This document shows positions 1 to 64,000 of a DNA stretch of 64,000 nt, piece after piece. A program made the position numbers and the translations under genes. The stretch spans positions 6,397 through 70,396 of the forward strand of contig CALQJI020000012.1 of assembly GCA_943330855.2 (NCBI GenBank). The letters run 5' to 3'. How positions within the stretch are numbered: the stretch's first letter is position 1; each line of letters opens with the position of its first letter. This stretch comes from Klebsiella pneumoniae. GTDB lineage: Bacteria; Verrucomicrobiota; Verrucomicrobiia; Limisphaerales; SXTU01. The notes beneath the pieces are model-generated. The model saw only the letters and a list, made by a program, of their open reading frames with translations, was not told where the DNA came from and ran no database searches.

Positions 1-174
1 TTGCTGTTGGTGGCGATCGAATTGATCGAACATGGCCGGCTCGATTGGCAAGAAGGACGACCAATCCTGCGCCCGGGCTGGCCGATGAATGACCGCCTCA
101 ATCCCACGCTCACAAATCCCCGCTACCTGGACGGCCTCCGGGCATTTCAGCGGCCGGGACTGGAGCTCCTGTGA
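1..174 (+). CDS. 3' end of an unidentified upstream CDS (partial, enters from window edge)
   Basis: Frame 1 is open from nt 1 to TGA at 172-174 (...LDWQEGRPILRPGWPMNDRLNPTLTNPRYLDGLRAFQRPGLELL*). The stop overlaps the GTG start of the next gene (GTGA). No family recognised. Confidence 0.3.
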   Translation: MLLVAIELIEHGRLDWQEGRPILRPGWPMNDRLNPTLTNPRYLDGLRAFQRPGLELL

Positions 175-896
175 AGACCGTTGTCATTTCCCAGCCGATG
201 TTCTTCCCGTGGGTCGGGATGCTCGAGCAAATGCGCCTCGCGGACGCCTACGTGCATTACGACGACGTCCAGTTCTCCAAAGGAAGCTTTACCAATCGCG
301 TGCAGGTCAAAACCGCCCAAGGTCCGCAATGGCTCACTGTGCCATTGCGCGAATTGAAACTGGGCCAGCGCATCCTCGAGGTCAGGCCCGATGACCGGAA
401 GGACTGGCACGCTGCCCACCTTGCGATGCTCCGCCGCGCCTACGCCGACGCCCCGTTCCGCGAAGAGATGCTGGCTCTGGTGGAATCCGTCTATCAGCAA
501 CCAGCCGAGAATATCGGCGAACTGGCCGCGCGCAGCCAATTGGCAGTCCACAGCTACTTTGGCTTCGACCGGCCGTTGGAATTCCACTGGTCTTCCAAGA
601 TGGACATCCCCGGGGAGAGTTCCGCCCGCGTGCTAGCGGTGGTGCGGCATTTGGGAGGCACCAAGTATCTCACTGGCCACGGGGCGCGGCGCTATCTGGA
701 TCACGACTTGTTCGAGCGGCACAGTGTGTGCGTCGAGTATCTGGATTATCGCAAGCTGCCTTACCCGCAAAAGCACGGAGAGTTTACTCCGTTTGTTTCC
801 GCGCTCGACCTGATCGCAAACGAAGGGAAAGCTGGGGCGCGAGTCATCGCCTCGGGCACCATACCGTGGCGTGATTTTTTGAAAACACATGAGTGA
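171..896 (+). CDS. WbqC-family protein (O-antigen/glycan-cluster associated, function unknown)
   Basis: The N-terminus MKTVVISQPMFFPWVGMLEQ and a length of about 240 aa resemble WbqC-like proteins. GTG start. The gene sits beside DegT and methyltransferase genes. Confidence 0.75.
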   Translation: MKTVVISQPMFFPWVGMLEQMRLADAYVHYDDVQFSKGSFTNRVQVKTAQGPQWLTVPLRELKLGQRILEVRPDDRKDWHAAHLAMLRRAYADAPFREEMLALVESVYQQPAENIGELAARSQLAVHSYFGFDRPLEFHWSSKMDIPGESSARVLAVVRHLGGTKYLTGHGARRYLDHDLFERHSVCVEYLDYRKLPYPQKHGEFTPFVSALDLIANEGKAGARVIASGTIPWRDFLKTHE

Positions 897-1626
897 AGTA
901 GCCAAATTTTTTGCCGAAGTCAGCGCCAACATCGCAGGCCTGCGCGCTGATGAAGACCTGCAGGCGCTCTCCCGCATCTGGCTCCGGGAGATCACCCGCC
1001 ACAAGTATGCCTACAACTTCACTTGGATGGGACGCCCCATCATTCAATTCCCGCAGGACATGGTGGCCATGCAGGAAATCATCTGGAGTATCCGGCCGCG
1101 ACGGATCGTTGAAACGGGCGTCGCGCACGGCGGCTCATTGATCTATTACGCATCCCTCTTGGAACTGCTCGGCGGGGACGGGCTCGTTGTGGGAGTGGAC
1201 ATTGACATCCGCCCTCACAATCGGGTCGAGATCGAGAACCACCCCATGTCCCGGCGCATCCGTCTGGTGCAAGGTTCCTCCGTCGAAGCCGACACCGCCG
1301 AGCAAGTCCGCGCGCTCGTGGATGGCCAAGGCCCGGTCCTCGTGGTGTTGGACTCAAACCACACGCACTCCCACGTATTGCGCGAACTCCAACTTTACTC
1401 CCCCTTGGTCCGTCGCGGCAGCTACCTCGTGGTTTTTGACACGCTGGTAGAGGACATGCCCGACGATCTGATAGTCAACCGCCCATGGAAAAAAGGCGAT
1501 AACCCGAAGACCGCCGTCCGGGAGTTTTTGAAGACCAATTCCCGCTTCGCCGTGGACAAAGATCTGGAAAGCAAACTTCTCATCACCGTCGCACCCGGCG
1601 GCTACCTTCGTTGCATCGCGGACTGA
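889..1626 (+). CDS. CmcI/cephalosporin-hydroxylase-family class I methyltransferase (sugar O-methyltransferase-like)
   Basis: The segment ...KYAYNFTWMGRPIIQFPQDMVAMQEIIW...ETGVAHGGSLIYYA is typical of the CmcI family. ATG at 889 overlaps the upstream gene end by 8 nt. Confidence 0.75.
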   Translation: MSEVAKFFAEVSANIAGLRADEDLQALSRIWLREITRHKYAYNFTWMGRPIIQFPQDMVAMQEIIWSIRPRRIVETGVAHGGSLIYYASLLELLGGDGLVVGVDIDIRPHNRVEIENHPMSRRIRLVQGSSVEADTAEQVRALVDGQGPVLVVLDSNHTHSHVLRELQLYSPLVRRGSYLVVFDTLVEDMPDDLIVNRPWKKGDNPKTAVREFLKTNSRFAVDKDLESKLLITVAPGGYLRCIAD

Positions 1627-1628
1627 AC

Positions 1629-2765
1629 ATGGAACGCATCCCCGTCTCCGGCCCCTCGATCACCGCGAAGGAGATCGCCTACGTTACCGACGCGGTGACG
1701 AATGCGTGGTATGGCAACGCCAACGTGTGGCACGAACGCTTCGAGTGCATCTTCGCCGAATACGTTGGTGTGAAGCACGCCATCGCCCTGCCCCACTGCA
1801 CTGCGGCCATTCACCTCTCGCTCCTCGCGCTCAAGGTTGGTCCCGGCGATGAAGTCATCGTCCCCGATTGCACATGGATCGCCTCCGCAGCCCCCATCAC
1901 GTATGTGGGCGCGACCACGATCTTCGCCGACATTGACCCGCGCACGTGGTGTCTGGACGCAAGGTCGTTCGAGACGTGCATCACCCCACGCACGAAGGCC
2001 GTCATCCCCGTGAATCTCTACGGCAATATGCCCGACTGGGACGCTATCAGCGCCGTAGCCGCGCAGCACAACATCCCAATCATTGAAGACGCGGCGGAAT
2101 CCATCGGCTCCGAGTTCAATGGCGGGCGAGCGGGCAGCTTCGGCCTGACCGGCGTGTTCAGTTTCCACGGTTCCAAAACCCTCACAACCGGCGAGGGTGG
2201 AATGCTCGTGACCGATGACGATGCGATTCGTGCCCGCGCCCTGTTCCTGCGCGACCACGGCCGGCCGCCGGGCGACCGGCTCTTCCACAACACCGAAGTC
2301 GCCTACAAATACAAGATGAGCTCCATGCAAGCAGCGCTGGGCACTGCCCAAATGGAGCGCGTGGAAGAACTCATCTCCCGGAAGCGTGAGATCTTCGCTT
2401 GGTATGCCGAGGAGCTCGCAGGCATACCCGGCCTCACGCTCAACCACGAAGCTCCCGGCACGAAGAATACCTACTGGATGGTCACGGCAGTTCTGGACGA
2501 ACGGTTTGGTTTGAAGAAGGAGCACCTGATGGAACGGTTCTCCGCGGAGGGCATTGACTGCCGCCCGTTTTTCCACCCGTTGAGCAGCCTGCCCGCCTAC
2601 GCGCAGCAGCCGCAAGCCGCCGCCGCTCGGGCACGGAACCACATCAGCTACGCATTGAGCCCGCGCGCCATCAATCTCCCGTCGGCTTTGAACCTCACCC
2701 GCGAGCAAGTCGCACGCGTCTGCCAGACCTTCAAACGCGTATTGGCCCACTCCTGTCCGCAGTGA
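1629..2765 (+). CDS. DegT/DnrJ/EryC1/StrS-family PLP-dependent sugar aminotransferase
   Basis: Matches to the family include MERIPVSGPSITAKEIAYV..., FSFHGSKTLTTGEGGML (PLP lysine region) and a length of about 378 aa. I chose the ATG at 1629 over the longer track start at 1611. Confidence 0.9.
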   Translation: MERIPVSGPSITAKEIAYVTDAVTNAWYGNANVWHERFECIFAEYVGVKHAIALPHCTAAIHLSLLALKVGPGDEVIVPDCTWIASAAPITYVGATTIFADIDPRTWCLDARSFETCITPRTKAVIPVNLYGNMPDWDAISAVAAQHNIPIIEDAAESIGSEFNGGRAGSFGLTGVFSFHGSKTLTTGEGGMLVTDDDAIRARALFLRDHGRPPGDRLFHNTEVAYKYKMSSMQAALGTAQMERVEELISRKREIFAWYAEELAGIPGLTLNHEAPGTKNTYWMVTAVLDERFGLKKEHLMERFSAEGIDCRPFFHPLSSLPAYAQQPQAAAARARNHISYALSPRAINLPSALNLTREQVARVCQTFKRVLAHSCPQ

Positions 2766-3973
2766 GATTCCCGCTCTTCAGCATCGTCGTGCCGACGAAG
2801 GGCCGCAGCTTCATCGTGGGCCACGCTATCCGCAGTGTGCTGGCCCAGACCTGCCCGGACTTTGAACTCATCGTCGCCGACAACGATGATGGCGACGCCA
2901 CCCGGCAAGCCGTCGCCGCCTTTACCGACGCCCGTCTGCGCTATGTCCGCACCGGCGGCTTGAACATGCAGGACAACTGGGAACGCGCCTCAGCCGAAGC
3001 AAAGGGCGAATACCTGCTCGTCCTCGAAGACAAGCAGATGCTCAAGTCCACCGCCCTCGCGCAACTCTCCGCCCACATCGAACGCTTCAAGCCCGAAGTG
3101 CTGCGCTGGACAAGCGATAGCTTCGACGATGAATCCCAACCGCCCCGCATCCGGCGGGGGAAAGGCGATGGCTCCGTCACGATGGTAAGTTCCGACAAAC
3201 TGCTCGCGGGCTTCCTCGGGGACTTGCACCAAAGCTACAAAAACACCCTACCCCTGCCCCAACTCGCCTGCCTCCGCCGCTCTATCCTCGACCGGATCCA
3301 AGCCGGCCCCATGCGCCGGCTCTTCCACCCGGTCTCGCCAGATGTCGTGCTGGGGCTCCTACTGCTCAACGAGACGGATGCCGTGTGCGTCATCAAAAGC
3401 CCGCTCGTCCTGTTCGTCTCCAGCCAACACAGCAACGGCCGGAGCTTTTCGCTCAAAAAAGAATCCGGTCGGCAGTTTCTCCGCCTGCTTCCCGGTGGCG
3501 AAGGCGACACCTACGACCATGTTCCCATCAAGTGTATCAACGTGCCGGGCTGTATCTTTAACGACTTCCTGCGCCTCCGCGCCAAAGTCGGCGGACGCCT
3601 CCAACGGCACGAGCTCAATTGGACCAAATACTTCGTCGAATGCTACGAATGGATGCTCGCGCCAATGGCCTTCGGCGTGGACATGAGCCCCGAACTAAAG
3701 GAATGGAAACGCGCGCTCGAGGACCAACCTGATTCTGTCCAAGCAGTCATCCGTGCCACCATCCAAGCCCGGTGCCCCACCGTTCCATCCGCCTTCAGTC
3801 GCGCACGCCGGAAGCTCGCGCAGTCACTAGGTCTGCCCCGGCTGACCCGCACGGCCAAGCATCTCATTCGCGGCCGCCTCAAGCGTGATCCCGAGTGGCG
3901 CTTCACCGACCCCATCGCTTACTACGAATGGGAGTGCGAGCAAGCCCGCGCCAGTAAGCCCGGCTGCACGTAG
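2762..3973 (+). CDS. Family 2 glycosyltransferase
   Basis: FSIVVPTKGR ... ELIVADNDDGD (DxD) marks an N-terminal GT-A domain. The GTG start overlaps the upstream stop (GTGA). Confidence 0.8.
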   Translation: MRFPLFSIVVPTKGRSFIVGHAIRSVLAQTCPDFELIVADNDDGDATRQAVAAFTDARLRYVRTGGLNMQDNWERASAEAKGEYLLVLEDKQMLKSTALAQLSAHIERFKPEVLRWTSDSFDDESQPPRIRRGKGDGSVTMVSSDKLLAGFLGDLHQSYKNTLPLPQLACLRRSILDRIQAGPMRRLFHPVSPDVVLGLLLLNETDAVCVIKSPLVLFVSSQHSNGRSFSLKKESGRQFLRLLPGGEGDTYDHVPIKCINVPGCIFNDFLRLRAKVGGRLQRHELNWTKYFVECYEWMLAPMAFGVDMSPELKEWKRALEDQPDSVQAVIRATIQARCPTVPSAFSRARRKLAQSLGLPRLTRTAKHLIRGRLKRDPEWRFTDPIAYYEWECEQARASKPGCT

Positions 3974-4674
3974 AGCGCGTTGGTGTAAACCAAGTTTCCA
4001 TCCGGGCCTTTGCGGAACTCGTGGAAGGAGCGGAGTTTGAAACCCAGCGGCGTCAGGAGATTGTGCAGTTCCGGGAAGAGCGCCGCCCCGCGATAACATT
4101 CCTCGAACCAGACCTCGACGAAGAGCTGCCGCACCTGCGTCAGCGCGCGCTGGCCGCCAGCGATCAGCAGCCGCTCCGCGCCTTGGATGTCCACCTTCAT
4201 CAGGTCAATGACCGGCAACTTGTGTTGCTGAAACAAATCATCCAGCGAAACCGCCGGCACACGAACGATCCGTGCTTCGCTCATGGATTTGTTGAAAATT
4301 CCCTCGGTCTGCGCGGCGATGGGCACCAACGAACTGGAAGGTCGGTGCTCGTTCACCCGGAACTCCACTGTGCCAGAACGGTCCGTCACCGCCGCTGGGA
4401 TGACGTGGCAGCGAGGCTCGGCGGCGAATTTATTTTGCAACGCGGCCGCTTGGTCAGGATCGGCCTCTACCAGCCAGACGTGCTGCGGCGTAAAGTAGGC
4501 GAGCAGGCTATCCGTGAACTCGCCTTCGTAGGCACCCACATCCAGAAACGTTTCGTAAGGACAGGCCGGGAACGACCGGAACAACCGGTGCGCGCGGCGC
4601 AGCCGGGCTTGGAAAGGCAGCGCGAGTCGCTTGTGCAGCGGCCATTGTGAGAGCGGTGTGGCGTGGGTCTTCAT
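3922..4674 (-). CDS. FkbM-family methyltransferase
   Basis: FLDVGAYEGEFT ... VIDLMKVDIQGAE are FkbM-type motifs. I used the ATG at 4672-4674 (MKTHATPL) rather than the long track start. Confidence 0.75.
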   Translation of the reverse strand: MKTHATPLSQWPLHKRLALPFQARLRRAHRLFRSFPACPYETFLDVGAYEGEFTDSLLAYFTPQHVWLVEADPDQAAALQNKFAAEPRCHVIPAAVTDRSGTVEFRVNEHRPSSSLVPIAAQTEGIFNKSMSEARIVRVPAVSLDDLFQQHKLPVIDLMKVDIQGAERLLIAGGQRALTQVRQLFVEVWFEECYRGAALFPELHNLLTPLGFKLRSFHEFRKGPDGNLVYTNALYVQPGLLARACSHSHS

Positions 4675-4724
4675 CGTATTCGGAACTCCCCTCAGAGAGC
4701 CACAAGCGACCCGTCGGCGCAATG

Positions 4725-5636
4725 CTAGGCAGGGCGTTGAAACCAAAGTCGAGTGCCGGTGCCGTGTGCGTATTTCCACGCAAGCCGCGCCGTCCGGCTC
4801 CACTGGCGCGGTTGGTCCCACAGCATCCCCGCGCCCACGGCGGTCCAGAACGGCGGCCGGAAAACTCGCAGGCCCGCGCGTTCCCCCAGCGCCCGGAGGC
4901 TCGCGGTGTTGAACAAGTTCACATGAATTGTCGGGCACAACGCGTCCCAATCGCGGTCGGTGAGCTGTGCGAGCAACGCGGGTTGCTGGTCGGCTCGGGC
5001 GAGGCGCTCGGCGAGTGTCCGATGGCCGGGCACGCCCACCAACAACAGGCCGCCGGGTTTCAACGCCGCTGCGAGCCGACGCAACATCGGGGCCGGCTCG
5101 CTGACGTGTTCGAGCACTTGATCCACGAGCACGAAGTCAAAGCTCGCCGGAGCCAGCGCCGCCTCCTCCAGCACGGTGATCCCGTGGCGTTGCGCGTGCG
5201 CACGGGTGGTGGTGGACACTTCCACGCCCGAGACGTCGCAGCCAAACGCTTGCGCCAACAACGCGAAGCGGCCCCAGCCCATTCCGTAATCGAGCACTTG
5301 CGGACGCGGCGCCGGGAGCAACCTCCGCATCAGCAGGGCATCTTGGGCGAGGTGGACGAGGGCGGGCAGCGAGAGGTCGGTGGGCAACCGCGATGCGGCG
5401 TCGTTACAGCCATACAACTGCGGGAGCTGGGCTTCCTCCAACACCCAGGCTTGAAACAAACCGCCGCACCGGGCGCACGCGTGGACTTGGAACGGGATAT
5501 CGGCAAACCACTCCTTCGGCAGCCCGAAGCCGATGCGTTTCAGAAATGCCTGGAGGTCCGGCTGCGTGTAAGGGATGGACAGCAACGGCGGGGCTGCCGG
5601 GGCTTCGCAGACAGAACATCGCTCGCGTCGGTGCAT
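4725..5636 (-). CDS. Class I SAM-dependent methyltransferase with N-terminal Cys4 zinc-ribbon
   Basis: CSVCE...CARCG forms the zinc ribbon. VLDYGMGWGRF is SAM motif I, and LKPGGLLLV follows. I used the ATG at 5634-5636 (MHRRERC). Confidence 0.75.
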   Translation of the reverse strand: MHRRERCSVCEAPAAPPLLSIPYTQPDLQAFLKRIGFGLPKEWFADIPFQVHACARCGGLFQAWVLEEAQLPQLYGCNDAASRLPTDLSLPALVHLAQDALLMRRLLPAPRPQVLDYGMGWGRFALLAQAFGCDVSGVEVSTTTRAHAQRHGITVLEEAALAPASFDFVLVDQVLEHVSEPAPMLRRLAAALKPGGLLLVGVPGHRTLAERLARADQQPALLAQLTDRDWDALCPTIHVNLFNTASLRALGERAGLRVFRPPFWTAVGAGMLWDQPRQWSRTARLAWKYAHGTGTRLWFQRPA

Positions 5637-5644
5637 GATGAAAT

Positions 5645-6628
5645 TTACGTGGACGGGGAGATTCCAGCCAACAGCCGGTGGAGCACGGACGCCTGCCGGG
5701 ACAGTTCGTAACGCGCCTCGAACAGCGCGCGTCCCGCTTGGCCGCGCGCCCGGCGCAGCGCGGCATCGGTCACCAGCGCCGTGAGTTCGCCAGCCCATTC
5801 CCCCGGCGAAGTGGCGAAGCGGGCCGCGTCGCTGCCTTGGAAAAGTTCGCGCGTGGCCGCCAGTGGCGTCGCCACCACCGGGATGCCGCACGCCAAGTAT
5901 TGGAGCCCTTTGATGGGCGACTTGCCGGCTGCGAAAGGCGTCGACTCCAGTGGCAGCAAGCCCACATCAAACGACGCCACGGCCGTCGGCTCACCGCCCG
6001 GTTGCCACGGGATGTGCTCGAACGGGAGGCGCGTGAAGCGGGGCCGCTCGCCGCACAGCACGACGAGCCGCGCCTGTGGTTGTTGCGCCAACACGGTGAG
6101 CAACGCCGGCTCGATTGCCTCCAGATAACGCAGGTTGCCCGGCGCACCGGACCAGCCGAGGCGGACGGTGGCGTCCTCCGCCCGGAGGCGCGGTCGCCAC
6201 GTCGCCGTGTCCAGCGCCATGGGAAAGACCGTGAGCTGCCTGGCCCACGGACGCAGATGCGCGGCGAGCACCTCGTTGGCAGGCAAGCATAAATCCGCCG
6301 CCGCCACGATGCGCCGCAGGCGGAAGTTCGTGCGCAGGCGGGTGAACCAATAATGCGCCCGCCGCTGCGGCTGCCAGATGGCGTCATCAATGTCGAAGAC
6401 CAGCCGCCGTGCCCGCCGCCGGACCGCGCGGACCCGTGCGCCGGAGAGTAGTTTTTTCTGCACGATCACCCCGTCGTAGTCGCCGAGCTCATCCCAGCGC
6501 GTGAATGTGTCGGCGGCCACGGCCTCCACTTCCATCCCGAGCGCCTGAAGCGCCGGACGAAAGGCGTGGATGCGGAACCACGCGCTCGCGCAGTGTTCGT
6601 CGCCAAAATTGAGACTCAGATAACGCAT
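5645..6628 (-). CDS. Glycosyltransferase (GT-B fold, GT1/GT4-like)
   Basis: The C-terminal half ...SPIKGLQYLACGIPVVATPLAATRELF resembles the GT-B nucleotide-sugar binding region. The ATG at 6626-6628 overlaps the stop of the upstream GT9 gene. Confidence 0.6.
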   Translation of the reverse strand: MRYLSLNFGDEHCASAWFRIHAFRPALQALGMEVEAVAADTFTRWDELGDYDGVIVQKKLLSGARVRAVRRRARRLVFDIDDAIWQPQRRAHYWFTRLRTNFRLRRIVAAADLCLPANEVLAAHLRPWARQLTVFPMALDTATWRPRLRAEDATVRLGWSGAPGNLRYLEAIEPALLTVLAQQPQARLVVLCGERPRFTRLPFEHIPWQPGGEPTAVASFDVGLLPLESTPFAAGKSPIKGLQYLACGIPVVATPLAATRELFQGSDAARFATSPGEWAGELTALVTDAALRRARGQAGRALFEARYELSRQASVLHRLLAGISPST

Positions 6629-7740
6629 CACTTCGTTCGGGTTGCGGGCGCATTGAGCAACTCTTCACACGCGGCCTGCACGTCAGCCACGGCCACGGCT
6701 TGCGTAGACAACTCCGCGACCCGCGTCAGGTAATCCGGTTCCTGCTGGGCCGCGCGCGCGCCCTCCGCCAGCACCACCCGGTGGGCCACCTGCCACGGCC
6801 GCCAGAAATGCACCACCGAGGGACCGAAGAGCGCCACCGTGGGACACTGGCACGCGGCGGCCAGATGCATCGCCGCCGTGTCCACGCCCACGAAGAGCCG
6901 CGCGCGTCCCAGCAAGCCGGCGAGTTGCGCCCACGAGGCTTGCCCGTCCGTGTTCAACACGGTGGGGCCGAGCGCGGCTTGCAACTGGCGGGCGGTCTCC
7001 CGCTCCTCCGCATCGGGGCCGCTGCTGATCACGAGCGCCAGGTTCCGCGACTGGAGCAGTCGGCCCAGCGAAACCCAGTTTTCCAATGGCCATTGTTTTC
7101 GCAGCCACCGAGTGCCGGGATGCAGGATCGCGAACTCGCGCACTGCAGCGGCGGGCGGCCATTCCACTCTCCGTTCCTGGCGGAAGGCCAGCGGCGGCAA
7201 GGGTAGCGACAGGGGAAGCACTTCAGTCACTAGCGCGAAGTCCTTCTCCACCCGGTGTCCGCGCAGCCAATCAGTGTCGGAAAATCGGGTGATGGACCGG
7301 CGTGCGATCCAATTGAGCCGCGTGTAGCAGCGCGTGGCAACCCGTTGAATGGCACCACTCCCCCAAGCCAGCCAGCGCCCCCGATCGCTGTCGCTTAACT
7401 CAAACGCAAAATCGAAACGTTGCTGCCGCAACTCGCGCACGAGCCGCAGGTCATCGAGGAGAGCAGAGATCCGCCGTCCCTTCGCTTCCGCAGAGGCGGT
7501 GGTGACGACGCGATCGATCGCTGGGCAGCCCGCTAAGATGGATTCCGTGCCCCGCCTCACCAGCACCCAGATGACGGCTTCGGGATAGCCCGCCTTGACG
7601 GCCATCAGTGTGGGCGTGAGCAACAGCGCATCACCGATGTGTTTGGGTTTCAGGAACAGCAGTCGCACGACAGGGACTGCTTGTAATCGCCTACCACCAG
7701 GTTGACGAATCCAAAATTGCCCCGCACTGGCAGGCTTCAC
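6628..7740 (-). CDS. Family 9 glycosyltransferase (LPS heptosyltransferase-like)
   Basis: LLFLKPKHIGDALLLTP ... FVGVDTAAMHLAAACQCPTVALFGPS are typical GT9 motifs. The track start at 7740 is GTG. An alternative GTG at 7668 (VRLLFLKP) would fit the family better. Confidence 0.8.
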   Translation of the reverse strand: MKPASAGQFWIRQPGGRRLQAVPVVRLLFLKPKHIGDALLLTPTLMAVKAGYPEAVIWVLVRRGTESILAGCPAIDRVVTTASAEAKGRRISALLDDLRLVRELRQQRFDFAFELSDSDRGRWLAWGSGAIQRVATRCYTRLNWIARRSITRFSDTDWLRGHRVEKDFALVTEVLPLSLPLPPLAFRQERRVEWPPAAAVREFAILHPGTRWLRKQWPLENWVSLGRLLQSRNLALVISSGPDAEERETARQLQAALGPTVLNTDGQASWAQLAGLLGRARLFVGVDTAAMHLAAACQCPTVALFGPSVVHFWRPWQVAHRVVLAEGARAAQQEPDYLTRVAELSTQAVAVADVQAACEELLNAPATRTK

Positions 7741-7797
7741 GCCCGGTTCATTTCATCCGCTCGCAACGCGAAACGCATTTGCCTAGTCTCGGGTCGC

Positions 7798-8907
7798 ATG
7801 GCTGGCGCATCCCATCAACCTTGGCGCATCGTCCACTCCGAGGCCTCGTTGGGCTGGGGCGGGCAGGAGCGGCGTGTCATGGCGGAGCTGCTGGGCTTCC
7901 GCGCGCGCGGACACACGGTGGGCTTGCTGGCACCGGCGCAGGCCACGATCTTTTCAGAAGCGGCGCGGCATGGGCTGGCGCGGGCGACGGTGGCGGAGAA
8001 GCGGTGGGCCTTTCCCTTCGAGGTGGTGCGGACCGCGCGCTGGTTGCGGGCTTTCCGCGCGGATGTGGTCAACACCCACAGCTCGCGGGATGGCTGGATC
8101 GTCGGACTGGCCGCGCGATTGGCGCGCACGCCGCTGGTCATCCGCTCGCGACACTTTGATGTGCCGGTGGCGAACCCCGCGTTGAGCCGGCACGTTTACG
8201 CGACGCTCGCGGACCATCTCATCACTACAAGTCCCAAGGTCGCGGCGGACTTCCGCGCGCTGTTTCACTTGTCCGCAGACCGCGTGAGCGCCATTCCGAC
8301 CGGCGTGGATGTGGAGAAGTTTTCTCCCGAGGGGGCGAAGGCTGCGTTTGAATTCACAGCGGAGGCGGGCGGACCGCTGGTGGGCATCATCGGAGTGATC
8401 CGTCACGCCAAGGGGCACACGGTGCTCTTCGAGGCGATGAAGCAACTGGCCGACCAAGGGTTCCCCGTGCGCTGTGTGGTGGTGGGCGACAGTCCGAACC
8501 GCGCGGCGCTGGAGCGGCGCGTGGTCGAACTGGGTTTGTCCAAGTGCGTGCTGTTCGCCGGGCAGCGGGACGATGTGCCAGCCATCCTGCGCGCGCTCGA
8601 TGTGCTGGCAATTCCCTCGTTGCACGAGGCCATTCCGCAGGTGGGCTTGCAGGCTTTGGCAACGAAGACGCCGGTGGTCGCCAGCAACGTGGGCGGCATT
8701 CCGTCCATCATCCGCCCGGGCGAGACCGGGCGGCTGTGCGCTCCGGACGATGCCGCCAGCCTAGCTGCCGCGCTCCGCGAGGCTCTGAGCGACAAGGCCA
8801 CGACTCAAGCCATGTGCGAACGAGGCCGCGTGCTGCTGGAGCGCGAGCACACTGTGGAGATGATGCTGGACCGGTTGGAGGAGATTTACCGCCGCCATCT
8901 GCTCTGA
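7798..8907 (+). CDS. Family 4 (GT-B) glycosyltransferase
   Basis: WRIVHSEASLGWGGQERRV ... SLHEAIPQVGLQALATKTPVVASNVGGIPSII are GT4 hallmarks. I used the ATG at 7798. Confidence 0.85.
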   Translation: MAGASHQPWRIVHSEASLGWGGQERRVMAELLGFRARGHTVGLLAPAQATIFSEAARHGLARATVAEKRWAFPFEVVRTARWLRAFRADVVNTHSSRDGWIVGLAARLARTPLVIRSRHFDVPVANPALSRHVYATLADHLITTSPKVAADFRALFHLSADRVSAIPTGVDVEKFSPEGAKAAFEFTAEAGGPLVGIIGVIRHAKGHTVLFEAMKQLADQGFPVRCVVVGDSPNRAALERRVVELGLSKCVLFAGQRDDVPAILRALDVLAIPSLHEAIPQVGLQALATKTPVVASNVGGIPSIIRPGETGRLCAPDDAASLAAALREALSDKATTQAMCERGRVLLEREHTVEMMLDRLEEIYRRHLL

Positions 8908-8923
8908 TGGCGGCGGTAGATCT

Positions 8924-8950
8924 GGAGCGCGGGGGCGTTCCCCGCGCTCC
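8924..8950. terminator. GC hairpin between convergent genes (11-bp stem, 5-nt loop)
   Basis: GGAGCGCGGGG-gcgtt-CCCCGCGCTCC is a perfect inverted repeat. It lies between the GT4 stop (8907) and the rng stop (8977). No T-tract follows. Confidence 0.45.
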
Positions 8951-8976
8951 TCCCGGTGGGGCCGGGTAACTCTGGC

Positions 8977-10989
8977 TCAGGCGGCGCTGGTGCCGAGCTC
9001 CTCGTTGGTGATGGCGTTGAGGATTTTGTATTGCTCGGCGTGGAACGCGGGGTCGGCGCGGAAGGTGAGCTTGCCGAAGAATTTTTTCTCCATCTCGATG
9101 AGGATTTTCTCGTCCTCCTTGCGCAGACGGTCCAACACGGTGGAGTGGGAGACGATGCGGAGCTGGAAGTCGCTCTCGTCGCGCGGGCGTTTCTTGAGGA
9201 TTTCCTGGAGCTTGCGCTGGATTTCCACGCTCATGGTCAGGGCGCTCTTCACCTTGCCTCGGCCTTTGCAGTAGGCGCAGTCCTCGTAGACGGTGGCGCG
9301 GATGCTCTCGGTGTGGCGCTGGCGGGTCATCTCCATGAGGCCGAGCTGGGAGATGGGCAGGATGTGGGTCTTGGCTTTGTCGCGGCGCAGGCCGTCTTTG
9401 ACGCGCTGATAGACGGCTTGCTGGTCGCGGCGGTGCCGCATGTCAATGAAGTCCAGGACGATGAGGCCGCCGAGGTTGCGTAGGCGTAGGAGGCGGGCGA
9501 TTTCTTCGGCGGCTTCGAGGTTGACCTTGGTGATGGTCTGCTCTTTGTCGCGGTCCGGCTCTTTGCTCTTGTGGCTGCCGGTGTTGACGTCAATGGCAAC
9601 GAGGGCTTCGGTCTCGTCCACGACGAGGTAACCGCCGCTCTTGAGGGAGACTTGCCGGGAGAAGGTGGCTTCGAGCTGGCGGCTGATGCCGAAGCGGTCG
9701 AAGACGGGTTGGGGCTCGTTGTAGAGCTTCACCTTGCCGATGGAGCGCTTGGAGATCTTGCCAATCATGGCCTGCATGCGCTCGAACTGCTTGCTGTCGT
9801 CAATGACGATGCGCTCCACGTCCTCGGTGAGGAAGTCGCGCACGGTGCGTTCGATGAGGTCGGGCTCCTGGAAGACACAGGTGGCGAGGGGCTGGGTCTT
9901 GATGCGCTCCTGGACGGCCTTCCACTCTTCGAGGAGGAAGGCGAGATCGCGGACGAAGTAACGCTCCTGCTGGCCTTCGCCGGCGGTGCGGATGATGACG
10001 CCCATGCCGTCGGGGATGTTGATCTTGCGGACGATTTTCTTGAGGCGCTGGCGTTCCTCGCTTTGCTCGATCTTGCGGGAGATGCCGGACTGGTCGGAGT
10101 TGGGCAAGAGGACGAGGTAGCGGCCGGGCAGGGCGATGTGGGTGGTGACGCGCGGGCCTTTGGTGCCGATAGGGCCTTTGGTGACTTGGATGATGATCTC
10201 GCTGCCCTTGGGGTAGAGCTTGGGGATGTCCTTCTGGGTGACTTTGGGTTTCTCCGGGACCTTCACTGGGGGTGCGTCTTTAGCCGGGGCTTTCTTCTCG
10301 CGTTCGACGATTTCGACGCCGCTGTCGAGGCTGCTGGGGACGATGTCCCAGTAGTGGAGGAAGGCGTTCTTTTCGAAGCCGATGTCGACGAAGGCGGCCT
10401 TCAAGCCGTCTTCGAGGTTGCGAATTTTGCCTTTATAGATGCTGCCCACGAGGCGTTCCTCAGTGGTGCGTTCGATGGTGAACTCTTCGAGGCGTCCGTC
10501 CTCGCTGACGGCCACGCGGGTCTCGAGGGACTCGGAGTTGATGATGACTTCTTTGTGCACCTTCTTCTCCGGCTTCATCAGCTTCTTGACCTTGGTGACG
10601 ACTTTTTGAGCGGCGTGCTTGAGGGTCGCAATGAGGCCTTTGGGGCGTTCCTTGACCTCGACGGGTTTGAAGTCGCCTTCTGGATCGCCCTCGACTTCTT
10701 CGGGGGTTTCGAGGTTCGGCTCACGGTAGTCGTGGCGGCCGGCGGGTTTCTGTATGGGGTGGGTTTCGCCTTCGGCGGGGAGGCCGGCGGCGAGGTTTTC
10801 GGAGCGGCGGATTTCGTGCTCGTGGCGCGCCCGGGAAAAGACGGTGTCGTCACCGCTGATTTGCGGGCCGCCCATGGCGGCGAGGCGGGCCTTGGCGGCC
10901 GCGGCGTCTGGTTTGGCGTTGGGGTTGAGGCCGCCGGTGGGGCGGAAGTGGCGGGTGCCGCCACGGCGGTTGGAGAAACGGTTGCTCAT
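8977..10989 (-). CDS. rng: Rne/Rng-family ribonuclease (RNase G/E-like) with basic N-terminal extension
   Basis: S1-domain region LVGSIYKGKIRNLEDGLKAAFVDIGFEKNAFLH. Catalytic-core region LVAIDVNTGS and LGGLIVLDFIDM. ATG at 10987-10989 (MSNRF). Confidence 0.85.
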   Translation of the reverse strand: MSNRFSNRRGGTRHFRPTGGLNPNAKPDAAAAKARLAAMGGPQISGDDTVFSRARHEHEIRRSENLAAGLPAEGETHPIQKPAGRHDYREPNLETPEEVEGDPEGDFKPVEVKERPKGLIATLKHAAQKVVTKVKKLMKPEKKVHKEVIINSESLETRVAVSEDGRLEEFTIERTTEERLVGSIYKGKIRNLEDGLKAAFVDIGFEKNAFLHYWDIVPSSLDSGVEIVEREKKAPAKDAPPVKVPEKPKVTQKDIPKLYPKGSEIIIQVTKGPIGTKGPRVTTHIALPGRYLVLLPNSDQSGISRKIEQSEERQRLKKIVRKINIPDGMGVIIRTAGEGQQERYFVRDLAFLLEEWKAVQERIKTQPLATCVFQEPDLIERTVRDFLTEDVERIVIDDSKQFERMQAMIGKISKRSIGKVKLYNEPQPVFDRFGISRQLEATFSRQVSLKSGGYLVVDETEALVAIDVNTGSHKSKEPDRDKEQTITKVNLEAAEEIARLLRLRNLGGLIVLDFIDMRHRRDQQAVYQRVKDGLRRDKAKTHILPISQLGLMEMTRQRHTESIRATVYEDCAYCKGRGKVKSALTMSVEIQRKLQEILKKRPRDESDFQLRIVSHSTVLDRLRKEDEKILIEMEKKFFGKLTFRADPAFHAEQYKILNAITNEELGTSAA

Positions 10990-10991
10990 GT

Positions 10992-12212
10992 TTAGTAGGA
11001 CCTGCGATGCAGGTAGATGTTTTGGAGAAGGCCCGCAGCGACCAGCGTGCATATCACTGAAGTCCCGCCGTATGATAACAGCGGCAGTGGCACGCCCGTG
11101 ACGGGCATTAAACGGATGTTCATGCCGATATTGATGAACATGTGGCTGAACAGGAGTGCTACCACCCCCGCCGCCATCATTTTGCCCAGGCGGTCACGCG
11201 CCTGGCCGGCGATTCTGATTCCGGCGAACAGAATCACCGCATAGAGCGAGAGCACGACCATGCTCCCGACGAATCCACTCTCCTCGGCAAGCACGGAGAA
11301 GATGAAGTCGTTGTGTGCCACGGCGCGCGGCAGGTAGCCCAAGACGTTCTGGGTTCCTTGCCGCCAGCCCTTGCCCGTCAGCCCACCGGAGCCGACGGAG
11401 ATGAGCGCTTGTTCGACATTGTAAGAGTCGTTGCGCTCCTGGGTGCGGGCCTTCTGAAGCTCCGCCGCCGTGGCGTTGGGCGGAGCGAAATGTTTGTATT
11501 CCATGCCGAAATAAACGAGCAATCGGCGGCGTTGGTAGTCCTCCAACTTGACGCGCCAGTTCGGCGGCGCGAAGAGCACATCCACGAGGATCAATACGAC
11601 GATGAGCGCCGAGCCGCCGACGAAACGCCGCAGATACTTCGCCGGGATGCCGGCCACATACATCATCACGAAGCCGGTGGGGATGAGCACCAGTGCCGAG
11701 CCGAGGTCCGGTTCCACGAGGATGAGCGCGAAGGGCAGTCCCAGCATCGCCAGCGACTTCCAGAAATTGCCCGTGAGCTTCAACTCGTCCAACGGGCGAG
11801 CGAGGAAATTTCCCAGCGCGAGGATGAAGGCGATTTTTGCAATCTCCGAGGGCTGGAGTTGGAAGATGCCGAGGTCGATCCACCGCCGCGCGCCGAAGCG
11901 CATAGCTCCGATGTGTGGGATGAGCACGAGCACGAGCAGGAGGATGCTCCCCCAGTAGGCGACGTAGGACCAGCGGGCGAGAGTCTGGTAGGGGATGACG
12001 CACATCCCGGCCATCGCCACCGTTCCGAGGATGTAGTAGGCGATTTGTTTGACGTGATACTGCTTGAACCACGGCACGCCGGAGCCGGACTCCGTCGCGT
12101 AACGAGCGCTGTGAATGAAGAGCACACCCAACACCATCAGCCCCAGCAATGCGCAGAGCAGCACCCAGTGAATGCGGGCGGGCTTCTCCGAGAGGTTGGG
12201 GCGGGCGAGCAT
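10992..12212 (-). CDS. rodA: Rod shape-determining protein RodA (SEDS family)
   Basis: A multi-TM protein with the FtsW/RodA/SpoVE motifs FQLQPSEIAKIAF and PLPLLSYGGTS. It lies directly downstream of mrdA. Confidence 0.9.
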   Translation of the reverse strand: MLARPNLSEKPARIHWVLLCALLGLMVLGVLFIHSARYATESGSGVPWFKQYHVKQIAYYILGTVAMAGMCVIPYQTLARWSYVAYWGSILLLVLVLIPHIGAMRFGARRWIDLGIFQLQPSEIAKIAFILALGNFLARPLDELKLTGNFWKSLAMLGLPFALILVEPDLGSALVLIPTGFVMMYVAGIPAKYLRRFVGGSALIVVLILVDVLFAPPNWRVKLEDYQRRRLLVYFGMEYKHFAPPNATAAELQKARTQERNDSYNVEQALISVGSGGLTGKGWRQGTQNVLGYLPRAVAHNDFIFSVLAEESGFVGSMVVLSLYAVILFAGIRIAGQARDRLGKMMAAGVVALLFSHMFINIGMNIRLMPVTGVPLPLLSYGGTSVICTLVAAGLLQNIYLHRRSY

Positions 12213-12327
12213 CAGGCGGCGGAGGCCAAAGAGCGGGGACGGACAAAGAGGGATCGGGACCAGCCAGCGCGCGTTACCCCGAACGGGGCGCTGCGATTCT
12301 CGCTCTCAATTGTCGTTCGCAAGTTCA

Positions 12328-14283
12328 TCAGTTTAAGCCGGCGAGGGCGGCCGGTTTCTGCCCGCTTTCGCGCTCGCGCTTCTGGAGCGCTTCGTAAATT
12401 TTCTTGGCCACGGGGGCACAGGTTTTTCCGCCGGAGGCACCGCTCTCCACCATCACCACGACCGCCCACTTGGGGCGCTCCACCGGCGCGAAGGAGGCGA
12501 ACCACGTGGTCTTGTCTACAACCCTGCCACCGTGTTCGACCTCCGCCGTGCCGGTCTTACCGCCAATTTGTAGGCCGTCCACCTTCGCATCGCGGCCAGT
12601 GCCGCCGACCTCTTCCACATCGGCGAGCATGGCCTCGTGTATCAGCCGGAGGTTCGCCGGCTTCACTCCGAGTTCGTCGCGCAGGCTGGGCGGATACGCG
12701 GTGCCCTGCTCGCCGAACTGCGGGTCGCTCGGCTCGATCCGCAGGACCAGGCGCGGGCTGAAGACCTTCCCGCCATTTGCGATGGCCGCGATCATTACGG
12801 CCATTTGCAGCGGGCTGACGGAGACCTTGCCTTGGCCGATGGCAAGGTTCGCGGTGTCGCCCGGCTGCCAGCGACGCACGAGGTCGGTCTGGTCAGGGAA
12901 TTCACCCGCCGTCTCCTGGCGTGGCAAGAGACCCGTGCGCTCGCCTAGGTGGAATTTCTCGCCGAGCATGATCATCTTTTGGAGCACGCCGGGCTTGAGC
13001 GCGTGGTGGATGAAATAGGAGTTCGAGGAGTGGACCAGCGCCTTTTTGAAGTTGTAGGGGCCGTGCGCGACGGTGTCCTTGATCTTGCGGTTTCCGATGT
13101 GGATGCAGCCCCTGCCTGGACGCTCGGGGTCGGCTTCGACGTTGAAAATCAGCTTGGGATCGAGCGCCTCCATTTCGAGCGCCGCCAGTGCGGTGAGCAT
13201 CTTGAAAATGGAGCCGGGGTGGTAGTTCTCTTGGGTGGCGCGGTTGAGCAGCGGCTTCTGGATGGGATGGTTCAGCACGTTGGTCCAGTGCTCATTCGAG
13301 ATGCGGCCCATGAACTCAGCCGGCTCGAAGGCCGGGGCGGAGGCCAGCGCCAGCACATCGCCCGTCTGCACGTCCAACACCACCGCCGCGCCGCGCGTCT
13401 GCGCGCCAAACATCGGGGTGACCAGCGCGCGCTCGACGGCTTGCTGAAGTTTGAAGTCGAGCGTGAGCACGAGATTGTCGCCCGGCTCGGGCGTGCGCAG
13501 CACCGTCTCGTGCTCGCGGTAGCCCAGGCGGTTCACGGTCATGGACCTGGTCCCCGCGAGGCCCCGGAGCTGCGCGTCGAAGATGCCTTCGATGCCCGTC
13601 ATGCCCTTCCAGTCCGGCAAGCGGTAGTGGTAGAAGGAGTCCTCCTCCTCTTGCGAGCTGTTGTCCGTGTGCAGCATCCCCAGCACATGGGCGGCGAGGG
13701 AGCCGTGCGGGTAAACGCGCAGCGGCTGGATTTCCAGATCCAGGCCGGGGAAGACGCCGGGGCGCTCGGCGAAGCGCGCGACTTGCACCGCAGTAAGGTT
13801 TTGCAGAATGGAAATGGGCAGCGCGCGGACCTCGTTGTAGTGGCGTTGGAATTTCTTCTCGTCAATCACCTGCGGCTGCTGGAGCCAGTCCCCCACCTGC
13901 GTGGTGATGTTACTCACGACATGGTAGCGCGCGGTCCACTCCATCGCCTCGCGCTCGCTGCGGGTGAGGCGCGCGCCGGCGGGCCGGAGCCGCAGGTATT
14001 CCGCGCGGAAGTGTTTGCCCAACTCGGCGAGGTAAAGCTCGATGTTGTAGGTCGGTCGGTTCTCAGCGAAGGGCTGGCCGTTCCGGTCAAGAATCTTCCC
14101 GCGCACCGCCGGTATCCGCACGGAGCGGACGGCCTGATCTTCGAGGCTGTCGGCGAACCTCTTCGAGGAAAACACCTGCACATACCACAGCCCGCCCAGG
14201 AGCACACAGAAGCCCGCTACAAGCACGAGCGTCACCACGCGGAGTTGCGTGTCGGGTTGCTTGATGGGGGCGAATTGGAGCAT
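12328..14283 (-). CDS. mrdA: Penicillin-binding protein 2 (elongasome transpeptidase)
   Basis: All three transpeptidase motifs are present: SxxK (GSIFKM), SxN (HSSNSY) and KTG (GGKTGTAE). The gene sits between mreD and rodA. Confidence 0.9.
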   Translation of the reverse strand: MLQFAPIKQPDTQLRVVTLVLVAGFCVLLGGLWYVQVFSSKRFADSLEDQAVRSVRIPAVRGKILDRNGQPFAENRPTYNIELYLAELGKHFRAEYLRLRPAGARLTRSEREAMEWTARYHVVSNITTQVGDWLQQPQVIDEKKFQRHYNEVRALPISILQNLTAVQVARFAERPGVFPGLDLEIQPLRVYPHGSLAAHVLGMLHTDNSSQEEEDSFYHYRLPDWKGMTGIEGIFDAQLRGLAGTRSMTVNRLGYREHETVLRTPEPGDNLVLTLDFKLQQAVERALVTPMFGAQTRGAAVVLDVQTGDVLALASAPAFEPAEFMGRISNEHWTNVLNHPIQKPLLNRATQENYHPGSIFKMLTALAALEMEALDPKLIFNVEADPERPGRGCIHIGNRKIKDTVAHGPYNFKKALVHSSNSYFIHHALKPGVLQKMIMLGEKFHLGERTGLLPRQETAGEFPDQTDLVRRWQPGDTANLAIGQGKVSVSPLQMAVMIAAIANGGKVFSPRLVLRIEPSDPQFGEQGTAYPPSLRDELGVKPANLRLIHEAMLADVEEVGGTGRDAKVDGLQIGGKTGTAEVEHGGRVVDKTTWFASFAPVERPKWAVVVMVESGASGGKTCAPVAKKIYEALQKRERESGQKPAALAGLN

Positions 14284-14414
14284 CAGGCAGGGGACTGGGA
14301 AGCCACAGATGCACTCCGATGGGCACAGATGCGGAGGTGTGCTCCGTGGCCCGCCAGTTCGTGGCGTTTCTCCGTTTTGAACCTGTGCTTATCTGTGTCC
14401 ATTTGTGGCGAGAA

Positions 14415-14960
14415 TCATGTCCGCTTGATTTGCCGCGTGGCGCGGTAGTGCGATTCCGGGAGCGGCTGGTAGCTGAACCAGCGGTTCAGATGTTTGAAGA
14501 TGCGGAAGATCAGCGGCGTGGCCACCGCTCCGCCCGCCGCCATCACGAACCACTGCGCGGCCAAGCGCGCCGTCAGCGGCACGGGCTGCTGCGTGTTCAT
14601 TAGCGCGAGCACGACCCCCGCGGGCACGAGTGAGCTGGCGAGAAAGCCCATCAGCACTTGCGCATAAACTTGATCGCGCAGGACGAGGTCGCGCTTGAAG
14701 TGGAGCAGGGTCCCAGTGAAGGCCAGCGCGAGGGTCGTGACGCCCAGCGGATTCGCAGAGAAGGAGTCGTGCGCCAACCCGCCGACGATGGCGAGCAACG
14801 CGACGCTCGACAGCGAGGAGGACAACGCGACGTGAACCATGAGCGCGGGCAGCAGGCTGACTTGCGCGCCGAACCAATGCCGGAAGCCGTCGAAGGAAAT
14901 CTCGAAGCCGACCGCGAGCCACGCGGTGAGCAGGATGGAGATGATTTCGAGGCGGCTCAT
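14415..14960 (-). CDS. mreD: Rod shape-determining protein MreD
   Basis: A small polytopic membrane protein. Its ATG at 14958-14960 overlaps the mreC stop (ATGA). The call rests mainly on its conserved position between mreC and mrdA. Confidence 0.65.
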   Translation of the reverse strand: MSRLEIISILLTAWLAVGFEISFDGFRHWFGAQVSLLPALMVHVALSSSLSSVALLAIVGGLAHDSFSANPLGVTTLALAFTGTLLHFKRDLVLRDQVYAQVLMGFLASSLVPAGVVLALMNTQQPVPLTARLAAQWFVMAAGGAVATPLIFRIFKHLNRWFSYQPLPESHYRATRQIKRT

Positions 14961-15793
14961 TGCGCGACGACCCACACGTGGTCGAGGGAGTTGAGGTTCA
15001 CCGCGAGTTTCACGCGCGCCTCTTGGTAGAGGCCGAAGCCGACGTTGCGCACGTCCACGATTTCGCCCACGCGGATGCCGGCCGGGAAGACGCCGCCCAG
15101 GCCGCTGGTGAGGACCGCGTTGCCGGGTTTCAGCTCCAGCCCGCTCGTCACGATGGATTGGCCGGACTTCACCGGGCTGCCGCGGGAGAGATAGGTGAGC
15201 GTCACGATGGCGGGGTCGGTGGCGTAGGGGACGACGACGCCGTTCTCCTTTGTTTCCTCCACCTTCGCGGCGACGCGGCAGTTTTGGTCGCCGAGCAACA
15301 CGACTTGCGAGCGCGTGGCCCCCACGACGGACACACGCCCGACGAGGCCGTCGGGTGTGATGACGGGCATATCCACGCGCACGGCGTCCTTGCTACCCAC
15401 GTCAATGAAGACGGTGCGCCACCAGTTGGCGGGGTCGCGGGCGATGACGCGGGCGGGCTTGAGCTTCCAAGGAGCGCGGGCGGGAAAGCCGACTTGTTTG
15501 CGGAGGCGGTCGTTCTCTCGCACGGCTTCCTGGCTTTGGGCGTGGCTGAATTCCAGCTTTTGCTTCTCCGCGCGGAGTTGCTCGAGCTCACGCACAAGGT
15601 CCTCGCGGGGGACGACGGAATTGCCCGCGCGTCGGGCGGCGCTTTGGGTGGATTCCGCGAATCCGAAGAGCGGGAGGAACAGCCCGGTGAGGGCGAGTTT
15701 TGCGCGTTGGGTCGCGGATTCGGGCAGGCTGAGAAGTATCAGCCCGAGCAGCGCTAGGATTCCGAGCGCGATGTATTGCGGCTTGCGCAGCAT
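14957..15793 (-). CDS. mreC: Rod shape-determining protein MreC
   Basis: N-terminal TM segment, then coiled coil (LRAEKQKLEF), then beta-rich domains (PVITPDGLVGRV). It lies immediately downstream of mreB. Confidence 0.85.
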   Translation of the reverse strand: MLRKPQYIALGILALLGLILLSLPESATQRAKLALTGLFLPLFGFAESTQSAARRAGNSVVPREDLVRELEQLRAEKQKLEFSHAQSQEAVRENDRLRKQVGFPARAPWKLKPARVIARDPANWWRTVFIDVGSKDAVRVDMPVITPDGLVGRVSVVGATRSQVVLLGDQNCRVAAKVEETKENGVVVPYATDPAIVTLTYLSRGSPVKSGQSIVTSGLELKPGNAVLTSGLGGVFPAGIRVGEIVDVRNVGFGLYQEARVKLAVNLNSLDHVWVVAQ

Positions 15794-15818
15794 GGCCCGC
15801 AGGGATGCGGGCGAACGG

Positions 15819-16847
15819 TCAGCTAGTGCTGGAGGTAGCTACGCGCTTGAGGAACGCGAGTTCTTGGAGGACTCGCCCGGTGCCTTCGGCCACGGCGGTC
15901 AGGGGATCATCGGCAATGTGAACCGGCAAGCCGGTTTCCTGCGCGACGAGCCGATCAATGTTCCGCAGCAACGCGCCGCCACCGGCCATGACAATGCCGC
16001 GGTCAATCAAGTCCGCCGACAGTTCAGGGGGGCAACGTTCCAGGGTGATGCGAACTGACTCCAAGATGCTCGATAACGGTTCCTTCAAGGCTTCGCGAAT
16101 CTCTTCTGAGCGGATGGTGATGGTCTTGGGAAGTCCCGCGCTCAAATCGCGGCCCTTGACGTCCATCGTGAGTTCCTGCTCCAGCGGATACGCTGAACCT
16201 ACGCGGATTTTGATTTCCTCCGCGGTCCGTTCGCCAATCATCAAATTGTATGTGCGCTTCATGTGCGCCACGATCGTCTCGTCAAACTCGTCCCCGCCCA
16301 CGCGCAGGCTCCGGCTGAACACGATGCCCGCCAGCGAGATGATCGCGATCTCGCAGGTGCCGCCGCCGATGTCCACGATCATGTTGCCCGCCGGTTCGTG
16401 CACCGGCAGTCCCACGCCGATGGCGGAAGCCATTGGTTGTTCGATCAGATAAACTTCCCGCGCCCCGGCATGGGTGGCGGAGTCCTTCACCGCGCGCCGC
16501 TCCACCTCAGTGATGCCCGACGGCACGGCAACAACCACGCGCGGCGCGATCAACTTGCGGTGGTGAACCTTCTGAATGAAGTGCCGGAGCATCGCCTCCG
16601 TGATCTCGAAGTCGGCGATGACGCCATCCTTCATCGGGCGAATGGCGAGGATGTTACCGGGAGTGCGGCCCAACATCCGCTTGGCCTCCTCACCGACGGC
16701 GAGCACGTTGGTCGTCCCCGCCTGAATGGCGACGACGGACGGTTCCCGCAAAACAATGCCCTGATCGCGCACGTAAACCAAGGAATTGGCAGTTCCGAGG
16801 TCTATCCCGATGTCGTTGGAGAACAGGCTTTTAAGTTGCGAAAACAT
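15819..16847 (-). CDS. mreB: Rod shape-determining actin homologue MreB
   Basis: [13 protein letters not shown]..., [11 protein letters not shown]... and [11 protein letters not shown] are present. I used the ATG at 16845-16847 (MFSQLKSLF). Confidence 0.95.
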
Positions 16848-17054
16848 GCAATGCGCGTAACAAGCTCCGAGCCTAAGGGGCTGCGGTAGGGGGAGCAAGT
16901 CTCGTTTTCCACTCATTTAGACGTCGATGGAGTTTTGAGCGGACTCCTCAGCGAGGTGCGGTAACTCCCCATTCCTGCCCGCCTGCTCTCCTTATAGATT
17001 CCCCGCCTTCCTCGACCTGAATCTGCCCCTCGCGTTCCCGTCCATAGCAGCCAC

Positions 17055-18323
17055 ATGAAATTGCTGCCCGCCCTGCTCCTCGCCGCCTGCGCACTCCCTG
17101 CCCTCGCTGAAAATTGGCCCGCCTGGCGCGGTCCGCGCGGCGACGGCACCAGCGCGGAGAAGAACGTGCCTGTGAAATGGAGCGGCACGGAGAACGTGTT
17201 GTGGAAGACACCCCTCGCCGGTGGCCACGCCTCGCCCATCGTCTGGGGCGACCGGCTGTTCACCGTTGGAGCCGTCGCGGAAACCGAGGGGCGCAGCCTC
17301 CTCTGCCTCGACAAAACGAGCGGTAAAGTGCTTTGGGAGCAGACCGTCGTGAAATCGCCGCTGGAGAAGAAGCATCGCGAGAACAGCCACGCATCCAGCA
17401 CGCCCGCCACCGATGGCAAGCTCATCTACGTCGCCTTCCTCGACGTGCAGGAAATGGTCGTCGCCGCCTACGACTTCAGCGGGAAGCAACAGTGGCTCGC
17501 GCGGCCCGGCGCGTTCAAAAGCGTCCACGGCTTTTGCACCTCGCCCGTGCTGCACGGCGACAAAGTCATCGTGAACGGCGACCACGACGGCGACAGCTAC
17601 CTCGCCGCACTCGACAAGCACACCGGCAAAACGCTCTGGAAAGTCCCGCGCGCCAACAAGACCCGCAGCTACTGCGTCCCCCTCATTCGCCAGCTCTCGG
17701 GCCGCACGCAGATGATTCTCTCCGGCGACAAATCCCTCGCCAGCTACGACCCCGACACCGGCAAGCAGCACTGGTATTTCAAAGGCCCCACCGAGCAATA
17801 CGTCGCCTCCCTCGTTTACAGCGAGCGCGCCGATCTGCTCTTCCTGACCGCCGGCTTCCCGCAATACCACTTGCTCGGCCTGCGCCACACGGGCAGTGGA
17901 GACCTCGGCAGCATTTATCACCTGCCTGTGGTGGAACACCCGCAGGTGGCTTGGCATCACAACAAATCCAGCATGGCCGGCTACGTCCCCTCGCCCATCT
18001 GCGAAGGCGACTACTTCCTCGTGACCTCGGACACGGGCATGGCCAACTGCCTCCTCGCCAAGACCGGCGAACTCATGTGGCAACAGAAACTGGGCCGCAG
18101 TCACGCGTCCCTCGTCTCCGCCAACGGCCTCGTTTATTTCATCAATGACGACGGCGTGACCTTCGTGGTGAAGCCGGGCAAAACCTACGAACTAGTCGCA
18201 GAAAACAAACTCGGAGAATTCACCTACGCTTCCCCCGCCATCAACGACGGCAAGCTCTACCTGCGCGGCGACAAACACCTCTTCTGCATCGGCACCGCCG
18301 GTGCGAAGACCGCGCAGCGGTGA
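17055..18323 (+). CDS. Secreted PQQ-like beta-propeller repeat protein
   Basis: A signal peptide (MKLLPALLLAACALPALA) is followed by ENWPAWRGPRGDG and repeated ...ASPIV.GD.lf... blades. Confidence 0.7.
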   Translation: MKLLPALLLAACALPALAENWPAWRGPRGDGTSAEKNVPVKWSGTENVLWKTPLAGGHASPIVWGDRLFTVGAVAETEGRSLLCLDKTSGKVLWEQTVVKSPLEKKHRENSHASSTPATDGKLIYVAFLDVQEMVVAAYDFSGKQQWLARPGAFKSVHGFCTSPVLHGDKVIVNGDHDGDSYLAALDKHTGKTLWKVPRANKTRSYCVPLIRQLSGRTQMILSGDKSLASYDPDTGKQHWYFKGPTEQYVASLVYSERADLLFLTAGFPQYHLLGLRHTGSGDLGSIYHLPVVEHPQVAWHHNKSSMAGYVPSPICEGDYFLVTSDTGMANCLLAKTGELMWQQKLGRSHASLVSANGLVYFINDDGVTFVVKPGKTYELVAENKLGEFTYASPAINDGKLYLRGDKHLFCIGTAGAKTAQR

Positions 18324-18331
18324 CCTCGTCA

Positions 18332-18401
18332 GGGAGCGCGGATGCCCACGTCCGCAGCCGGTTTCAAGAGGTGGGCTGCGGACTTCGACGTCCGCGCTCC
18401 C
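18332..18401. repeat. REP-like palindromic element, copy 1 (likely bidirectional terminator)
   Basis: Arms are GGGAGCGCGGATGCCCACGTCCGCAGCC (18332-18359) and GGCTGCGGACTTCGACGTCCGCGCTCCC (18374-18401). The outer 11 bp and inner 10 bp pair around a 7-nt bubble. It lies between the convergent PQQ and ftsK stops. Confidence 0.6.
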
Positions 18402-18402
18402 G

Positions 18403-21240
18403 TTACACCGCGTGCTGCCCCGCGCCGTCGTGGCCTTCGCCGTCGAGGTCGATGAGGATGTCGCGAGGCTCGGCGCCCTTGCTGGGACCGACGTAGCCGC
18501 GTTCTTCGAGCACGTCCATGATGCGGGCGGCGCGACCGTAGCCAATCTTGAGGCGGCGTTGCAGGAGCGAGACGCTGGCCTTTTGCTCGCTGCGGATGAC
18601 CTCGATGCATTGTTCGATGAGTTCCTCGTCTTCGCCGTCGCCTTCCTCGGCATCGAAGGCTTGGGGCGTGGTGCCGGCCGCCTTTTGCAGGGCGTTGTGG
18701 ATCTCCAGCTCGTAGCTGGGCTTGCCCTGCTTGGCGATGAAGTCCACGCACTGATTGATTTCCTCGTCGGTGATGAGCACGCCCTGCGCGCGGGTGAGCT
18801 TCGCGGAGCCGGGCGGCAGGTAGAGCATGTCGCCCTTGCCGAGCAATTTGTCCGCGCCCATCGCGTCGAGAATGGTGCGGGAGTCCACCTTGCTGGCGAC
18901 TTGGAAGGCGATGCGCGCGGGGATGTTGGCCTTGATGACGCCGGTGATGACATCCACGGAGGGGCGCTGCGTGGCGACGATGCAGTGGATGCCGGCGGCG
19001 CGGGCCATCTGCGTGATGCGCGCGATGCACATCTCCACATCAGCGGGCGCGACGAGCATGAGGTCGGCAAGCTCGTCAATGATGCAGACAATGTAACTGA
19101 GCTTTTCGGGGATGATGATGTCCTCGTCGCGCGGCACGACAATCTGCTCGTCAATCTGCACGGCGAACCCATCCGCGCCGGCCTCGACCTTTTCCTTGGT
19201 CACGGACAAGGGCAGCTCCAGTTCCGCCGGGGGCAAGGGCTTGTCCTTGGGGCGGTCGTTGAAGGACTTGATGTTGCGCACGCCGACGCGGGCGAAGATT
19301 TGGTAGCGCTTCTCCATCTCGTTCACCACCCAGCGCAGCGCCAGGATGACCTTCTTCGGGTCGGTGACGACAGGGACGACGAGGTGGGGCAGGGCGTTGT
19401 ATTGCTGCAGCTCTACGACCTTGGGGTCAATCATCACGAAGCGGAGCTGGTCGGGGGAGAACTTGTAGAGCAGCGACGCGACGATGGAGTTGATGCAGAC
19501 GGATTTGCCGGAGCCGGTGCTGCCGGCGATGAGGATGTGCGGCATCTCGGCGAGGTCGGAGATGACGGGTGTGCCGTAAACGTCCTTGCCGAGCGCGAGC
19601 GGGATGCGGGCCTTGGAGTTCTTCCACTCATCGGATTCGAGCAGGTCGCGCATGATGACCTTGGTCTTCACGCGGTTTGGCACCTCGATGCCGACGGAGG
19701 ACTTGCCGGGCACGGGCGCAAGGATGTTGATGCGCTCGGCCTTGAGCGCGGCGGCGATGTTGTTGTTGAGCGCGGCAATCTTTTCGAGCTTCACGCCGGG
19801 CGCCGGGTGCAGCTCGTAACGCGTGATGGTCGGGCCTTTGGTGATATCGCCGAGCGCCACCTCGATGTCGAACTGCGCGAGCGTGTTCTTCATCAACTGC
19901 GCGTTGGCCATCAGCTCCTCCTTGGTCTCGGTGGGCTTCAGCGTCATGTCCGCGTGCTGGAGGAAGTCGAGCGGCGGGAGCTGGTAATTGCCGATGAGCG
20001 GCACGCTCGCGACGGTCATCGGCTTGTGCTTCTTGGGCACGGGGCGCGAACGCGGGCGGCCCCCGCTGTTGTCGTAGATGTTGGGCGCGTCGGCGGGCTT
20101 GGCAACGGCGTCGAGCTTGGCTGGTGCCACGGCGACGGCCGCAGCTAGGGCGTCCGCGACGTGAACGAGCGGCTCGCCTTCGGCGACTGGCTCGGGCCTC
20201 GGCAACGGTTCGGCGGTGGGCTTCGCAGGCTCGGGCTTCTTGGTGAGGGCGCTGGTCTTGCCGAGTATGTCGCCCGTGGTCGCTGCGACAACCTCCTCGG
20301 CCTTGATGACGATGATCTCCTTCGCAGGCTTGGTGCTCTCGCCGGGGCTCCAATCTTCGGCGGGTTCATCGAGCTTCTCCTTGCGCTTGGCTTTGGCAGC
20401 GAGGTCGGCGGGGCGGGGCTGCGGCACGCTGAGGTCGCGGATGAGCGGCTCGGGCAAGGGCTTGCCATCCGCGCCGAGGTCGGGGCCGGACTTGGTCGGG
20501 GCGACTTCGGGTTCGGCCTCGGGTTCGGCCTTGGCGGGCTTGGTCTTGCTCGCCTTCTCGACTTCGCCCTGCAAGCGCTTGGCTTCCTTCGCCAGTTCCT
20601 GCGAACGCTTCTCCAGCGACAGTTCCTTGGCGCTCGGGGTGGTCGCGCTCACGGCGGAACCTGGCTCGGGATGGAACAGCCCACGCGCCCAATCGAGCAG
20701 CGCGTTGTTCGTGAGGAAGTGGAGGCCGACGAGGTAGAGCGTGAGGAAAAACAGCGTGGCCCCGAGGGTGCCGAGGAAGTGCTTGAAGAGATACTGGTTC
20801 AGCCACAGCCCGACCCAACCACCGGCGGAACCGGAGTTAATGGCGCTGACGATGCGCTCGAACGCACTCGGCGGCAGCAGATCGAACAGGCCCACGAGGC
20901 AGAGCAGGAGCGCCACGCACCACGGCCAACTGCGACGCAGGTGTTGGACCGGCTCCCAAAACGGGACCACGCCCAGCAGCAGCAGCAAGGGCGGCAGCAG
21001 ATACGCCGCCGCGCCGAAGGCGACGAAGGTCAGGTGCGCGAGCTTCGCGCCGAGCCGGCCGATGAGGTTGTGGATTTCGGCATTGGGCTCGGCGGTGTTG
21101 AAGGCGACATCATTCTTGTCGAAGGAGAACTGCGCCAACAGCAGCAGCACGGCGGCGGCCAGTAGCACGAGGCCCAGCACGCCGCCTTCACCGCGAGTGG
21201 GGGGCGGTTCCTCTTCGTTTGCGTTTTCCTTACGGGCCAT
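18403..21240 (-). CDS. ftsK: DNA translocase FtsK/SpoIIIE
   Basis: N-terminal TM segments and a Pro/Ala/Glu-rich linker. Walker A is GSTGSGKSV and Walker B is CIIDELADLM. The gamma domain reads ASVSLLQRRLKIGYGRAARIMD. Confidence 0.9.
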   Translation of the reverse strand: MARKENANEEEPPPTRGEGGVLGLVLLAAAVLLLLAQFSFDKNDVAFNTAEPNAEIHNLIGRLGAKLAHLTFVAFGAAAYLLPPLLLLLGVVPFWEPVQHLRRSWPWCVALLLCLVGLFDLLPPSAFERIVSAINSGSAGGWVGLWLNQYLFKHFLGTLGATLFFLTLYLVGLHFLTNNALLDWARGLFHPEPGSAVSATTPSAKELSLEKRSQELAKEAKRLQGEVEKASKTKPAKAEPEAEPEVAPTKSGPDLGADGKPLPEPLIRDLSVPQPRPADLAAKAKRKEKLDEPAEDWSPGESTKPAKEIIVIKAEEVVAATTGDILGKTSALTKKPEPAKPTAEPLPRPEPVAEGEPLVHVADALAAAVAVAPAKLDAVAKPADAPNIYDNSGGRPRSRPVPKKHKPMTVASVPLIGNYQLPPLDFLQHADMTLKPTETKEELMANAQLMKNTLAQFDIEVALGDITKGPTITRYELHPAPGVKLEKIAALNNNIAAALKAERINILAPVPGKSSVGIEVPNRVKTKVIMRDLLESDEWKNSKARIPLALGKDVYGTPVISDLAEMPHILIAGSTGSGKSVCINSIVASLLYKFSPDQLRFVMIDPKVVELQQYNALPHLVVPVVTDPKKVILALRWVVNEMEKRYQIFARVGVRNIKSFNDRPKDKPLPPAELELPLSVTKEKVEAGADGFAVQIDEQIVVPRDEDIIIPEKLSYIVCIIDELADLMLVAPADVEMCIARITQMARAAGIHCIVATQRPSVDVITGVIKANIPARIAFQVASKVDSRTILDAMGADKLLGKGDMLYLPPGSAKLTRAQGVLITDEEINQCVDFIAKQGKPSYELEIHNALQKAAGTTPQAFDAEEGDGEDEELIEQCIEVIRSEQKASVSLLQRRLKIGYGRAARIMDVLEERGYVGPSKGAEPRDILIDLDGEGHDGAGQHAV

Positions 21241-21347
21241 CCGCGTAGACTAGGGAAGCGGAGCGGAAAATGAAAAAGGAAATCGCGGAAACACAGTTCC
21301 GCCGCGTGACCCCAAGGGAAGGGCGAGCAGCCACGGCCAAAAACTCT

Positions 21348-21421
21348 GGAGCGCGGACGCCCACGTCCGCAGCCGAGGTGGAACTGGAAGATGCAGGTGC
21401 GGACGTGGGCGTCCGCGCTCC
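21348..21421. repeat. REP-like palindromic element, copy 2 (terminator after the AsmA-like gene)
   Basis: A perfect 24-bp inverted repeat: GGAGCGCGGACGCCCACGTCCGCA (21348-21371) and TGCGGACGTGGGCGTCCGCGCTCC (21398-21421), with a 26-nt loop. The left arm is nearly identical to copy 1. It starts 2 nt from the upstream stop codon. Confidence 0.65.
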
Positions 21422-21422
21422 G

Positions 21423-24400
21423 TCACTTCTTCTTGAAGAATGGGTTGTTCAGCAGGTTGTTCAGCGGGTTGGCGGGTTTGGCGGCTGGAGCGTTGGTGCT
21501 CGTCCCAGCCGGAGCGGCGGGCTGGCCACCGCCGAAGAGATTGTTTAACGCCCCGCCCGCGCCCTTCAGCGTGTCACCCGCTTTGCCGCCGATGAGGCCG
21601 CCAATCGCGCCGACGTTCCCGATGACCGCGCTGCCGATGAGCTTGGCCTTGTCCACCTTCACGTCGGGCGTGCCAATCGTCCCGCGCACATCTACGAAGT
21701 GCGGGAGCCGTCCGTAGGCCGAGCCAGCCGGGAACTGCGCGCCGGTGAACTTCTTCGCGAAGTCGTTCGGCAACCACACTTCGATGGGAATGCTCATCGT
21801 CGAGTTGGTCGTGATGGCGGCGAGCTGGATGACCCCCTGCGCGTCCACGATGACCACCGGGCTGTGCGCCACCACGCGGGTGAGTTTGACCGTGCCGCTG
21901 GCGATGCTCGTGTCCACGACCACGTAGTCAATCGGCGGGCGCATGATGTCGGGGATGCCAACTGCCGGCCCGATGAACGCGAGGATGCCGGAGGTGAGCG
22001 TCTTGCCCAGCTTGCCCAACGCCGTCTTCGGCTCACTGCCCATCTGGCTCAGTTGAATCACCCCGTTCGTCACGCTGAAGTTCACGTTGCCCTGCAAGTT
22101 CCGCTGCAAGCTTTCGCCCGTCACGCCCGCGCCGCGAATGGCAATCTTCGCCAGCGCCTCGCCCTTGATGGACCCCTGCGGAATCGTCGCCGCGAAGGTC
22201 GTGATGAGCGGCTCCAACTGAATGCGGTCGGTGTTCAGCGCGAAGTCGTAGGTGTAGCCGGGCACGCCGAGGTTCGCGTCCACGGTGGCGCTCAGGCCCG
22301 CGCCGTTCATCACCAGCGAGAGCGGCTGCACGGTCACACGGTTGTTATCCACCTTGGCGGCAACGACGAAGTTCGCGATGGCGATGTCGCGCAGGAAGAA
22401 CTTCCCGATGTTCACGTCCAGCGAAGTCTGGCGGAGCGGCAGCTTCATGGCGGGCGGCTCGACGAGCGAGGCGGGCTGCGGCGCGGGCGCGGGCTTCGCG
22501 GCCTCGGCTTTCTTCTGCGCGCTGTCGAACAAGTCGTAGAACGGCGTCACGTCCAGCGACTCGGCGGCGACCTTGAGGTTCGCCTGGTAAGCATTCGTGT
22601 TCGACAGGTCGGCGCGGCCCGTGACCACGAGCTGGTTCTTGCCGCGCGGCGTCGGCGTGAGCGCAAGCATGAGCTGCTTCACGTCCACGACCTGCTTGCT
22701 CATCCCACCGTCGAGCACGACTTGCAGGAACAGCGGCGTCTCGGGTAAGCCGCCCTTTGGGTCGCGCACAACGAGCTTGTCCACGGTGAGGTCGGCCTTC
22801 ACCGCGCCGTCGCCGGACGGGGTGAACTGCCCGCTGGCATTGGCGTTGATGGAGACGGTCTGGAGCTGCTTGTCGCCCAGCGCCGCGCCGACGAAGGGCT
22901 TCAGCGCGTTCTGGTTCAGGTCCGCGAGCTTGAGCGTGAACTGGCCGCCCTTCTTGGAATCGAAATTCCCGGTCACGTCGAAGTTGCCGCCGCTGGCCGC
23001 GCCCTGCGCGATGTTGCCGGTGAGCTTGCGCACCGCGATGACCATCTGGTTCGTCGCGGGCTGGGCGAAGGAGCCGTCCACCGCCACGCGCACGTCCATC
23101 GGCACGGTGGGCAAGGTGTTCTTCGGGTCGGTCATCAGGAAGCGCGCGACAGAGAGGTCAGCGGTCAACGCGCTCTCGCCCTTCGCGGCGAACTTCGCGT
23201 TGGCATTCGCGTTGATGGTGACGGAGACAAGTTTCTTGTCGCCGAGCGCGCTGGCCAGCACGGGACCGAGCAGGGCTTCGTTGAAGTCCGTGAGCTTCAC
23301 GGTCGCGGCTCCGGCGAGCGCCTTGGAGTCGAAGCTGCCCGTGATGTCGAAGCTGCCGCCGGGCTTGCCGTTCGCGTTCACGCCGCCCGCCAAGCGATTG
23401 AGCGTGATGAGCATTTGGTTGGTGGCGGGCTGGCGCAGCACCGCGTCGGTCACGATGCGCAGGTCGAGCGGGACGTTCGGAACGGTGCCCTTCGGGTCGG
23501 AGATGTGGAGGCGCGCGACCTGCACGTCGGCCTTCACGAGGGTGTCGGCGGCGGGGTTGTAGTTCGCGTCGAGCGTGAGGCTGATGTTGCCCGAGAGCAG
23601 CTTCATGTCACCGAGCGACGGCGCGAGGACGGGGCGGAGGAGTTGCTCGTTGAGGTTCGCCACCTTCACCGAGGCGGTGCCGGCGGACTTCTTCAAGTCG
23701 TAGTTCGCCGCGACTTCCACCGTGCCCGCCGGCTGGCCTGCGAGCGACAGCGCGACGGCCAGCTTGCGCACAATGGCCTGCGCGCCGTTTACGAAGTCCG
23801 CGTCCACGTCCACGGCGGTCGTGAGGCGGTCGAAGGCATACTTCTCAAAGCCTCCCGTGAAGTCCGTCAGCTCCAGCTTGCCGTTCAACGTCTGCGTCGT
23901 GTTCGTCTGCTTGTTCGCGATGGCCACCTGCTGCGCAACGCGACCCGCGAAGCTGACCTGCCCGCCCGCGACCTTCACGCCGGGCGGCAGGGGCGCGAGC
24001 ATGGCGGCGCGCGTGAGCGAGGCGGCGAGGGAGACGCCGAGGTTGACGTTCATGGGGCCCAAGTCCGCGACGCCAGCGGCGGCGATGTTCGCGAGCGGCT
24101 GTCCCTGCTGCGTGGCCTTCGCGTCGAGGAGTTCGAGCTTCACCTGCTTGAAGTCATCCACGGTCGCCTTGAGCGAGACGTTCGCGCCGAGCTGGTTGAA
24201 CTGGTTCGTGCCCGCGATGGCGGTGAGTCCGGCGACGTTCGCCGTGAGGTTCACCCCGAGCTGCTTGCCCATGTTCTGCGCGGCGACTTGCAGCGCCACG
24301 TCCACGCGTCCGTCCGGCGCGACCTTGCCGAGGAAGGGCCGCCAGTCGGCGAGATTCAGCCCCGTCACGTTCAGCGCGAACTCCGAGTCGCCGACGTTGC

Positions 24401-25694
24401 TCGCGGCGTTCGTGCTCCACGAAACGGCGAGCGGCTTGGAGAGCGTGGCGGAGAGGAGCGGCTGCTGCTGGCGCGTGCCGGTGAAGTTGAACGTGCCGAC
24501 GGTCGCGGCCTGCGCGGTCAGGTCCACGGCGACTTGGTAGGCGAGCTTCAAGTCCAGCGGCGGCGTGGTTTGGCCCTGCTGGGTCACGCCGAAATTATTC
24601 GCGGCGAACTGCCCGGCGGCGGCGATGGACTTGCCGGCCTTGGCCAGCGTGATTTCGTTCGTGAGGGAGATGCTGGTGTTGCCGAAGTCGAGGCCGAGCT
24701 TCGCGCCGACGATGTTCAGCACGTTCTTGTCGAGACCGGCTACGTCGAGGCGGACCTTGCCCTCCATCGTCTGCGCGTCGAACGGCCCGCTGGCCGTGAC
24801 CGTCGCGAGCTGCTGCTGGCCGCGCGCGACCCGGAGCGCGAACTGTTTGATTTCCGTCATCGTCAGGTCGAGGTCGAGCGCGGTGGCGAGGCCGTTGGCA
24901 TCCGCGAAACCGCCGCGCGCCTGCGCGAGGTCGAGGCGGAGATTGCCCTTGATGCCCTGCGGCAACAGCTCGGGCTTGAGCGCGAAGTCGAAGGAGGAAG
25001 CCAGCTTGGCCGCGAGCGCATCCACCGTGTTCGTGCCGCCGGCGGTCTGCTCGAACTTGAGGTCGGTGCCGAGGGTGAGCTTGCCGGTCTGGCCGTTCTG
25101 GATGTTCGAGGCGGTGAGGTTCACGCCGGTGAGTTCGGCGAGCAGCTTCGCGCCGGACTTCTCGGACTTGGCGAAGCGGATGGTGGAATCCTTCACGCTG
25201 ATGGACTTGATGTTGAGCTTCGGCGGCGCGGAGGGCGAAGTGGTGGCGGGCTTGGCGGGCGCGGGGCCCTTCGACTCGGTGGCCTTGACGATGGGCGTGA
25301 AGTTGAACGTGCCATCGGGGTGCTGCACGACGTTGATGGTCGCGCCGCTGACGGCGGCTTCCTCGACGGTGATGGTGCCCCGAATGATGTCCATGAGGCT
25401 GTAGCGCGCACGGATTTCCTTCGCGGTGAAGAGCGGTTCGCCGCCGGGAACCTGGAGCTTCACGCCGACCAGCGTGACGCCGGAGAACGGGCTGATGCTG
25501 GTGTCCTCGACGGTGAGATCCGCGCCGATGGCCTTGGCGACGCGCGGCAGCACGACGCCCTTCTGAAACATCGCGCTGGTTACGACGAAATAGGCGACGA
25601 CCAGCAGAACGAACAGCCCGGCAGCGGCGAGACCGAGCTTCTTGAGCAGTCCGGACTTCTTCGGCGCGATGGGAATGGAGAGGTTGTCAGTCAT
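21423..25694 (-). CDS. Giant AsmA-family/TamB-like envelope protein
   Basis: 1423 aa with an N-terminal TM anchor (LAAAGLFVLLVVAYFVV). The body is a long beta-rich, Thr/Ala/Asn/Val-rich repetitive region, and the C-terminus is Gly/Asn-rich. Family assignment is by overall architecture only. Confidence 0.55.
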   Translation of the reverse strand: MTDNLSIPIAPKKSGLLKKLGLAAAGLFVLLVVAYFVVTSAMFQKGVVLPRVAKAIGADLTVEDTSISPFSGVTLVGVKLQVPGGEPLFTAKEIRARYSLMDIIRGTITVEEAAVSGATINVVQHPDGTFNFTPIVKATESKGPAPAKPATTSPSAPPKLNIKSISVKDSTIRFAKSEKSGAKLLAELTGVNLTASNIQNGQTGKLTLGTDLKFEQTAGGTNTVDALAAKLASSFDFALKPELLPQGIKGNLRLDLAQARGGFADANGLATALDLDLTMTEIKQFALRVARGQQQLATVTASGPFDAQTMEGKVRLDVAGLDKNVLNIVGAKLGLDFGNTSISLTNEITLAKAGKSIAAAGQFAANNFGVTQQGQTTPPLDLKLAYQVAVDLTAQAATVGTFNFTGTRQQQPLLSATLSKPLAVSWSTNAASNVGDSEFALNVTGLNLADWRPFLGKVAPDGRVDVALQVAAQNMGKQLGVNLTANVAGLTAIAGTNQFNQLGANVSLKATVDDFKQVKLELLDAKATQQGQPLANIAAAGVADLGPMNVNLGVSLAASLTRAAMLAPLPPGVKVAGGQVSFAGRVAQQVAIANKQTNTTQTLNGKLELTDFTGGFEKYAFDRLTTAVDVDADFVNGAQAIVRKLAVALSLAGQPAGTVEVAANYDLKKSAGTASVKVANLNEQLLRPVLAPSLGDMKLLSGNISLTLDANYNPAADTLVKADVQVARLHISDPKGTVPNVPLDLRIVTDAVLRQPATNQMLITLNRLAGGVNANGKPGGSFDITGSFDSKALAGAATVKLTDFNEALLGPVLASALGDKKLVSVTINANANAKFAAKGESALTADLSVARFLMTDPKNTLPTVPMDVRVAVDGSFAQPATNQMVIAVRKLTGNIAQGAASGGNFDVTGNFDSKKGGQFTLKLADLNQNALKPFVGAALGDKQLQTVSINANASGQFTPSGDGAVKADLTVDKLVVRDPKGGLPETPLFLQVVLDGGMSKQVVDVKQLMLALTPTPRGKNQLVVTGRADLSNTNAYQANLKVAAESLDVTPFYDLFDSAQKKAEAAKPAPAPQPASLVEPPAMKLPLRQTSLDVNIGKFFLRDIAIANFVVAAKVDNNRVTVQPLSLVMNGAGLSATVDANLGVPGYTYDFALNTDRIQLEPLITTFAATIPQGSIKGEALAKIAIRGAGVTGESLQRNLQGNVNFSVTNGVIQLSQMGSEPKTALGKLGKTLTSGILAFIGPAVGIPDIMRPPIDYVVVDTSIASGTVKLTRVVAHSPVVIVDAQGVIQLAAITTNSTMSIPIEVWLPNDFAKKFTGAQFPAGSAYGRLPHFVDVRGTIGTPDVKVDKAKLIGSAVIGNVGAIGGLIGGKAGDTLKGAGGALNNLFGGGQPAAPAGTSTNAPAAKPANPLNNLLNNPFFKKK

Positions 25695-25986
25695 AAAGTT
25701 GGGAGCGGCAGGTTCAGCACCGCAGGGAACATACGACGAGTTGGCGCGGGCGACAGTTCAAAACTGCCGCCGCCGAGGTGGCGGCAAAGGACAGGTTTTG
25801 AGCGGAGTGGGAGCGGTCTAGTTTGGATACCCGCTTGTTGTTGGGTAAGCCCCCAAGCGGTCAGAGTGATGGGAAAAGCCTTTGAATCGGAGCCGATATT
25901 TTAGGGCTCTCTTACACTCGGCAGAAGCCGGGTGCTGAGAGTAGCGAAGGCCGGGCTGCTCGCCGCCTAATGAAACTAGGGAGCGC

Positions 25987-27228
25987 TCACCCCTCCACCA
26001 CAACCGTCACTTTCTGAATGGCATTCCGCCCGGCCTTCGCGAACGGCCTGGGCATCGGCTGGCCGTGGCCGGCGAGGTCTACGGTGCGGCAGCGGAGGTC
26101 ATACTTGCCGGGCTTCACATCGCGGAGTAGCGCGGCCCAGTGGCAGAGCGTGTAGCGCATCGGCCATTCGCGCGGCTGGCGCGTCGCGGGGTCGAACTGC
26201 GCGGGGTGCAGCCGGCTGATGTCCATTTCACCCGCCCAGTTCACGGGCAAGGGCAGGATGCGCGCTTCCTGCCAGGGCGCGGTGGTGAAGTGCGGGTCAT
26301 CCTTGGGTAGCGGCGCGTCCTGCGGGTGAAGCCAGTATTGCACCCGAGCGAGCCCGGATACGCCTACTTGCGCCTGCCCGGTGATGGCGAAGGACGTCCC
26401 GGCCTTCACCTTCTCCGGCGTGGAGACGAAGCGCGCGAAGGTCTTGAGCCAACTGTGCGTGTCGTTGTTGCCGTTGGCGTAAGTGTCGTCGGACTGGTGC
26501 TTGTTTGTGAGGACGACCTGCGTGAGCCACTTCACTGATTTGAAGCCGTAGGACTCGGGCACAATCATCCGCACCGGGCCGCCGCGCTTGCCGGTGAGCC
26601 ACTCGCCGTTGAGCTTGTAGCAGAGCATGACGGGGAGCTCGCCGGGCGGGTCTTCGAGCACGCGGTTGATGGGGAGCCAGCACTGGAAAATCTGCTTCCG
26701 GTCGTCGTTGTGGTAGCCGTGGTAGAAGACGTGGCGGATGTTTTCCTTCGGCTCCGTGAGCCAGAGCACGTCGCGCAACGGCACGCCCTCCCACAAGCCG
26801 AAGCCCAGCGGATTGAAGATGTTGTTGCAGGTGACGACCTTGAGGTAACGCACGGCCTTGGTCTCCGCGAGTTTGAGCAGGGCGTCGAAGGTGAAGGCGT
26901 TGCCAGCGGCCTTCGTGAGCGGGTTTTCCAATTTGGAATTGCTCTGCGGGTCGGCGAAGACTTCGAGTTTCCACGTGTCGCGTTCGAGTCCGACCTCGCG
27001 GCGTTTCTCCAGCGGCAGCGTGTAGGGCAGTGGCGTGCCACGCTCGACGGTGTTGAACTCCGCGTGCGGCGTCAGGCAACGCGAACCGATGCTGGCGATG
27101 GCTCGGGCGAGCACGGGGTCGTCGGCTGACGCGGCCGGCGCGAGCGACGCGCCTTGGGCGACAGCGACGCCCGCTGCGCCGAGACGCAAAAAGTCGCGAC
27201 GGGTGAAGGGGGATGAGGAGCGGGTCAT
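25987..27228 (-). CDS. Molybdopterin-dependent oxidoreductase (sulfite-oxidase fold) with Tat signal
   Basis: The twin-arginine leader is TRRDFLRLGAAGVAVA. The Moco-domain segment GGPVRMIVPESYGFKSVKWLTQVVL is present. I used the ATG at 27226-27228. Confidence 0.75.
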   Translation of the reverse strand: MTRSSSPFTRRDFLRLGAAGVAVAQGASLAPAASADDPVLARAIASIGSRCLTPHAEFNTVERGTPLPYTLPLEKRREVGLERDTWKLEVFADPQSNSKLENPLTKAAGNAFTFDALLKLAETKAVRYLKVVTCNNIFNPLGFGLWEGVPLRDVLWLTEPKENIRHVFYHGYHNDDRKQIFQCWLPINRVLEDPPGELPVMLCYKLNGEWLTGKRGGPVRMIVPESYGFKSVKWLTQVVLTNKHQSDDTYANGNNDTHSWLKTFARFVSTPEKVKAGTSFAITGQAQVGVSGLARVQYWLHPQDAPLPKDDPHFTTAPWQEARILPLPVNWAGEMDISRLHPAQFDPATRQPREWPMRYTLCHWAALLRDVKPGKYDLRCRTVDLAGHGQPMPRPFAKAGRNAIQKVTVVVEG

Positions 27229-27349
27229 GTGGTGGCTGGAACAGTCGCGTCGGCTCGTCGCGCACGTCAAGTGCTGCAGCGCCGCTCTGCTTCGGTTCCA
27301 ATCCACGCGCCTGGCTTCCCTTCGCGCTGGCTTGCTCCATACTCCCGCC

Positions 27350-28078
27350 GTGCGCATCTCCATCGTCTTGCCCGCTTTCAACGAGGAGAAACTCATCGGC
27401 GCGACCTTGCAGGCCGTTCACTCCGCGCGCGAAGCGTTCACCGCAGTCGGCTGGGAAAGCGAAGTCATCGTCTGCGACAACAACTCGACTGACCGCACCG
27501 GCGAGCTTGCACGGGCCGCGGGCGCGAAGGTGGTCTTCGAGCCGGTGAACCAAATCGCCCGCGCGCGAAACTCCGGCGCAGCGGCGGCCACGGGCGACTG
27601 GCTCGTCTTCGTGGACGCGGACTCGCACGTGAACCGCGAGCTCCTCGCCGACGTGGCGGAAGTCATTCGTGGCGGACGGCATTTGGCGGGCGGCTGCACC
27701 ATCCGCCTCGACCACGCGCCGTGGTGGACAGGGTTCTTCGTGCATGGGTGGACCACCGTGAGCCGCTTGCTGCACTGGGCCGCCGGCTCGTTCATCTTCG
27801 TCGAGGCGGCAGCGTTCCGCGCGGTCGGCGGCTTCAATCAAGCGCTCTACGCGACGGAGGAAATTGACCTGAGCCAACGCCTCAACCGCCTCGCCCGCCA
27901 ACGCAAGCTCCAGCCCCTGCGCATCCTCACGCGCCACCCGTTGCTCACCTCGGCTCGCAAGGCGCACCTCTACACGCCGTGGGAGCACGTGCGTTTCCTC
28001 TTGAAGACCGCCTTCAGCCTGGGCCGCTCGTTGGGCCACCGCGACGCCTGCCCCATCTGGTATGACGGGCGGCGGTGA
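27350..28078 (+). CDS. Family 2 glycosyltransferase
   Basis: ISIVLPAFNEEKLIG, CDNNSTD and FVDADS are GT-A motifs. I chose the GTG start at 27350; the start is uncertain. Confidence 0.7.
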   Translation: MRISIVLPAFNEEKLIGATLQAVHSAREAFTAVGWESEVIVCDNNSTDRTGELARAAGAKVVFEPVNQIARARNSGAAAATGDWLVFVDADSHVNRELLADVAEVIRGGRHLAGGCTIRLDHAPWWTGFFVHGWTTVSRLLHWAAGSFIFVEAAAFRAVGGFNQALYATEEIDLSQRLNRLARQRKLQPLRILTRHPLLTSARKAHLYTPWEHVRFLLKTAFSLGRSLGHRDACPIWYDGRR

Positions 28079-28126
28079 ATACCTGCGGTTCACAAGCGAG
28101 TCCATGACTGGAGCCAACCACGAACC

Positions 28127-31306
<3,180 letters not shown>

Positions 31307-31309
31307 GCT

Positions 31310-32779
31310 ATGAACCCATTCCCCAATTCTCAGCCCATGCCGCAAAACCGCCGAGACTTCATGCTCCGCTGCGGCGGCGGTGCCGGCGCGCTCGCGATCT
31401 CCACCCTACTCGCTGATTCCGCGCGCGGGCAGAACTTCACGCAGAACCGGCGCGTTGACCTGATGCAGCCGCTCACGCCGCGCCAGCCGCACTACGCGGC
31501 GAAGGCCAAGCGCGTCCTCTGGCTCTTCCAATACGGCGCGCCGCCGAGCATGGACTTGTTCGACTACAAGCCCGAGCTGCACAAGCTCCACGGCAAGCCC
31601 GTGCCGGACAGCATCAAGAACATCAAGGACAAGGTCGGTGGTGTCTTCAACTCGTCGAAGAACGAGCTGTTGGCGGGCTCGTGGAAGTGGGCGCAGCAGG
31701 GTCGCTGCGGCGCGTGGGCGAGCGAGCTGATGCCCCACACCGCGAAGCACGTGGACGACCTTTGCTTCATCAAGTCGCTGCACTGCGAGTCGTCGAACCA
31801 CGCGCCCGCCACTTACCAGATGAACACCGGCGTCATCCTCGGCGACCGGCCCAGCGTCGGCTCGTGGCTCACCTACGGCCTCGGCTCGGAGAACCAGAAT
31901 CTGCCGGCCTTCGTGGTGTTGTTCCAGGTCGGCGGCTTCGGCGGCACGGCGAACTGGTCGAATGCGTTTCTGCCGGCGGCGTTTCAGGCGACGAAGTTCC
32001 GGCACGAAGGCGAACCGGTCTTCAACTTGAAGCCGCCCGCCGAACTGGCCGGCACACAGCGCGACACGCTGGATTTGATTCAATCGTTCAACCGGACGCA
32101 TCGTGACGCGCGGCCCGGCCTGCTGGACCTCGACGGGCGCATCGCGGCCTACGAGTTGGCGTATCGGATGCAGGCTGAGGCGCTCGACGTGGGCGACTTG
32201 TCCGGTGAGTCCGCCGCGACGCTGGAGCTTTACGGGGTGAACGACCCGAAGCGCATCAAGGCGCAGTATGGCCGCCAGTGCCTGCTCGCGCGGCGGCTGC
32301 TGGAGCGCGGCGTGCGCGTGGTGCAGGTCTATCAGGGCGTGGACAAATACGGCTGGGATGGCCACGACGACAATAAGGTTTACGCCGAGCGCAACGCGCA
32401 CCAGACCGACCAGGCCACCGCCGCCTTGCTCACGGACCTCAAGCAGCGCGGTTTGCTCGACGACACGCTCGTGGTCTGGGCGGGCGAGTTTGGCCGCACG
32501 CCGATGCTGCAAGGCGGCGCGGGCCGCAACCATAACCCCTACGGTTTCACGGGTTGGCTCGCGGGCGGCGGCGTGGAGGGCGGCCAAAGCATCGGCGCGA
32601 CGGATGCTATCGGCCTGCGCGCGGAGCAGGACCCGAAGTCGGTGAAGGATTTCCACGCGACGATTCTGCACGCGCTGGGCTTGGCGAACGACGACCTGTT
32701 CTTCGAGCACAACGGCCGCCCCGAGCGGCTCACTGGCGTGGCCGGGACGGCGACGGTGATTCGCGAGGCGTTTGCCTGA
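31310..32779 (+). CDS. DUF1501 domain protein (sulfatase-fold, Tat signal), usual partner of PSD1 proteins
   Basis: The Tat leader is NRRDFMLRCGGGAGALAI. WAGEFGRTP and GRNHNPYGFT are typical DUF1501 segments. The gene starts 4 nt after the PSD1 stop. Confidence 0.85.
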   Translation: MNPFPNSQPMPQNRRDFMLRCGGGAGALAISTLLADSARGQNFTQNRRVDLMQPLTPRQPHYAAKAKRVLWLFQYGAPPSMDLFDYKPELHKLHGKPVPDSIKNIKDKVGGVFNSSKNELLAGSWKWAQQGRCGAWASELMPHTAKHVDDLCFIKSLHCESSNHAPATYQMNTGVILGDRPSVGSWLTYGLGSENQNLPAFVVLFQVGGFGGTANWSNAFLPAAFQATKFRHEGEPVFNLKPPAELAGTQRDTLDLIQSFNRTHRDARPGLLDLDGRIAAYELAYRMQAEALDVGDLSGESAATLELYGVNDPKRIKAQYGRQCLLARRLLERGVRVVQVYQGVDKYGWDGHDDNKVYAERNAHQTDQATAALLTDLKQRGLLDDTLVVWAGEFGRTPMLQGGAGRNHNPYGFTGWLAGGGVEGGQSIGATDAIGLRAEQDPKSVKDFHATILHALGLANDDLFFEHNGRPERLTGVAGTATVIREAFA

Positions 32780-32808
32780 GCCTCGTGCCGCCTGCTACGA
32801 TCACGCTC

Positions 32809-33216
32809 ATGAGCGCATCACCTCTCACCGTGGAAAACGAGTTCGCCCACCGCATGGCCGCGCTGGGTGTGCGCGAGGGCGACCTCGAGGAATCCTTCGT
32901 TCGCTCCGGCGGGCACGGCGGGCAGAACGTCAACAAGACCTCCACGTGCGTGATGATGGTCCATCGGCCGACGGGGTTGCAGGTGAAGTGTCAGGAAACC
33001 CGCCACCAGGGCCTCAACCGCCAGATCGCGCGCCGGCTGTTGCTCGATAAGATCGCGGCGTTGCGGCAGGGAAAGATCACAGCTGCCCGCGCCGAGTTGG
33101 AGAAAGTCCGTCGCCAGAAGCGTAAGCGGTCCAAGGGTGCCAAGCGCCGGATGCTGGCGGACAAATCCCACCACGCGGGCAAGAAGGCCGCCCGTCGCCC
33201 GGTTGCGATGGAGTAG
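32809..33216 (+). CDS. arfB: Alternative ribosome-rescue factor ArfB-type peptidyl-tRNA hydrolase (RF-1 GGQ domain + basic tail)
   Basis: 135 aa. The GGQ motif lies in SGGHGGQNVNKTST. The C-terminal tail is Lys/Arg-rich (RRQKRKRSKGAKRR...). ATG at 32809. Confidence 0.75.
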   Translation: MSASPLTVENEFAHRMAALGVREGDLEESFVRSGGHGGQNVNKTSTCVMMVHRPTGLQVKCQETRHQGLNRQIARRLLLDKIAALRQGKITAARAELEKVRRQKRKRSKGAKRRMLADKSHHAGKKAARRPVAME

Positions 33217-33373
33217 TTTGTTGCTGCGGCTAGCCGGGGTGTTGTTGGCCACTCAGCCGGAAGCATTCTTTAGCCAGGGATGGAACACAGCTGAGACACG
33301 GACGGGGACGAGACTGCCGCATTCTGCGAGGGCTGTGGATGCGACCACCTCAGCCGAATCCATGCAAAAGAAA

Positions 33374-33506
33374 CCTCACGCCAAGGGCGCAAAGAGGAAG
33401 CGAGAAAGCCCACTCATCCACCGAAGTTTCGCTCACCGGCGGGTGACTTGTTTGCTTGAACGCAACTTCCCATTTTCTCTGCGTCATTCGCGTCCTTTGC
33501 GTGAGG
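33374..33506. repeat. MITE-like imperfect inverted repeat built from GCGCAAAG-type units
   Basis: The left arm is cctcacgccaagggcgcaaagagg (33374-33397). The reverse complement of the right arm (33477-33506) is cctcacgcaaaggacgcgaatgacgcagag. The first 20 nt match at 17 of 20 positions. It lies between the convergent arfB and isomerase stops. Confidence 0.6.
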
Positions 33507-33561
33507 CGCTCGGCATTGGACTGCATGGTCCCTGCACGTGCGATTGGAGGCGGGCACGCGC

Positions 33562-34374
33562 TCAGGCAAACGACTTCTTCAAATACTCGATGCTCTGGGT
33601 CGCGATGACCTCCGGGCCTTCCGTGAAATCAAACACCTCCACCGACACGTAGCCGTCGTAGCCCACTTCCTTCAGCGCGGCGGCGATGGGAACGAAATCC
33701 ACGCTGCCGAAGCCGGGGCCTTTTAGATTCACATCGTTGGCGTGGAAGTAGGCGAAATCACCCCGGCTCTCCCGGATGATTTGTGGGATGGGCTTGGCCT
33801 CGGAGGACATCGCCTTCACGTCGAGGATGACTTTGAAGTTCGGCGAGTTGAGCTGCTTTGTGAACCGGATGCCCTCTTCCGCCGTGTTGATGAAATTCGT
33901 CTCAGCAGGCGCGAGCGGCTCGAAGCAAATCGTCACGCCCCGGTCCTCCGCGCGCTTCACCGCGTCGCGGAACACGTCCGTGCCCCACGTCCACGCCTGC
34001 TCAAACGCGACGCCGGGCATCACGTTGCGCTGCTTGGGCGAGCCGACAACGATGATGCGCCCACCGAAGTCCGCGCAGCAGTCCACGAGGTCGCAGAAGT
34101 AGCGTGCGGTCTTCGCGCGCACCGCCGCGTCCGGGCTGGTGAGATACATCCCTTCGGCCTTCACGAGCACCCAGTGAATGCCGGAAATCGCAATGCCCGC
34201 TAGGGCCGCCGCGTCCTTGATGCGCGCGCGCTCGGCGGCGGAAATCTCCGTGACATAGTTCGCGAGCGTGAAGGGCGCGATCTCCACCGCGTCGTAACCC
34301 GCCTTCGCCGCGTAAGTGAAGGTGTCCTCAATTTTCCAGCCTTGGAATATCTCGTTGCAGATGCCGAATTTCAT
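33562..34374 (-). CDS. Sugar phosphate isomerase/epimerase (xylose-isomerase-like TIM barrel)
   Basis: MKFGICNEIFQGWKIEDTF...YDAVEIAP...GYDGYVSVEVFD follow the typical family pattern. ATG at 34372-34374. Confidence 0.75.
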   Translation of the reverse strand: MKFGICNEIFQGWKIEDTFTYAAKAGYDAVEIAPFTLANYVTEISAAERARIKDAAALAGIAISGIHWVLVKAEGMYLTSPDAAVRAKTARYFCDLVDCCADFGGRIIVVGSPKQRNVMPGVAFEQAWTWGTDVFRDAVKRAEDRGVTICFEPLAPAETNFINTAEEGIRFTKQLNSPNFKVILDVKAMSSEAKPIPQIIRESRGDFAYFHANDVNLKGPGFGSVDFVPIAAALKEVGYDGYVSVEVFDFTEGPEVIATQSIEYLKKSFA

Positions 34375-34485
34375 GTGGGCGATTAAGTCGCGGCACCGAC
34401 GACGAGGGCAAGACAATCGTGGGTTGGAGTGAAGGAACAGGAAGTCGGCGGGGGCGGCACTGCCAAAAGGGTGTTGGCGCGCGAA

Positions 34486-34603
34486 GCGTCTGGACTGCGG
34501 TGGCTTCAGCGCCGCTGTTTTGCTGGAGGGCATGAACGGGCTGCGAGTTCACCACCGGCATACGCACGGAAAAGCGGTGCTAAAGCCACCGCAGTCCAAG
34601 CGC
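34486..34603. repeat. REP-like imperfect inverted repeat (~31-nt arms, 56-nt spacer)
   Basis: gcgtctggactgcggtggcttcagcgccgct (34486-34516) pairs with agcggtgctaaagccaccgcagtccaagcgc (34573-34603). It lies in the 350-nt divergent intergenic region. Confidence 0.6.
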
Positions 34604-34724
34604 TCCGTGACCTCTCCCCCGCTGGGTGCAGGGGCGCCACAGGTGGCCGCGCCGTTTTGGGGAAACCCGCTTCCGCAGCGTTCCCAGTCTTGCCCCGCGC
34701 GGTGGGAGCGGGCATGAAATCGGC

Positions 34725-35090
34725 ATGAACTTATTTCTGGCCGGTGTCATAGGCCTCGTTGGCGGCATCGCCAGCGGGTTGTTTGGTGTGGGCGGCGGCG
34801 TGGTGATGGTGCCGGCGATGTTGCTCCTGCTCGGTTCCCAGGTGACCGACATCAAGCAAGCCATCGGCACATCGCTTGCGGTCATCGTGCCGACGGCGCT
34901 GGTCGGCTCATGGAAACACCACGGGCAGGGCAACGTCCTCTGGCCAGTAGTCGCCGCGCTGATGCCGACGGCGCTGGCGGGCGGCTACCTCGGTGCATGG
35001 CTCACGACGAAGATTCCGGCGGACGATTTGAAGAAGGCATTCGGCGGCTTCCTCGTGCTGGTCGGGTGCAAGCTGCTGTTCTTCAAGTGA
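34725..35090 (+). CDS. TauE/SafE (TSUP) family membrane transporter, half-size
   Basis: 121 aa with MNLFLAGVIGLVGGIASGLFGVGGGVVMVPAML and about four TM segments. ATG at 34725. Confidence 0.65.
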   Translation: MNLFLAGVIGLVGGIASGLFGVGGGVVMVPAMLLLLGSQVTDIKQAIGTSLAVIVPTALVGSWKHHGQGNVLWPVVAALMPTALAGGYLGAWLTTKIPADDLKKAFGGFLVLVGCKLLFFK

Positions 35091-35258
35091 GGGGAATCGC
35101 ATTGCCCCGGCTCAGGCTTCGCGCCGCTCCCAGCCTGCGAGCACACTTTGGATCGCGCCCCGCACTTGCTCCCGCGCCTGTTGGCGGTCGCCGTGGCGCA
35201 TGGGTGTTTTCGGCCTGCGGGGAGGATTTCGGTGGTTTGCTCATGCGGGTTCGTTCGT

Positions 35259-35531
35259 TCACTCCCCCAACCGCACGATGGCCGCATACACATGACCCAT
35301 CTGGCCGCGCTCGAACCGCCCCGACAACGCCCGCATCACCGCGCCCTTGTCCCGCGTGAGTGAGAGGCCCTGCGCCCGCAGTGCCGCGTAAGCCTCGCGC
35401 ACGCCTTGCCGGAAGGCCTGCTCCGCGTTCACCTGTCGCAGCGCGTCGTCAATGTTCGCGCGGAACTTCTCGATGTCGTCCGCCTGATACTCCTCCAGCA
35501 ACAGCGGCAGGAGCGTCTCGAAGTTCAGCAC
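35259..35531 (-). CDS. Probable C-terminal continuation of the ligase-type gene in a shifted frame
   Basis: The track start is GTG with no nearby ATG. The frame is open upstream to 35639 and overlaps the tail of ORF 35449-36402. Its helical-looking sequence ...LNFETLLPLLLEEYQADDIEKFRANIDDALRQV... reads like real protein. Confidence 0.4.
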   Translation of the reverse strand: MLNFETLLPLLLEEYQADDIEKFRANIDDALRQVNAEQAFRQGVREAYAALRAQGLSLTRDKGAVMRALSGRFERGQMGHVYAAIVRLGE

Positions 35532-36402
35532 ATCCGCCGTCTCCAGCGCATTCCAGCACGTGGCGATAACGGCGACCTTTATTGATGCCCGTGGCCCAGT
35601 GGATGGCCTCCACGCTCTCCGGCTTGCACTTCCACAACGTCACGCGGCCCGACGGTTCGGTCACATACCACACCGCGCCCTCCGTGCCGGACAGCTTGTC
35701 GTCCCCCGCCGGCTGGTTCCGCCGCTCCATCTCCTCGCGGAGCGTCTGGAAACGCGCCACCGGGTCATCGCCCGCGCGCAGCTCACCGATGAGCGGCGCG
35801 ACCGGCACGCTGCCCGTCTGCAACTGAAACGGCCCCACCGACGCCGCATCCGCTGTCCGCACGCCGAAGAGCACTGCCACCGCCAGCGGCACGTCGTAGG
35901 CGATGAGATGGGCGTTGCGCGCGCCGAACATCTCGAAGCTCACATGGCAGCCGTTCGCCTCCACCAGCCCCGGCAGGTCCGGATGCCGCGCCAGCAGCTC
36001 GCGCCAGTAATCGAGGAACGGCCCCCACTTGCTGTTCCGCAGCACCGGCGAGAGCCGCAGCTTGTAGGTGAGCCGCCAGCGTCCGTCCGCGTCCGCGTAG
36101 CGATAGGCCAGCACGTTCGTCCCATCGAGCTTCTCGTAGAGGTGCGCCGACGCGATGGGCGGGAAGTGGAACCGCCCGTTCTTGCCGAAGGGATAATGCA
36201 GCTTGGGCGTGGCGAAGATGCGCTGCGGCGCAGGCCGCCCGTCCACGCGCAGCAACGCCAGCCCGCCGTAAGTGTGGTTCGGCTTCTGGCAGAGAAACCC
36301 CTCCAGCCGCACCTCGTCATTGAACGGGTCGGTCACATCGAACGGTTGGAGAAACTTCGCGTCCACGCCCAGTAGTTCGGCGGCTTGTTCGAGGTCGGTC
36401 AT
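35449..36402 (-). CDS. RNA-ligase-type covalent nucleotidyltransferase (KxDG), apparently frameshifted near its 3' end
   Basis: The motif set occurs in canonical order: I YEKLDGTN (nt 36115-36135), III-like SFEMFG, IV EGAVWY and V TLWKCKP. I used the ATG at 36400-36402 (MTDLEQ). The last ~40 codons are Arg/Gly-rich and look out of frame. Confidence 0.7.
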   Translation of the reverse strand: MTDLEQAAELLGVDAKFLQPFDVTDPFNDEVRLEGFLCQKPNHTYGGLALLRVDGRPAPQRIFATPKLHYPFGKNGRFHFPPIASAHLYEKLDGTNVLAYRYADADGRWRLTYKLRLSPVLRNSKWGPFLDYWRELLARHPDLPGLVEANGCHVSFEMFGARNAHLIAYDVPLAVAVLFGVRTADAASVGPFQLQTGSVPVAPLIGELRAGDDPVARFQTLREEMERRNQPAGDDKLSGTEGAVWYVTEPSGRVTLWKCKPESVEAIHWATGINKGRRYRHVLECAGDGGCAELRDAPAAVAGGVSGGRHREVPREH

Positions 36403-36482
36403 GTGCTGACTTTGCCATCCGAGAATTGTTCCCGAAAGCCAATAACCGGACCACCAGCAGCGGCGCAACTGCCCCGTGCCAC

Positions 36483-37373
36483 TCACCCCGGCGGCCAGCC
36501 CTTCGGCTCGCGGCCGAAAACCGCCTCATAGGCCCGCACCGTTGACGGTGGCGGACAGTCCATGGCCTCACGGCGAGATTGCTCGTTGCCCTCGGCCAGT
36601 TCCGCGCGGACGCGCTCCAGTTCCTCCTGCCGCTCCTTCGCCTCCTGCTCCTTCGCGAACGCCTCCGACGGCGAGTAGTCCTCCGGCTTCTGCTTCTCCA
36701 ACGCGTCCCGCAGCGGCGACAAGTCCACCAACCCCACCTCAGGAAAATGATATTCCCAATCCGCGCCCAGCGATTTAATCCGGCGGAACACCATCCGATA
36801 CACGGGCGTCAGGTCGGTGCGCTCGTGAATGCCCGAACACGAAATCCACGACGTGCCCATGTAAAAGCGCAGATAGTCCCCATTCCACCACTCATCCATC
36901 TGGCCATCCAAGTAGCTGGCCAAGAATCCGCCGGCGGCCCGAAACGATCCGATGTCCACCACCCGGCCGGGCCCCGTGATGATCTCATGATTGTCCGAGA
37001 ACACGTCCCACAAACACCGTCCCACCAGTTCCGTCACTTCGGCCAAAGCGTCCACCGGTGCCTCGGTCCAATCCGCCGACACCTCTTCCAACGTGGGCGC
37101 TGGTGTTGGTGCCAGCTTCGGATTGTCCGGCTCGCGCTCGCGCCGGATGCGGATCAACTCCTCGAGGTTCCGGTGCATCCGCAAGGACTCCTGGAACACC
37201 TGCTCCGCCGACGGGTGGAAGCACGCCAGCAACGGCGACTTCTCCCAACCCTCCGGCGCAAGCTCCCCCAGCACGTCCGCCCCGGCGAAGCCGTGCGGAA
37301 ACAGCCGGTCAAAAAACGCCTTCAACTCGGCGTCGGTCAGGCGGTTGGTTTGCTCATGGTCCATGATTGGCAT
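36483..37373 (-). CDS. Hypothetical protein (296 aa), no family recognised
   Basis: The ATG at 37371-37373 overlaps the end of the JetD-like gene by 20 nt. Codon usage is protein-like and the C-terminal part is acidic coiled coil (EAFAKEQEAKERQEELERVRAELAE). Confidence 0.55.
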   Translation of the reverse strand: MPIMDHEQTNRLTDAELKAFFDRLFPHGFAGADVLGELAPEGWEKSPLLACFHPSAEQVFQESLRMHRNLEELIRIRREREPDNPKLAPTPAPTLEEVSADWTEAPVDALAEVTELVGRCLWDVFSDNHEIITGPGRVVDIGSFRAAGGFLASYLDGQMDEWWNGDYLRFYMGTSWISCSGIHERTDLTPVYRMVFRRIKSLGADWEYHFPEVGLVDLSPLRDALEKQKPEDYSPSEAFAKEQEAKERQEELERVRAELAEGNEQSRREAMDCPPPSTVRAYEAVFGREPKGWPPG

Positions 37374-38244
37374 CTTCGATCTGCGACTTGGTTTCGGACG
37401 CCAACAGCAATGCCTCCTGCTCCAGGCCGGCGTTGTGCTCGCTGATCAAATGGACGACCTGGCGCACTTCGCTGGAGTCGCTGGTTCGCAAGCGGGTGAG
37501 CAGGGATTGAGATGGGGAGTTGGCCAGTAACTCGCGCTTGGAGAAGCGGCGGAAGAGTTCCGGCAACTGCGTTGGCAGATGAAGCCGCGCTCGCGACCCC
37601 AGCCGCGCTCGCACACGCTCGAACTCATCGAGGCCAGTCGGGTCGTAGTCGGGAAGATGCCAGAGCTGGAACGCCCCGTCGGTCTGCGCCCCCAGCCAGT
37701 CGAGCAGACGATTCGAGCCGCGTCCCCGTCCGTGGATGGCCAGTGTCACCGCCAGCCCCAAAGATTCCACGGCGAGAAAGACCGCCGGGTTCTCGACCAA
37801 TGCACAGGTGCCATGCAGCGACCACGCGGGCGTTTCTCCGAGCGCAAAGGAAAACACGCCGTTCCGCTCCGTCGCCAGTGCCGCCTCCGCATCCTTGCCA
37901 TCGCGTCGCAGGACGCCGGATGCGAAGCAGCGCACGCAGACGATTTCGGGCGTGTCGTTGGCAAGCGCCTTTGAGTCGCGAAAGCGGGCGACTCCGGTGA
38001 CGCGGGCAGACGCATTTCCGGGTGTGCCTGATTCCGGGAACTCGATTCGTCGGAACGCTCGCAGTGCCGCCACGTCTCGCACTACCAGCCGCCGGCCCGC
38101 TCTGGAACGCTCCTCGACCACCACGCTGCCCTGGATCAAAGGCTTCAGCGCCTGGAGTAACGACCCGCTGCACTCGGAACGCGGCAGTGAACCCCGCTCC
38201 AGCAGCGCGTCCAATCGCGCGCAGATGTTCTCCCGCGCCGTCAT
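37354..38244 (-). CDS. Toprim-domain protein resembling the Wadjet JetD / MksG C-terminal (DUF2220-like) domain
   Basis: CALVENPAVFLAV (Toprim Glu) and WHLPDYDPTGLDEF (DxD) have the spacing seen in JetD-type Toprim domains. The ATG overlaps the stop of the SMC-like gene (ATGA). Confidence 0.6.
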   Translation of the reverse strand: MTARENICARLDALLERGSLPRSECSGSLLQALKPLIQGSVVVEERSRAGRRLVVRDVAALRAFRRIEFPESGTPGNASARVTGVARFRDSKALANDTPEIVCVRCFASGVLRRDGKDAEAALATERNGVFSFALGETPAWSLHGTCALVENPAVFLAVESLGLAVTLAIHGRGRGSNRLLDWLGAQTDGAFQLWHLPDYDPTGLDEFERVRARLGSRARLHLPTQLPELFRRFSKRELLANSPSQSLLTRLRTSDSSEVRQVVHLISEHNAGLEQEALLLASETKSQIEDANHGP

Positions 38245-40937
38245 GCCGTGGCTGCGCGCTTCACGCCCACTCGATGTTTGTTGCGAAGCACGATTCGTCC
38301 CTGCTGCGGCTGGAGAAAATAGAGCGCGTCCACTTCGCTCACCGCTTCAGGCGCGGCCGTGATGGCGATGAAACCGAGCTGTCGCGCGGTGCTCAGAATG
38401 GCGTGGCGGTTGGCCGGGTCGAGCGTCTGGATTTCGTCGAGGAAGAACGGCACCGCGCAGTCGTCGCGCCGCAACTGAGCTTTCAAGAGCAGGAGATTGA
38501 ACAGCACCTTGATGGTGATAGTCGTGCCGTGCGATTCGATTTGCCGGAAGTCGTGGTAGGTGTGCCGCCGGTCGTCCGCGCCCGTCACGGTGAAGCCGAG
38601 AGTGAACAGGTCGGCGAAACGGATAACCGGATTGCCCTCCAGCTTGCTGCGAAAGTTCGCGATGGCGGATTCCTGCATTGGGTCGTGGTCAAATAATCCT
38701 CCCGGTTGGAAGGCCGCCAGACGCTCAATCCAACTCACATAGTCGCTATTCTTCAGCACTTCCAGTTTGATCACTTTCAGGTTGGAGACGCGCACCTTGG
38801 CGAAGGCACGGTTAAGATCGGTGGCGGCACCCGCGACGTGGTCGAGATTCTTCAGCACGAGGTCGAACGTCGCCTTCAGCCCGTGCAGGTGCGCGTTCCA
38901 ATCGCGAGCCAGCGCGTCCTCCTTCTCCACCAGCGCGTCGAGTTCGCCCCGCAGGTTCGCGACCGTTTCACCTTCCTCGTGTCCGTGGAACTCGTCGCCA
39001 AACCACCGCTCCGTTTCGGCGAGCAGGTTCGCGATCTCGTCGCTCAACTTCTCCTGCTTATCCTGCTGGCGTCGGAACAGCGCGATGGCGGCGTCGAAGT
39101 CATCCGGGATGCCGTCCCCCACGACGGCCTTGCGGGAGAAATCCGGCTGGATGCACAGATTGAAGCGGCCCATGACCGCGTTGAACTCATCCTCCGCTTT
39201 GCGAATCGCGCCCTCCGCCTCGGCTTTCGCCTTCTCCGCAGTCCTGCCTTGCGCCGTGAGTTTGCTGATGCGCTCGCTGGCTGCGGCAATGGTGTCGGTG
39301 ATTTTCTTCAACTCGGCACGCAGGAGCGGCTCCTCGGCTTTGGACCGCTGGTATTCCTCGAAGCGGAAAACCAGTTTAGCCTTCGCGTCGTGCGTGGCGC
39401 GCTTGGTTTTCACTTCCGCCACAAGTTTCTCGCGCTGCTCAACGGCCGAAAGGATGCCCGTCCAGCGGCGGAGCGTCTCCGCGTATTCCTTGAGCAGCTC
39501 GCGGGCAGCTTCGACGTTTTCCAGTCCCACGAGCGGTGTGCGGCCGGAAGTAAGGGGAATCGTGACGTCCGCATCCCGATAGCAGCCACCTGAAACACGG
39601 GCCAGCAAGGCACGGAGCGCGGCCAGCAGTTCCCGCTCCCGCGTCACCTCGATGCCGTCCCGGCCCACCGCCAACTCCAGCAGGTCCGGGTTCAACAGGC
39701 GGAAGAGGAGGTTCAGTTCGTCATCGCTGAAGTGCCGCCGCAGCACGGTGACGGCGAGCTTGTCGAAGCGAGCGATGGTCTGCTCCTTCTGTTTCACCAG
39801 GCCGCCGTAGTGGTCGAGTTTCCTTTTTGCCTGTTCCCGAGACTCACCCTCAGCATTGGCAAGCTGGTTTTCCAGACCCCGAATGTCGTTCTGGAGATTC
39901 GACAGCGCGGCTCGCTCCAACTCCTCGACAAAACCGGCAAACTCCTTGTCCTGCCCCGCCAGCGCGTCCAGCCGGGTGGTGAATCCGCCCTTCTGCTCCG
40001 AGAAGGTGTTCACGTCGGCACGCCGGTCAGTCAGTTCTTCCTCGGCTTGCTTCAGCAGTCCGGCTTGCTTGGCGGCTGCCTCGCGCGAACGCACCAGCGC
40101 CGCCTCGTGTTCCTGCTCAAACCGCTGCTTCTTCCCGCTCAAGTCCATCCACCGCCAGACGAGTTCGCCGCGTGCCGTCTCGCGTTCGGCGAACTTGGTC
40201 ACGAGCTTCTCCACCAACGATTTGTTCTTTTTGAAGTTCTCGAACTGACGGCGGCGCTCCCGGATGCGGTCGTAGTCGTCGCCGAACAGCGCGCGGGCGT
40301 CGAGCGCGGTGCGGTCGGGCGGAATGTCGGCGAGCATCAGCAGCCCGTCACGCATCTGCTTTTGGGTGATGGCACTCAGGGAGAGCAGGTTCTTCAGCGT
40401 CTCGCGGAACAGATGATACTTGTCGCTGTCGCGCAACGAGACGATGCCAAGGCCACGCGCGTCGCCGCCGACGGGCGGGAGCAGCAGTTCGCGATGCTCC
40501 TGCGCGCTCTTGAGCACGCGCAGTTGCCGGAGCGCGAGGCGGGCGTTCACCTCGTTAGGTTCGCGGACCTGATTCCGCTCATCTAGGAAGTCCGTCACGT
40601 CGAAGGGACCGAGGTGACAGAATCGCTCCGGTTCGCCGCCGCTGGTCTTGCTCTGCCCGCGCCAGCCGACGACGCACTGGCCGGTCACGCCGAGGCACTC
40701 GAAGAGGACGTAGCTGTATTGGCCGGGAAAATAGAACTCGCGCGTCTGCTCCGGCGTGTAGGAGCCAAAGTTCATGTGCCCGCGGTCGTCGAGGTAGAGG
40801 AACTGGAGCGTGTTGATGAGCGTGGTCTTGCCCGTGTTGTTCTGCCCGACAATCTGGAGCGTGCCGGCCAGTTCGACCTCCGCGTATTCGTAGCGGCCGG
40901 ACTGGAGGAGGATGAGGCGTTGCGGGCCGGTGGGCAT
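38241..40937 (-). CDS. SMC/Rad50-like ABC ATPase with long coiled coil (JetC/MksB-like)
   Basis: The N-terminal P-loop is GQNNTGKTT. About 600 aa of heptad-rich E/K/R/L/A sequence follow. The C-terminal Walker B is VPFFLDEIQTLD. The protein is 898 aa. Confidence 0.7.
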   Translation of the reverse strand: MPTGPQRLILLQSGRYEYAEVELAGTLQIVGQNNTGKTTLINTLQFLYLDDRGHMNFGSYTPEQTREFYFPGQYSYVLFECLGVTGQCVVGWRGQSKTSGGEPERFCHLGPFDVTDFLDERNQVREPNEVNARLALRQLRVLKSAQEHRELLLPPVGGDARGLGIVSLRDSDKYHLFRETLKNLLSLSAITQKQMRDGLLMLADIPPDRTALDARALFGDDYDRIRERRRQFENFKKNKSLVEKLVTKFAERETARGELVWRWMDLSGKKQRFEQEHEAALVRSREAAAKQAGLLKQAEEELTDRRADVNTFSEQKGGFTTRLDALAGQDKEFAGFVEELERAALSNLQNDIRGLENQLANAEGESREQAKRKLDHYGGLVKQKEQTIARFDKLAVTVLRRHFSDDELNLLFRLLNPDLLELAVGRDGIEVTRERELLAALRALLARVSGGCYRDADVTIPLTSGRTPLVGLENVEAARELLKEYAETLRRWTGILSAVEQREKLVAEVKTKRATHDAKAKLVFRFEEYQRSKAEEPLLRAELKKITDTIAAASERISKLTAQGRTAEKAKAEAEGAIRKAEDEFNAVMGRFNLCIQPDFSRKAVVGDGIPDDFDAAIALFRRQQDKQEKLSDEIANLLAETERWFGDEFHGHEEGETVANLRGELDALVEKEDALARDWNAHLHGLKATFDLVLKNLDHVAGAATDLNRAFAKVRVSNLKVIKLEVLKNSDYVSWIERLAAFQPGGLFDHDPMQESAIANFRSKLEGNPVIRFADLFTLGFTVTGADDRRHTYHDFRQIESHGTTITIKVLFNLLLLKAQLRRDDCAVPFFLDEIQTLDPANRHAILSTARQLGFIAITAAPEAVSEVDALYFLQPQQGRIVLRNKHRVGVKRAATA

Positions 40938-40955
40938 TGGGGGTTTTTGGATTTA

Positions 40956-40981
40956 CGATTAGCGATTAGCGATTAGCGATT
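40956..40981. repeat. Tandem heptamer array (CGATTAG)x~3.7 at the junction of the small gene and the SMC-like gene
   Basis: Read directly. It contains the TAA stop of gene 40966-41529 and lies 19-44 nt upstream of the ATG at 40937. Confidence 0.9.
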
Positions 40982-41529
40982 TCGGACTGAGCCGTGTCGG
41001 GCGCGGCCGTCGCCGCCTGTCCGGTTTGGGCGAGTTCGAGGCACTTGGTGAACACGCGGTGGAACGGGCGCAGGAAACGGAATTCCTCGTCCCCGAGCCA
41101 TTTCACCCAGCCGATGCGCTCCATGTGCTTGAGCAGGTTTTCGACATCCTTGAGGTCATGCACCTTCACCTGACGCAGCAGCGCCGAGTAGCGGTCGAGC
41201 GTGAAATGCGGCAGCATCGTGAGCAGGAAGTTTTGCCCGAAGATGAATTCCTCGATCGGCCGGCCCTGATTCGCCGCGTGGTCAATGAGGATGTAGGAAA
41301 ACACCGCGATGCGCGGCAGCGTGTCGGGCACGGTCTCCGGATTGTCCGGCTCAAGGTAGAAGAACTCGCGCTCGTGGCGGACGAGCTTGAGGCCGAGCGC
41401 GTCGAATTGCGCGGTGTAGTCGTCGAAGCGCGCCGCCAGCGTGGAGAACTCGGGCTCGTCGTCCGGGCCGAGATGGTAGCCGCGCCGGAGCCGGTCGAAG
41501 ATGAGCGCGAGATGCGGGAGGGAGTTCAT
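40966..41529 (-). CDS. Small (187 aa) protein in the JetB/MksE (KITE-like) position
   Basis: The call rests on position only: it lies between the putative kleisin and the SMC-like ATPase, has a 4-nt overlap with the upstream gene, and its size and helical/WH-like composition fit. No motif was verified. Confidence 0.4.
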   Translation of the reverse strand: MNSLPHLALIFDRLRRGYHLGPDDEPEFSTLAARFDDYTAQFDALGLKLVRHEREFFYLEPDNPETVPDTLPRIAVFSYILIDHAANQGRPIEEFIFGQNFLLTMLPHFTLDRYSALLRQVKVHDLKDVENLLKHMERIGWVKWLGDEEFRFLRPFHRVFTKCLELAQTGQAATAAPDTAQSEIANR

Positions 41530-42749
41530 ACGGAGACGAGTTGGACGGGGGCAGCTACGAGCGAACCGTCGGCAGTCGGGTAGGCGCGCGGCACGCGGTT
41601 GGTGAAGGCCGCTTGAAAGCGCGGGTCGAAGACCAACTCGCCGAAACCGGCAAGCACTTGGCCCGTGTCCTTGCCCGGATGCCCCTCGACGAGCCAGCCG
41701 AGCAAATCTTCCAAAGGCAGCGAGGGCAGCACTCGTTCCGGCAACGAATCGAGCCAGAGGCGGCGCACGAGCGCGTCCGGCGCGGCTTCCTCGGCGGCGA
41801 ACTCCAGCACCGGCGGCGGCTCCGGCGGGTGTTCGATGACGCGTCGCAAGGCCAGCGCGATGGCCCCGTCACCGGGCACGTGCTGAAACCGCAGGGCGCA
41901 CACGCTGATGAGCGGCTCGCTGCCCCACTTGGCGATGCCTTCGCTTTGGAGTTTCTCCAGCGCGCGGGCCGCGCCCTCGGCGATGGCACTGGAGCGGCGC
42001 AAGGATTCGTAGAGCGGCTGAATCTCCTTGCGGCATTGTGTGAAGACCCGCAGCGCGTGGTCGCGGACGAGCCGAAGGAAGCGGAGGTTGCGCGCGAGGG
42101 CCGGATGGTCGTTGAACAGCGCCTCGTCGCGGGCGCGTCCGAGCAACCGCTCGGTGTCGTCGAAGGCCGCGCGCAGCGGCCCCTCGCGGTTGACGATGCC
42201 AATCATCGGCTCCACGTAACGCTCCATCCAGTGAACGATGCGTCGGAACTTCTCGCGCACGGACACGCGAGAACGCTCGGTCTTGAAACGCCCGATCTCG
42301 ATGAGAATGGCGTGCTGAGTTTCGTCGAGGTCAGCCTGAATGCGCCGGAGAGTCAGGCTGATTTCCTCGAAGGCCCGTTTCACCTGCGCGACATCCTCCT
42401 CGTCGAGCCCGCGGGCGAGGCACTTGCAAGTCGTTTCGAGCGAGAGCACGTAGCCGCCAATCATCTCTGGCGTGGCGGGATTCGCCTCATTGAACAAATA
42501 CGTGAGCAACCGCGCCACCGGCTCGGCAAGAAAGCAGAGTTCGCTCCCCGGCTCGGTAGGCACGAGGATTTGCAACTCACGCAAGCGCCGCCAAGCCGTC
42601 TCCGACAGCTCCTCGCCTGTGCCTGGATACGCGCGGATGAGCCGCAGCGCATCCGACTCGGATATTTCCCTTTCGTGCTCCGCCAGCGCGTGCAACAGCG
42701 GCCCATGCTGGGCGCAGAAGTTGAAGAAACTTTGCGGGTTGATTTTCAC
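41526..42749 (-). CDS. 407-aa helical protein in the JetA/MksF (kleisin-like) position
   Basis: First gene of the operon, with a GTG start at 42747-42749. The assignment is by gene order and size only. Confidence 0.4.
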   Translation of the reverse strand: MKINPQSFFNFCAQHGPLLHALAEHEREISESDALRLIRAYPGTGEELSETAWRRLRELQILVPTEPGSELCFLAEPVARLLTYLFNEANPATPEMIGGYVLSLETTCKCLARGLDEEDVAQVKRAFEEISLTLRRIQADLDETQHAILIEIGRFKTERSRVSVREKFRRIVHWMERYVEPMIGIVNREGPLRAAFDDTERLLGRARDEALFNDHPALARNLRFLRLVRDHALRVFTQCRKEIQPLYESLRRSSAIAEGAARALEKLQSEGIAKWGSEPLISVCALRFQHVPGDGAIALALRRVIEHPPEPPPVLEFAAEEAAPDALVRRLWLDSLPERVLPSLPLEDLLGWLVEGHPGKDTGQVLAGFGELVFDPRFQAAFTNRVPRAYPTADGSLVAAPVQLVSV

Positions 42750-42786
42750 TTGTCGCTCAACGTCAGGCTGCGGTCATTCCGGCCAG

Positions 42787-42873
42787 TCACAGCACCTGTT
42801 TCTTGAACCAGGCTTTCACTTCCTTGAAGTGGAAGTCGAGCGAGCGGGGCGGGGCTATCTCGCTGGGCTTCAT
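42787..42873 (-). pseudogene. Displaced duplicate of the purB 3' end (remnant)
   Basis: Nt 42787-42843 align with the real purB end at 43596-43652, roughly 47 of 57 identical by hand alignment. The remnant encodes ...[18 protein letters not shown] versus purB ...[18 protein letters not shown]. Confidence 0.7.
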
Positions 42874-43028
42874 GGCTTGAGGGCGACGACTTTGCCGTCC
42901 TGCCAGACGTAGATGGGGGTGCCGTGGGCGCGGGCGGTCTTGCGCGCGGCCTGCCCGGCGCGGCGCAGGGCGCGGCCTGCGGGGGTGAGGCGGAGCTTCG
43001 GGCGGGGGGCTTGGTTGGTTCGGTTCAT
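42870..43028 (-). CDS. Small basic protein (52 aa) coupled to the zeta-like ATPase
   Basis: MNRTNQAPRPKLRLTPAGRALRRAGQAARKTARAHGTPIYVWQDGKVVALKP. Its ATG overlaps the ATPase stop (ATGA), and its own stop overlaps the ATG of the purB remnant. It is too short to appear in the ORF track. Confidence 0.45.
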   Translation of the reverse strand: MNRTNQAPRPKLRLTPAGRALRRAGQAARKTARAHGTPIYVWQDGKVVALKP

Positions 43029-43540
43029 GGGCCTATCTCCAGCAGTTCCGGCATCTGCCGCGAATTGTCATACACTTCCCACAGGTCAGCAAGCGGGCGG
43101 TAGGTGTTTTGGAAATTGTCCCAGCCGCGCACGTAGCGGCGCAGGACGTCGGCACGCGGGACGTTGTGCCCGCCCTGTTTCACGCGGGCGGCGATGCGGC
43201 GGAGCGCCAGTAGGGGCGAATGCAGGCGCAGGAAAATGATCTCTATCCGGTAGCCGGCGGCTTTCCACCGCTGCAATCGCCCCACATACCCCAGCCCGCT
43301 CAGGGTGGTTTCAAAGGCGAAATCGGTCCGCGCCTTCGCGAGGCGGTCCAACTCCGACAGCAGCAGCCGTCCGCCCGCAAGCGAGGCCAGCTCGGGCCGC
43401 AACGGCGACAGTCCGGCAGCGATGAGGTCGGCGTTCACGAAACGAATCACGCCCGCGTCCTTCGGTAGGTATTCCCGCGCGAAGGTTGTCTTACCCGCGC
43501 CGTTCGGCCCGGCGATGACGATGCAGCGGGGAGTTTTCAT
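43025..43540 (-). CDS. Zeta-toxin-like P-loop kinase/ATPase (171 aa)
   Basis: Walker A lies in IVIAGPNGAGKTTFAREYL. ...FAFETTLSG... and ...GGHNVPRADVLRRY follow, the typical zeta/AAA_33-like pattern. Confidence 0.8.
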   Translation of the reverse strand: MKTPRCIVIAGPNGAGKTTFAREYLPKDAGVIRFVNADLIAAGLSPLRPELASLAGGRLLLSELDRLAKARTDFAFETTLSGLGYVGRLQRWKAAGYRIEIIFLRLHSPLLALRRIAARVKQGGHNVPRADVLRRYVRGWDNFQNTYRPLADLWEVYDNSRQMPELLEIGP

Positions 43541-43595
43541 GCGTGCGAACTCGTGTCTAGTCGTGGTTGCGGTTTCCGCCTCCTTACGTCGGCGG

Positions 43596-44930
43596 TTACA
43601 GCCCCAGTTTCTTGAACCGCGCTTTGACTTCCTTGAAGTGGAAGTCGAGGGAGCAGAGGGCTTCGAGTTCGCCTTTCTTGAAGTGCTTGGCGACTTCGGG
43701 ATTGGCTTGGAGTTGCGCGACGAAGTTGGCGTCGTCGCGGCCGGCGTGCTTGACCTCCCAGGTTTTCATCGCGGCGTCCTGGCAGAGTTTGTAGGCGGCT
43801 TCGCGGGTCAGGCCTTTGCAGATGAGCGCGAGGAGGATGGTCTGGCTGTTCCACATGCCCAGCGAGAGGCCGAGGTTCTTCTTCATGTTCGCGGGATAGA
43901 CCACGAGGCCGTCCATCAGGCGCGTGAGCAGGCCGAACATGTAGTCGAGCAGCGTGCAGGAGTCGGGGAAGATGATGCGCTCGACGCTGCTGTGGCTGAT
44001 GTCGCGCTCGTGCCAGAGGGCGACGTTTTCCAGCGCGGCGACGGCGTTGCCGCGCAGGACGCGGGCGAGGCCGGTGAGGCGTTCCCAGGTGATGGGGTTG
44101 CGCTTGTGCGGCATGGCGCTGCTGCCTTTCTGGCCGATGGTGAAGGCTTCTTCGGCTTCGAGGACTTCGGTGCGCTGGAGGTGGCGGAACTCGACGGCCC
44201 AGCGCTCGATGCTCGCGCCGACGAGCGCCATCGTGAGTTGAAACTCGGCGTGGATGTCGCGCTGGACGACTTGCGTGGCGATGGGCGCGGGGCGCAGGCC
44301 AAGTTTTTTGCAGACGTAGGCTTCGACGCGTGGTGAAAGGTGCGCGCTCGTGCCGACGGCACCGGAGACCTTGCCGACGGCGACGACTTCTCGGACGCGC
44401 TCCAACCGCTCCAGCGCGCGGCCGAACTCGTCATACATCAGCGCGAGCTTCAGCCCGAAAGTCGTCGGCTCCGCGTGGATGCCGTGGCTGCGGCCGATGC
44501 AGGGGGTGAACTGATGCTCCTTCGCGCGCTTGGCGAGGGCGGCGCGCACCGTCTTCACGTCGGCGATGAGGATGTCCGCGCTCTGGACCATCTGCACGCC
44601 GTAGCAGGTGTCGCCCACGTCACTGCTGGTGAGGCCGAAGTGGAACCAGCGGCTGGCGGGGTCGTTGATCTTCTCCGCGACGGCGGTGGTGAAGCCGATC
44701 ACGTCGTGGTTGAGCACTTTCTCCAGTTCCTTCTGCCGCGCCACGAGTCCGGGCAGGTCGGCGAACCACGCGTTGCAGCCGGCTTTGAGTTTGGCGAAAT
44801 CCTGCTTCGGCACGATGCGCTCCTTCACGAGGGCCTCGCTGGCGAGGAGTTCGATTTGGAGCCAGAGCTTGAGCTTGTTTTCGTCGGTCCAGATGGCCCG
44901 CATTTCAGGACGGGAGTAGCGCGTAATCAT
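43596..44930 (-). CDS. purB: Adenylosuccinate lyase
   Basis: [19 protein letters not shown]... and the [10 protein letters not shown] signature loop are present. 444 aa. Confidence 0.95.
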
Positions 44931-44943
44931 TGGGGCCTAGGAG

Positions 44944-44978
44944 AAAGGCAAAAGGCGAAAGGCGAAAGGCAAAAGGGG
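44944..44978. repeat. Tandem heptamer array (AAAGGCR)x5 in the purB 5' leader
   Basis: Read directly: aaaggca aaaggcg aaaggcg aaaggca aaagggg. It lies 14-48 nt upstream of the purB ATG. Confidence 0.9.
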
Positions 44979-45286
44979 AGCGATGACGAGTGCTGGAAAG
45001 TTTTCACTCGGACAGCGGATGTCCAACCCGCCGCGCAACACTCGCGCCATGAAACAACTCCTCTCGGCGTGGGTGAACACAGGTGAAGTGCTGGCAAACT
45101 TCGGCTCGGCGACGCTTCGCCGCCATCGCGACGGTCGCTATGAACTGCACGGCGGCACGCCTGCGGACCGCGCGGACGCGTTGGAATGGGCTTCGCTCTT
45201 TCAGCACGACGCGGTGTTCTCCCACCGGCCTGACCGCGCGCGCTCGGCCCTTCCCGCGCCGTCGCCGCGCTGGTAGGTTCGCCCGC

Positions 45287-46663
45287 GTGCCGTGCGACGA
45301 CCTGTTTTCCCTCGCTGAGACGCCTCCCGCCTCCGCCGTTCCGTCGGCGTCGCCGGATGTGGACCACGCCTCCGCCATGCCGCTTGCGGCGCGCATGAGG
45401 CCGCGCAACCTGGACGAGTATTGCGGCCAGCAGCACATTCTCGCTCCCGGCATGCTCCTGCGCCGCGCCATCGAGGCGGACCGGCTGCAATCGCTCATCT
45501 TTTACGGCCCGCCGGGCACGGGGAAAACCTCGCTCGCGCAAATCATCGCGCGGCAGACGAAGTGCAAGTTCGAGCGCCTCAGCGGTGTCGAGTCGAACGT
45601 CGCGGACATGAGGCGCGTCCTTCAAGGCGCGGCCAACCGGCTCGAAAACACTGGCCAGACCACCATCCTGTTCATCGACGAAATCCACCGCTTCAACAAG
45701 TCGCAGCAGGACGTGCTGCTGCCCGATGTCGAGAGCGGCGTCATCCGGCTCATCGGCGCGACCACGCACAACCCGTTCTTCTTCGTCAACTCGCCGCTCG
45801 TCTCGCGCTCGCAGATTTTCGAGTTGAAGCCGCTTTCGGAGGATGACCTCTTCGACCTCCTCGCCCGCGCGCTGATGGATGCCGAGCGCGGCATCGGCTA
45901 CCTGAAGATTAAGATTGAGAAGGAAGCCGCGCGGCACCTCGCCAAGATGGCCGACGGCGACGCGCGCAAGGCGCTCAACTCGCTGGAAATTGCCGCGCTC
46001 ACCACCGCGCCGGAGGCCGACGGCACCATCCGCATCACGATGGAGGTTGCGGAGCAGTGCATCCAGAAGAAGGCCATCGTCTACGACGGCGACGGCGACG
46101 CGCACTACGACACCATCAGCGCGTTCATCAAGTCCATGCGCGGCAGCGATCCGGACGCCGCGCTCTACTGGCTGGCGAAGATGATTCACGCCGGCGAAGA
46201 CCCGCGCTTCATCTCGCGCCGCATCCTCATCTGCGCCGCCGAGGACGTGGGCCTCGCAGACCCGATGGCACTCGTGCTGGCGCAGGCGGCGCATCAAGTC
46301 GCCGAGTTCATCGGCTGGCCGGAAGCGCGCATCCCCATCGCGGAGGCCGCCATCTACATCGCCACGGCGAACAAGAGCAACAGCGCCTACAAGGCCATTG
46401 ACGCCGCGCTCGAAGACGTGCGCTCCGGCCGCACGCTGCCGGTGCCTGAGCATTTGCGTGACGCGCATTACAAGGGCGCGGAACGGCTCGGTCACGGCGC
46501 GGGCTACCAGTATGCACACGACGGCGAAGGCCATTTCGTCGCGCAAAACTACCTGACCGAGACGCGCCGCTACTACGAGCCGACCGAGCAGGGCGTGGAG
46601 AAGAAAATCAAGGAGCGCGTGGACAAGTGGCGCGCGCTAGCGGCGGAGGCGAAGCCGAAATGA
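45287..46663 (+). CDS. rarA: Replication-associated recombination protein A (AAA+ ATPase)
   Basis: DLFS...PLAARMRPRNLDEYCGQQHIL, Walker A GPPGTGKTSLA, and LFIDEIHRFNKSQQD are present. GTG start at 45287. Confidence 0.9.
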   Translation: MPCDDLFSLAETPPASAVPSASPDVDHASAMPLAARMRPRNLDEYCGQQHILAPGMLLRRAIEADRLQSLIFYGPPGTGKTSLAQIIARQTKCKFERLSGVESNVADMRRVLQGAANRLENTGQTTILFIDEIHRFNKSQQDVLLPDVESGVIRLIGATTHNPFFFVNSPLVSRSQIFELKPLSEDDLFDLLARALMDAERGIGYLKIKIEKEAARHLAKMADGDARKALNSLEIAALTTAPEADGTIRITMEVAEQCIQKKAIVYDGDGDAHYDTISAFIKSMRGSDPDAALYWLAKMIHAGEDPRFISRRILICAAEDVGLADPMALVLAQAAHQVAEFIGWPEARIPIAEAAIYIATANKSNSAYKAIDAALEDVRSGRTLPVPEHLRDAHYKGAERLGHGAGYQYAHDGEGHFVAQNYLTETRRYYEPTEQGVEKKIKERVDKWRALAAEAKPK

Positions 46664-46682
46664 GAAGCTCCAAACCCCACGC

Positions 46683-47267
46683 ATGACGCCCCCCGCCGAC
46701 GCCAAGCCCACTCTCCGCGCTCGCCTGCGCGCGGAGTTGAAGGCTCATTCATCTGCCAGCGCTGCCTCCGCCTCGGCCGCCCTGTGTGTGCGTGTGAGAG
46801 CCTCTCCACTCTGGCAAACCGCCCGTGCCGTCCTGCTCTTCTTCCCGCTCCCCAGCGAGCCGGACATCTCTCCGCTGCTCGACGAGGCACTCGCCTCCGG
46901 CAAACTCCTCGCTCTCCCGCGCTTCAACGCGACGACGAACACCTACGAACCCGTGCAAGTCCGCGACCTCGCGCGTGAGTTGGTCACCGGCCCGTTCGGC
47001 GTGCGCGAGCCGACGGCTGATTGTCCCCTCGCGCCCATGAACCGGCTGGACTTGGCGCTCGTGCCAGGGCTAGGCTTCGACCCTCGCGGGCATCGCCTTG
47101 GGCGCGGCAAGGGCCATTACGACCACCTGCTGGCTGGCTTCACCGGGATGAAAATTGGCATGGCATTCGACTTTCAAATCGTGACCGAAGTGCCCGCCGA
47201 ACCGCACGACATCGTGCTCGACGCCGTCGTCACGCCGACACGGTGGCTGGTGGCGAAGCAGGATTAG
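46683..47267 (+). CDS. 5-formyltetrahydrofolate cyclo-ligase
   Basis: LVPGLGFDPRGHRLGRGKGHYD is the family signature. 194 aa. Confidence 0.85.
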   Translation: MTPPADAKPTLRARLRAELKAHSSASAASASAALCVRVRASPLWQTARAVLLFFPLPSEPDISPLLDEALASGKLLALPRFNATTNTYEPVQVRDLARELVTGPFGVREPTADCPLAPMNRLDLALVPGLGFDPRGHRLGRGKGHYDHLLAGFTGMKIGMAFDFQIVTEVPAEPHDIVLDAVVTPTRWLVAKQD

Positions 47268-47278
47268 CTGCGAAAAAC

Positions 47279-47334
47279 ACAGAGAACGCAGAACGCATGG
47301 TTCAAAGTTCAAAGTTCAAAGTTCAAAGTTCAAA
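47279..47334. repeat. Tandem heptamer arrays (CAGAACG)x2 then (GTTCAAA)x5 upstream of rny
   Basis: Read directly. Five perfect GTTCAAA units occupy 47300-47334, 64 nt upstream of the rny ATG at 47398. Confidence 0.9.
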
Positions 47335-47397
47335 GCGTAACTTCGTGCGCGTTGGGCTTCGGACTGACGATCTTGGCCCTTGGCCCTCCTCCCCCGC

Positions 47398-48963
47398 ATG
47401 AGCCTTCTCGCCGCATTTGGTCCCACCGAAGCCGGATGGGTGCTGCTCGGTGGCGTGTTCGGCTACGCTTACGTGCGCTACAAGGAGAGCGTTCGCCGCC
47501 GCGAGATTTCCAAACTGCGAGCCGCCGAGCTAGAGGCAGCGAAGCGCGAGGCCGAGTCCCTCCTCCGCGAGGCACGTGTGACCGCGAACGAGGAGTCCAT
47601 CAAGCTCCGTAGTCAGGCCGAGTTGGCCTACGTCACGCGCCAGCAGGAAGTCGCCGCCGCCGAGCAACGCCTTGCCCAGCGCGAGACGCTCATCACCACG
47701 CAGCTCGAAGGCTTCCTCCAACGCGAGAAGCACATCCAGTCCCAGCAAACCGCGCTCGACACCCGCGAGGGTTGTCTGGAAAAAGCCCGCACCGAAACTG
47801 ACGCCCTCACCCGCGAGCGCCGCGAACAGCTCGCCCGCGTCGCCCAACTCTCCGCCGAAGACGCCCGCGCGCAGTTGCTCAAAGATTGTGAAGTCACCGC
47901 GCTCCGCGACGCCAACGAACTTTCCCGCCGCATCCTCTCCGAGGCGAAGAGCAAGGCCGAGGACTCCGCGCGCCGCATCATTTCCATCGCCATCCAGCGC
48001 TACGCCGCGCAGCACACGCACGAAACCACCACCGCCACCATCACGCTGACCGGGGACGAACTGAAGGGCCGCATCATTGGCCGCGAAGGCCGGAACATCC
48101 GCGCGTTCGAGTCGCTGACGGGCGTGACGGTGTTGATAGACGACACACCCGGCGCGGTGGTGTTGAGCGGCTTCGACCCCGTCCGGCGCGAGATCGCGCG
48201 CGAGGCGATGCAGCGGCTCATCCTCGACGGACGCATCCACCCGACGCGCATCGAGGAAGTCGTCGCGAAGGTGAAAGAGGAGATGGAAGAGAGCGTGCGC
48301 AAGGCCGGCGAGGACGCCATCTTTCGCGCGGGCGTGCCGCCGTTGCACGAGGACATCGCGCAAGTGCTGGGGCGACTGAAGTTCCGCATGAGCTTCTCGC
48401 AAAATGTGCTCGACCACTCTGTCGAGGTCGCACACTTGACCGGTTTGATGGCGGCGGAACTCGGCTTGAACGTCCCCGCGGCCAAGCGCGCCGGCCTGCT
48501 CCACGACATCGGCAAGGCCCTCCAGCAAGACATGGAAGGCTCGCACGCGAAGATCGGTGCCGACTTCCTCCAGCGCCTCGGTGAAGCGCCGGACATCGTC
48601 AACGGCGTCGCTGCGCACCACGACGAAGTGCCGCACACCTGCCTCTGGGGCATCCTCGTGAGTGCCGCCGACGCCATGAGCGCCAGCCGCCCCGGCGCGC
48701 GCTCGGAGACGATGGACACTTACGTGAAGCGCTTGGAGAACCTGGAGAAAATCGGCCTGAGCTTCCCCGGTGTGGACAAGTGTTACGCCGTGCAGGCGGG
48801 CCGCGAACTCCGCGTCTTCGTCCAACCCGAGGTGCTCACCGACGACCAAGCCACCGAGCTGGCCCGCAACCTCTGTCGGAAGATCGAGGACGAGATGCAA
48901 TACCCCGGCCAGATCCGCGTGACCGTGATCCGCGAGACGCGCGCGGTGGAGTTTGCGAAGTAG
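47398..48963 (+). CDS. rny: Ribonuclease Y
   Basis: N-terminal TM helix, coiled coil, KH domain (GRIIGREGRNIRAFE) and HD domain (HSVEVAHL...LLHDIGK). I preferred the ATG at 47398 over the TTG track start at 47380. Confidence 0.9.
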   Translation: MSLLAAFGPTEAGWVLLGGVFGYAYVRYKESVRRREISKLRAAELEAAKREAESLLREARVTANEESIKLRSQAELAYVTRQQEVAAAEQRLAQRETLITTQLEGFLQREKHIQSQQTALDTREGCLEKARTETDALTRERREQLARVAQLSAEDARAQLLKDCEVTALRDANELSRRILSEAKSKAEDSARRIISIAIQRYAAQHTHETTTATITLTGDELKGRIIGREGRNIRAFESLTGVTVLIDDTPGAVVLSGFDPVRREIAREAMQRLILDGRIHPTRIEEVVAKVKEEMEESVRKAGEDAIFRAGVPPLHEDIAQVLGRLKFRMSFSQNVLDHSVEVAHLTGLMAAELGLNVPAAKRAGLLHDIGKALQQDMEGSHAKIGADFLQRLGEAPDIVNGVAAHHDEVPHTCLWGILVSAADAMSASRPGARSETMDTYVKRLENLEKIGLSFPGVDKCYAVQAGRELRVFVQPEVLTDDQATELARNLCRKIEDEMQYPGQIRVTVIRETRAVEFAK

Positions 48964-48979
48964 GCAACCGATTGGTTGC
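48964..48979. terminator. Short hairpin between convergent rny and plsC
   Basis: GCAACC-gatt-GGTTGC is a 6-bp stem. It is the only structure in the 28-nt gap. Weak. Confidence 0.3.
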
Positions 48980-48991
48980 GCACGCGCGGTT

Positions 48992-49636
48992 TTACTTCGC
49001 GTCTCTCACCGGCTCCAGCTTCGCAATCGTGGCCATGAGTTGGTCGGCGATTTCCTGGTAGATGGCTTTCAGGCGCGGCTTGGTGCAGGTCTTGGCTTCC
49101 TCGCGCAGGGTCTTGAAATCCATCGGCACGCCATATTTCACGATGACCCGGTGCGGGCGCGGAAGCTTCTGGTGCCGATGCCACGCCTCGAAGGTGCCGA
49201 AGACGCGCACGGGCACGACGGGGGCATCCGACTTGATGACGGTGAGGCCGATGCCGGCGCGGGCGGGCTGGAACTTCCCGTCCGCCGAGCGCGTGCCCTC
49301 GGGGAAGAGGATAACCACGCCGCCGTCGTGCAAGCGGTCGAGGATGCCTTTCAAGCCCGCCGCGCCCGCGCCATCGCGGTCCACGGGCACGCAGTTGAGC
49401 TGGCGCAGATACCAGCCGAAGGCGCGGGTGCGGAAGAGCGATTCGCGGGCGAGGTAATTGATGGGACGCGGCACGCCGCTGCCGATGAGCGGGGGGTCGA
49501 GGTAGCTGCTGTGGTTCGCCGCGATGATGACCGGGCCGGTGAGCGGCAGACGCTCGGGATTCAGCACTCGCCAGCGATGCCAGAGCCGGTAGTAGGCGCG
49601 GCAGGCGAGCCACGTGAGGCGATAGACGGGCTTCAT
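48992..49636 (-). CDS. plsC: 1-acyl-sn-glycerol-3-phosphate acyltransferase
   Basis: The HX4D motif lies in IIAANHSSYLDPP, followed by FPEGTRS. I used the ATG at 49634-49636. An alternative GTG at 49651 would overlap the cmk stop. Confidence 0.85.
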   Translation of the reverse strand: MKPVYRLTWLACRAYYRLWHRWRVLNPERLPLTGPVIIAANHSSYLDPPLIGSGVPRPINYLARESLFRTRAFGWYLRQLNCVPVDRDGAGAAGLKGILDRLHDGGVVILFPEGTRSADGKFQPARAGIGLTVIKSDAPVVPVRVFGTFEAWHRHQKLPRPHRVIVKYGVPMDFKTLREEAKTCTKPRLKAIYQEIADQLMATIAKLEPVRDAK

Positions 49637-49647
49637 GCGCGGCGCGC

Positions 49648-50328
49648 TCACGCCACCGGCTTCAGCGGCACCAGTCGGTTGGCTTTCCGCCGCTCGTTGA
49701 TTTCCGCGAGCATGAGGTCGCAGGTCTGCTGCACGACCTGGTGCGAGTTATCAATAATCATTGCGCCCAGCGAGGGCATGAGCGGGGAGTGGGCGCGCTG
49801 GCTGTCGCGCTTGTCGCGCGCGTGGACGTCTTCCTTCACGCCGTCGCGCTCGCGTCGGAACTTGCGGACCTCGGGGCTGGCATCGAGGAAGAACTTGTAG
49901 TCCGTCTCCGGGAAGATGTTGGAGCCGATGTCGCGGCCTTCCATGACGCAACTGCCGAACTGGAGGCACTCGCGCTGCTTGGCCTTCATCCAGTCGCGGA
50001 CGGCGCGGATTTGCGCGACATGGGCGACGGCGGCGCTGGCCTCGGAGGTGCGGATTTCTGCTGCGGGATAATAGCCGTCCACGAGCAGGCGCACATGGGC
50101 GTCGGCGACGACGAGCGAGGTCTTCCACTTGCGGCAGAGCGCGGCGACCTTCTTGTCGTCGTTCACATCCACCTTCATGCGGAGGCAATGCCACGCGAGC
50201 GTGCGATACATCGCACCGGTGTCCACGGTGAGCAGGCCGAGCATCTGCGCGAGGCGACGAGAGGTGACGCCCTTGCCGCTGGCGCTGGGCCCGTCAATGG
50301 CGATGACGTAGGGTTTGGTGTGGGGCAT
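49648..50328 (-). CDS. cmk: (d)CMP kinase
   Basis: The P-loop lies in VIAIDGPSASGKG, with TGAMYR following. I used the ATG at 50326-50328. Confidence 0.9.
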   Translation of the reverse strand: MPHTKPYVIAIDGPSASGKGVTSRRLAQMLGLLTVDTGAMYRTLAWHCLRMKVDVNDDKKVAALCRKWKTSLVVADAHVRLLVDGYYPAAEIRTSEASAAVAHVAQIRAVRDWMKAKQRECLQFGSCVMEGRDIGSNIFPETDYKFFLDASPEVRKFRRERDGVKEDVHARDKRDSQRAHSPLMPSLGAMIIDNSHQVVQQTCDLMLAEINERRKANRLVPLKPVA

Positions 50329-50335
50329 GGGATTT

Positions 50336-50371
50336 TTAACGCAAGGGCGCAAAGACGCAGAGACGCAAAGC
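50336..50371. repeat. Octamer array copy i (TTAA-CGCAAGGG-CGCAAAGA-CGCAGAGA-CGCAAAGC), cmk leader
   Basis: Read directly. It lies between the cmk ATG (50328) and the GxxExxY stop (50371). Confidence 0.9.
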
Positions 50372-50763
50372 TAGGAGTCAGGAAGGCCGTTGGCGACGCG
50401 GTGGATGCCGTCTTTCACGTAACGCTCACCGAAGTTGATGACCAAGCCGAGTCGCAGGTCAGTCAGGCGCAGGTAGGTGAGTAGTTGAGCGGAAAAGACC
50501 GGATTCCATTCCGTGACCGCCTTGTTGTCCACGAGCACTAGGCCGCCAACCCTCAAGTCCAGCCGGAGCGGGGTGGCGAGGATGTGGCCCTTGTAGTTGA
50601 TCGGGACGGGCACTTGGCGCTCCACGGTCAAACCAGCCGCTCTCAACTCGAAAACCAACGCCTCTTCGTAAACGGACTCCAGCAAGCCCGGCCCGCCGAG
50701 CGTGCGATGCACCTCGATGGCGCAAGCCACGATGACCTTGGTGATTTCGTTCTCGCGGCTCAT
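50371..50763 (-). CDS. GxxExxY protein (PD-(D/E)XK nuclease superfamily)
   Basis: The family-defining motif lies in GPGLLESVYEEAL. 130 aa. ATG at 50761-50763. Confidence 0.85.
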   Translation of the reverse strand: MSRENEITKVIVACAIEVHRTLGGPGLLESVYEEALVFELRAAGLTVERQVPVPINYKGHILATPLRLDLRVGGLVLVDNKAVTEWNPVFSAQLLTYLRLTDLRLGLVINFGERYVKDGIHRVANGLPDS

Positions 50764-50767
50764 GGAT

Positions 50768-50804
50768 TTAACGCAAAGACGCAAGGGCGCAAAGACGCAA
50801 GGAA
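50768..50804. repeat. Octamer array copy ii (direct repeat of copy i), GxxExxY leader
   Basis: ttaacgcaaagacgcaagggcgcaaagacgcaagga lies immediately upstream of the GxxExxY ATG, just as copy i lies upstream of the cmk ATG. Confidence 0.9.
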
Positions 50805-50866
50805 GGCATGGAACAGGCAGACAACGGCTCCGGTTCGCCCGGCGTGACTCTTCAAATTGTTCTTCA

Positions 50867-50902
50867 TCTTTGCGCCTTTGCGTCTTTGCGTCCTTGCGTT
50901 AA
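50867..50902. repeat. Octamer array copy iii (inverted relative to i and ii)
   Basis: tctttgcgcctttgcgtctttgcgtccttgcgttaa. Its reverse complement matches copy ii at about 31 of 36 positions. It abuts the stop of the aroA 3' remnant. Confidence 0.9.
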
Positions 50903-51035
50903 TCGGCAAATAGCTCCTCCACCGTGAGCTTGCGGCCGGTGGCGGCGTCGCGGATTTCGGCGCCGAGGCCGTGGGGGGGGGGTGGCGAGCTTCTGGAAAA
51001 AGTTGGGGAAGGTCTTCTTCACGCAGGCGGGATCC
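50899..51035 (-). pseudogene. Displaced duplicate of the aroA 3' end (remnant, frameshifted at a G10 tract)
   Basis: Nt 50984-51034 align with 51534-51584 at about 41 of 51 positions by hand. The remnant encodes DPACVKKTFPNFFQKLA...HGLGAEIRDAATGRKLTVEELFAD*. Intact aroA reads NPSCVKKTFPNFFQKLAAKLEDGGLGV...KLAVPDLFAS*. The G10 run is at 50973-50982. Confidence 0.7.
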
Positions 51036-51102
51036 TATGTCCTTATTTCATTGAGCAAATCATTTCGGCAACATCGGCAGTGACGGAAGTTGCTAGCTGC
51101 GG

Positions 51103-51429
51103 TCATAGAACTCGCCACAACGCGAACAATAAAAACACAACAACCACAATCAAGGCCGCAAGTCTGGCGGTCTGCTCATACCGCTCATAGAATTCCGGCC
51201 TGTTCTTCACCCTTTCTGAAGCCTCGGCATCGCGCTTTGCAGCCTCTCGTTCTCGAACCTGAGCCTGTTTTTCTATGGCGAGGCCTGCTACTCGGAGTCG
51301 GATGTAAATGGCCTTGGCCTTTTCTTTGTCTCCTTCTGCATCGGAAAATGCGCGCGCCCATACGCCTGCTTGAACACTGCCGTCCAACAGCTCTTTCGCT
51401 ACCTCCTCGTAGAATTTGTCGTCTTGCAT
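51103..51429 (-). CDS. Small membrane-anchored hypothetical protein (108 aa) carried by the aroA 3' cassette
   Basis: MQDDKFYEEVAKELLDGSVQAGVWARAFSDAEGDKEKAKAIYIRLRV... with a C-terminal TM segment LAALIVVVVFLLFALW. The ATG at 51427-51429 lies 7 nt after the aroA stop. The region is AT-rich relative to its surroundings. Confidence 0.55.
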   Translation of the reverse strand: MQDDKFYEEVAKELLDGSVQAGVWARAFSDAEGDKEKAKAIYIRLRVAGLAIEKQAQVREREAAKRDAEASERVKNRPEFYERYEQTARLAALIVVVVFLLFALWRVL

Positions 51430-51436
51430 AAGTAGC

Positions 51437-52825
51437 TCAGGAGGCAAAAAGGTCAGGAACAGCGAGTTTTTCCCTACTCGCTGAAGATGCGTTCAGAATC
51501 GTCACCCCCAACCCCCCGTCTTCGAGCTTCGCAGCCAGCTTCTGGAAAAAATTGGGAAAAGTTTTCTTCACACAAGACGGATTCTTGATGCGGATGCCCT
51601 GCACTCTCAAGCCGAGAATGGCGAAGCACATCGCCATGCGGTGGTCGTGGTAGGTCTCGATTTCCGCGCCGTGGAGCGCGGAGGGATAAACCGTCAGCGT
51701 GTCGCCCTCTTCACGAACATCCGCGCCGCACTTAGTCAGCTCTGTTCGCAGCGCAATTACACGTTCGCACTCCTGCACGCGGAGTCGTCCGAGGTCAGTA
51801 AAGCGCCGTGGTGCGAGATTGAGCACTGAGTTGGTGGTCGGTTTGCCTGACGGAAAGAGCTGCTGGTGTTGAAATGGCGGTCGGTTGAACGGCGCTTTGA
51901 CAATCGCAACCATGATGCTGTCCGCGATATGGTTCTTTCTGGAAATGGCTTCAAGTTGGAGGTCTCGAAGTTCTCGGTATTTGGCGTCGATCTGCCAATC
52001 GCTGGTCGGCCAATCCTTGACGATGATGCGGTTCTTCTCAGCTCGCTCACCATTGGGAAAAGGACGAATCCATTGAAGCCAATCCGCTGCCCAAAAATAT
52101 CCGCAACTCGACGCGTCCGGCTCGATTTGGAATTCGCCGCCCTTGGCCGGGAAGACCTTCACCAACTCGCGGGTCATGTCCACGTAGGGCAGTTCGTCCT
52201 CGTTCGCGCCGGTGATTTCCACCTGCCAGCCACCCACGCTGCCAGACAGCAACAGCGCGGAGGCGAACTGCGAGCTTTCCACCACGCTGACCGTCGCTGA
52301 CCGCTGACCGCTGACCGCTGGCCTCTGACTGCTGATGACGGCGGGCAGCTTGTCATTCGGCGAGTCCACGCGATACCCCAACTCGCGCAACGCGGCGAAG
52401 AGCGCGGCTTGCGGGCGCTCGTGCATCCGGGGCACGCCGCTGAGGCGATACACGCCATCGCCGAGGCAGACCATCGCCGCGAGGAAGCGCGCCGCCGTGC
52501 CCGCGTTGCCCACGAACAGCTCCAGCGGCTGCTCCGTCGTGCCCGCGCGCGGGAGGCGTCCGCCCAGGCCGTCCACGGTGATGGTGCGGTTGCAGGACTC
52601 GGCGGGGTCGGGCTGCACATCCACGGTGAAGCCGAGCGTGCGGAGGCAGTCGGTCATCACCTGCGTGTCCTCGCTCCAGAGCGCGCCGCGCAACGTGGTG
52701 CGACCGTCGGCCAGCGCGGCGAGGATGAGGGCTCGGTTGGTGATGCTCTTGGAGCCGGGCACGGTGATCTCCGCGCGCACGGGGGACGTGAGCGGGACAA
52801 TCTCGATGAGCGGCGGCAGCGACAC
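51437..52825 (-). CDS. aroA: 3-phosphoshikimate 1-carboxyvinyltransferase (EPSP synthase)
   Basis: VPGSKSITNRALILAALADG, VGNAGTAARFL, ESSQFASALLL and HDHRMAMCFAILGL are present. GTG start at 52823-52825. Confidence 0.9.
   Translation of the reverse strand: MSLPPLIEIVPLTSPVRAEITVPGSKSITNRALILAALADGRTTLRGALWSEDTQVMTDCLRTLGFTVDVQPDPAESCNRTITVDGLGGRLPRAGTTEQPLELFVGNAGTAARFLAAMVCLGDGVYRLSGVPRMHERPQAALFAALRELGYRVDSPNDKLPAVISSQRPAVSGQRSATVSVVESSQFASALLLSGSVGGWQVEITGANEDELPYVDMTRELVKVFPAKGGEFQIEPDASSCGYFWAADWLQWIRPFPNGERAEKNRIIVKDWPTSDWQIDAKYRELRDLQLEAISRKNHIADSIMVAIVKAPFNRPPFQHQQLFPSGKPTTNSVLNLAPRRFTDLGRLRVQECERVIALRTELTKCGADVREEGDTLTVYPSALHGAEIETYHDHRMAMCFAILGLRVQGIRIKNPSCVKKTFPNFFQKLAAKLEDGGLGVTILNASSASREKLAVPDLFAS
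52286..52323. repeat. Tandem heptamer array (GCTGACC)x~4-5 inside the aroA CDS
   Basis: Read directly: gctgacc gtc gctgacc gctgacc gctgacc gctggcc. It encodes SSQRPAVSGQRSATVS on the minus strand. Confidence 0.85.
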
Positions 52826-52835
52826 GGGGAGGGAA

Positions 52836-52860
52836 AGTGATTAGTGAGGAGTGATTAGTA
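52836..52860. repeat. Direct repeat AGTGATTAGT (14-nt period, 2 copies) in the aroA 5' leader
   Basis: agtgattagtgaggagtgattagta lies 11-35 nt upstream of the aroA start. It shares the GATTAG core with the array at 40956. Confidence 0.75.
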
Positions 52861-52997
52861 AATAGGGAAGAGGCTCAACTCTGTCGCGAGGGGGTGCGGC
52901 AAGCTGATCGAGGAGTCCGCGTGTCGGGAGAAGGAGCTACTGGGGAGTTCAAAGTCTGCTTCCTTCACGGGGCATTTCTCAGCATCCTAGACCGCGC

Positions 52998-53756
52998 ATG
53001 AGCTCCGATAAAAAACTCTCCGGAAAAGTCGCCGTCATCACCGGCGCGAGCCGCGGCCTTGGCAAAGCCATGGCCATCGCCTTCGCCGACGCGGGGGCTC
53101 GCCTCGCGCTCGTCTCGCGTGACATGACGCTGCTCGCTGAAGTTCAGGCTGCTTGCCGCGAGCGCGGCGCCGAGGTGGAAATTTACCAAGTGGACGTGAC
53201 GAGCGAGGCGCAGGTGGAGCAGTTGCGGCAGGCGGTGCTCGCCCGCTTCGGCCCGCCGACCATCCTCGTCAACAACGCGGGCATCAACATCCGCAAGCCC
53301 GTCACCGAGTTCTCGCTCGCCGAGTGGCATCAGATACTCGACACGAACCTGACGAGCGTCTTCCTCCTCTGCCGCGCCTTCGTGCCGCACTTGGAGAAGG
53401 GGTGTGGGCGCATCATCAACCTTTCCTCCATGATGGCGCACGTCTCCATCGCGCACCGCGTGCCCTACTCGGCGAGCAAGGCCGGCATCATGGGCCTGAC
53501 CAAATCCCTCGCGCTCGAACTCGCCGCGCAAGGCATCACCGTCAACGCCATCAGCCCCGGCCCGTGCGCGACGGAGATCAACGCGCCGATTCTCAACAAC
53601 CCCGAGTTGCTCGCGAAGTTCACCGCCCAGCTCCCCGTGGGCCGTTTCGGCAAGCCCGAGGAAGTCGCGGCCCTCGCCGTGTTTCTCGCCTCCGGTGACT
53701 CCGGCTTCATCACCGGCACCGACGTGGTGATTGATGGCGGATGGATCGCCCAATAA
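52998..53756 (+). CDS. SDR-family oxidoreductase (FabG/gluconate-5-dehydrogenase-like)
   Basis: The cofactor motif is TGASRGLGKA, followed by NNAG and the catalytic YSASK. 252 aa. Confidence 0.85.
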   Translation: MSSDKKLSGKVAVITGASRGLGKAMAIAFADAGARLALVSRDMTLLAEVQAACRERGAEVEIYQVDVTSEAQVEQLRQAVLARFGPPTILVNNAGINIRKPVTEFSLAEWHQILDTNLTSVFLLCRAFVPHLEKGCGRIINLSSMMAHVSIAHRVPYSASKAGIMGLTKSLALELAAQGITVNAISPGPCATEINAPILNNPELLAKFTAQLPVGRFGKPEEVAALAVFLASGDSGFITGTDVVIDGGWIAQ

Positions 53757-53764
53757 CGGAACGC

Positions 53765-54055
53765 ATGGATTCCCCTGCCCCAACCGATGTTCCCCCGATG
53801 CGTGGAAGGGCGCTCTGGGCTGCGCGGCTGCGACGCTTCGGTCAACTCGGCCTGACCGTTGTCCTACTCGCGATTGGCGCGCTGTGGGGGCATGAGTTAT
53901 TCGTGGACCCGGCGGACCGCCAAATTGGGAAACTCTTCGTCTTGTTGGTCCTCCTGCCCCTCGGGGTCCTTGCGTCCATGTCCCTCGGCGTCGCGTGGAC
54001 ACTGGATCGTGGGGCTGGGGAACAGCGGCGAGGTGGTGGGCCCGACCGGATTTGA
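53765..54055 (+). CDS. Hypothetical two-TM membrane protein (weak call)
   Basis: An ORF with two hydrophobic segments (LGLTVVLLAIGALW, LFVLLVLLPLGVLASM). Its 3' end overlaps the tRNA gene on the other strand by about 22 nt. No family recognised. Confidence 0.3.
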   Translation: MDSPAPTDVPPMRGRALWAARLRRFGQLGLTVVLLAIGALWGHELFVDPADRQIGKLFVLLVLLPLGVLASMSLGVAWTLDRGAGEQRRGGGPDRI

Positions 54056-54109
54056 ACCGGTAACCAAGCGATTATGAGTCGCCTGCTCTAACCATTGAGC
54101 TACGGGCCC
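54034..54109 (-). tRNA. tRNA with CAT anticodon (elongator Met, or Ile2 if lysidinylated), CCA encoded
   Basis: The reverse complement folds by hand into a cloverleaf: GGGCCCG TA GCTC AATGGTTA GAGC A GGCGA CTCATAA TCGCT TGGTT ACCGG TTCAAAT CCGGT CGGGCCC A CCA. The G1:C72 pair argues against an initiator. Confidence 0.85.
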
Positions 54110-54224
54110 GACTACTGTGGAGTTTTGAGAAGGCAGGTGAGCGGGTGCAAGCGAATTGTCCTGTGCTTGGTTTGGCGCGGTGCGGTCTGGCCCTGCTTCT
54201 CGGAACTGCGGTCGCGACTTGAAA

Positions 54225-55076
54225 TCACCGCTTCTTCAACCGCTTGGCGGCTTCGACTTGGGCTGCTTTCCACCGGCGTTCCCAGTCGTCCCAGTGAGCG
54301 GCCCAGTCCTCCCCGGTGAGTTGTTTGCGGGCGTTTGGTAGCAGTGTGGAGAGGGTGTCGAGGTCGCGTTGGAGGTTTTTTGTTTCCTTCCAAGTCAGCC
54401 AGGTCTCGATGAGTTCGAGATGGTTTTCGGGGAAATCCGGGGCTAGCTCTACGGCGCGGAGCAGGTGTGCGCGCGCCTTGGCCTTGCTGCCGACGCTGAT
54501 GGGCCAGCCGGGAGCGTCGCGGTAGAGCTGGCCGAGGCAGCGGTCGGGACCGGCGTGATCAAGGCGTGGGTTCATGCCGCCGGCGAGTTTGAGGCCGAGC
54601 TCCAGCTCCTTGACGATACCGAGGGCTTCGAGCCACTTCGTGCGGGCCATCTGGCCGAGGTTCATCGCGAGGTAGTAATGGCCCTCCGGCACGGTCGGCG
54701 CGCGGAGGGTCACGGCGCGGCAGATGCCAATGCCTTCGTTGGCTAGCGACTTGCGAGCCTCGTCGTCCACGGCGAACTCAGCCCGCCAAAAGCACGCTTG
54801 GCCCAACGCCCACGCCGCCGGGATGTTGTTGGTGTCGGCTTGGAATTTCTTGCGGGCAGCGATGAGCTTGATTTGCGCCGTGTCAGAGAATTTGGCCGAA
54901 AGCGTGGACATGGGGATGTCGGCGGGCTTTTGGAGCGGCGGAGCGGGCGCTGCGGCGGACGGCAGGGCCAGCAGAATGGCCGCGAGCACGAGGCCGGGGA
55001 AGGAGCACGGAGCTGTGTGCCGATTCGGGATTGTGGCGGCGGAAATTGGCGTTGCGCTGCTTTTGCCTCGCTCCAT
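54225..55076 (-). CDS. Secreted helical-repeat (TPR-like) hypothetical protein
   Basis: A signal-like segment (LVLAAILLALPSAAA) is followed by alpha-helical repeat-like sequence (GHYYLAMNLGQMA..., AHLLRAVELAPDFPENH). The family is not identified. Confidence 0.5.
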   Translation of the reverse strand: MERGKSSATPISAATIPNRHTAPCSFPGLVLAAILLALPSAAAPAPPLQKPADIPMSTLSAKFSDTAQIKLIAARKKFQADTNNIPAAWALGQACFWRAEFAVDDEARKSLANEGIGICRAVTLRAPTVPEGHYYLAMNLGQMARTKWLEALGIVKELELGLKLAGGMNPRLDHAGPDRCLGQLYRDAPGWPISVGSKAKARAHLLRAVELAPDFPENHLELIETWLTWKETKNLQRDLDTLSTLLPNARKQLTGEDWAAHWDDWERRWKAAQVEAAKRLKKR

Positions 55077-55087
55077 ATAGTGTTGCG

Positions 55088-55297
55088 ATGCGTTTTAGTT
55101 GGAAACGGCCCCTGTTGGCAATCCTCCCCGTGCTCGCGCTCGGGCTGGTGGGCTGCGGCGGTTTCCACACATCGCAGTCGGTCTCACCGGCCACATTCCT
55201 GTTGCCACGGCTGATTCATTCGACACCTCAATTCACCCCTGCCGAGCGTTTCGACGTCGTGCGGGAGCCGGCGTCCCCAATCGCTTCAATTCAGTAA
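55088..55297 (+). CDS. Small putative lipoprotein (69 aa)
   Basis: MRFSWKRPLLAILPVLALGLVGCGG carries a lipobox L-V-G-C. ATG at 55088. It ends 4 nt before hpnH. Confidence 0.45.
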   Translation: MRFSWKRPLLAILPVLALGLVGCGGFHTSQSVSPATFLLPRLIHSTPQFTPAERFDVVREPASPIASIQ

Positions 55298-55301
55298 TCC
55301 T

Positions 55302-56738
55302 ATGCGCTTCCCCCTCGCGCTGACGGTCAAAATCGCCCGTCACATCATCAAGCACAAAGTCATCAAGCGAACGCCTAAGTTCGCCATGGTGCTCCAGCTC
55401 GAACCGTTGCACACCTGCAACCTCACCTGCACCGGCTGCGGGCGCATCCGTGAGTATTCCACCTCGCTCAAGGACATGGTGCCGCTGGAGCAATGTCTCG
55501 CCGCCGCGCAGGATTGCGACGCGCCGATGGTGTCCATCTGCGGCGGCGAGCCGCTGATTTACCCGAAGATTGAGGAACTGGTCGCCGGGCTGCGCGAGCA
55601 AAAGCGCATCATCTACATCTGCACGAACGCCATGTTCATGCGGAAGAAGATGCGGGACTACATGGCGACCGTCTTCACGCCGGAGATGGAGCCGAAGCTC
55701 CAGCAACTCGTCGCCGAGAAGCTCGTGACCGAGAAAGAGGCCGAGGCCATCCGCAAGGCCGATGCCGCCGCGAAGGCGAAGGTCGTCATCAAGCCCAGCA
55801 AGTGGATGTATTGGAACGTCCATGTGGACGGCTTGGAGTTCACCCACGACCTCATCGTCGAGCGCGAGGGCGTCTTCAAGGAGTGCGTCGCCGCTATCAA
55901 GATGGCGAAGATTCTCGGCTACCAGACTGCGACGAACACGACCGTTTACAAGGAGACCGATGTGCAGGAGATCGAGGACATGTTCAAGTTCCTCTCCTCG
56001 CTCGACGTGGACGGCCACACGATTTCCCCCGGTTACGACTACGACGCCGCCAAGAAGGACATGGTCAAGCGCCTCGGCCGCGACCCGAAGGAGTTCTTCC
56101 TCACGCGCGACATGACGCGCGCGAAGTTCAAGGACATCGAGAAGTGGGGCCAGCTCTTCACCATCTTCGGCACCCCGGTCTATCAGGAGTTCCTCGCCGG
56201 CAAGCGCGAGCTGACCTGCACCGCGTGGGCCATCCCAACCTACAACGTGAAGGGTTGGAAAGCGCCGTGCTACCTGATGACCGACGGGCATTACCCGACC
56301 TACGGCGAGATGCTTGGCACGGTGAAGTGGGAGACTTACGGCGTGGTGGACGGCGTCGCGCGCGATTCGCGCTGTGAACACTGCATGGTTCACTGCGGCT
56401 ACGATCCGAGCGGCGCGTTGAGTAACAAGCCCCGCGACACGTGGATTAACATGAAATACAACTTCGGCTCCAAGCCGAAGCCGTATGCCGCCAGCCCCGA
56501 ACTGGAAAAACGCGCCTTCAACGGTGTAACCATCGGCAAAGGCCACCTCGCCGAAGCCAAGGCCGCCATCAACCCCGCCGCCGGCGCACGCGGTGCCTTC
56601 ACCCGCAAGGAAGAGGAACACACGCACGCTGCCCCCGCCGCCACCGGTGGCGGTTGCGGCACCGGCGACACCTCCCAGCGAGATGACCTGCTGGCGAAGA
56701 TTAAGGCGAACGGCGCGGTGACGACGAAGGTCGAATGA
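55302..56738 (+). CDS. hpnH: Adenosyl-hopene transferase HpnH (radical SAM)
   Basis: MRFPLALTVKIARHIIKHK...LQLEPLHTCNLTCTGCGRIREY (CxxxCxxC) and ...SICGGEPL are the typical HpnH N-terminus. At 478 aa it is longer than I expect for the family. Confidence 0.85.
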   Translation: MRFPLALTVKIARHIIKHKVIKRTPKFAMVLQLEPLHTCNLTCTGCGRIREYSTSLKDMVPLEQCLAAAQDCDAPMVSICGGEPLIYPKIEELVAGLREQKRIIYICTNAMFMRKKMRDYMATVFTPEMEPKLQQLVAEKLVTEKEAEAIRKADAAAKAKVVIKPSKWMYWNVHVDGLEFTHDLIVEREGVFKECVAAIKMAKILGYQTATNTTVYKETDVQEIEDMFKFLSSLDVDGHTISPGYDYDAAKKDMVKRLGRDPKEFFLTRDMTRAKFKDIEKWGQLFTIFGTPVYQEFLAGKRELTCTAWAIPTYNVKGWKAPCYLMTDGHYPTYGEMLGTVKWETYGVVDGVARDSRCEHCMVHCGYDPSGALSNKPRDTWINMKYNFGSKPKPYAASPELEKRAFNGVTIGKGHLAEAKAAINPAAGARGAFTRKEEEHTHAAPAATGGGCGTGDTSQRDDLLAKIKANGAVTTKVE

Positions 56739-56971
56739 AAATCGTTCTCGAACAGAAAGACTTCGGCGGTCTCCCGGTCAATGTGGACCCGGAGATTTTA
56801 GGCGGCACACCCGTCTTTGCCGGGACGCGTGTTCCGATTGATGCGCTCTGGGGTAACCTTTCCGAAGGAGCGACGCTGGATGAATTCCTCGACTGGTTCC
56901 CGACCGTCGAGCGGTCGCAAGCCGAGGCCGTGTTGCGCTTCGGATACCGAACCTTGGCCACGGCGGCATGA
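56735..56971 (+). CDS. DUF433 domain protein (antitoxin-like)
   Basis: DPEILGGTPVFAGTRVPIDALW is the DUF433 core. 78 aa. The ATG overlaps the hpnH stop (ATGA). Confidence 0.8.
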   Translation: MKIVLEQKDFGGLPVNVDPEILGGTPVFAGTRVPIDALWGNLSEGATLDEFLDWFPTVERSQAEAVLRFGYRTLATAA

Positions 56972-57294
56972 AGGTTCTCTTTGACGAATGCGTTCCGCGT
57001 CCTTTGCGGCGGGCGCTCACCGGACACGAAATCTCCACAATTGATGAAGCTGGCTGGAAAGGACTCAAGAACGGCGTTCTTCTGCGACAAGCGGAAGAGC
57101 GCTTCGGGGCCTTTGTCACTGCGGACAAGAGCCTTCGCTACCAGCAGAATCTGGCGGCTGGCAGCCGCATTGCCATCCTCGAACTTGGCACCCCGCATTG
57201 GCCGAGGTTGCAACGCTTCATTCCACAAATTCAACCGGCCTTGGATGGCCTTCAACCCGGTGAGTATCACACACTGAACATTTTCAAATCATGA
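56968..57294 (+). CDS. DUF5615 (Mut7-C/PIN-like) protein (toxin-like partner of DUF433)
   Basis: MKVLFDECVPRPLRRAL... is the typical DUF5615 N-terminus. 108 aa. It has ATGA overlaps at both ends. Confidence 0.8.
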   Translation: MKVLFDECVPRPLRRALTGHEISTIDEAGWKGLKNGVLLRQAEERFGAFVTADKSLRYQQNLAAGSRIAILELGTPHWPRLQRFIPQIQPALDGLQPGEYHTLNIFKS

Positions 57295-58739
57295 GCGCAC
57301 TCTTCCTCTCCCCTCCCTCCTTCGACGGCTTTGACGGCGGCGCCGGTGCCCGCTACCAGGCCACGCGCGAAGTCACCAGCTACTGGTATCCCACCTGGCT
57401 CGCGCAGCCCGCCGCGCTCGTGCCCGGCAGCCGGCTCCTCGACTGCCCGCCGCACCACATTGACATGGCCAAGTGCCTCGCCATCGCGAAGGACTTCGAC
57501 CACGTCATCATCAACACCTCCACGCCCTCGCTGAAGAACGACTGCAAGGTCGCCGAGGCCATCAAGCAGCAGCGGCCCGCCACCAAGATTGGCTTCGTCG
57601 GCGCGCACGCGATGGTGCTGCCCACCGAGACCCTCAAGGCCTCGTGGGCCATTGACTGGGTCGCGCGCAAGGAGTTCGACTTCACCTGCAAGGAAGTCGC
57701 CGAAGGCCGCGACCTCGCGACCGTGAAGGGCGTTTCCTACAAGGACAGCGAAGGGAAGATTAAGCACAACCCCGAGCGCGAGATGATTACCGACATGGAC
57801 TCGCTCCCGTGGGTCGCCGACGTCTACAAGCGCGACCTCGAGATTGAGAAGTATTTCATCGGCTACCTCCAGCATCCCTACGTCTCGATGTATACCGGCC
57901 GCGGATGCCCGGCCCAATGCACCTTCTGCCTCTGGCCGCAGACCATCGGTGGGCACAAGTATCGCGTCCGCAGCGCGCAGAACGTCGCCGACGAGATGGC
58001 CCACATGAAGAAAATCTTCCCGCAGGTGCGCGAGTTCTTCTTCGATGATGACACCTTCACCGCGAACCTCCCGCGCGCCCGCGAAATCGCCAAGAAGCTC
58101 GGGCCCCTCGGCGTGGACTGGTCGTGCAACAGCCGCGCGAACCTCGACTACGACACCATCAAGAGTTTCAAGGACAACGGCCTGCGCCTCTTCCTCGTCG
58201 GCTACGAGAGCGGCAACGACGAGACCCTCACACGCATCAAGAAAGGCGTGACCACCGACGAGATGCGCCGCTTCACCAAAGACTGTCACAAGGCCGGCGT
58301 CGTCATCCACGGCACCTTCATCCTCGGCCTGCCCGTCGAGACAAAGGAGACCATTGAGCAGACTATCAACTTCGCGAAGGAGCTGGACGTCTTCAGCCTC
58401 CAGGTCTCCCTCGCCGCGCCGTATCCTGGCACCGAGCTGTTCGAGCAGGCCAAGATGAACGGCTGGTTCGTGAAGAAGGACAAGACCGACCTCGTGGAAG
58501 GCGACGGTCTCCAGCAGTCCACGCTCGAATACCCCGGCCTCTCGAAGGAGCAAATCTTCGAGGACGTCGAGCGTTTCTACCGCAGCTACTACCTGCGCCC
58601 GAAGCCGATTCTCCGCATCATCAAGACGATGCTCGAAGACAAGGACGTCTGCGTCCGCCGCTTGCGCGAAGGTTACGAGTTCTTCAAGAGCATGGCCGCC
58701 CGCCGCAGCGACCTCGCGGCGGCGAAGGCGGCATCGTAG
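57291..58739 (+). CDS. hpnJ: Hopanoid-biosynthesis-associated B12-binding radical SAM protein HpnJ
   Basis: MSALFLSPPSFDGFDGGAGARYQA..., a B12-binding-like N-terminal domain, and the radical SAM cluster motif GRGCPAQCTFC. Confidence 0.8.
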   Translation: MSALFLSPPSFDGFDGGAGARYQATREVTSYWYPTWLAQPAALVPGSRLLDCPPHHIDMAKCLAIAKDFDHVIINTSTPSLKNDCKVAEAIKQQRPATKIGFVGAHAMVLPTETLKASWAIDWVARKEFDFTCKEVAEGRDLATVKGVSYKDSEGKIKHNPEREMITDMDSLPWVADVYKRDLEIEKYFIGYLQHPYVSMYTGRGCPAQCTFCLWPQTIGGHKYRVRSAQNVADEMAHMKKIFPQVREFFFDDDTFTANLPRAREIAKKLGPLGVDWSCNSRANLDYDTIKSFKDNGLRLFLVGYESGNDETLTRIKKGVTTDEMRRFTKDCHKAGVVIHGTFILGLPVETKETIEQTINFAKELDVFSLQVSLAAPYPGTELFEQAKMNGWFVKKDKTDLVEGDGLQQSTLEYPGLSKEQIFEDVERFYRSYYLRPKPILRIIKTMLEDKDVCVRRLREGYEFFKSMAARRSDLAAAKAAS

Positions 58740-58846
58740 CTCCCCGACTCGCTGTCGGGAGGGGACGGTGTCGTGACCGTGAACCCTAAGCCGGGCAAAC
58801 CGGCGGCACGCCACTGGTGCGCTGAAATGTCCGCAACAGTTGAATC

Positions 58847-59339
58847 ATGAGCCAGGGCGTGAAGCACTGCGGTTGTGGTCAGGTCAACGCCGAGCATGAT
58901 GCGTTCTGTGCCCGGTGCGGTCAGCCCATCTTCGATGTTGTCGCGGTCACGACGGAACTGCGGGAGCCAGAGGCGAAGCCGGAATCCGCTCCCGACTCAG
59001 TGGTTCCCGTTGCCGCTGCCTCACGGAAAAAGTCTACCCCCCTCTGCGGCACGATGAACGAGTTCGCCGCCCTGCTCTGCGGCGGCACGGGCTGCGGGAA
59101 CGACCTGAGCGCGGTCCTGCCGAGCCGCGGCACTCCGTCGGCGAACAAGGCGGCGGCACGTGTTGCTCACGCGGCGCGACGGCCAATGGTTCGTCACTGC
59201 TCTGGCGGGCGTGCCAAACATCACGCAGCTCGACGGCCGCGAGCTGCCGCGCGGCACGCCGCACTCGCTGACCGGCGAGCATACGTTGAAGATGTCCACG
59301 CAGTGTGAGGTGAAGTTGAAGGTGCCCGCGGACAAGTGA
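58847..59339 (+). pseudogene. Double zinc-ribbon protein with FHA-like C-terminus, interrupted by a frame change near 59150-59165 (or two ORFs)
   Basis: Frame A (58847-) reads MSQGVKHCGCGQ...CARCGQ...CGTMNEF..CGGTGCGNDL and then turns Arg/Ala-rich. Frame B is open from 59109 to the TGA at 59337-59339 and reads LLTRRDGQWFVTALAGVPNITQLDGRELPRGTPHSLTGEHTLKMSTQCEVKLKV. Confidence 0.4.
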
Positions 59340-59418
59340 CGGAGTCGGACGCAACGCGAGCCCGCGAGGGAGGCGGGTTCGTTGACTCTGGGGAAACGCG
59401 TCGATATGTTCACCACAC

Positions 59419-59811
59419 ATGATGGCTGGAACCGCAATCGCCCCCACCGCCGCCGCCCAACCGAGTTTTCGCGTCGGCGACGAGCGGCTCATCAAGCTCA
59501 CCGCCAACGCCGCGAAGAAGGTTTCCACGCTGCTCACCAAGCAGGGTCGGCCGTCCGGCGTGCTGCGCGTGGCCGTCATCGGCGGTGGCTGCTCCGGCCT
59601 GCAATACAAGATGGACCTCCAAGACCGCCCGCAGAACCGCGACTTCCTCGTCGAGAGCGCGGGCGTGAAGGTGGTGGTGGACCCGAAGAGCGCGCTCTAC
59701 GTGACCGGCAGCGAGTTGGACTACGTGGAAGCGCTGACCGATGGCGGGTTCAAGGTGACGAATCCCAACGCCGCCACGAGCTGCTCGTGCGGTGAGAGTT
59801 TTAGCGCGTGA
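59419..59811 (+). CDS. A-type iron-sulfur carrier (IscA/ErpA/HesB family)
   Basis: LRVAVIGGGCSGLQYKM and the C-terminal NPNAATSCSCGESF supply the three conserved Cys residues. Confidence 0.85.
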   Translation: MMAGTAIAPTAAAQPSFRVGDERLIKLTANAAKKVSTLLTKQGRPSGVLRVAVIGGGCSGLQYKMDLQDRPQNRDFLVESAGVKVVVDPKSALYVTGSELDYVEALTDGGFKVTNPNAATSCSCGESFSA

Positions 59812-60425
59812 TCGACTGCTTCGCCCTGCTCGATGAGCCGCGTCGTCCGTGGCTGGACGCGGACGCGCTCAAGACCAAGTTCCTCGCCCGCTCCGCTGCG
59901 GTGCATCCCGACCGCTTCCACAACGCCCCCGCTGCCGGGCGCGCCGCTGCGCAGGAGAGTTACACCGCACTGAACGCCGCGTTCACCACGCTGCGCGAGC
60001 CGAAGGACCGCTTGCAGCACCTGCTCGAACTGGAGTCCGGCGCGAAGCCCGGCAACATACAGTCCACGCCGCCGGAGCTGATGGACCTGTTCTTCGCCGT
60101 CGGCCAGCTCTGCCGCGACGTGGATTTTTTCCTCATCGAGAAGGGCCGTGCGAACTCGCCGCTGCTCAAAGTGAAAATGTTCCGCCGCGCGATGGACTGG
60201 ACGAACCAAATTAACGCGCTCCAAACGCGGCTGCGTGCGAAGCGTGGCGAGGTGGAGGCGGAATTGCTGGCCATGAACGACGCGTGGCTCGCCGCACCGT
60301 CGGAGCCAGAGGCGCGGCGGGCAGCGCTGCCGTTCGCGCGACTGGAGCCGCTCTATCGCACGTTCAGCTTTCTGAGCCGGTGGGTCGGGCAGTTACAGGA
60401 GCGCTTGGTATCACTGGCGTTTTGA
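59808..60425 (+). CDS. HscB-like J-domain Fe-S co-chaperone
   Basis: CFALLDEPRRPWLDADALKTKFLARSAAVHPDRF contains the HPD motif. A helical C-terminal domain follows. The GTG start overlaps the upstream stop (GTGA). Confidence 0.65.
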   Translation: MIDCFALLDEPRRPWLDADALKTKFLARSAAVHPDRFHNAPAAGRAAAQESYTALNAAFTTLREPKDRLQHLLELESGAKPGNIQSTPPELMDLFFAVGQLCRDVDFFLIEKGRANSPLLKVKMFRRAMDWTNQINALQTRLRAKRGEVEAELLAMNDAWLAAPSEPEARRAALPFARLEPLYRTFSFLSRWVGQLQERLVSLAF

Positions 60426-60510
60426 CTTTGCACCCCGTGCGGCGGTTGACGTTGCCTTCGCTGAGTGGCTACGTTCGCCGCGTTGTCCACCGGCCCCAAG
60501 TAAACACTCC

Positions 60511-61131
60511 ATGAAAAAGACATTGTTCGCTCTCGCACTTTCCATCACCTGCCTCGCCTCAGCGGCGGACAAGGACGGTTGGATTTCCCTCTTCGACGGC
60601 AAGTCGCTCGCTGGCTGGAAGGCGAACGAGGCCCCGGATACCTTCAAGGTCGAGAACGGCGAACTCATCGTGAAGGGGCCGCGCGCGCACCTGTTCTACG
60701 TGGGCGACGTGCAGGGCGCGAAGTTCAAGAACTTTGAGCTGAAGCTGGATATCAGCACCCGGCCCAAGGCGAACTCCGGTGTCTATTTTCACACCGAGTT
60801 CGGCCCCGGCTGGCCGGCGAAAGGCTATGAGGTGCAGGTCAACAACACCCACGGCGACCCAAAGAAGACCGCCGGCCTCTACAATGTGAAGGACAACCTG
60901 GAAGCGCCCGCGAAGGACGGCGAGTGGTTCACCATGACCATCAAGGTTGTCGGCAAGCGCGTCACCACCAGCGTCAACGGCAAGGTCATCGTGGACTACA
61001 CCGAGGAGGAGAAGCCGGAGCGGAAGAGCAATCCAGGCCGGCTCATCAGCAGCGGCACCTTCGCCATCCAAGGCCACGACCCCGGCAGCGTGATTCACTA
61101 CAAGAACATCTTCGTGAAGCCGCTGCCGTGA
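60511..61131 (+). CDS. DUF1080 (3-keto-disaccharide hydrolase-like) secreted protein
   Basis: A signal peptide precedes DGWISLFDGKSLAGWK ... FAIQGHDPGSVIHYKNIFVKPL. Confidence 0.85.
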   Translation: MKKTLFALALSITCLASAADKDGWISLFDGKSLAGWKANEAPDTFKVENGELIVKGPRAHLFYVGDVQGAKFKNFELKLDISTRPKANSGVYFHTEFGPGWPAKGYEVQVNNTHGDPKKTAGLYNVKDNLEAPAKDGEWFTMTIKVVGKRVTTSVNGKVIVDYTEEEKPERKSNPGRLISSGTFAIQGHDPGSVIHYKNIFVKPLP

Positions 61132-61207
61132 GCGGGTGGGCAGCGTTTCTCCGCACAGAACTGTAATTGCTGGCGGGCTAGCCTTTTGACAGGCTGCGGG
61201 CAACCGC

Positions 61208-62107
61208 ATGGCCCACGTCTCCGACTTCCTCACGCCGGCCGAGTTGCAGAAGGTAGCGAACTTGCAGGTCGTCGCGCGGCTGGTGGTCGAGGGCTTCTTC
61301 TCCGGGTTGCACAAGTCGCCGCACAAGGGTTTTAGCGTCGAGTTCGCCCAGCACCGGCAGTATGTGCAAGGCGACGAAATCCGCCGGCTCGACTGGAAGG
61401 TCTTCGGCAAGACCGACCGCTACTACATCCGCGAATACGAGGAGGAAACCAACCTCCGCGCCACGCTCCTGCTCGACCTCAGCGGCTCCATGAGCTACGC
61501 GGGTGCGGGCGGCGCGTCGAAGGCCGACTACGCCATCCGCCTCGCCGCCGCGCTCGCCTACCTCATGCTCCAGCAGCGCGACAGCGTGGGCCTCGTCACT
61601 TTCGACGCCAAAATCCGCCGCTACATCCCGCCGCGCTCCAGTGTGCCGCACCTGCGCGTGTTGCTCGACGAACTCCAGTCCGCGAAACCCGGCGGCGAGA
61701 CCGCGCTCGGCGGCGTCTTCCACGACCTCGTCCCGCGCATCCAACGACGCGGCCTGCTCATCGTCCTCTCCGACTGCTTTGGCGACTCGAAGGAATTGCT
61801 GAAGGCCCTCGCGCACTTCCGCCACGCCCGCCACGAGATTCTCATCTTCCAAATCCTCGACCGCGACGAACTGGAGTTCCCCTTCACCCACTGGACGCGC
61901 TTCGAGTCGCTGGAGCAGGCCGGCGCGCACCGGATGATTGACCCCGCGCAATTCCGCGCCGCCTACCTCGACAACCTGAAGAAGTTCCAAGATGAACTCA
62001 CCCAAGGCTGCCACCGCCACCATATTGACCTCGTGCAAATGGTCACGGACCAGCCCTACGCCGACGCGCTGGCGCAGTATCTGACGAGGAGGCTGGCGCG
62101 CGGATGA
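61208..62107 (+). CDS. DUF58 protein (vWA-like, MoxR-system associated)
   Basis: [49 protein letters not shown] is the DUF58 core. Confidence 0.85.
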
Positions 62108-64000
62108 CCTTCCTCAACTTCCTCCTCCTCGGCGGCATGGCGGCGGCGGCGATTCCGGTGCTGCTGCACTTCTTCAACCGCTCGCGTCCACGCGTCGTGC
62201 AATGGGGCGCGATGCACCTGCTCGACGCCGCCTTTCAGGCCCACACACGGCGGCTCAAGCTCGAGCAACTCCTCCTGCTCCTCGTGCGCTGCCTTATCCC
62301 CGTGCTGCTCGCGCTCTGCATGGCGCGGCCCGTCCTCACCGGCATGCGCGCGCTGCTCGGCGGCGCGAAGAGCTCGCTCGTCATCCTGCTCGACGACTCC
62401 TACTCCATGTCCGCGGGCGCGGGCGCGGCGTCGAACTTCGCGCAGGCCAAGGAAGCCGCGGCGAAGCTCATCGAGCAGGCCGGCTCCGGCTCCGACGTGG
62501 CCGTCATTCTCATGGGCGGCACGCCCCGGCAACTCCTCGAAGCCCCGACGCTCGACACCGTCCGCGTCACGAAGGCGCTTGCGCAACTCGAAGCCAATTT
62601 CGGCGCGGCCAACTTCCCCGAGACCCTCGAACTCGCTGCCAACGTCGCCGCGCAGATGCAGCACGGGCTGAAGGAATTCGTCGTCCTCAGCGACTTCCAG
62701 AAAGCCAGCTTCAGCGACGGCGAGGCCGCAGCTCGTGGGCGTGCGTTGCAGACCTTGAAACGCCTGCCCGTCCCGCCGCGCCTCACGTTCCTGCACGTCG
62801 GCACCGAGTCGCGCGACAACGTCGCCGTCGAGTCGCTCGACCTGCCCAAGCTTGCGCTCGGCGTCAACCAACCGCTCCAAGTCCGCGCCACGCTCCGCAA
62901 CTTCGGCGAGCGTGCATGGCCTGACCTGCGCGTCTTTTTCCACGCGGACGGCCGCGAGCGCGGCGCGCAGCAAATCGCGCTCGCGCCGGGCGAGCAGCGA
63001 CAAGTGCTCTTCACGCACACCTTCGACACCGCCGGCTTCCACACGCTCGAAGTCAACGCGGACGCCGACGCGCTCAAGGCCGACAACTCCCTCGCCGCCG
63101 TCGTCACCGTCTGGGAGAAATTGCCCGCCCTCCTCGTCAACGGCGACCCCAGCCCCGAGCCGCTCAAGGGCGAGACCGATTATCTCGACATCGCACTTTC
63201 GCCCGCGATGAAGGCCGCGACCGGCGGCAGCGACCTCATCCTCACGCGCGTCATCGCGCCCGGCGACCTCACGCCCGACGCGCTCTCGAAGTCCCGTGTC
63301 GTCGTGCTCGCGAACGTCCGTCAGCTCGCCGATGCGCAGGTCCGCGCACTCGCCGAGTTCGTCGCGAACGGCGGCGGCTTGCTCGTTTTCCCCGGCAACC
63401 GCATCAACACCGACTGGTATCACCGCACGCTCCGGGCCGCTGGCCTGCTTCCGCTGCCCTTCACCGCGCTCGCCGGCGGACTCGAAGACGGCAAGCCCCG
63501 CGTGAAGATTGTCGTCCAGCCCTTCACGCACCCGGCGATGGAACTCTTCAACGACGCACGCAACGGCAACCTCGCCGACGCGGAGATGAAGCTGTGGTTC
63601 CAGCTCGGCACGCGTCAGGAACAAACCGACCCCGGCCTCGGCATCCTCGCGCAACTCAGCACCGCCGACCCGTTCCTCGTGGAGAAGAAGAACGGCGAAG
63701 GCCGCGTCCTCCAATGCGCCGTCCCCTGCGACGCCGACTGGGGCAACCTCCCCGTGCGCCCCGTCTTCGTGCCGCTGATGCAACGCCTCGTCATCTACCT
63801 CGCGTCGCAAGCGCAGCCGCCGCGCAACGTCGAGGTGGGTAAGCCGCTCGCCGCGTTCGTGTCCCGCGCGCACGTCGGGCGGAAGGCGCAGTTCACCGGG
63901 CCTGACGGCGTGCGGCACGACGCGGCCATCACCGGACGCGGCGCGCTCGGCTACGTTGAGTCCGCGAAGACCAGCCGCCCTGGCACCTACACGCTCGCCG
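62104..64000 (+). CDS. BatA-type N-terminal double-TM + vWA domain protein (partial, runs off window)
   Basis: Hand translation from the ATG at 62104 gives [34 protein letters not shown]...[11 protein letters not shown] (MIDAS DxSxS). I translated only the first ~110 codons and the last 13 codons (...[13 protein letters not shown]) and found no stop in either. The rest is assumed open. The gene is absent from the ORF track, presumably because it has no stop. The ATG overlaps the DUF58 stop (ATGA). Confidence 0.75.

What the first reader, a model, noticed from the sequence alone, without database searches (positions are those of the whole stretch)
35259..42749. Compact Wadjet/MksBEFG-like SMC operon extended by an orphan gene and an RNA-ligase-type nucleotidyltransferase
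Seen: six to seven co-oriented minus-strand genes are tightly coupled, with ATGA overlaps at 41526-41529 and 38241-38244 and a 20-nt overlap at 37354-37373. The 898-aa protein has a P-loop GQNNTGKTT (nt 40821-40847), about 600 aa of coiled-coil-like sequence and a Walker B FFLDE (nt 38433-38447). The next protein carries Toprim-like LVENPAVF (Glu codon 37792-37794) and LPDYDPTG (37642-37650). The order is 407-aa helical protein, 187-aa small protein, SMC-like ATPase, Toprim protein, which mirrors jetA-jetB-jetC-jetD / mksF-mksE-mksB-mksG. Established: Wadjet/JetABCD is an SMC-based anti-plasmid defence in which the JetD Toprim nuclease cuts DNA captured by loop extrusion. Four things are unusual here. 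All four proteins are smaller than the JetABCD sizes I recall. The P-loop is of the GxNNxGKT type (more like OLD/AAA_15-style ATPases) rather than GxxGxGKS. No clear LSGG signature is visible; SHGTT sits at the equivalent spot. The operon also runs on into an unrecognisable 296-aa gene and a KxDG ligase-type enzyme. I know of no described SMC/Toprim defence module coupled to a polynucleotide ligase. Inference: the ligase might reseal self nucleic acid, process the cleaved target, or belong to a separate repair module riding on the operon.
Basis: partly seen in the sequence, partly recalled or inferred. Interest (0 to 1): 0.85.

Follow-up and report, generated by a model that had tools for sequence, protein, structure and literature searches.

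The report
Compact Wadjet-like cassette beside unrelated ligase
Four of these genes form a compact relative of the known Wadjet/MksBEFG anti-plasmid machine (a DNA-looping SMC motor plus a DNA-cutting enzyme), but the "orphan" and ligase genes that seemed to extend it are unrelated neighbours, and the ligase is broken by a frameshift.

Summary
The sequence observation holds. All ORFs, overlaps and motifs are at the stated coordinates.

The first four genes (42749-37354, minus strand) are a self-contained cassette: kleisin-sized protein, MukE/MksE-type KITE, SMC ATPase, short MksG/JetD-type Toprim nuclease. In 84 loci fetched through the nuclease, the same order and sizes recur. All 48 loci where all four genes were detected show that order.

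Neither the orphan nor the ligase occurs in any of the 84 cassette loci. None of 50 ligase loci from at least nine phyla or candidate divisions has a cassette gene within the up to 10 kb held on each side.

In related Verrucomicrobiota MAGs, purB and the ligase flank an interval with different cargo: type III R-M plus an AEP-TOTE helicase, AbiEii, or a CoiA-like nuclease. So the cassette sits in a variable slot.

The ligase ORF and the 90-aa ORF are one 380-aa gene split by a 1-nt insertion. That insertion is identical in four assemblies.

The cassette is a divergent, compact member of a known kind. It is closest to curated Mks condensin models but far below their cut-offs. PADLOC's JetA/JetB models do not recognise it. 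Interest is modest.

The parts
41526..42749 (-). Gene 1 of the cassette: 407-aa helical protein, putative kleisin (MksF in the literature's naming; labelled 'MksB' by NCBIfam and Pfam)
   Evidence: NCBIfam NF040857: 3.8e-20, residues 58-397 against profile 60-401/412, far below the equivalog cut-off. Homologues carry precomputed Pfam PF28010. First gene in all 48 loci where all four genes were detected. No hit to PADLOC JetA (0/16), to PDB sequences or to E. coli MukF by hhalign (prob. 1%). The kleisin role is therefore inferred from position and size.
40966..41529 (-). Gene 2: 187-aa KITE subunit, MksE/MukE-like. Its ATG overlaps the stop of gene 1 (ATGA).
   Evidence: Pfam MksE PF21980: 5.3e-30, 105 bits against cut-off 27. 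Family profile hits MukE structures (7nyw_E, 1.5e-5). hhalign against E. coli MukE: 95%, E 2.5e-8. Only 4-5 of 16 family members touch PADLOC JetB1, weakly.
38241..40937 (-). Gene 3: 898-aa SMC-family ATPase (MksB in the literature's naming; 'MksF' in NCBIfam/Pfam). Walker A at 40821-40847, signature-like ESHGTT at 38520-38537, Walker B at 38433-38447, conserved His888 at 38274-38276.
   Evidence: NCBIfam NF040859: 7.5e-44, residues 4-862 against profile 7-892/926. Across 41 family members G31xNNxGKT38, E801-S802-x-G804-T-T, FFLD834-E835, D840 and H888 are at least 95% conserved, while residues 250-700 are less conserved. The middle region gives only weak coiled-coil-type PDB hits. Weak hhalign match of the C-terminal head to MukB.
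37354..38244 (-). Gene 4: 296-aa short MksG/JetD-type Toprim nuclease (Pfam DUF7281/JetD_C). Acidic residues: E151 (37792-37794), D199/D201 (37642-37650), E275/E277 (37414-37422). Its ATG overlaps the stop of gene 3.
   Evidence: Pfam JetD_C: 25 bits against cut-off 22. 58 of 66 family members match PADLOC JetD2, best 5e-8, over the C-terminal domain only. E151, D199, D201, E275 and E277 are invariant in 66 sequences. AF2 pLDDT 89. Best Foldseek match is 8b7f_A (C. glutamicum MksG), then Top6A and Spo11.
36483..37373 (-). NOT part of the cassette: conserved hypothetical protein (293/296 aa) seen mainly in Verrucomicrobiota and Planctomycetota records. It overlaps the end of gene 4 by 11-20 nt.
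   Evidence: 850 homologues, no Pfam domain. Absent from all 84 cassette loci. Next to the ligase in only 2 of 50 ligase loci. Three homologues lie in three unrelated contexts. Confident AF2 model (pTM 0.85) with no fold match in PDB or BFVD.
35259..36402 (-). NOT part of the cassette: RNA-ligase-type nucleotidyltransferase gene (380 aa in relatives), split here by a 1-nt insertion at 35576-35580. Motif I lysine K91 is at 36130-36132. The 90-aa ORF at 35259-35531 is its C-terminal part.
   Evidence: Homologues are 380 aa and 58-96% identical. Invariant K91-x-D93-G94, E157, E241-G242 and K258-x-K260. Pfam RNA_ligase is only sub-threshold (0.026; 8 of 13 members). The frameshift is identical in four assemblies.
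43025..43540 (-). Flank, not part of the cassette: 171-aa zeta-toxin/AAA_33-type P-loop kinase, followed by a 52-aa ORF (42870-43028)
   Evidence: Pfam Zeta_toxin 1.9e-10 and AAA_33 3.7e-6. Homologous DNA lies next to purB in L048, which lacks the cassette. Absent from all 84 cassette loci.
43596..44930 (-). Flank: purB (adenylosuccinate lyase). Together with the ligase it bounds the variable interval.
   Evidence: Lyase_1/ADSL_C domains. purB lies 0.9-9.5 kb upstream of the ligase in L002, L003, L004 and L048.

Best explanation
Window 37354-42749 (minus strand) is a self-contained four-gene cassette of the MukBEF/MksBEF/Wadjet lineage. It encodes a kleisin-sized protein, a MukE-type KITE protein, a compact SMC ATPase and a short MksG/JetD-type Toprim nuclease.

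By analogy with characterised JetABCD/MksBEFG systems, the most likely mechanism is as follows (inferred). The SMC-kleisin-KITE motor loads on DNA and extrudes loops using ATP. On small circular DNA such as plasmids, extrusion runs to completion or stalls. The Toprim dimer is then licensed to cut, using Mg2+ held by E151/D199/D201, with E275/E277 as candidate catalytic glutamates.

The cassette is accessory cargo in a variable interval between purB and the ligase gene. The zeta-like kinase gene at the purB end of that interval is shared with one relative (L048).

The orphan gene and the ligase gene are unrelated neighbours. They are probably co-transcribed with the cassette here only because of where it sits. 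The ligase is a member of a separate, strongly conserved stand-alone family, and in this organism a frameshift splits it.

Shown: gene content, homologies, conserved catalytic residues, cassette conservation, lack of co-occurrence, the frameshift. Inferred: loop extrusion, anti-plasmid role, co-transcription.
For: Homology of the parts:
- Pfam MksE 5e-30 and JetD_C above cut-off.
- NCBIfam Mks models hit genes 1-3 over their full lengths.
- MukE match by PDB profile and by hhalign.
- The nuclease model's best fold match is MksG 8B7F, followed by Top6A and Spo11.

Active-site logic:
- Walker A, signature-like block, Walker B and His are conserved in 41 SMC homologues.
- E151, D199, D201, E275 and E277 are invariant in 66 nuclease homologues.
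- These parallel MksG's Mg2+ ligands E236/D279 and its proposed nucleophilic residues E349/E351 (PMC10123090).

Cassette integrity:
- In 84 nuclease-anchored loci the SMC gene was detected in 79, immediately upstream of the nuclease gene. All four genes were detected, in the same order, in 48.
- No conserved fifth gene.

Accessory and defence context:
- The purB-to-ligase interval holds other cargo in relatives: type III R-M plus AEP-TOTE helicase, AbiEii, CoiA-like nuclease, DUF7309/DUF6930.
- In the closest ligase relative (L001) a type I R-M HsdR gene abuts the ligase; purB is not on that short contig.
- L053 has the cassette beside Hachiman HamA plus helicase, BrxC/D, TerB, Vsr and HNH.
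- Pooled cassette neighbours include integrases, resolvases, Fic, AbiEi, ApeA-HEPN and TrwC.
- Cassettes occur on a Salinibacter plasmid and a Pseudomonas megaplasmid.

Independence of orphan and ligase.

Frameshift.
Against: - No functional data exist for this compact family.
- Its closest curated sequence models are named Mks condensin. P. aeruginosa MksBEF acts in chromosome organisation (review PMC10586767), so a housekeeping role is not excluded.
- The kleisin assignment is not shown by sequence or structure.
- The nuclease lacks detectable similarity to the long N-terminal part of JetD. PADLOC JetD hits cover only the C-terminal domain. How it docks onto the motor could therefore differ.
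- The orphan overlaps the nuclease gene by 11-20 nt and no terminator-like site separates them. Co-expression in this one genome is likely, and a local, lineage-specific functional link cannot be formally excluded.
Confidence: 0.75

Rival explanations
1. All six genes form one functional unit in which the ligase reseals or processes nucleic acid cut by the Toprim nuclease, and the orphan is an adaptor.
For: The genes share a strand. The orphan start overlaps the nuclease gene's stop by 11-20 nt. No terminator-like site lies between them.
Against: - 0 of 84 cassette loci carry the ligase or the orphan. 37 of those loci have at least 2.5 kb downstream.
- 0 of 50 ligase loci carry cassette genes.
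- Orphan homologues lie in unrelated contexts.
- The ligase is frameshifted in this genome in four assemblies.
- Relatives have other cargo in the same interval.
Confidence: 0.03
2. The four genes are a chromosomal MksBEF-type condensin used for chromosome organisation. The Toprim protein would be a topology-modifying or regulatory accessory rather than a defence nuclease.
For: The nearest curated models are NCBIfam 'Mks condensin complex' models. The KITE subunit is closer to MukE than to JetB. P. aeruginosa MksBEF contributes to chromosome organisation (PMC10586767).
Against: - All NCBIfam scores are far below the equivalog cut-offs: 72 against 750, 86 against 400, 150 against 1900.
- The nuclease gene is present with intact acidic residues wherever the cassette is seen.
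- The cassette is absent from the same interval in related genomes.
- It lies near integrases, toxin-antitoxin genes and defence genes, and also on plasmids.
Confidence: 0.12
3. The zeta/AAA_33-type kinase, the orphan and the ligase are remnants of a separate RNA-repair (kinase plus ligase) module that the cassette insertion split.
For: One Acidobacteriota locus (L037) has a zeta-like kinase gene next to the ligase. One Verrucomicrobiota locus (L008) has RlaP and PNKP RNA-repair genes beside the ligase. L048 has kinase, orphan and ligase in the same interval without the cassette.
Against: The kinase was found in only 2 of 50 ligase loci and the orphan in only 2 of 50. The ligase's immediate neighbours are heterogeneous and mostly housekeeping.
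Confidence: 0.05

Closest known systems
Wadjet / JetABCD = MksBEFG (C. glutamicum MksBEFG; E. coli GF4-3 and P. aeruginosa PA14 JetABCD)
   Same: Four-gene order: kleisin position, KITE, SMC ATPase, Toprim nuclease. Translationally coupled genes. The nuclease has the Top6A-like Toprim fold and the same E...DxD...ExE acidic pattern. It occurs in accessory, defence-island contexts.
   Different: - All four proteins are shorter: 407/187/898/296 aa.
- PADLOC JetA models hit 0 of 16 family members, JetB only 4-5 of 16 weakly, and JetC only around the P-loop.
- The nuclease has only about 145 residues ahead of the Toprim domain, with no detectable similarity to the N-terminal part of JetD.
- The P-loop reads GxNNxGKT and the signature block is ESHGTT.
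MukBEF / MksBEF condensins (E. coli MukBEF; the NCBIfam 'Mks condensin complex' models NF040857-NF040859)
   Same: These are the best sequence-level relatives of genes 1-3. All three NCBIfam models align over their full lengths. The KITE subunit matches MukE. The protein sizes are similarly compact (model lengths 412/232/926).
   Different: Scores are far below the equivalog cut-offs. Every member of this family seen here carries a Toprim nuclease gene, whereas P. aeruginosa MksBEF is described as lacking JetD (PMC10586767). The context here is accessory or mobile rather than core chromosomal.
ATP-dependent RNA ligases of the covalent nucleotidyltransferase superfamily (Pfam RNA_ligase PF09414). 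This applies to the ligase gene only.
   Same: Invariant KxDG, E (motif III position), EG and KxK in the usual order and spacing. Weak PF09414 alignments span these motifs.
   Different: All members score below the Pfam threshold. There is no PDB sequence hit. A conserved C-terminal region of about 105 aa is of unknown type. The gene has no conserved partner. In this window it is frameshifted.
OLD / Gabija GajA / PARIS AriA ATPase-Toprim systems
   Same: An ABC-type P-loop ATPase is paired with a Toprim nuclease. PADLOC gives local P-loop hits to GajA, AriA and Old.
   Different: The hits cover only about 30 residues. Here the ATPase and the Toprim domain are separate proteins, accompanied by KITE and kleisin-position subunits, and the ATPase has a long, poorly conserved central region that gives only weak coiled-coil-type matches. 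Full-length homology is to the Mks SMC subunit.

Membership tests
Wadjet / MksBEFG (SMC-based anti-plasmid system) | SMC-family ATPase with Walker A, signature motif, Walker B and a long intervening coiled-coil/hinge region | tested here: met
   Full-length hit to the NCBIfam Mks SMC-subunit model, 7.5e-44. Walker A, ESHGTT, FFLDE and His888 are at least 95% conserved in 41 homologues. The central 250-700 region is less conserved and gives only weak coiled-coil-type hits. The signature block is degenerate (SxG). Coiled-coil and hinge architecture was not modelled structurally.
Wadjet / MksBEFG (SMC-based anti-plasmid system) | KITE subunit (MukE/MksE/JetB type) | tested here: met
   Pfam MksE 5.3e-30. 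MukE structures hit at 1.5e-5. hhalign against E. coli MukE gives 95%.
Wadjet / MksBEFG (SMC-based anti-plasmid system) | Kleisin subunit (MukF/MksF/JetA type) | tested here: inconclusive
   The 407-aa protein matches the NCBIfam model for the first-gene Mks protein, 3.8e-20, and holds the kleisin position in 48/48 four-gene loci. There is no hit to PADLOC JetA (0/16), PDB or MukF (hhalign 1%). No structure was predicted for it.
Wadjet / MksBEFG (SMC-based anti-plasmid system) | JetD/MksG Toprim nuclease with conserved metal-binding acidic residues | tested here: met
   JetD_C scores 25 bits against a cut-off of 22. 58 of 66 members match PADLOC JetD2. E151, D199, D201, E275 and E277 are invariant. 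The top Foldseek match is MksG 8B7F, E 7.8e-5.
Wadjet / MksBEFG (SMC-based anti-plasmid system) | Elongated N-terminal CAP domain of JetD/MksG | tested here: inconclusive
   Only about 145 residues precede the Toprim domain. No family match covers them: all Pfam and PADLOC JetD hits cover the C-terminal domain only. The AF2 model shows a small helix/strand N-terminal domain (residues 1-70) and a low-confidence linker at 74-92. Foldseek lists weak winged-helix/MarR-type matches.
Wadjet / MksBEFG (SMC-based anti-plasmid system) | Conserved four-gene cassette in the order kleisin-KITE-SMC-nuclease | tested here: met
   The SMC gene was detected in 79 of 84 loci, directly upstream of the nuclease gene. 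All four genes were detected, in the same order, in 48.
Wadjet / MksBEFG (SMC-based anti-plasmid system) | Restriction of circular plasmid DNA that depends on the ATPase and the nuclease | not testable with these tools
   Needs transformation or conjugation assays and in vitro cleavage assays.
Wadjet types I-III as modelled in PADLOC-DB v2.0.0 | Recognition of all four subunits by the JetA/JetB/JetC/JetD models | tested here: not met
   JetA: no hit for the window protein or for 16 relatives. JetB: none for the window protein, 4-5 of 16 relatives weakly. JetC: only short local hits, to the P-loop region (JetC1) and one coiled-coil stretch (JetC3). JetD: C-terminal domain only.
Mks condensin complex (NCBIfam equivalogs NF040857/8/9) | Score at or above the curated equivalog cut-off | tested here: not met
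   72 against 750, 86 against 400 and 150 against 1900 bits. These are distant relatives, not equivalogs.
Hypothetical 'SMC/Toprim module coupled to a polynucleotide ligase' | Recurrent co-occurrence of the ligase and/or orphan with the cassette | tested here: not met
   0 of 84 cassette loci. 0 of 50 ligase loci. Three orphan contexts are unrelated.
ATP-dependent RNA ligase / covalent nucleotidyltransferase (the ligase gene) | Motifs I (KxDG), III, IV (EG) and V (KxK) in order, plus a family-model match | tested here: inconclusive
   The motifs are invariant in 13 homologues. PF09414 hits are only sub-threshold (0.026; 8 of 13 members, best 0.019). No PDB sequence hit. No structure was predicted.

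The most novel reading that the evidence does not exclude
The compact cassette (about 400/185/900/285 aa; Pfam PF28010, PF21980, PF28007 and DUF7281) may be an undescribed fourth Wadjet-type lineage. It would be the nuclease-bearing sister of the nuclease-less MksBEF condensins. That would give a concrete intermediate for the published hypothesis that MksBEF/MukBEF arose from Wadjet-like defence systems by loss of JetD. It would also be a minimal SMC-nuclease system well suited to structural work.
Probability: 0.3. Interest if true: 0.5.

Novelty: new member of a known kind. Interest (0 to 1): 0.3.

Why it matters
The headline claim, an SMC/Toprim defence module wired to a polynucleotide ligase, would have been a new mechanism. 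It does not hold, so no new biology rests on it.

Three smaller points remain.

1. There is a well-populated family of compact MksBEFG-like cassettes. The nuclease profile finds 616 clusters at 50% identity, 214 of them at E<=1e-30. PADLOC's JetA and JetB models do not recognise this family. RefSeq annotates the plasmid copies as hypothetical proteins. Wadjet-type systems may therefore be under-counted in soil and freshwater Verrucomicrobiota and relatives.

2. The family looks closer to MukE/Mks models than to JetABC yet keeps the nuclease. That bears on how condensins and defence SMCs are related.

3. The purB-to-ligase interval behaves as a defence-cargo slot in Limisphaerales-like genomes.

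Tried and rejected
- Single-sequence and profile searches of the SMC, kleisin and nuclease families against PDB sequences gave nothing specific; only the KITE profile hit MukE.
- hhalign of the kleisin family against E. coli MukF gave 1%. The SMC family against MukB gave a weak match to the C-terminal head only (22%).
- I looked for direct or inverted repeats and att-like sites flanking the cassette, and for promoters and terminators. Only short, chance-level repeats appeared, no sigma-70-like sites, and terminator-like sites were at background level.
- I looked for a conserved partner of the ligase by clustering neighbours in 50 loci. There is none. A SWIM-SNF2 helicase appears in 6 loci.
- I looked for a conserved fifth gene next to the cassette. 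There is none.
- Foldseek of the orphan model against PDB and BFVD gave no match.
- Literature searches for DUF7281/PF23947, 'type IV Wadjet' and 'TOTE conflict system' found nothing.
- I considered a sequencing error as the cause of the ligase frameshift. I rejected this because four assemblies carry the identical insertion.
- A programmed +1 frameshift at AAA-G was considered but not tested. There is no supporting evidence for it.
- The OLD/Gabija-type reading of the ATPase was rejected because those hits are limited to the P-loop.

Full report
**1. Observation**

The overlaps and motifs are exactly at the quoted coordinates:
- ATGA at 41526-41529 and at 38241-38244.
- The 20-nt overlap at 37354-37373.
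- GQNNTGKTT at 40821-40847 and FFLDE at 38433-38447.
- The Toprim Glu codon at 37792-37794 and D-Y-D at 37642-37650.

G+C content is uniform at about 0.63-0.66 across the region.

Two gene models need correcting. First, the '345-aa ligase' and the '90-aa ORF' are one gene. Its homologues are 380 aa, start MTDLEQ (ATG at 36402) and read GINKVAVIATCWNALET across the point where the window changes frame. Second, the window carries one extra base in the AAAGG run at 35576-35580, compared with AAT-AAG-GTC in L004.

The same insertion is present, with 100% identical flanking DNA, in an ENA metagenome assembly and in three Logan assemblies of different sequencing runs. It is therefore a real allele, not an assembly error. 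The window corresponds to ENA ERZ28593288 scaffold_127.

**2. The four-gene module**

- Gene 2 (187 aa) matches Pfam MksE at 5.3e-30. Its family profile hits MukE structures at 1.5e-5 over nearly the full length. hhalign against E. coli MukE gives 95% probability.
- Gene 3 (898 aa) aligns over residues 4-862 with NCBIfam NF040859, the Mks SMC-subunit model, at 7.5e-44.
- In 41 family members, Walker A (G31xNNxGKT38), an E801-S802-H-G804-T-T block, Walker B (FFLD834-E835), D840 and H888 are at least 95% conserved. The central 450 residues are much less conserved and give only weak coiled-coil-type matches.
- The 'OLD/AAA_15-like' P-loop hits cover only about 30 residues.
- Gene 1 (407 aa) matches NCBIfam NF040857, the first-gene Mks protein, at 3.8e-20 over its full length. 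It does not match JetA models, PDB sequences or MukF. Its kleisin role is inferred from position and size.
- Gene 4 (296 aa) passes the Pfam JetD_C gathering score and also touches DUF7281.
- 58 of 66 relatives of gene 4 match PADLOC JetD2, over the C-terminal domain only.
- E151, D199, D201, E275 and E277 are invariant in 66 sequences.
- This pattern parallels C. glutamicum MksG. There E236 and D279 are the Mg2+ ligands needed for nuclease activity, and E349/E351 are proposed nucleophilic residues (PMC10123090).
- An AlphaFold2 model of gene 4 (pLDDT 89) finds MksG (8B7F) as its best PDB match. Topoisomerase VI-A and Spo11 follow.

**3. The cassette recurs as a unit**

A metagenome scan with the nuclease alignment returned 80 loci. 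Four more came from exact look-ups.
- tblastn found the SMC gene in 79 of 84 loci, directly upstream of the nuclease gene. Four of the other five have 505 nt or less of upstream sequence.
- All four genes were detected, in the same order, in 48 loci.
- SMC lengths are 880-922 aa.
- The gene caller's Pfam labels on homologues are PF28010, PF21980 and PF28007, plus JetD_C/DUF7281 on some nuclease genes.
- A profile search of 1.84 billion cluster representatives found 616 nuclease clusters at E<=1e-3 and 214 at E<=1e-30. Full-length ones are 278-307 aa.
- Copies occur on Salinibacter ruber plasmid pSR76 and on a Pseudomonas megaplasmid, all annotated 'hypothetical protein'.
- No fifth gene is conserved beside the cassette.

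**4. The orphan and the ligase are not part of it**

- tblastn with the orphan and the repaired ligase found neither in any of the 84 cassette loci. 37 of those loci have at least 2.5 kb downstream.
- A scan of one genome per species with a ligase alignment gave 50 loci. They come from Verrucomicrobiota, Acidobacteriota, Gemmatimonadota, Deltaproteobacteria, Cytophagia, KSB1, Planctomycetota, Binatia and an anammox MAG.
- None of those 50 loci has a cassette gene within the up to 10 kb held on each side. Only two (L039, L048) have the orphan next to the ligase.
- Clustering of ligase neighbours shows no conserved partner.
- Three orphan homologues on long contigs lie in three unrelated contexts.

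**5. Why the genes are adjacent here**

In four related Verrucomicrobiota MAGs, purB (window 43596-44930) lies upstream of the ligase at very different distances. The cargo in between differs:
- L004: 0.9 kb, a CoiA-like nuclease.
- L003: 2.3 kb, an AbiEii toxin.
- L048: 3.2 kb, the zeta-like kinase, a DUF7309/DUF6930 protein and the orphan.
- L002: 9.5 kb, a type III restriction-modification pair and an AEP-TOTE helicase.

In L001, whose ligase is the closest relative (96%), a type I HsdR gene abuts the ligase. purB is not on that short contig.

Homology between the window and L048 stops at about 42883 on one side and about 37334 on the other. That brackets exactly the four cassette genes.

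The simplest reading is that the cassette is one of many alternative cargoes in a variable slot bounded by purB and the ligase. The overlap with the orphan would then be a by-product of where the cassette sits. I found no flanking repeats or recombinase gene, so how the cargo is exchanged is unknown.

**6. Function**

The invariant nuclease residues point to a Wadjet-like role in restricting extrachromosomal DNA rather than a housekeeping condensin role. So do:
- The presence/absence polymorphism among relatives.
- The defence-island example L053, with Hachiman HamA plus helicase, BrxC/D, TerB, Vsr and HNH.
- Pooled neighbours that include integrases, resolvases, Fic, AbiEi, ApeA-HEPN and TrwC.
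- Plasmid carriage.

The mechanism is inferred from characterised JetABCD/MksBEFG systems (PMC10586767; PMC10512200). It consists of ATP-driven loop extrusion and recognition of small circular DNA, followed by Toprim cleavage.

The condensin alternative keeps some weight. The nearest curated models are 'Mks condensin' models, although all scores are far below the equivalog cut-offs.

**7. Comparison and novelty**

The architecture is that of Wadjet/MksBEFG. The cassette differs in several ways:
- It is compact.
- Its nuclease has a short N-terminal region.
- Its P-loop and signature block are family-specific.
- It lies outside PADLOC's three Wadjet types.
- Its KITE subunit is closer to MukE.

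[quoted passage not shown] This family could be a nuclease-bearing relative of that branch, but I did not build the phylogeny needed to show it. I found no paper mentioning DUF7281 or a fourth Wadjet type.

I file the finding as a new, divergent member of a known kind. The ligase coupling that drove the original score is not real.

**8. Side observations**

- The ligase family is well conserved (58-96% identity across phyla) and has invariant KxDG, EG and KxK motifs. It gives only sub-threshold Pfam RNA_ligase hits and no PDB sequence hit.
- One locus places the ligase beside RlaP and PNKP RNA-repair genes.
- The orphan has a confident predicted fold with no match in PDB or BFVD.
- The NCBIfam and Pfam labels 'MksB' and 'MksF' are swapped relative to literature usage, where MksB is the ATPase.

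Noticed in passing
window 35259-36402 (minus); loci L001-L050: The ligase belongs to an uncharacterised 380-aa family with invariant KxDG/EG/KxK nucleotidyltransferase motifs. It is 58-96% identical across at least nine phyla or candidate divisions. It is found only in MAGs, has no conserved neighbour, no PDB sequence hit and only sub-threshold Pfam RNA_ligase matches. This looks like a patchily distributed, possibly horizontally moving, stand-alone RNA-ligase-like clade.
   Followed up: partly
window 35576-35580: A 1-nt insertion (AAT AAA GGT here, against AAT AAG GTC in L004) splits the ligase gene after motif V. It is identical in four assemblies (L137-L140). The downstream frame is still well conserved at the protein level, so the mutation is recent, or the two parts are still made. 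A +1 slip at AAA-G was not tested.
   Followed up: partly
window 36483-37373 (minus): The 293/296-aa 'orphan' has 850 homologues, named ones being Verrucomicrobiota and Planctomycetota. Cys51, His53 and Cys120 are invariant and His129 nearly so. The AlphaFold2 model is confident (pLDDT 88, pTM 0.85) but has no fold match in PDB or BFVD. Function is unknown.
   Followed up: partly
window 36402-43596; L001, L002, L003, L004, L013, L048: In Limisphaerales-like genomes the stretch upstream of the ligase is a variable slot with different cargo in each genome, often defence-type. In four loci purB bounds it. Cargo: type III R-M plus AEP-TOTE helicase (L002), AbiEii (L003), CoiA-like nuclease (L004), and DUF7309/DUF6930 plus the orphan (L048). 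Without purB on the stretch held, a type I HsdR gene (L001) and a DUF3800 gene (L013) abut the ligase. Here the slot holds a zeta-like kinase plus the Mks cassette.
   Followed up: partly
window 42870-43540 (minus): A 171-aa zeta-toxin/AAA_33-type P-loop kinase is followed by a 52-aa ORF that overlaps its stop by 4 nt. This may be a toxin-antitoxin-like pair or a small polynucleotide-kinase-type gene. A 33%-identical kinase gene sits next to the ligase in L037.
   Followed up: no
NCBIfam NF040857/NF040859; Pfam PF28010/PF28007 labels on L051-L054 and L137: The curated models named 'MksB' match the ~400-aa first-gene (kleisin-position) protein. Those named 'MksF' match the ~900-aa P-loop SMC ATPase. 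This is the reverse of literature usage, where MksB is the ATPase and MksF the kleisin. Annotations transferred from these models will carry swapped names.
   Followed up: partly
L008 11282-14730: In one Verrucomicrobiota MAG the ligase homologue lies next to an RlaP nucleotidyltransferase and an 849-aa PNKP (kinase-phosphatase-ligase). These are classic RNA-repair genes and hint at an RNA-repair role for the ligase family.
   Followed up: no
L004 9143-11143: A CoiA-like nuclease ORF runs in frame, with no stop codon, into the ligase ORF, giving a 666-aa ORF. This could be a fusion protein or simply two genes that happen to share a frame.
   Followed up: no
L099 3745-4467; L051 11129-11647 and L052 5447-5965: Oddities in cassette loci. 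L099 has a truncated JetD-like gene with no SMC gene upstream. L051 and L052 have an extra 172-aa JetD_C-matching ORF just downstream of a complete cassette.
   Followed up: no
L015, L019, L024, L047 (upstream); L002, L048 (downstream): A SWIM-zinc-finger SNF2-family helicase (805-1021 aa) lies close to the ligase in 6 of 50 loci from two phyla. It is the only neighbour family seen in more than three loci.
   Followed up: partly

Follow-up and report, generated by a model that had tools for sequence, protein, structure and literature searches.

Direct repeats of a gene 3' end are a classic signature of integrase-mediated islands. In the window studied here (the whole 64-kb stretch of DNA analyzed), such a repeat of the end of purB lies downstream of this gene, on the far side of two small genes. 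The initial annotation explained it as the original purB end, displaced when a site-specific element carrying these two genes inserted between purB and a Wadjet-like operon. The question is therefore whether the downstream copy is the far attachment site of a self-contained element or the product of another kind of recombination. The host is an uncultured lake Verrucomicrobium.

The duplicated purB end and the two-gene cassette

The features of the purB region, all on the minus strand, are as follows.

43596-44930 (-): purB, adenylosuccinate lyase, intact, 444 aa (Pfam Lyase_1 9e-48, ADSL_C 3e-15)
43595-43654 (-): resident copy of the repeat, the last 19 codons and stop of purB (repeat search)
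43541-43595 (-): spacer between purB and zeta, 55 nt (read from the sequence)
43025-43540 (-): zeta/PezT-like P-loop protein, 171 aa, short form ("zeta toxin family / predicted ABC-type ATPase"; Pfam Zeta_toxin)
42870-43028 (-): p52, a 52-aa basic partner of no known family, with an ATGA overlap with zeta (neighbor conservation)
42787-42873 (-): purB 3' remnant (repeat search and purB-end profile)

A repeat search of the window paired 42786-42845 with 43595-43654, a repeat of 60 nt in which 53 of 60 positions were identical (88%). The similarity reported by the initial annotation over a 57-nt span was real, although its count of about 47 identical bases was slightly too low (50 of 57). A profile built from the last 120 nt of purB in 77 genomes found only two matches in the 64 kb, purB itself (E 3.8e-31) and 42850-42788 (E 7.9e-13). 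The repeat search and this profile match established that the duplication is genuine and brackets a two-gene cassette. Both C-terminal peptides, that of purB and that of the remnant, agreed with the earlier reading, and the resident peptide was the same as in the relative L001. In two public lake-water runs, independent 9.4-kb contigs spanned the whole structure with 0 differences, which rules out an assembly artefact, and the same arrangement was found on 12 contigs of the protein index. Chance similarity or artefact, favored by nothing except the short length of the repeat, can practically be dismissed in view of the profile match, the independent contigs and the many other genomes with the same structure.

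The remnant forms a 28-codon ORF whose ATG overlaps the p52 stop, and it differs from purB by three non-synonymous and two synonymous substitutions and by a change of the stop codon. The purB position at which p52 joins the remnant is shared with L081-L084 and L005. Distances to the purB ends of relatives were considered as a way to recognize the original copy and were not decisive (resident copy, five differences from L001; remnant, seven from L024 and eight from L001).

The purB protein was 84-98% identical to those of Pedosphaerales/Limisphaerales MAGs. As previously described, zeta starts 55 nt after the purB stop, the 171-aa P-loop protein and the 52-aa protein are the only genes between the copies, and ATGA overlaps couple zeta to p52 and p52 to the remnant ORF. 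The spacer contains a stem-loop (CCGCC-N10-GGCGG, 43576-43595) followed by a CACGA-rich motif, which is natively located 3' of the purB stop in many relatives. The stem-loop was also identified 3' of purB in L023, L059 and L082, and a CACGAAT motif in the cassette-free L021, L039, L057, L063 and L070. No RNA run was found to contain the locus, and a consensus scan detected no promoter-like or terminator-like site in the spacer.

The assignment of the first gene to the zeta toxins was supported by Pfam PF06414 (Zeta_toxin; 1.9e-10, 41 bits against a cutoff of 22.3, profile positions 79-164 of 199) and by its fold. The top PDB matches of the AlphaFold model (pLDDT 86) in a Foldseek search were PezT (2p5t) and zeta (3q8x/1gvn), with TMq 0.72-0.78 and probability 1.00; a sequence search against PDB chains had returned P-loop matches only, and the fold search was informative instead. 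More than 8000 zeta homologues were found, and plasmid-borne ones are annotated as zeta toxin family protein. The p52 gene follows zeta in nearly all relatives with at least 65% identity, across phyla. All 127 of its homologues are about 52 aa long and annotated as hypothetical, and a gene of 59-64 aa occupies the position of p52 on Synechocystis pSYSG and on a Legionella plasmid. PADLOC and PHROGs searches with zeta, p52 and two unknown island genes returned nothing specific, and a literature search for COG4185 returned no papers. The cassette shares with epsilon/zeta and PezAT the P-loop kinase fold with a Walker A motif, PezT and zeta being the best structural matches, as well as plasmid-borne relatives. 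However, the protein has 171 aa instead of about 240-290 aa, and no epsilon/PezA antitoxin was found upstream of zeta, where purB lies; the conserved partner is the downstream 52-aa gene. We infer that zeta and p52 form a putative toxin-antitoxin-like or addiction-like pair, the expression of which would depend on read-through from purB.

Near-identical strains and the strain-variable segment

The features downstream of the cassette, and the tract in which the window diverges from the near-identical strain L169, are listed below.

37354-42749 (-): Wadjet-like operon (Pfam and precomputed matches)
41526-42749 (-): MksB-like gene (precomputed PF28010 MksB match)
40966-41529 (-): MksE gene (Pfam MksE 5e-30)
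38241-40937 (-): MksF gene (precomputed PF28007 MksF match)
37354-38244 (-): JetD-C-like gene (Pfam JetD_C 1.4e-5, 25 bits against a cutoff of 22)
35203-42868 (-): strain-variable segment, 7,666 nt, missing from the near-identical strain L169
35112-35202 (-): orphan 3' end of a DUF2293 gene, roughly its final 30 codons (comparison of the junction with the intact 235-aa gene of L169)
42879-43337 (-): recombination tract, 3' two-thirds of zeta plus p52, about 93% identical to L169, with adjoining purB above 99.8%

Genes similar to MksB/JetA, MksE/JetB and MksF/JetC and a JetD (Toprim) gene occur together in one operon, as in the anti-plasmid Wadjet/MksBEFG systems, while NCBIfam matches to condensin MksB/E/F were below their cutoffs and PADLOC matches were weak. 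The close spacing between the remnant stop and this operon was as described, but it amounts to 37 nt, not 38, when counted to the GTG of the first gene.

Two strains, L169 and L177, were near-identical to the window (98-99% at the nucleotide level), and both displayed purB-zeta-p52 without the remnant. In L169 an intact DUF2293 gene follows p52. In L177 the same slot holds a canonical JetABCD Wadjet, a third allele of the same species. The cassette was present, and the remnant and the Wadjet operon of the window were absent, in L169/L170 and in L177-L179. Positions 1-6672 of L169 corresponded to 49540-42869 of the window (98.2%) and positions 7285-12516 to 35202-29971 (99.2%). Between these blocks L169 has 612 nt of the intact DUF2293 gene instead of the 7,666 nt of the window, so that homology stops at the p52 stop and resumes inside DUF2293. 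The breakpoint inside DUF2293 is clean and shows no more than 1 nt of microhomology. In comparison with L177, the variable part of the window was 36404-42868. The segment missing from L169 contains the remnant, the MksB-, MksE- and MksF-like genes, the JetD-like gene and two function-unassigned genes. Its composition was not distinct from that of the flanks (GC 0.61-0.67) and gives no independent support for a foreign origin beyond a donor of the same clade.

From these alignments, the strain-variable unit is the remnant together with the Wadjet operon, not the cassette. Because L169 and L177 have purB-zeta-p52 without the remnant, the cassette was shown for this lineage, at the level of sequence comparison, to be the older resident, the remnant having come with the Wadjet tract. 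The proposal that purB was ancestrally followed by the Wadjet operon and that the cassette was inserted between them does not apply to this lineage. The search for empty sites that had been suggested as a check revealed the opposite polymorphism, near-identical strains which keep the cassette and differ by the remnant and Wadjet operon. L039 is an example of purB being followed by an Mks-type Wadjet: its purB stop and the start of jetA are 35 nt apart, and this stretch aligns collinearly, at 80%, with the remnant and jetA of the window.

The distribution of mismatches between L169 and the window was one-sided, with 31 in 42879-43337, two across purB and no divergent tract on the right side of the segment. 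Homology-facilitated illegitimate recombination (HFIR) has been proposed as the origin of orphan 3' fragments found in arrays of T6SS and Rhs genes (Kirchberger et al., 2017, PMC5361080), and the HFIR papers cited there include de Vries and Wackernagel (2002), Prudhomme et al. (2002) and Meier and Wackernagel (2003). Both signatures of HFIR were detected here. The anchor tract with donor-type divergence (43337-42879) ends at a crossover, and the other end is an illegitimate joint, at which 612 nt of DUF2293 were replaced and only about its final 30 codons were left.

Because the divergent tract begins inside zeta and DUF2293 is truncated, the window would be the recipient of the remnant and the Wadjet operon. 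Two arguments in all, the truncated DUF2293 and the one-sided divergent tract, speak for this polarity between the window and L169, both read from sequence; a two-crossover replacement in the lineage of L169, instead of an import into that of the window, is less likely. For the founding event that joined p52 to the remnant, a left-anchored displacement of the resident 3' end, the geometry originally proposed, gives the same structure.

Recurrence of 3'-end copies behind purB, guaB and dapD

Eighty relatives were compared, out of about 600 purB loci in the order. Extra purB-3' copies downstream of purB were identified in at least 14 related genomes (L020, L023, L041, L052, L054, L059, L081-L084, L096, L097, L175, and L005 and L102 with two copies each). 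The cargo between the copies was unrelated across genomes, including AbiEii, a 23S-IVP four-helix protein, a Ser/Thr kinase with an FGE-sulfatase, an amidase and membrane proteins. The slot downstream of purB is occupied in different genomes by an Mks-type Wadjet, JetABCD, AbiE or an HsdS-containing region. Remnants ranged from 43 to 190 nt with at least three junction classes for the zeta cassette alone, each cargo type displayed its own characteristic remnant start, and L072, L085, L155, L169 and L177 carry the cassette without a remnant. A search for the same cargo behind other genes, suggested earlier as a check, was successful for guaB and dapD. A 55-nt duplication of the guaB 3' end (98%) was detected in L098 and none in L100 and L103, while in L135 the cargo is accompanied by a 66-nt duplication of the dapD 3' end (85%). 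A literature search on purB hotspots gave nothing specific.

Taken together, 42787-42845 is probably a true relic of the purB 3' end and a recombination scar in an integrase-free hotspot 3' of purB, rather than the far att site of a self-contained element. In such a hotspot, promoterless co-oriented modules (TA-like pairs, Wadjet variants and other cargo) would accumulate behind purB in this clade, with purB or resident modules anchoring their exchange by RecA-type homologous recombination. The other end would sometimes be closed by an illegitimate joint, as in HFIR, and a joint capturing or leaving a piece of purB would place a 3' fragment downstream of the cargo. For the window, a diverged relative probably donated a tract with the 3' part of zeta, p52, the purB remnant, the Mks-type Wadjet and further genes, the import crossover falling inside zeta and the illegitimate joint deleting the first 612 nt of DUF2293. 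The founding joint of p52 to purB(-86) may have arisen once, in an older ancestor and by the same kind of event. The remnant might now serve as a homology pad, at which purB-adjacent islands such as the purB-Wadjet region of L039 recombine in while zeta-p52 is kept.

Alternative origins and comparison with known systems

Campbell-type insertion-duplication would explain the architecture exactly. A circle made of a purB 3' fragment, its flank, zeta and p52 would integrate by a single RecA crossover at the purB 3' end, so that purB stays intact and a copy truncated at its 5' end lies beyond the cargo, and recombination between the copies could excise it. The characteristic remnant start of each cargo type, the arrays of two cassettes in L005 and L102, each ending in a purB copy, and the purB-flank motif, present ahead of zeta even in L084 with its panE-like upstream gene, are all in agreement with this origin. 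Nevertheless, it is unlikely. No circular or excised form and no cassette-excision joint was found in the assembled contigs of the DNA runs. The sole joint (42845 to 43697), rejected as an excision product, comes from another strain, on a contig of 90% identity in which the end of purB matches the remnant better. Near-identical strains differ by the remnant and Wadjet operon and not by the cassette between the repeats, and neither cassettes without a remnant nor the gain of a guaB or dapD fragment by such a circle is explained.

It is also doubtful that the copies of the purB, guaB and dapD 3' ends form a cassette system not described before, in which they would act without an integrase as portable recombination sites in a role like that of attC. 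If true, promoterless addiction or defence cassettes would insert, stack and swap behind the stop of a gene, riding on its transcription, and the addiction module would select recombinants anchored at the remnant rather than at the gene. Integron gene-cassette arrays are similar in having promoterless co-oriented cassettes, each with a terminal repeat copy, behind a fixed entry point. They differ in that no IntI was found here and the repeat is a coding 3' end without an attC-like fold.

The explanation first offered, understood as a decayed or non-autonomous integrative element resembling a CIME, with the purB 3' copies as attL and attR and a tyrosine or serine recombinase located elsewhere, is quite unlikely. 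Apart from the direct repeats themselves, a short palindrome (CACTTC-AAG-GAAGTG) present in every remnant speaks for it, and so does the fact that every allele starts precisely at the p52 stop, through an ATGA overlap. Such exactness might point to a site-specific step instead of selection for compaction. Against it, Pfam scans of the cassette and its neighbors confirmed the reported absence of an integrase, and no integrase family reached two members among the 138 ORFs of 230-520 aa within 6 kb downstream of purB in the 80 relatives, a screen that shows families with at least two members and could hide single occurrences. The repeats lack the fixed extent expected of attL/attR. The variable remnants and the own 3' duplications at guaB and dapD argue against one att-specific recombinase, and the cassette was not borne out as a site-specific element. 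The strain comparison displays the signatures of a homologous tract and an illegitimate joint instead, and neither strand of either repeat copy showed attC-like single-strand structure beyond that of shuffled sequences (z -0.8 to -1.1).

A selected function of the remnant, either as a translated 28-aa peptide or as a coupling or regulatory element linking p52 translation to the Wadjet operon, is very unlikely. In its favor, the window, L082, L083 and L084 share an uninterrupted ORF that starts within an ATGA overlap and keeps the purB stop position. However, a frameshift in L005 and a truncation in L081 disrupt the ORF, L072, L085, L155, L169 and L177 lack it altogether, three of the five coding changes in the window are non-synonymous, and the flanking genes function without a remnant in sister strains.

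The integrase-free hotspot favored here resembles known recombination-scar loci. In the Rhs, CdiA and T6SS effector arrays (PMC5361080), cargo likewise comes after an intact gene and is itself followed by displaced 3' pieces of this gene, and the arrays can grow by repeated events without an integrase, through one homologous anchor and one illegitimate joint, both of which were found in the window. In contrast to those arrays, it is the gene of a housekeeping enzyme (purB; elsewhere guaB and dapD) that is repeated here, rather than that of a polymorphic toxin; TA-like and defence modules take the place of immunity genes as cargo, and the 3' fragment is conserved, not variable. Integrase islands and CIMEs at the 3' ends of protein or tRNA genes share the direct repeats flanking foreign DNA, the intact target and the tandem accretion, whereas here no integrase recurs, the repeat length is unfixed, junctions differ between genomes and the strain polymorphism does not coincide with the repeat-bounded unit. 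Defence islands have been described at integration hotspots between conserved core genes, for example in Escherichia coli (Hochhauser et al., 2023, PMC10121019). There, one chromosomal position likewise holds different defence systems in different strains, while the slot described here abuts the purB stop and its modules are co-oriented, often ATGA-coupled and in several cases marked by purB 3' scars.

Because a homologous crossover inside a resident module was combined with an illegitimate joint, the locus would show turnover of defence and TA-like modules at a hotspot without a dedicated mobile-element enzyme, at single-breakpoint resolution and in natural lake populations. It also cautions that not every duplication of a gene 3' end is an att site. 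The short zeta-family pair, which recurs behind purB, guaB and dapD and is often accompanied by a duplicate of the gene's end, provides a data set on conserved gene ends as landing pads, which also serves the question of the role of this widespread two-gene module.

Structure of the purB 3' repeat

The 3' end of purB recurs beyond a small cassette, zeta-p52, and the second copy (the remnant) lies in front of a Wadjet-like operon. The features are as follows:

44930..43596, minus strand: purB
55 nt: spacer between purB and zeta
43540..43025, minus strand: 171-aa P-loop protein (zeta-like)
43028..42870, minus strand: 52-aa basic protein (p52)
42873..42787, minus strand: purB 3' remnant, as a 28-codon ORF
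37 nt: spacer between remnant and Wadjet
42749..37354, minus strand: operon of MksB-, MksE-, MksF- and JetD-like genes

A repeat search of the window aligned 42786-42845 with 43595-43654 (60 nt, 88% identity). A profile built from the last 120 nt of purB in 77 genomes found only two places in the 64-kb window, purB itself and the remnant (E 7.9e-13). The duplication across a small cassette reported in the initial annotation was therefore confirmed, as were its ATGA overlaps, 55-nt spacer and two repeat peptides. The short gap between remnant and Wadjet was also found, but measured 37 nt instead of 38 nt. The repeat is not a local assembly artefact, since independent 9.4-kb contigs from two lake-water runs spanned the whole structure with zero differences and the same gene order was present on 12 indexed contigs.

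Several genomes with differing cargo have small REP-like stem-loops directly past the purB stop, or past a remnant. They were of two types, CCGCCGACGTRAGGAGGCGG and CCCTCTCCGCCTCGAACGGGGAGAGGG, neither followed by a T-run. The stem-loop at window 43576-43595 was also found 3' of purB in the relatives L023, L059 and L082, and the other hairpin type in L081, L083, L102, L027 and L044. The purB leader, just upstream of the purB start, contains a 21-nt tandem repeat at 44939-44979, AGGNGAAAGGCAAAAGG (+ strand).

Alleles behind p52 in near-identical strains

Two sets of contigs from near-identical strains, with upstream synteny as in the window, were compared. L169/L170 and the window shared 98.2% identity over 49540-42869, a stretch ending one base beyond the p52 stop, and 99.2% identity from 35202 downward. 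Between these points the window carries 7,666 nt, consisting of the remnant, the Mks-type Wadjet and two further genes. L169 has 612 nt there, which form the 5' part of a DUF2293 gene; this gene is intact (235 aa) and is coupled to p52 by an ATGA overlap. In the window DUF2293 is cut to its last ~30 codons behind a clean breakpoint, and therefore the window state is derived. Mismatches between the window and L169 were strongly one-sided, with 2 across purB and 31 in 43337-42879 (the 3' two-thirds of zeta plus p52, about 93% identity); the mismatch map displayed no divergent tract on the right side of the variable segment. The one-sided tract and the DUF2293 joint are the signature of homology-facilitated illegitimate recombination (HFIR), with the crossover inside zeta and an illegitimate joint with deletion inside DUF2293.

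In the third allele (L177-L179) this slot is filled by a canonical JetA-JetB-JetC-JetD operon. Its right edge is exactly at the start of a 317-aa gene common to the window (36403 downward), where homology between the Mks-type and JetABCD alleles resumes. In all three alleles of this one species the left edge is exactly at the p52 stop (window 42869, L169:6672, L177:7675), with an ATG overlapping the TGA of p52. In this species purB-zeta-p52 is constant and the DNA after p52 is swapped, the remnant belonging to the swapped part. The cassette was at the locus earlier, and the remnant was imported together with the Wadjet tract. The initial annotation was right about a purB end beyond the cassette but not about the cassette as newcomer; in place of the empty sites it suggested looking for in relatives, L169 and L177 keep the cassette and vary after p52. 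The proposed ancestral order of purB followed by Wadjet does exist: in L039 jetA starts 35 nt past the purB stop, and this stretch is collinear with the remnant-spacer-jetA stretch of the window (about 80%). Insertion of the cassette into such an order in this lineage conflicts with the L169 and L177 alleles.

The Mks-type Wadjet of L039 (L039:7371-8882) has a ~2.1-kb internal deletion relative to the window, joining jetA/mksB, by its 5' part, to the middle of jetC/mksF. Two co-oriented genes without known family are located 3' of the JetD-like gene in the window (35449-36402 and 36483-37373). An EKLDGTN stretch in the 317-aa gene appears similar in sequence to the KxDG motif of nucleotidyl-transferases/ligases.

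The purB 3' flank and other target genes

A total of 80 purB relatives were retrieved, all Pedosphaerales/Limisphaerales-type MAGs, and the DNA after the purB stop was different in almost every one. Extra purB 3' copies (one or two, same strand, downstream) were detected in seven of the 80. These enclosed an AbiEii pair (L023 and L054, and a truncated form in L059), a 23S-IVP four-helix protein along with further genes (L020 and L052), a Ser/Thr kinase and an FGE-sulfatase protein (L041), or a membrane protein and, after it, a zeta-p52 truncated at its 5' end (L005). The zeta-p52 pair was directly 3' of purB in L072, L081, L082, L083, L085, L096, L097, L102, L155 and L175/L176. A purB remnant followed zeta-p52 in L081 (degenerate), L082, L083, L084, L096, L097, L102 and L175, and none was found in L072, L085 and L155. 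The purB 3' flank is a recurrent hotspot. Remnants behind zeta-p52 alone fell into at least three junction classes:

Class A (window, L081-L084, L005): same purB start position, right at the p52 stop
Class B (L096, L175): start at 'VAKHF'
Class C (L097, L102): start at purB Met388, about 190 nt before the stop

The class A loci share their junction despite different downstream genes, so the joint itself must be older. For its founding geometry, displacement of the resident 3' end, as in the initial annotation, and import of a donor 3' end give the same structure.

Two-cassette arrays, each cassette ending in its own purB 3' copy, were present behind purB in L005:7335-8951 and L102:70-1959; in L005 the first remnant runs straight into the truncated zeta gene at codon ~94. 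In L084:2911-4782 the gene preceding a purB-flank motif, zeta, p52 and remnant is panE-like (2-dehydropantoate reductase-like), and the 4 kb upstream contain no purB; apparently the unit was relocated as a whole, together with its remnant. Genes for ~495-aa JetA-like and 211-aa JetB-like proteins, a Wadjet of a different type from that of the window, follow the zeta cassette in L083:5761-7884, L085:957-3113 and L102:1960-4107, with an intervening purB remnant in L083 and L102 but not L085. The zeta cassette beside Wadjet is thus a recurrent neighbourhood. The gene just 3' of purB (opposite strand) in L002:7357-8664 and L004:7360-8628 corresponds to window 25987-27396, about 16 kb from purB; therefore, the variable region of the window may extend well beyond Wadjet.

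The duplication pattern is not specific to purB. In three other Verrucomicrobia, zeta-p52 starts 1-18 nt past the stop of guaB (IMP dehydrogenase); p52 is followed in L098 (4923-5727) by a copy of the guaB 3' end (55 nt, 98%), and no such copy is present in L100 (3632-4304) and L103 (4999-5672). All three share the same convergent downstream gene. L135 (3460-4400) is a gammaproteobacterial MAG in which dapD is followed by a zeta homologue (55% identical) and a small gene downstream of it, the two being bracketed by a dapD 3'-end duplication (66 nt, 85%). In Gallionella (L153, 4481-5762) the two copies of a 220-nt, 97% duplication lie on either side of a zeta homologue; they come from the 5' part of an SRPBCC-type gene, a gene start and not a gene end.

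A Pfam scan of the cassette and its neighbours detected no integrase, in agreement with the initial annotation, and no integrase family occurred twice among 138 ORFs downstream of purB in relatives. Folding of the repeat revealed no attC-like single-strand structure. One att-specific recombinase would hardly account for repeats of varying length, several junctions and several target genes, and the site-specific insertion first proposed is not upheld. A dedicated cassette mechanism of a hitherto undescribed kind is improbable. What stands out as less ordinary is one zeta-family pair occurring repeatedly next to the stops of purB, guaB and dapD, often accompanied by a second copy of the gene end.

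The purB repeat is a scar of recombination, located in a hotspot next to purB that lacks an integrase. Its closest precedents are integrase-free defence hotspots between core genes and the Rhs, CdiA and T6SS loci with their arrays of orphan 3' fragments; HFIR was proposed as the origin of these arrays (PMC5361080). The founding p52-purB joint may have arisen once by an event similar to HFIR. Since then the remnant would have offered a stretch of purB homology where purB-adjacent islands from other genomes recombine, leaving zeta-p52 in place. The ATGA coupling at every module boundary might reflect selection for compact, translationally coupled operon-like arrays and not a cutting site. The modules are probably promoterless and dependent on transcription from purB; a consensus scan of the stretch from purB to zeta, which is weak evidence, gave neither promoter-like nor terminator-like sites.

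The zeta-p52 module

The zeta-like nature of the first gene was supported by a Pfam Zeta_toxin score of 41 bits (threshold 22.3) and by an AlphaFold model (pLDDT 86) whose best matches were PezT and zeta toxin (TMq 0.72-0.78), followed by polynucleotide kinases and AvrRxo1. At 171 aa it is a short form compared with zeta/PezT toxins (about 250-270 aa). Its family includes >8000 homologues, which carry the name 'zeta toxin family protein' or 'predicted ABC-type ATPase'. Family searches, including Pfam, NCBIfam, PADLOC and PHROGs, gave no assignment for the 52-aa gene, which was located 3' of the zeta-like gene in almost every relative with at least 65% identity. The order zeta-p52 spans Verrucomicrobiota, Delta-, Beta- and Gammaproteobacteria, Binatia, Nitrospirota and Flavobacteriales, and a small gene occupies the p52 position on Synechocystis pSYSG and on one Legionella plasmid. 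Zeta and p52 form a conserved module of two genes that is mobile horizontally. Its organisation is toxin-antitoxin-like; however, unlike in epsilon/zeta and PezAT, the partner is downstream and unrelated to epsilon or PezA. The pair may act as an addiction or defence-type system.

A palindromic repeat, TCATTTCGACGTTTCGAGAATTCTCGAAACGTGGAAGT, brackets zeta-p52 in L113:2018-7190, L119:3280-5810 and L110:3635-4949 (contigs of Syntrophobacteraceae, Deltaproteobacteria and Binatia). It occurs up to 6 times in 10 kb, resembling a cassette array but not classical attC. On pSYSG (L161, region 2348-5845) the module, a zeta family protein with a 59-aa gene, is located in a defence neighbourhood, with an HsdS/nucleotidyltransferase pair on one side and a DUF4433/macro-domain (DarT/DarG-like) pair on the other.

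Follow-up and report, generated by a model that had tools for sequence, protein, structure and literature searches.

How does a gene come to have two 3' ends? The window analysed here, a 64,000-nucleotide (64-kb) stretch of DNA from a lake-water Verrucomicrobium, contains an intact aroA gene (EPSP synthase; 51437..52825, minus strand). Its 462-residue product matches PF00275 (E = 2e-70) and TIGR01356 and contains the catalytic motifs RLRVQECER, DHRMAM and KKTFPNFF. Downstream, beyond one small gene, lies a second and broken version of its C-terminal coding sequence. The initial annotation proposed that a foreign aroA 3' segment, together with one cargo gene, had taken the place of the native end, with the old one persisting downstream. 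Our comparisons bear this out: the two halves of aroA are incongruent, and the 45-codon remnant is the native-like copy.

The repeat that raises the question is real. Nucleotides 51534..51585 (minus strand), the functional copy of foreign type, match 50985-51036 at 42 of 52 positions (80.8%) in a register of 549 nt, with a self-BLAST E of 3.7e-6 within the window; the longest identical run between the copies is 14 nt. It had been given earlier as 50984-51034 against 51534-51584 with about 41 of 51 matches, a register of 550 in which one coordinate is off by one; on those coordinates, ungapped, only 25 of 51 positions match.

The downstream copy belongs to a 137-nt pseudogene (50900..51036, minus strand) that consists of the last 45 codons and the stop codon of the native aroA. 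aroA is its only match: its nucleotide identity to the 3' end of the gene is 95.7% in the relative L001, 92.8% in L147 and 92% in L081, and when repaired by hand its 45 residues are 96% identical to the AroA C-terminus of L001. Read on the minus strand from 51036 to 50900, it encodes DPACVKKTFPNFFQKLA, a run of C and then, in a different frame, HGLGAEIRDAATGRKLTVEELFAD and a stop; relatives read CCCCGCCCCCCC at the site of the run. The frame is shifted by a G10 homopolymer at 50973..50982 (C10 on the coding strand), correctly identified at the outset as the break in this alternative C-terminus. In sister strains L141 and L142 (99% identity) the run is C9 and in frame; it is C10 in the window and in L143-L145.

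Which part of the intact gene is foreign? The 5' part, codons 1 to about 238 (52111..52825, minus strand), groups closely with L081 and L001-L003, at 92-98% nucleotide identity in the comparison of the two halves, and the next relatives reach at most 82%. Over codons 1-238 its identity to these closest Limisphaerales relatives is 94-98%, and its GC3 is 0.89-0.95. Inside it, at 52291..52350 (minus strand), an alignment of nine genomes reveals an in-frame heptamer tandem repeat, CAGCGGT, in three to four units. The repeat is a separate variable insert outside the cassette; in strain L142 it is shorter by one unit, which splits the aroA reading frame.

At about 52110, close to the left boundary of about 52150 claimed at first, the gene switches sharply from recipient-like to donor-like sequence. 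Identity to L081 falls from 98% to 79-88%, and then to 46-58% in the tail. The break lies at the end of, and adjoins, a 120-nt block of aroA conserved at about 98%, beyond which identity is about 80%. The distal part, which we call aroA' (51437..52110, minus strand), comprises the last ~224 codons and the stop. In its conserved portion, L081 and L001-L003 are mutually 94-99% identical (98-99% for L081 against L001); the window is 82-85% identical to these four and no nearer to them than to more distant genomes. Among themselves, the closest relatives are 97-99% identical from about 52110 to the stop. In the comparison of the two halves, the tail has no match above 55% identity.

Base composition supports the import of part of this tract only. 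The initial annotation had described a low-GC tract covering the cassette and distal aroA, and 51001-52000 is indeed the lowest-GC kilobase in the window (0.51-0.56 against about 0.65). The middle of aroA (about 52110-51800), however, is also poor in GC in relatives that lack the cassette, with a GC3 of 0.50-0.68 in L081 and L001-L003. Because every relative shares this feature, low GC in the middle of the gene is not in itself evidence of import, and we rejected it as proof. Only the last 112 codons of aroA and the cargo deviate from their native counterparts: GC3 is 0.70 and 0.56 in two segments of these codons, against native values of 0.89-0.91 and 0.86-0.90, and 0.55 in the cargo gene.

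That cargo, p108, is a single 108-codon reading frame (51103..51429, minus strand) whose ATG lies 7 nt past the aroA TGA, just as first described. The protein is tail-anchored: an N domain of three helices is followed by a long helix and a C-terminal membrane helix. Its AlphaFold model (pLDDT 82) has no significant fold match in the PDB (best E = 2.6). Neither p108 nor p140, the cargo of a variant form, matches anything in Pfam, NCBIfam or PADLOC. Representative relatives of the N domain number 2023; this domain is conserved, and the C parts behind it are swappable. The relatives of the cargo returned from JGI metagenomes are distant, and none adjoins aroA or cmk. A phage origin was considered and rejected, as IMG/VR holds no relatives of either the cargo or the C half of aroA. 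Most likely the cargo is a hitch-hiker, and we predict that it is co-transcribed with aroA.

Behind the cargo lies a 66-nt spacer (51037..51102, minus strand) that is 97% identical to the corresponding sequence of L082 and missing from relatives without the cassette. It ends the tract at an apparently non-homologous junction, 51037|51036. From about 52110 to 51037 on the minus strand, then, some 1.07 kb evidently came from a diverged donor of lower GC3; it carried the donor's distal 224 aroA codons, the gene for the tail-anchored membrane protein and the spacer.

The cassette is present, absent or variant according to lineage, as a comparison of the aroA-cmk interval reveals. In L081, L001 and L147, aroA is followed directly by cmk (49648..50328, minus strand; PF02224), its native downstream neighbour. 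In variant forms the cargo has a different tail, and the remnant is longer by 27 nt. The remnant of the p140 form begins 2-3 nt past the cargo stop, and this form is kept as a unit, with an identical junction, at 80% nucleotide divergence. There are thus two types of right junction: the remnant starts from AATCC or, 27 nt earlier, from CGGCTTGA, in both cases no more than 166 nt from the end of aroA. When compared with the native sequence, CATAG|GATCC and GAGG|CGGCTTGA, the two junctions, leave room for 2-3 nt of possible microhomology at most. At its start the longer remnant has the native sequence TTGAAA-18 nt-AAGAAT, a candidate cmk promoter that, if real, would account for the retention of remnants. 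A further gene of the GxxExxY PD-(D/E)XK type (50371..50763, minus strand; PF13366, TIGR04256) separates the remnant from cmk and has CGCAAAGACGCAA-type repeats on either side. It is absent from L081, L082, L084 and L001 and is an independent insertion.

The pieces of the cassette have also been shuffled. The window (type A), L084 (B) and L082 (C) have in common an identical 20-nt stretch at 51302..51321 (minus strand), which covers the codons KAKAIYI. On its left side no difference separates the window from L084 in 900 nt (52201-51302; 100% identity), and L082 is 73-91% identical. To its right the window and L084 cannot be aligned until the remnant (92%) and cmk (95-97%), and it is L082 that matches, at 97-100% and about 99.5% overall across 51301-51037, against 73-93% in the flanks. 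The stretch is the crossover point between a module of aroA' and the cargo N domain and a module of the cargo C part and spacer. With alternative contents between conserved genes, mosaic flanks and no mobility genes, the arrangement, once formed, evidently behaves as an islet exchanged by recombination, which lineages possess, lack or hold in variant form.

What event created it? We favor one-sided recombination, homologous at one end and illegitimate at the other, after which ordinary homologous recombination spread and shuffled the product, and give this reading a probability of roughly 0.6. At the left end, the tract would have entered by homologous recombination inside the 120-nt block of aroA; at the right, it would have been joined without homology 137 nt ahead of the native aroA stop. 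With the donor end in place aroA would have stayed intact, and its 45 final native codons would have become an untranslated, slowly decaying stub just upstream of cmk. The modules have since been exchanged where identical stretches are longest, through ordinary homologous recombination, as the mosaic identity shows, and the displaced remnant and cmk can act as a right-hand homology arm. An element-encoded recombinase would be unnecessary.

A product anchored by homology at one side and joined illegitimately at the other would be the expected outcome of homology-facilitated illegitimate recombination, which was reportedly described in naturally transformable bacteria by de Vries and Wackernagel and by Prudhomme et al., both in 2002. 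This process is known mainly from laboratory selections. The locus resembles their products in its single anchor in a conserved gene, its probably illegitimate right-hand joint and the replacement of the recipient DNA between the two; it differs in that the event is inferred from a natural population, in which the product appears since to have spread and been reshuffled. The later stage recalls the minimal mobile elements of Neisseria, said to have been defined by Saunders and Snyder in 2002, in which alternative cassettes between conserved genes are exchanged by flanking homologous recombination. Here too a single site has alternative contents (nothing, p108 or p140, with or without the GxxExxY gene), mosaic flanks and no mobility genes. 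Unlike in Neisseria, the left arm is the coding sequence of an essential gene and the right arm starts with a displaced duplicate end. In the rhs and cdi polymorphic toxin loci, a new 3' end and a downstream gene displace the old 3' end, which is left as an orphan. The persistence of the displaced end downstream and the swappable C parts behind a conserved cargo N part are similar; however, the displaced gene here is a housekeeping enzyme, and p108 and p140 have neither a toxin C-terminal domain nor a cognate immunity gene. Our best reading is that recombination of an already known kind, here in a clear natural instance, explains the locus without a new machine.

Four facts sit uneasily with one-sided recombination. 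The three junctions near gene ends (two in aroA, one in purB) exceed what uniformly placed illegitimate joins predict. The cassette is very compact, with 7 nt before the cargo and, in the p140 form, 2-3 nt after it. In L082 both informative sites upstream of the sequence GGCTTGA are native-type, which also fits a crossover at a fixed core. Lastly, neither the GTDB species representatives nor a set of 5.8 billion proteins yielded a donor lineage in which a full-length aroA' stands without a remnant; in these sets, an aroA with such a tail occurs only on cassette-bearing contigs. As a matter of ascertainment, joins elsewhere would yield no recognisable remnant.

Could a site-specific element have brought the new end? 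The model is e14 (and phage 21) at icd in E. coli K-12, where, according to PMC13626634 (citing Hill et al. 1989), the element supplies the 3' end of icd and the displaced end is the pseudogene icdC. The anatomy described there is much like ours: element-supplied 3' end, element, displaced C-terminal pseudogene. In both, a central gene functions by means of a foreign 3' end, the cargo precedes a displaced pseudogene of about 50 codons, and recombination between the two copies would restore a chimeric gene (PMC13626634). A decayed integrative element of this type, or a CIME-like remnant, would have borne an integrase and an attP carrying the replacement aroA 3' end; after its integration into the aroA tail, later deletions would have spared only its first gene. 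Both types of right junction lie inside the aroA tail, and the switch to foreign sequence in L082 may lie at GGCTTGA, the start of the longer remnant.

The differences from e14 are nevertheless substantial. That element is 15 kb long, encodes its own integrase and is excised site-specifically, whereas only 0.4 kb of cargo is inserted here and it encodes no recombinase. No integrase is found between aroA and the remnant in at least six assemblies, the gene tables of L141-L144 list no recombinase there, and in every variant an integrase is missing, as is every other gene of an element. Sister strains do have active integrase-mediated islands close to the locus, at tRNA-Met, a proximity that favors the element; the window contains no homologue of a neighbouring strain's integrase (best E = 0.59), and an Rfam scan of it returned only a tRNA. 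Among the assembler contigs listed, none has the joint 51036-51585 that excision would leave. Nor do the two copies share a long identical core resembling att, although this is weak counter-evidence, since decay could have blurred the core. The p140 form also speaks against the element: its remnant starts so soon after the cargo stop that a deletion would have had to end exactly at the core. Moreover, in the window and in L084 the foreign aroA reaches about 500 nt further upstream than the duplicated segment does, as a crossover at the core would not. We consider a decayed element unlikely.

A second possibility is a minimal mobile cassette of a novel type: a single promoterless gene accompanied by its own copy of the tail of its target gene, about 0.55-0.65 kb in all, mobilised by a recombinase in trans. 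Insertion into the 3' ends of highly expressed essential genes would leave the host gene intact and the cargo co-transcribed. The compact order of core, tail, 7 nt, reading frame, 2-66 nt and core suits this idea, as do the sharp module boundaries, the two junction types in aroA and the preservation of the p140 unit across so much divergence. On the other hand, we found no recombinase candidate, conserved boundary motif or hairpin: boundary DNA folds no better than shuffled sequence (z = +0.8 and +1.4), and the locus has neither the attC-like boundary hairpin nor the integron integrase of an integron cassette. Distant relatives of the cargo never adjoin aroA, and plain homologous recombination explains the long foreign tract and the 20-nt crossover. 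We regard such a cassette as improbable.

A similar layout at purB, with a toxin-like cargo, also counts in its favor. The initial annotation saw the same logic at purB (42786..43654, minus strand) and, by extension, a recurrent mechanism. The anatomy is indeed the same. An 18-codon segment of the purB tail (43595-43654) is duplicated in a remnant at 42786-42845 (53 of 60 positions), and between the copies lie a gene matching Zeta_toxin in Pfam (43025-43540), a toxin-like cargo, and a 52-residue reading frame (42870-43028). One relative shares this arrangement and others lack it. The extension fares less well: purB has no identity break and no foreign tract, the GC3 of its cargo is host-like (0.80-0.90), its junction has no sequence in common with those of aroA, and no dedicated machinery was found at either. 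In related loci totalling about 1 Mb, a search yielded no further pairs of gene and remnant, the matches being paralogues or antisense frames; a third candidate, in which 62056-63918 of the window was paired with 60565-60699, proved to be a spurious antisense reading frame. It is improbable that aroA and purB both carry undescribed mini-cassettes, recombinase-less or mobilised in trans, each integrating through its own copy of an essential gene's 3' end and recruiting the displaced native one as the other arm. A recurrent mechanism that targets the 3' ends of essential genes is unproven.

That nothing was imported at all, the two adjacent homologous copies being a local tandem duplication that diverged or an assembly chimera, is hardly credible: duplication and decay predict a divergent non-functional copy, the opposite of the native-like remnant and divergent, low-GC3 functional copy observed, and the arrangement is no artefact because the independent NCBI, ENA and Logan assemblies and nine runs all reproduce it.

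If a dedicated tail-replacement cassette did exist, it would add a new mode of gene mobility, in which single promoterless genes could travel with essential operons and pass from one to another. One-sided recombination makes the locus instructive in other ways. aroA is a common phylogenetic marker and glyphosate target, and this case warns that the marker can be chimeric. The three-helix domain of the cargo represents a widespread family without a name, flagged here as a frequent passenger. The locus also offers a well-resolved natural example of an essential gene apparently rebuilt from two lineages, with a passenger gene inserted after it. Its pieces, as the population data show, are still being exchanged among co-occurring lineages, and such examples help to calibrate how often one-sided, illegitimate recombination occurs in the genomes of uncultured bacteria.

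The aroA gene (51437-52825, minus strand; 462 aa; PF00275, E = 2e-70) is followed, 7 nt past its TGA, by a minus-strand ORF for a 108-aa protein, p108 (51103-51429), a 66-nt spacer and a second, 137-nt aroA 3' end (51036-50900, minus strand), in which a G10/C10 run shifts the frame. The initial annotation had noticed this repeat. The repeat is real, but its register needed correction: in a self-comparison of the window, 50985-51036 matches 51534-51585 at 42 of 52 positions (E = 3.7e-6), an offset of 549 nt. The nearest genomes are Limisphaerales (Verrucomicrobiota) MAGs, and the runs containing the sequence are lake-water metagenomes. Because independent assemblies (L141-L146) reproduce the locus at 99.0-100% identity, an assembly artefact is ruled out.

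By sequence comparison, aroA is chimeric. Over codons 1-150 and 201-238 it is 92-98% identical in nucleotides to the relatives L081 and L001-L003, which are similarly close among themselves; GC3 is 0.89-0.95 in all, and the next relatives reach at most 82%. From about 52110 on, identity to L081 is 79-88%. In the conserved C part (codons 351-430) the window matches these relatives at 82-85%, versus 94-99% among them (GC3 0.70 versus 0.89-0.91), and more distant genomes are equally close. Over the last 32 codons the values are 46-58% versus 90-97% (GC3 0.56 versus 0.86-0.90). GC3 of the p108 ORF is 0.55. The remnant, at 95.7% DNA identity to the aroA end of L001 and 92-93% to L081 and L147 (96% as protein once the frameshift is repaired by hand), is the native-type end, and the functional end is thus the foreign one. 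This arrangement rules out duplication followed by decay, and the 3'-end replacement proposed in the initial annotation withstood the refuting conditions set there.

The lowest-GC kilobase of the whole window is 51001-52000. Low GC in mid-aroA, which had been offered as a further sign of import, does not serve as one, since GC3 there is 0.50-0.68 in every relative, including those free of the cassette. The evidence for this import is the identity break at about 52110. The mid-aroA module (about 52110-51750) is wholly different between L081 and L001 (30-60% identical) despite 97-100% identity on either side, which suggests that, within the clade, this stretch of the gene has been replaced internally more than once.

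Elsewhere in aroA, 52291-52350 (minus strand) is occupied by tandem heptamers in frame (CAGCGGT x3-4). At the same spot L081 has CTGCGGT with an in-frame stop, L001 has CCCCAGA x4 and L003 AATCGGA x5, the latter two arrays flanked by inverted repeats of about 25 nt. In strain L142, at 99.7% identity, the array is one unit shorter, which splits aroA into two ORFs. The repeat looks like an STRR-like hairpin/heptamer element inside a coding region.

How does the locus vary among relatives? In L081 and L147 a native aroA is followed directly by cmk. The p108 cassette recurs in L082 and L083, with an identical right junction and the remnant in frame. In L084-L089 and L148 the cargo is a 140-aa protein sharing its first 47 residues with p108 and differing in the remainder; here the remnant begins 27 nt earlier (CGGCTTGA...), 2-3 nt past the cargo stop. 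The L084 and L148 cassettes are only 80% identical, yet they share this junction. The remnant's homopolymer differs in length: strains L141 and L142 have C9, which is in frame; the window and L143-L145 have C10; other lineages have a run of 12 nt. Remnants also have substitutions at AroA motifs that are invariant elsewhere, as a pseudogene should. Other metagenomes cover the native half of aroA and the native end deeply, and cassette-specific sequence is rare in them.

The AlphaFold model of p108 (pLDDT 82) has an N domain of three helices, then one long helix and a membrane helix at the C-terminus, and matches no solved structure. Its N domain falls in no named Pfam family; it is widespread (2023 representative relatives) and also occurs fused to RDD, Lcl_C, Sel1 and FGE-sulfatase domains.

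Between the remnant and cmk, a GxxExxY PD-(D/E)XK gene (50371-50763) is inserted (50336-50902), bracketed by CGCAAAGACGCAA-type repeat arms (50336-50370 and 50768-50803) that lie in inverted orientation to 50867-50902. Such arms are break or joining points of many metagenome contigs, so the repeat is dispersed. In relatives cmk joins the aroA end without this gene; in the remnant-cmk spacers of the cassette-bearing relatives L082 (745-880) and L084 (1360-1480) another dispersed palindromic repeat, GTCGCAACCTTTAGGTTGCG ... CGCAGGCTAAAGCCTGCGAC, replaces the arms.

The most economical account, to which we assign a probability of roughly 0.6, combines one-sided homologous with illegitimate recombination, followed by spread and reshuffling through flanking homology. 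Donor DNA would have come from a lower-GC3 relative with this small gene behind aroA, entering homologously on one side and illegitimately on the other; remnant and cmk would later serve as the right arm. The proposed process matches homology-facilitated illegitimate recombination. On the left, the foreign tract ends where a 98%-conserved block stops; the right ends look like joints without homology, at which no more than 2-3 bases could be shared. The longest identical run common to the two aroA-end copies is only 14 nt. Nothing points to dedicated machinery: no variant has a recombinase in or beside the insert, the cassette boundaries have no hairpins, an Rfam search of the window returned a single tRNA, and searches of IMG/VR with the cargo and the aroA C half gave no phage copies. 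In the sister strains L141 and L142, collinearity with the window extends to 54112, the edge of tRNA-Met (54034-54112, minus strand), beside which they carry a Phage_integrase and HTH_17 island; the window's sequence beyond is unlike theirs, and nowhere in the window is there a homologue of that integrase.

A decayed element of the e14/icd type is an unlikely alternative. The layout of aroA, cargo and remnant matches icd/e14/icdC in E. coli (PMC13626634), but the aroA cassette has neither the recombinase nor the att core of e14. A new trans-mobilised mini-cassette, still less probable, would share with the e14-type element the support of two junctions inside the last 166 nt of aroA, a compact cassette and a similar layout at purB, but ascertainment accounts for part of the clustering of the junctions, since a joint that falls elsewhere would leave nothing to recognise as a remnant.

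Behind purB (43596-44930) lie a gene for a Zeta_toxin-like P-loop protein, an ORF of 52 aa and a purB remnant of 18 codons; tail and remnant match at 53 of 60 positions. The initial annotation saw here the same logic and a recurrent mechanism. The anatomy does recur, but a common mechanism is not demonstrated: comparison with relatives gives no identity break in purB, and the cargo GC3 is host-like. This cargo (within 42786-43654, minus strand), present in one relative (L154) and absent from L149-L153 and L155, encodes a Zeta_toxin/AAA_33-like P-loop protein of 171 aa. The stop codon of its gene overlaps the start of the 52-aa ORF, and the two, whose codon usage is host-like, may form a toxin-antitoxin-like pair. 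A condensin-like set (38241-42749, minus strand) follows downstream of the purB remnant; it contains MksE (40966-41529), a 407-aa ORF without a Pfam match and a protein of 898 aa whose only Pfam matches, to ATPase-type families (DUF3584, ABC_tran), are weak and below threshold.

Returning to recombination through flanking homology at aroA, the window is itself a mosaic. It is 100% identical to L084 over 52201-51302 (remnant 92%, cmk 95-97%) and about 99.5% identical to L082 over 51301-51037 (flanks 73-93%). The switch falls within a 20-nt stretch common to all three (AAGGCCAAGGCCATTTACAT, encoding KAKAIYI in the cargo). This is the mark that ordinary homologous recombination leaves when it acts where identity is longest. 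In its population behaviour the cassette is like the minimal mobile elements of Neisseria, and the pattern shows that its modules are undergoing exchange among co-occurring lineages.
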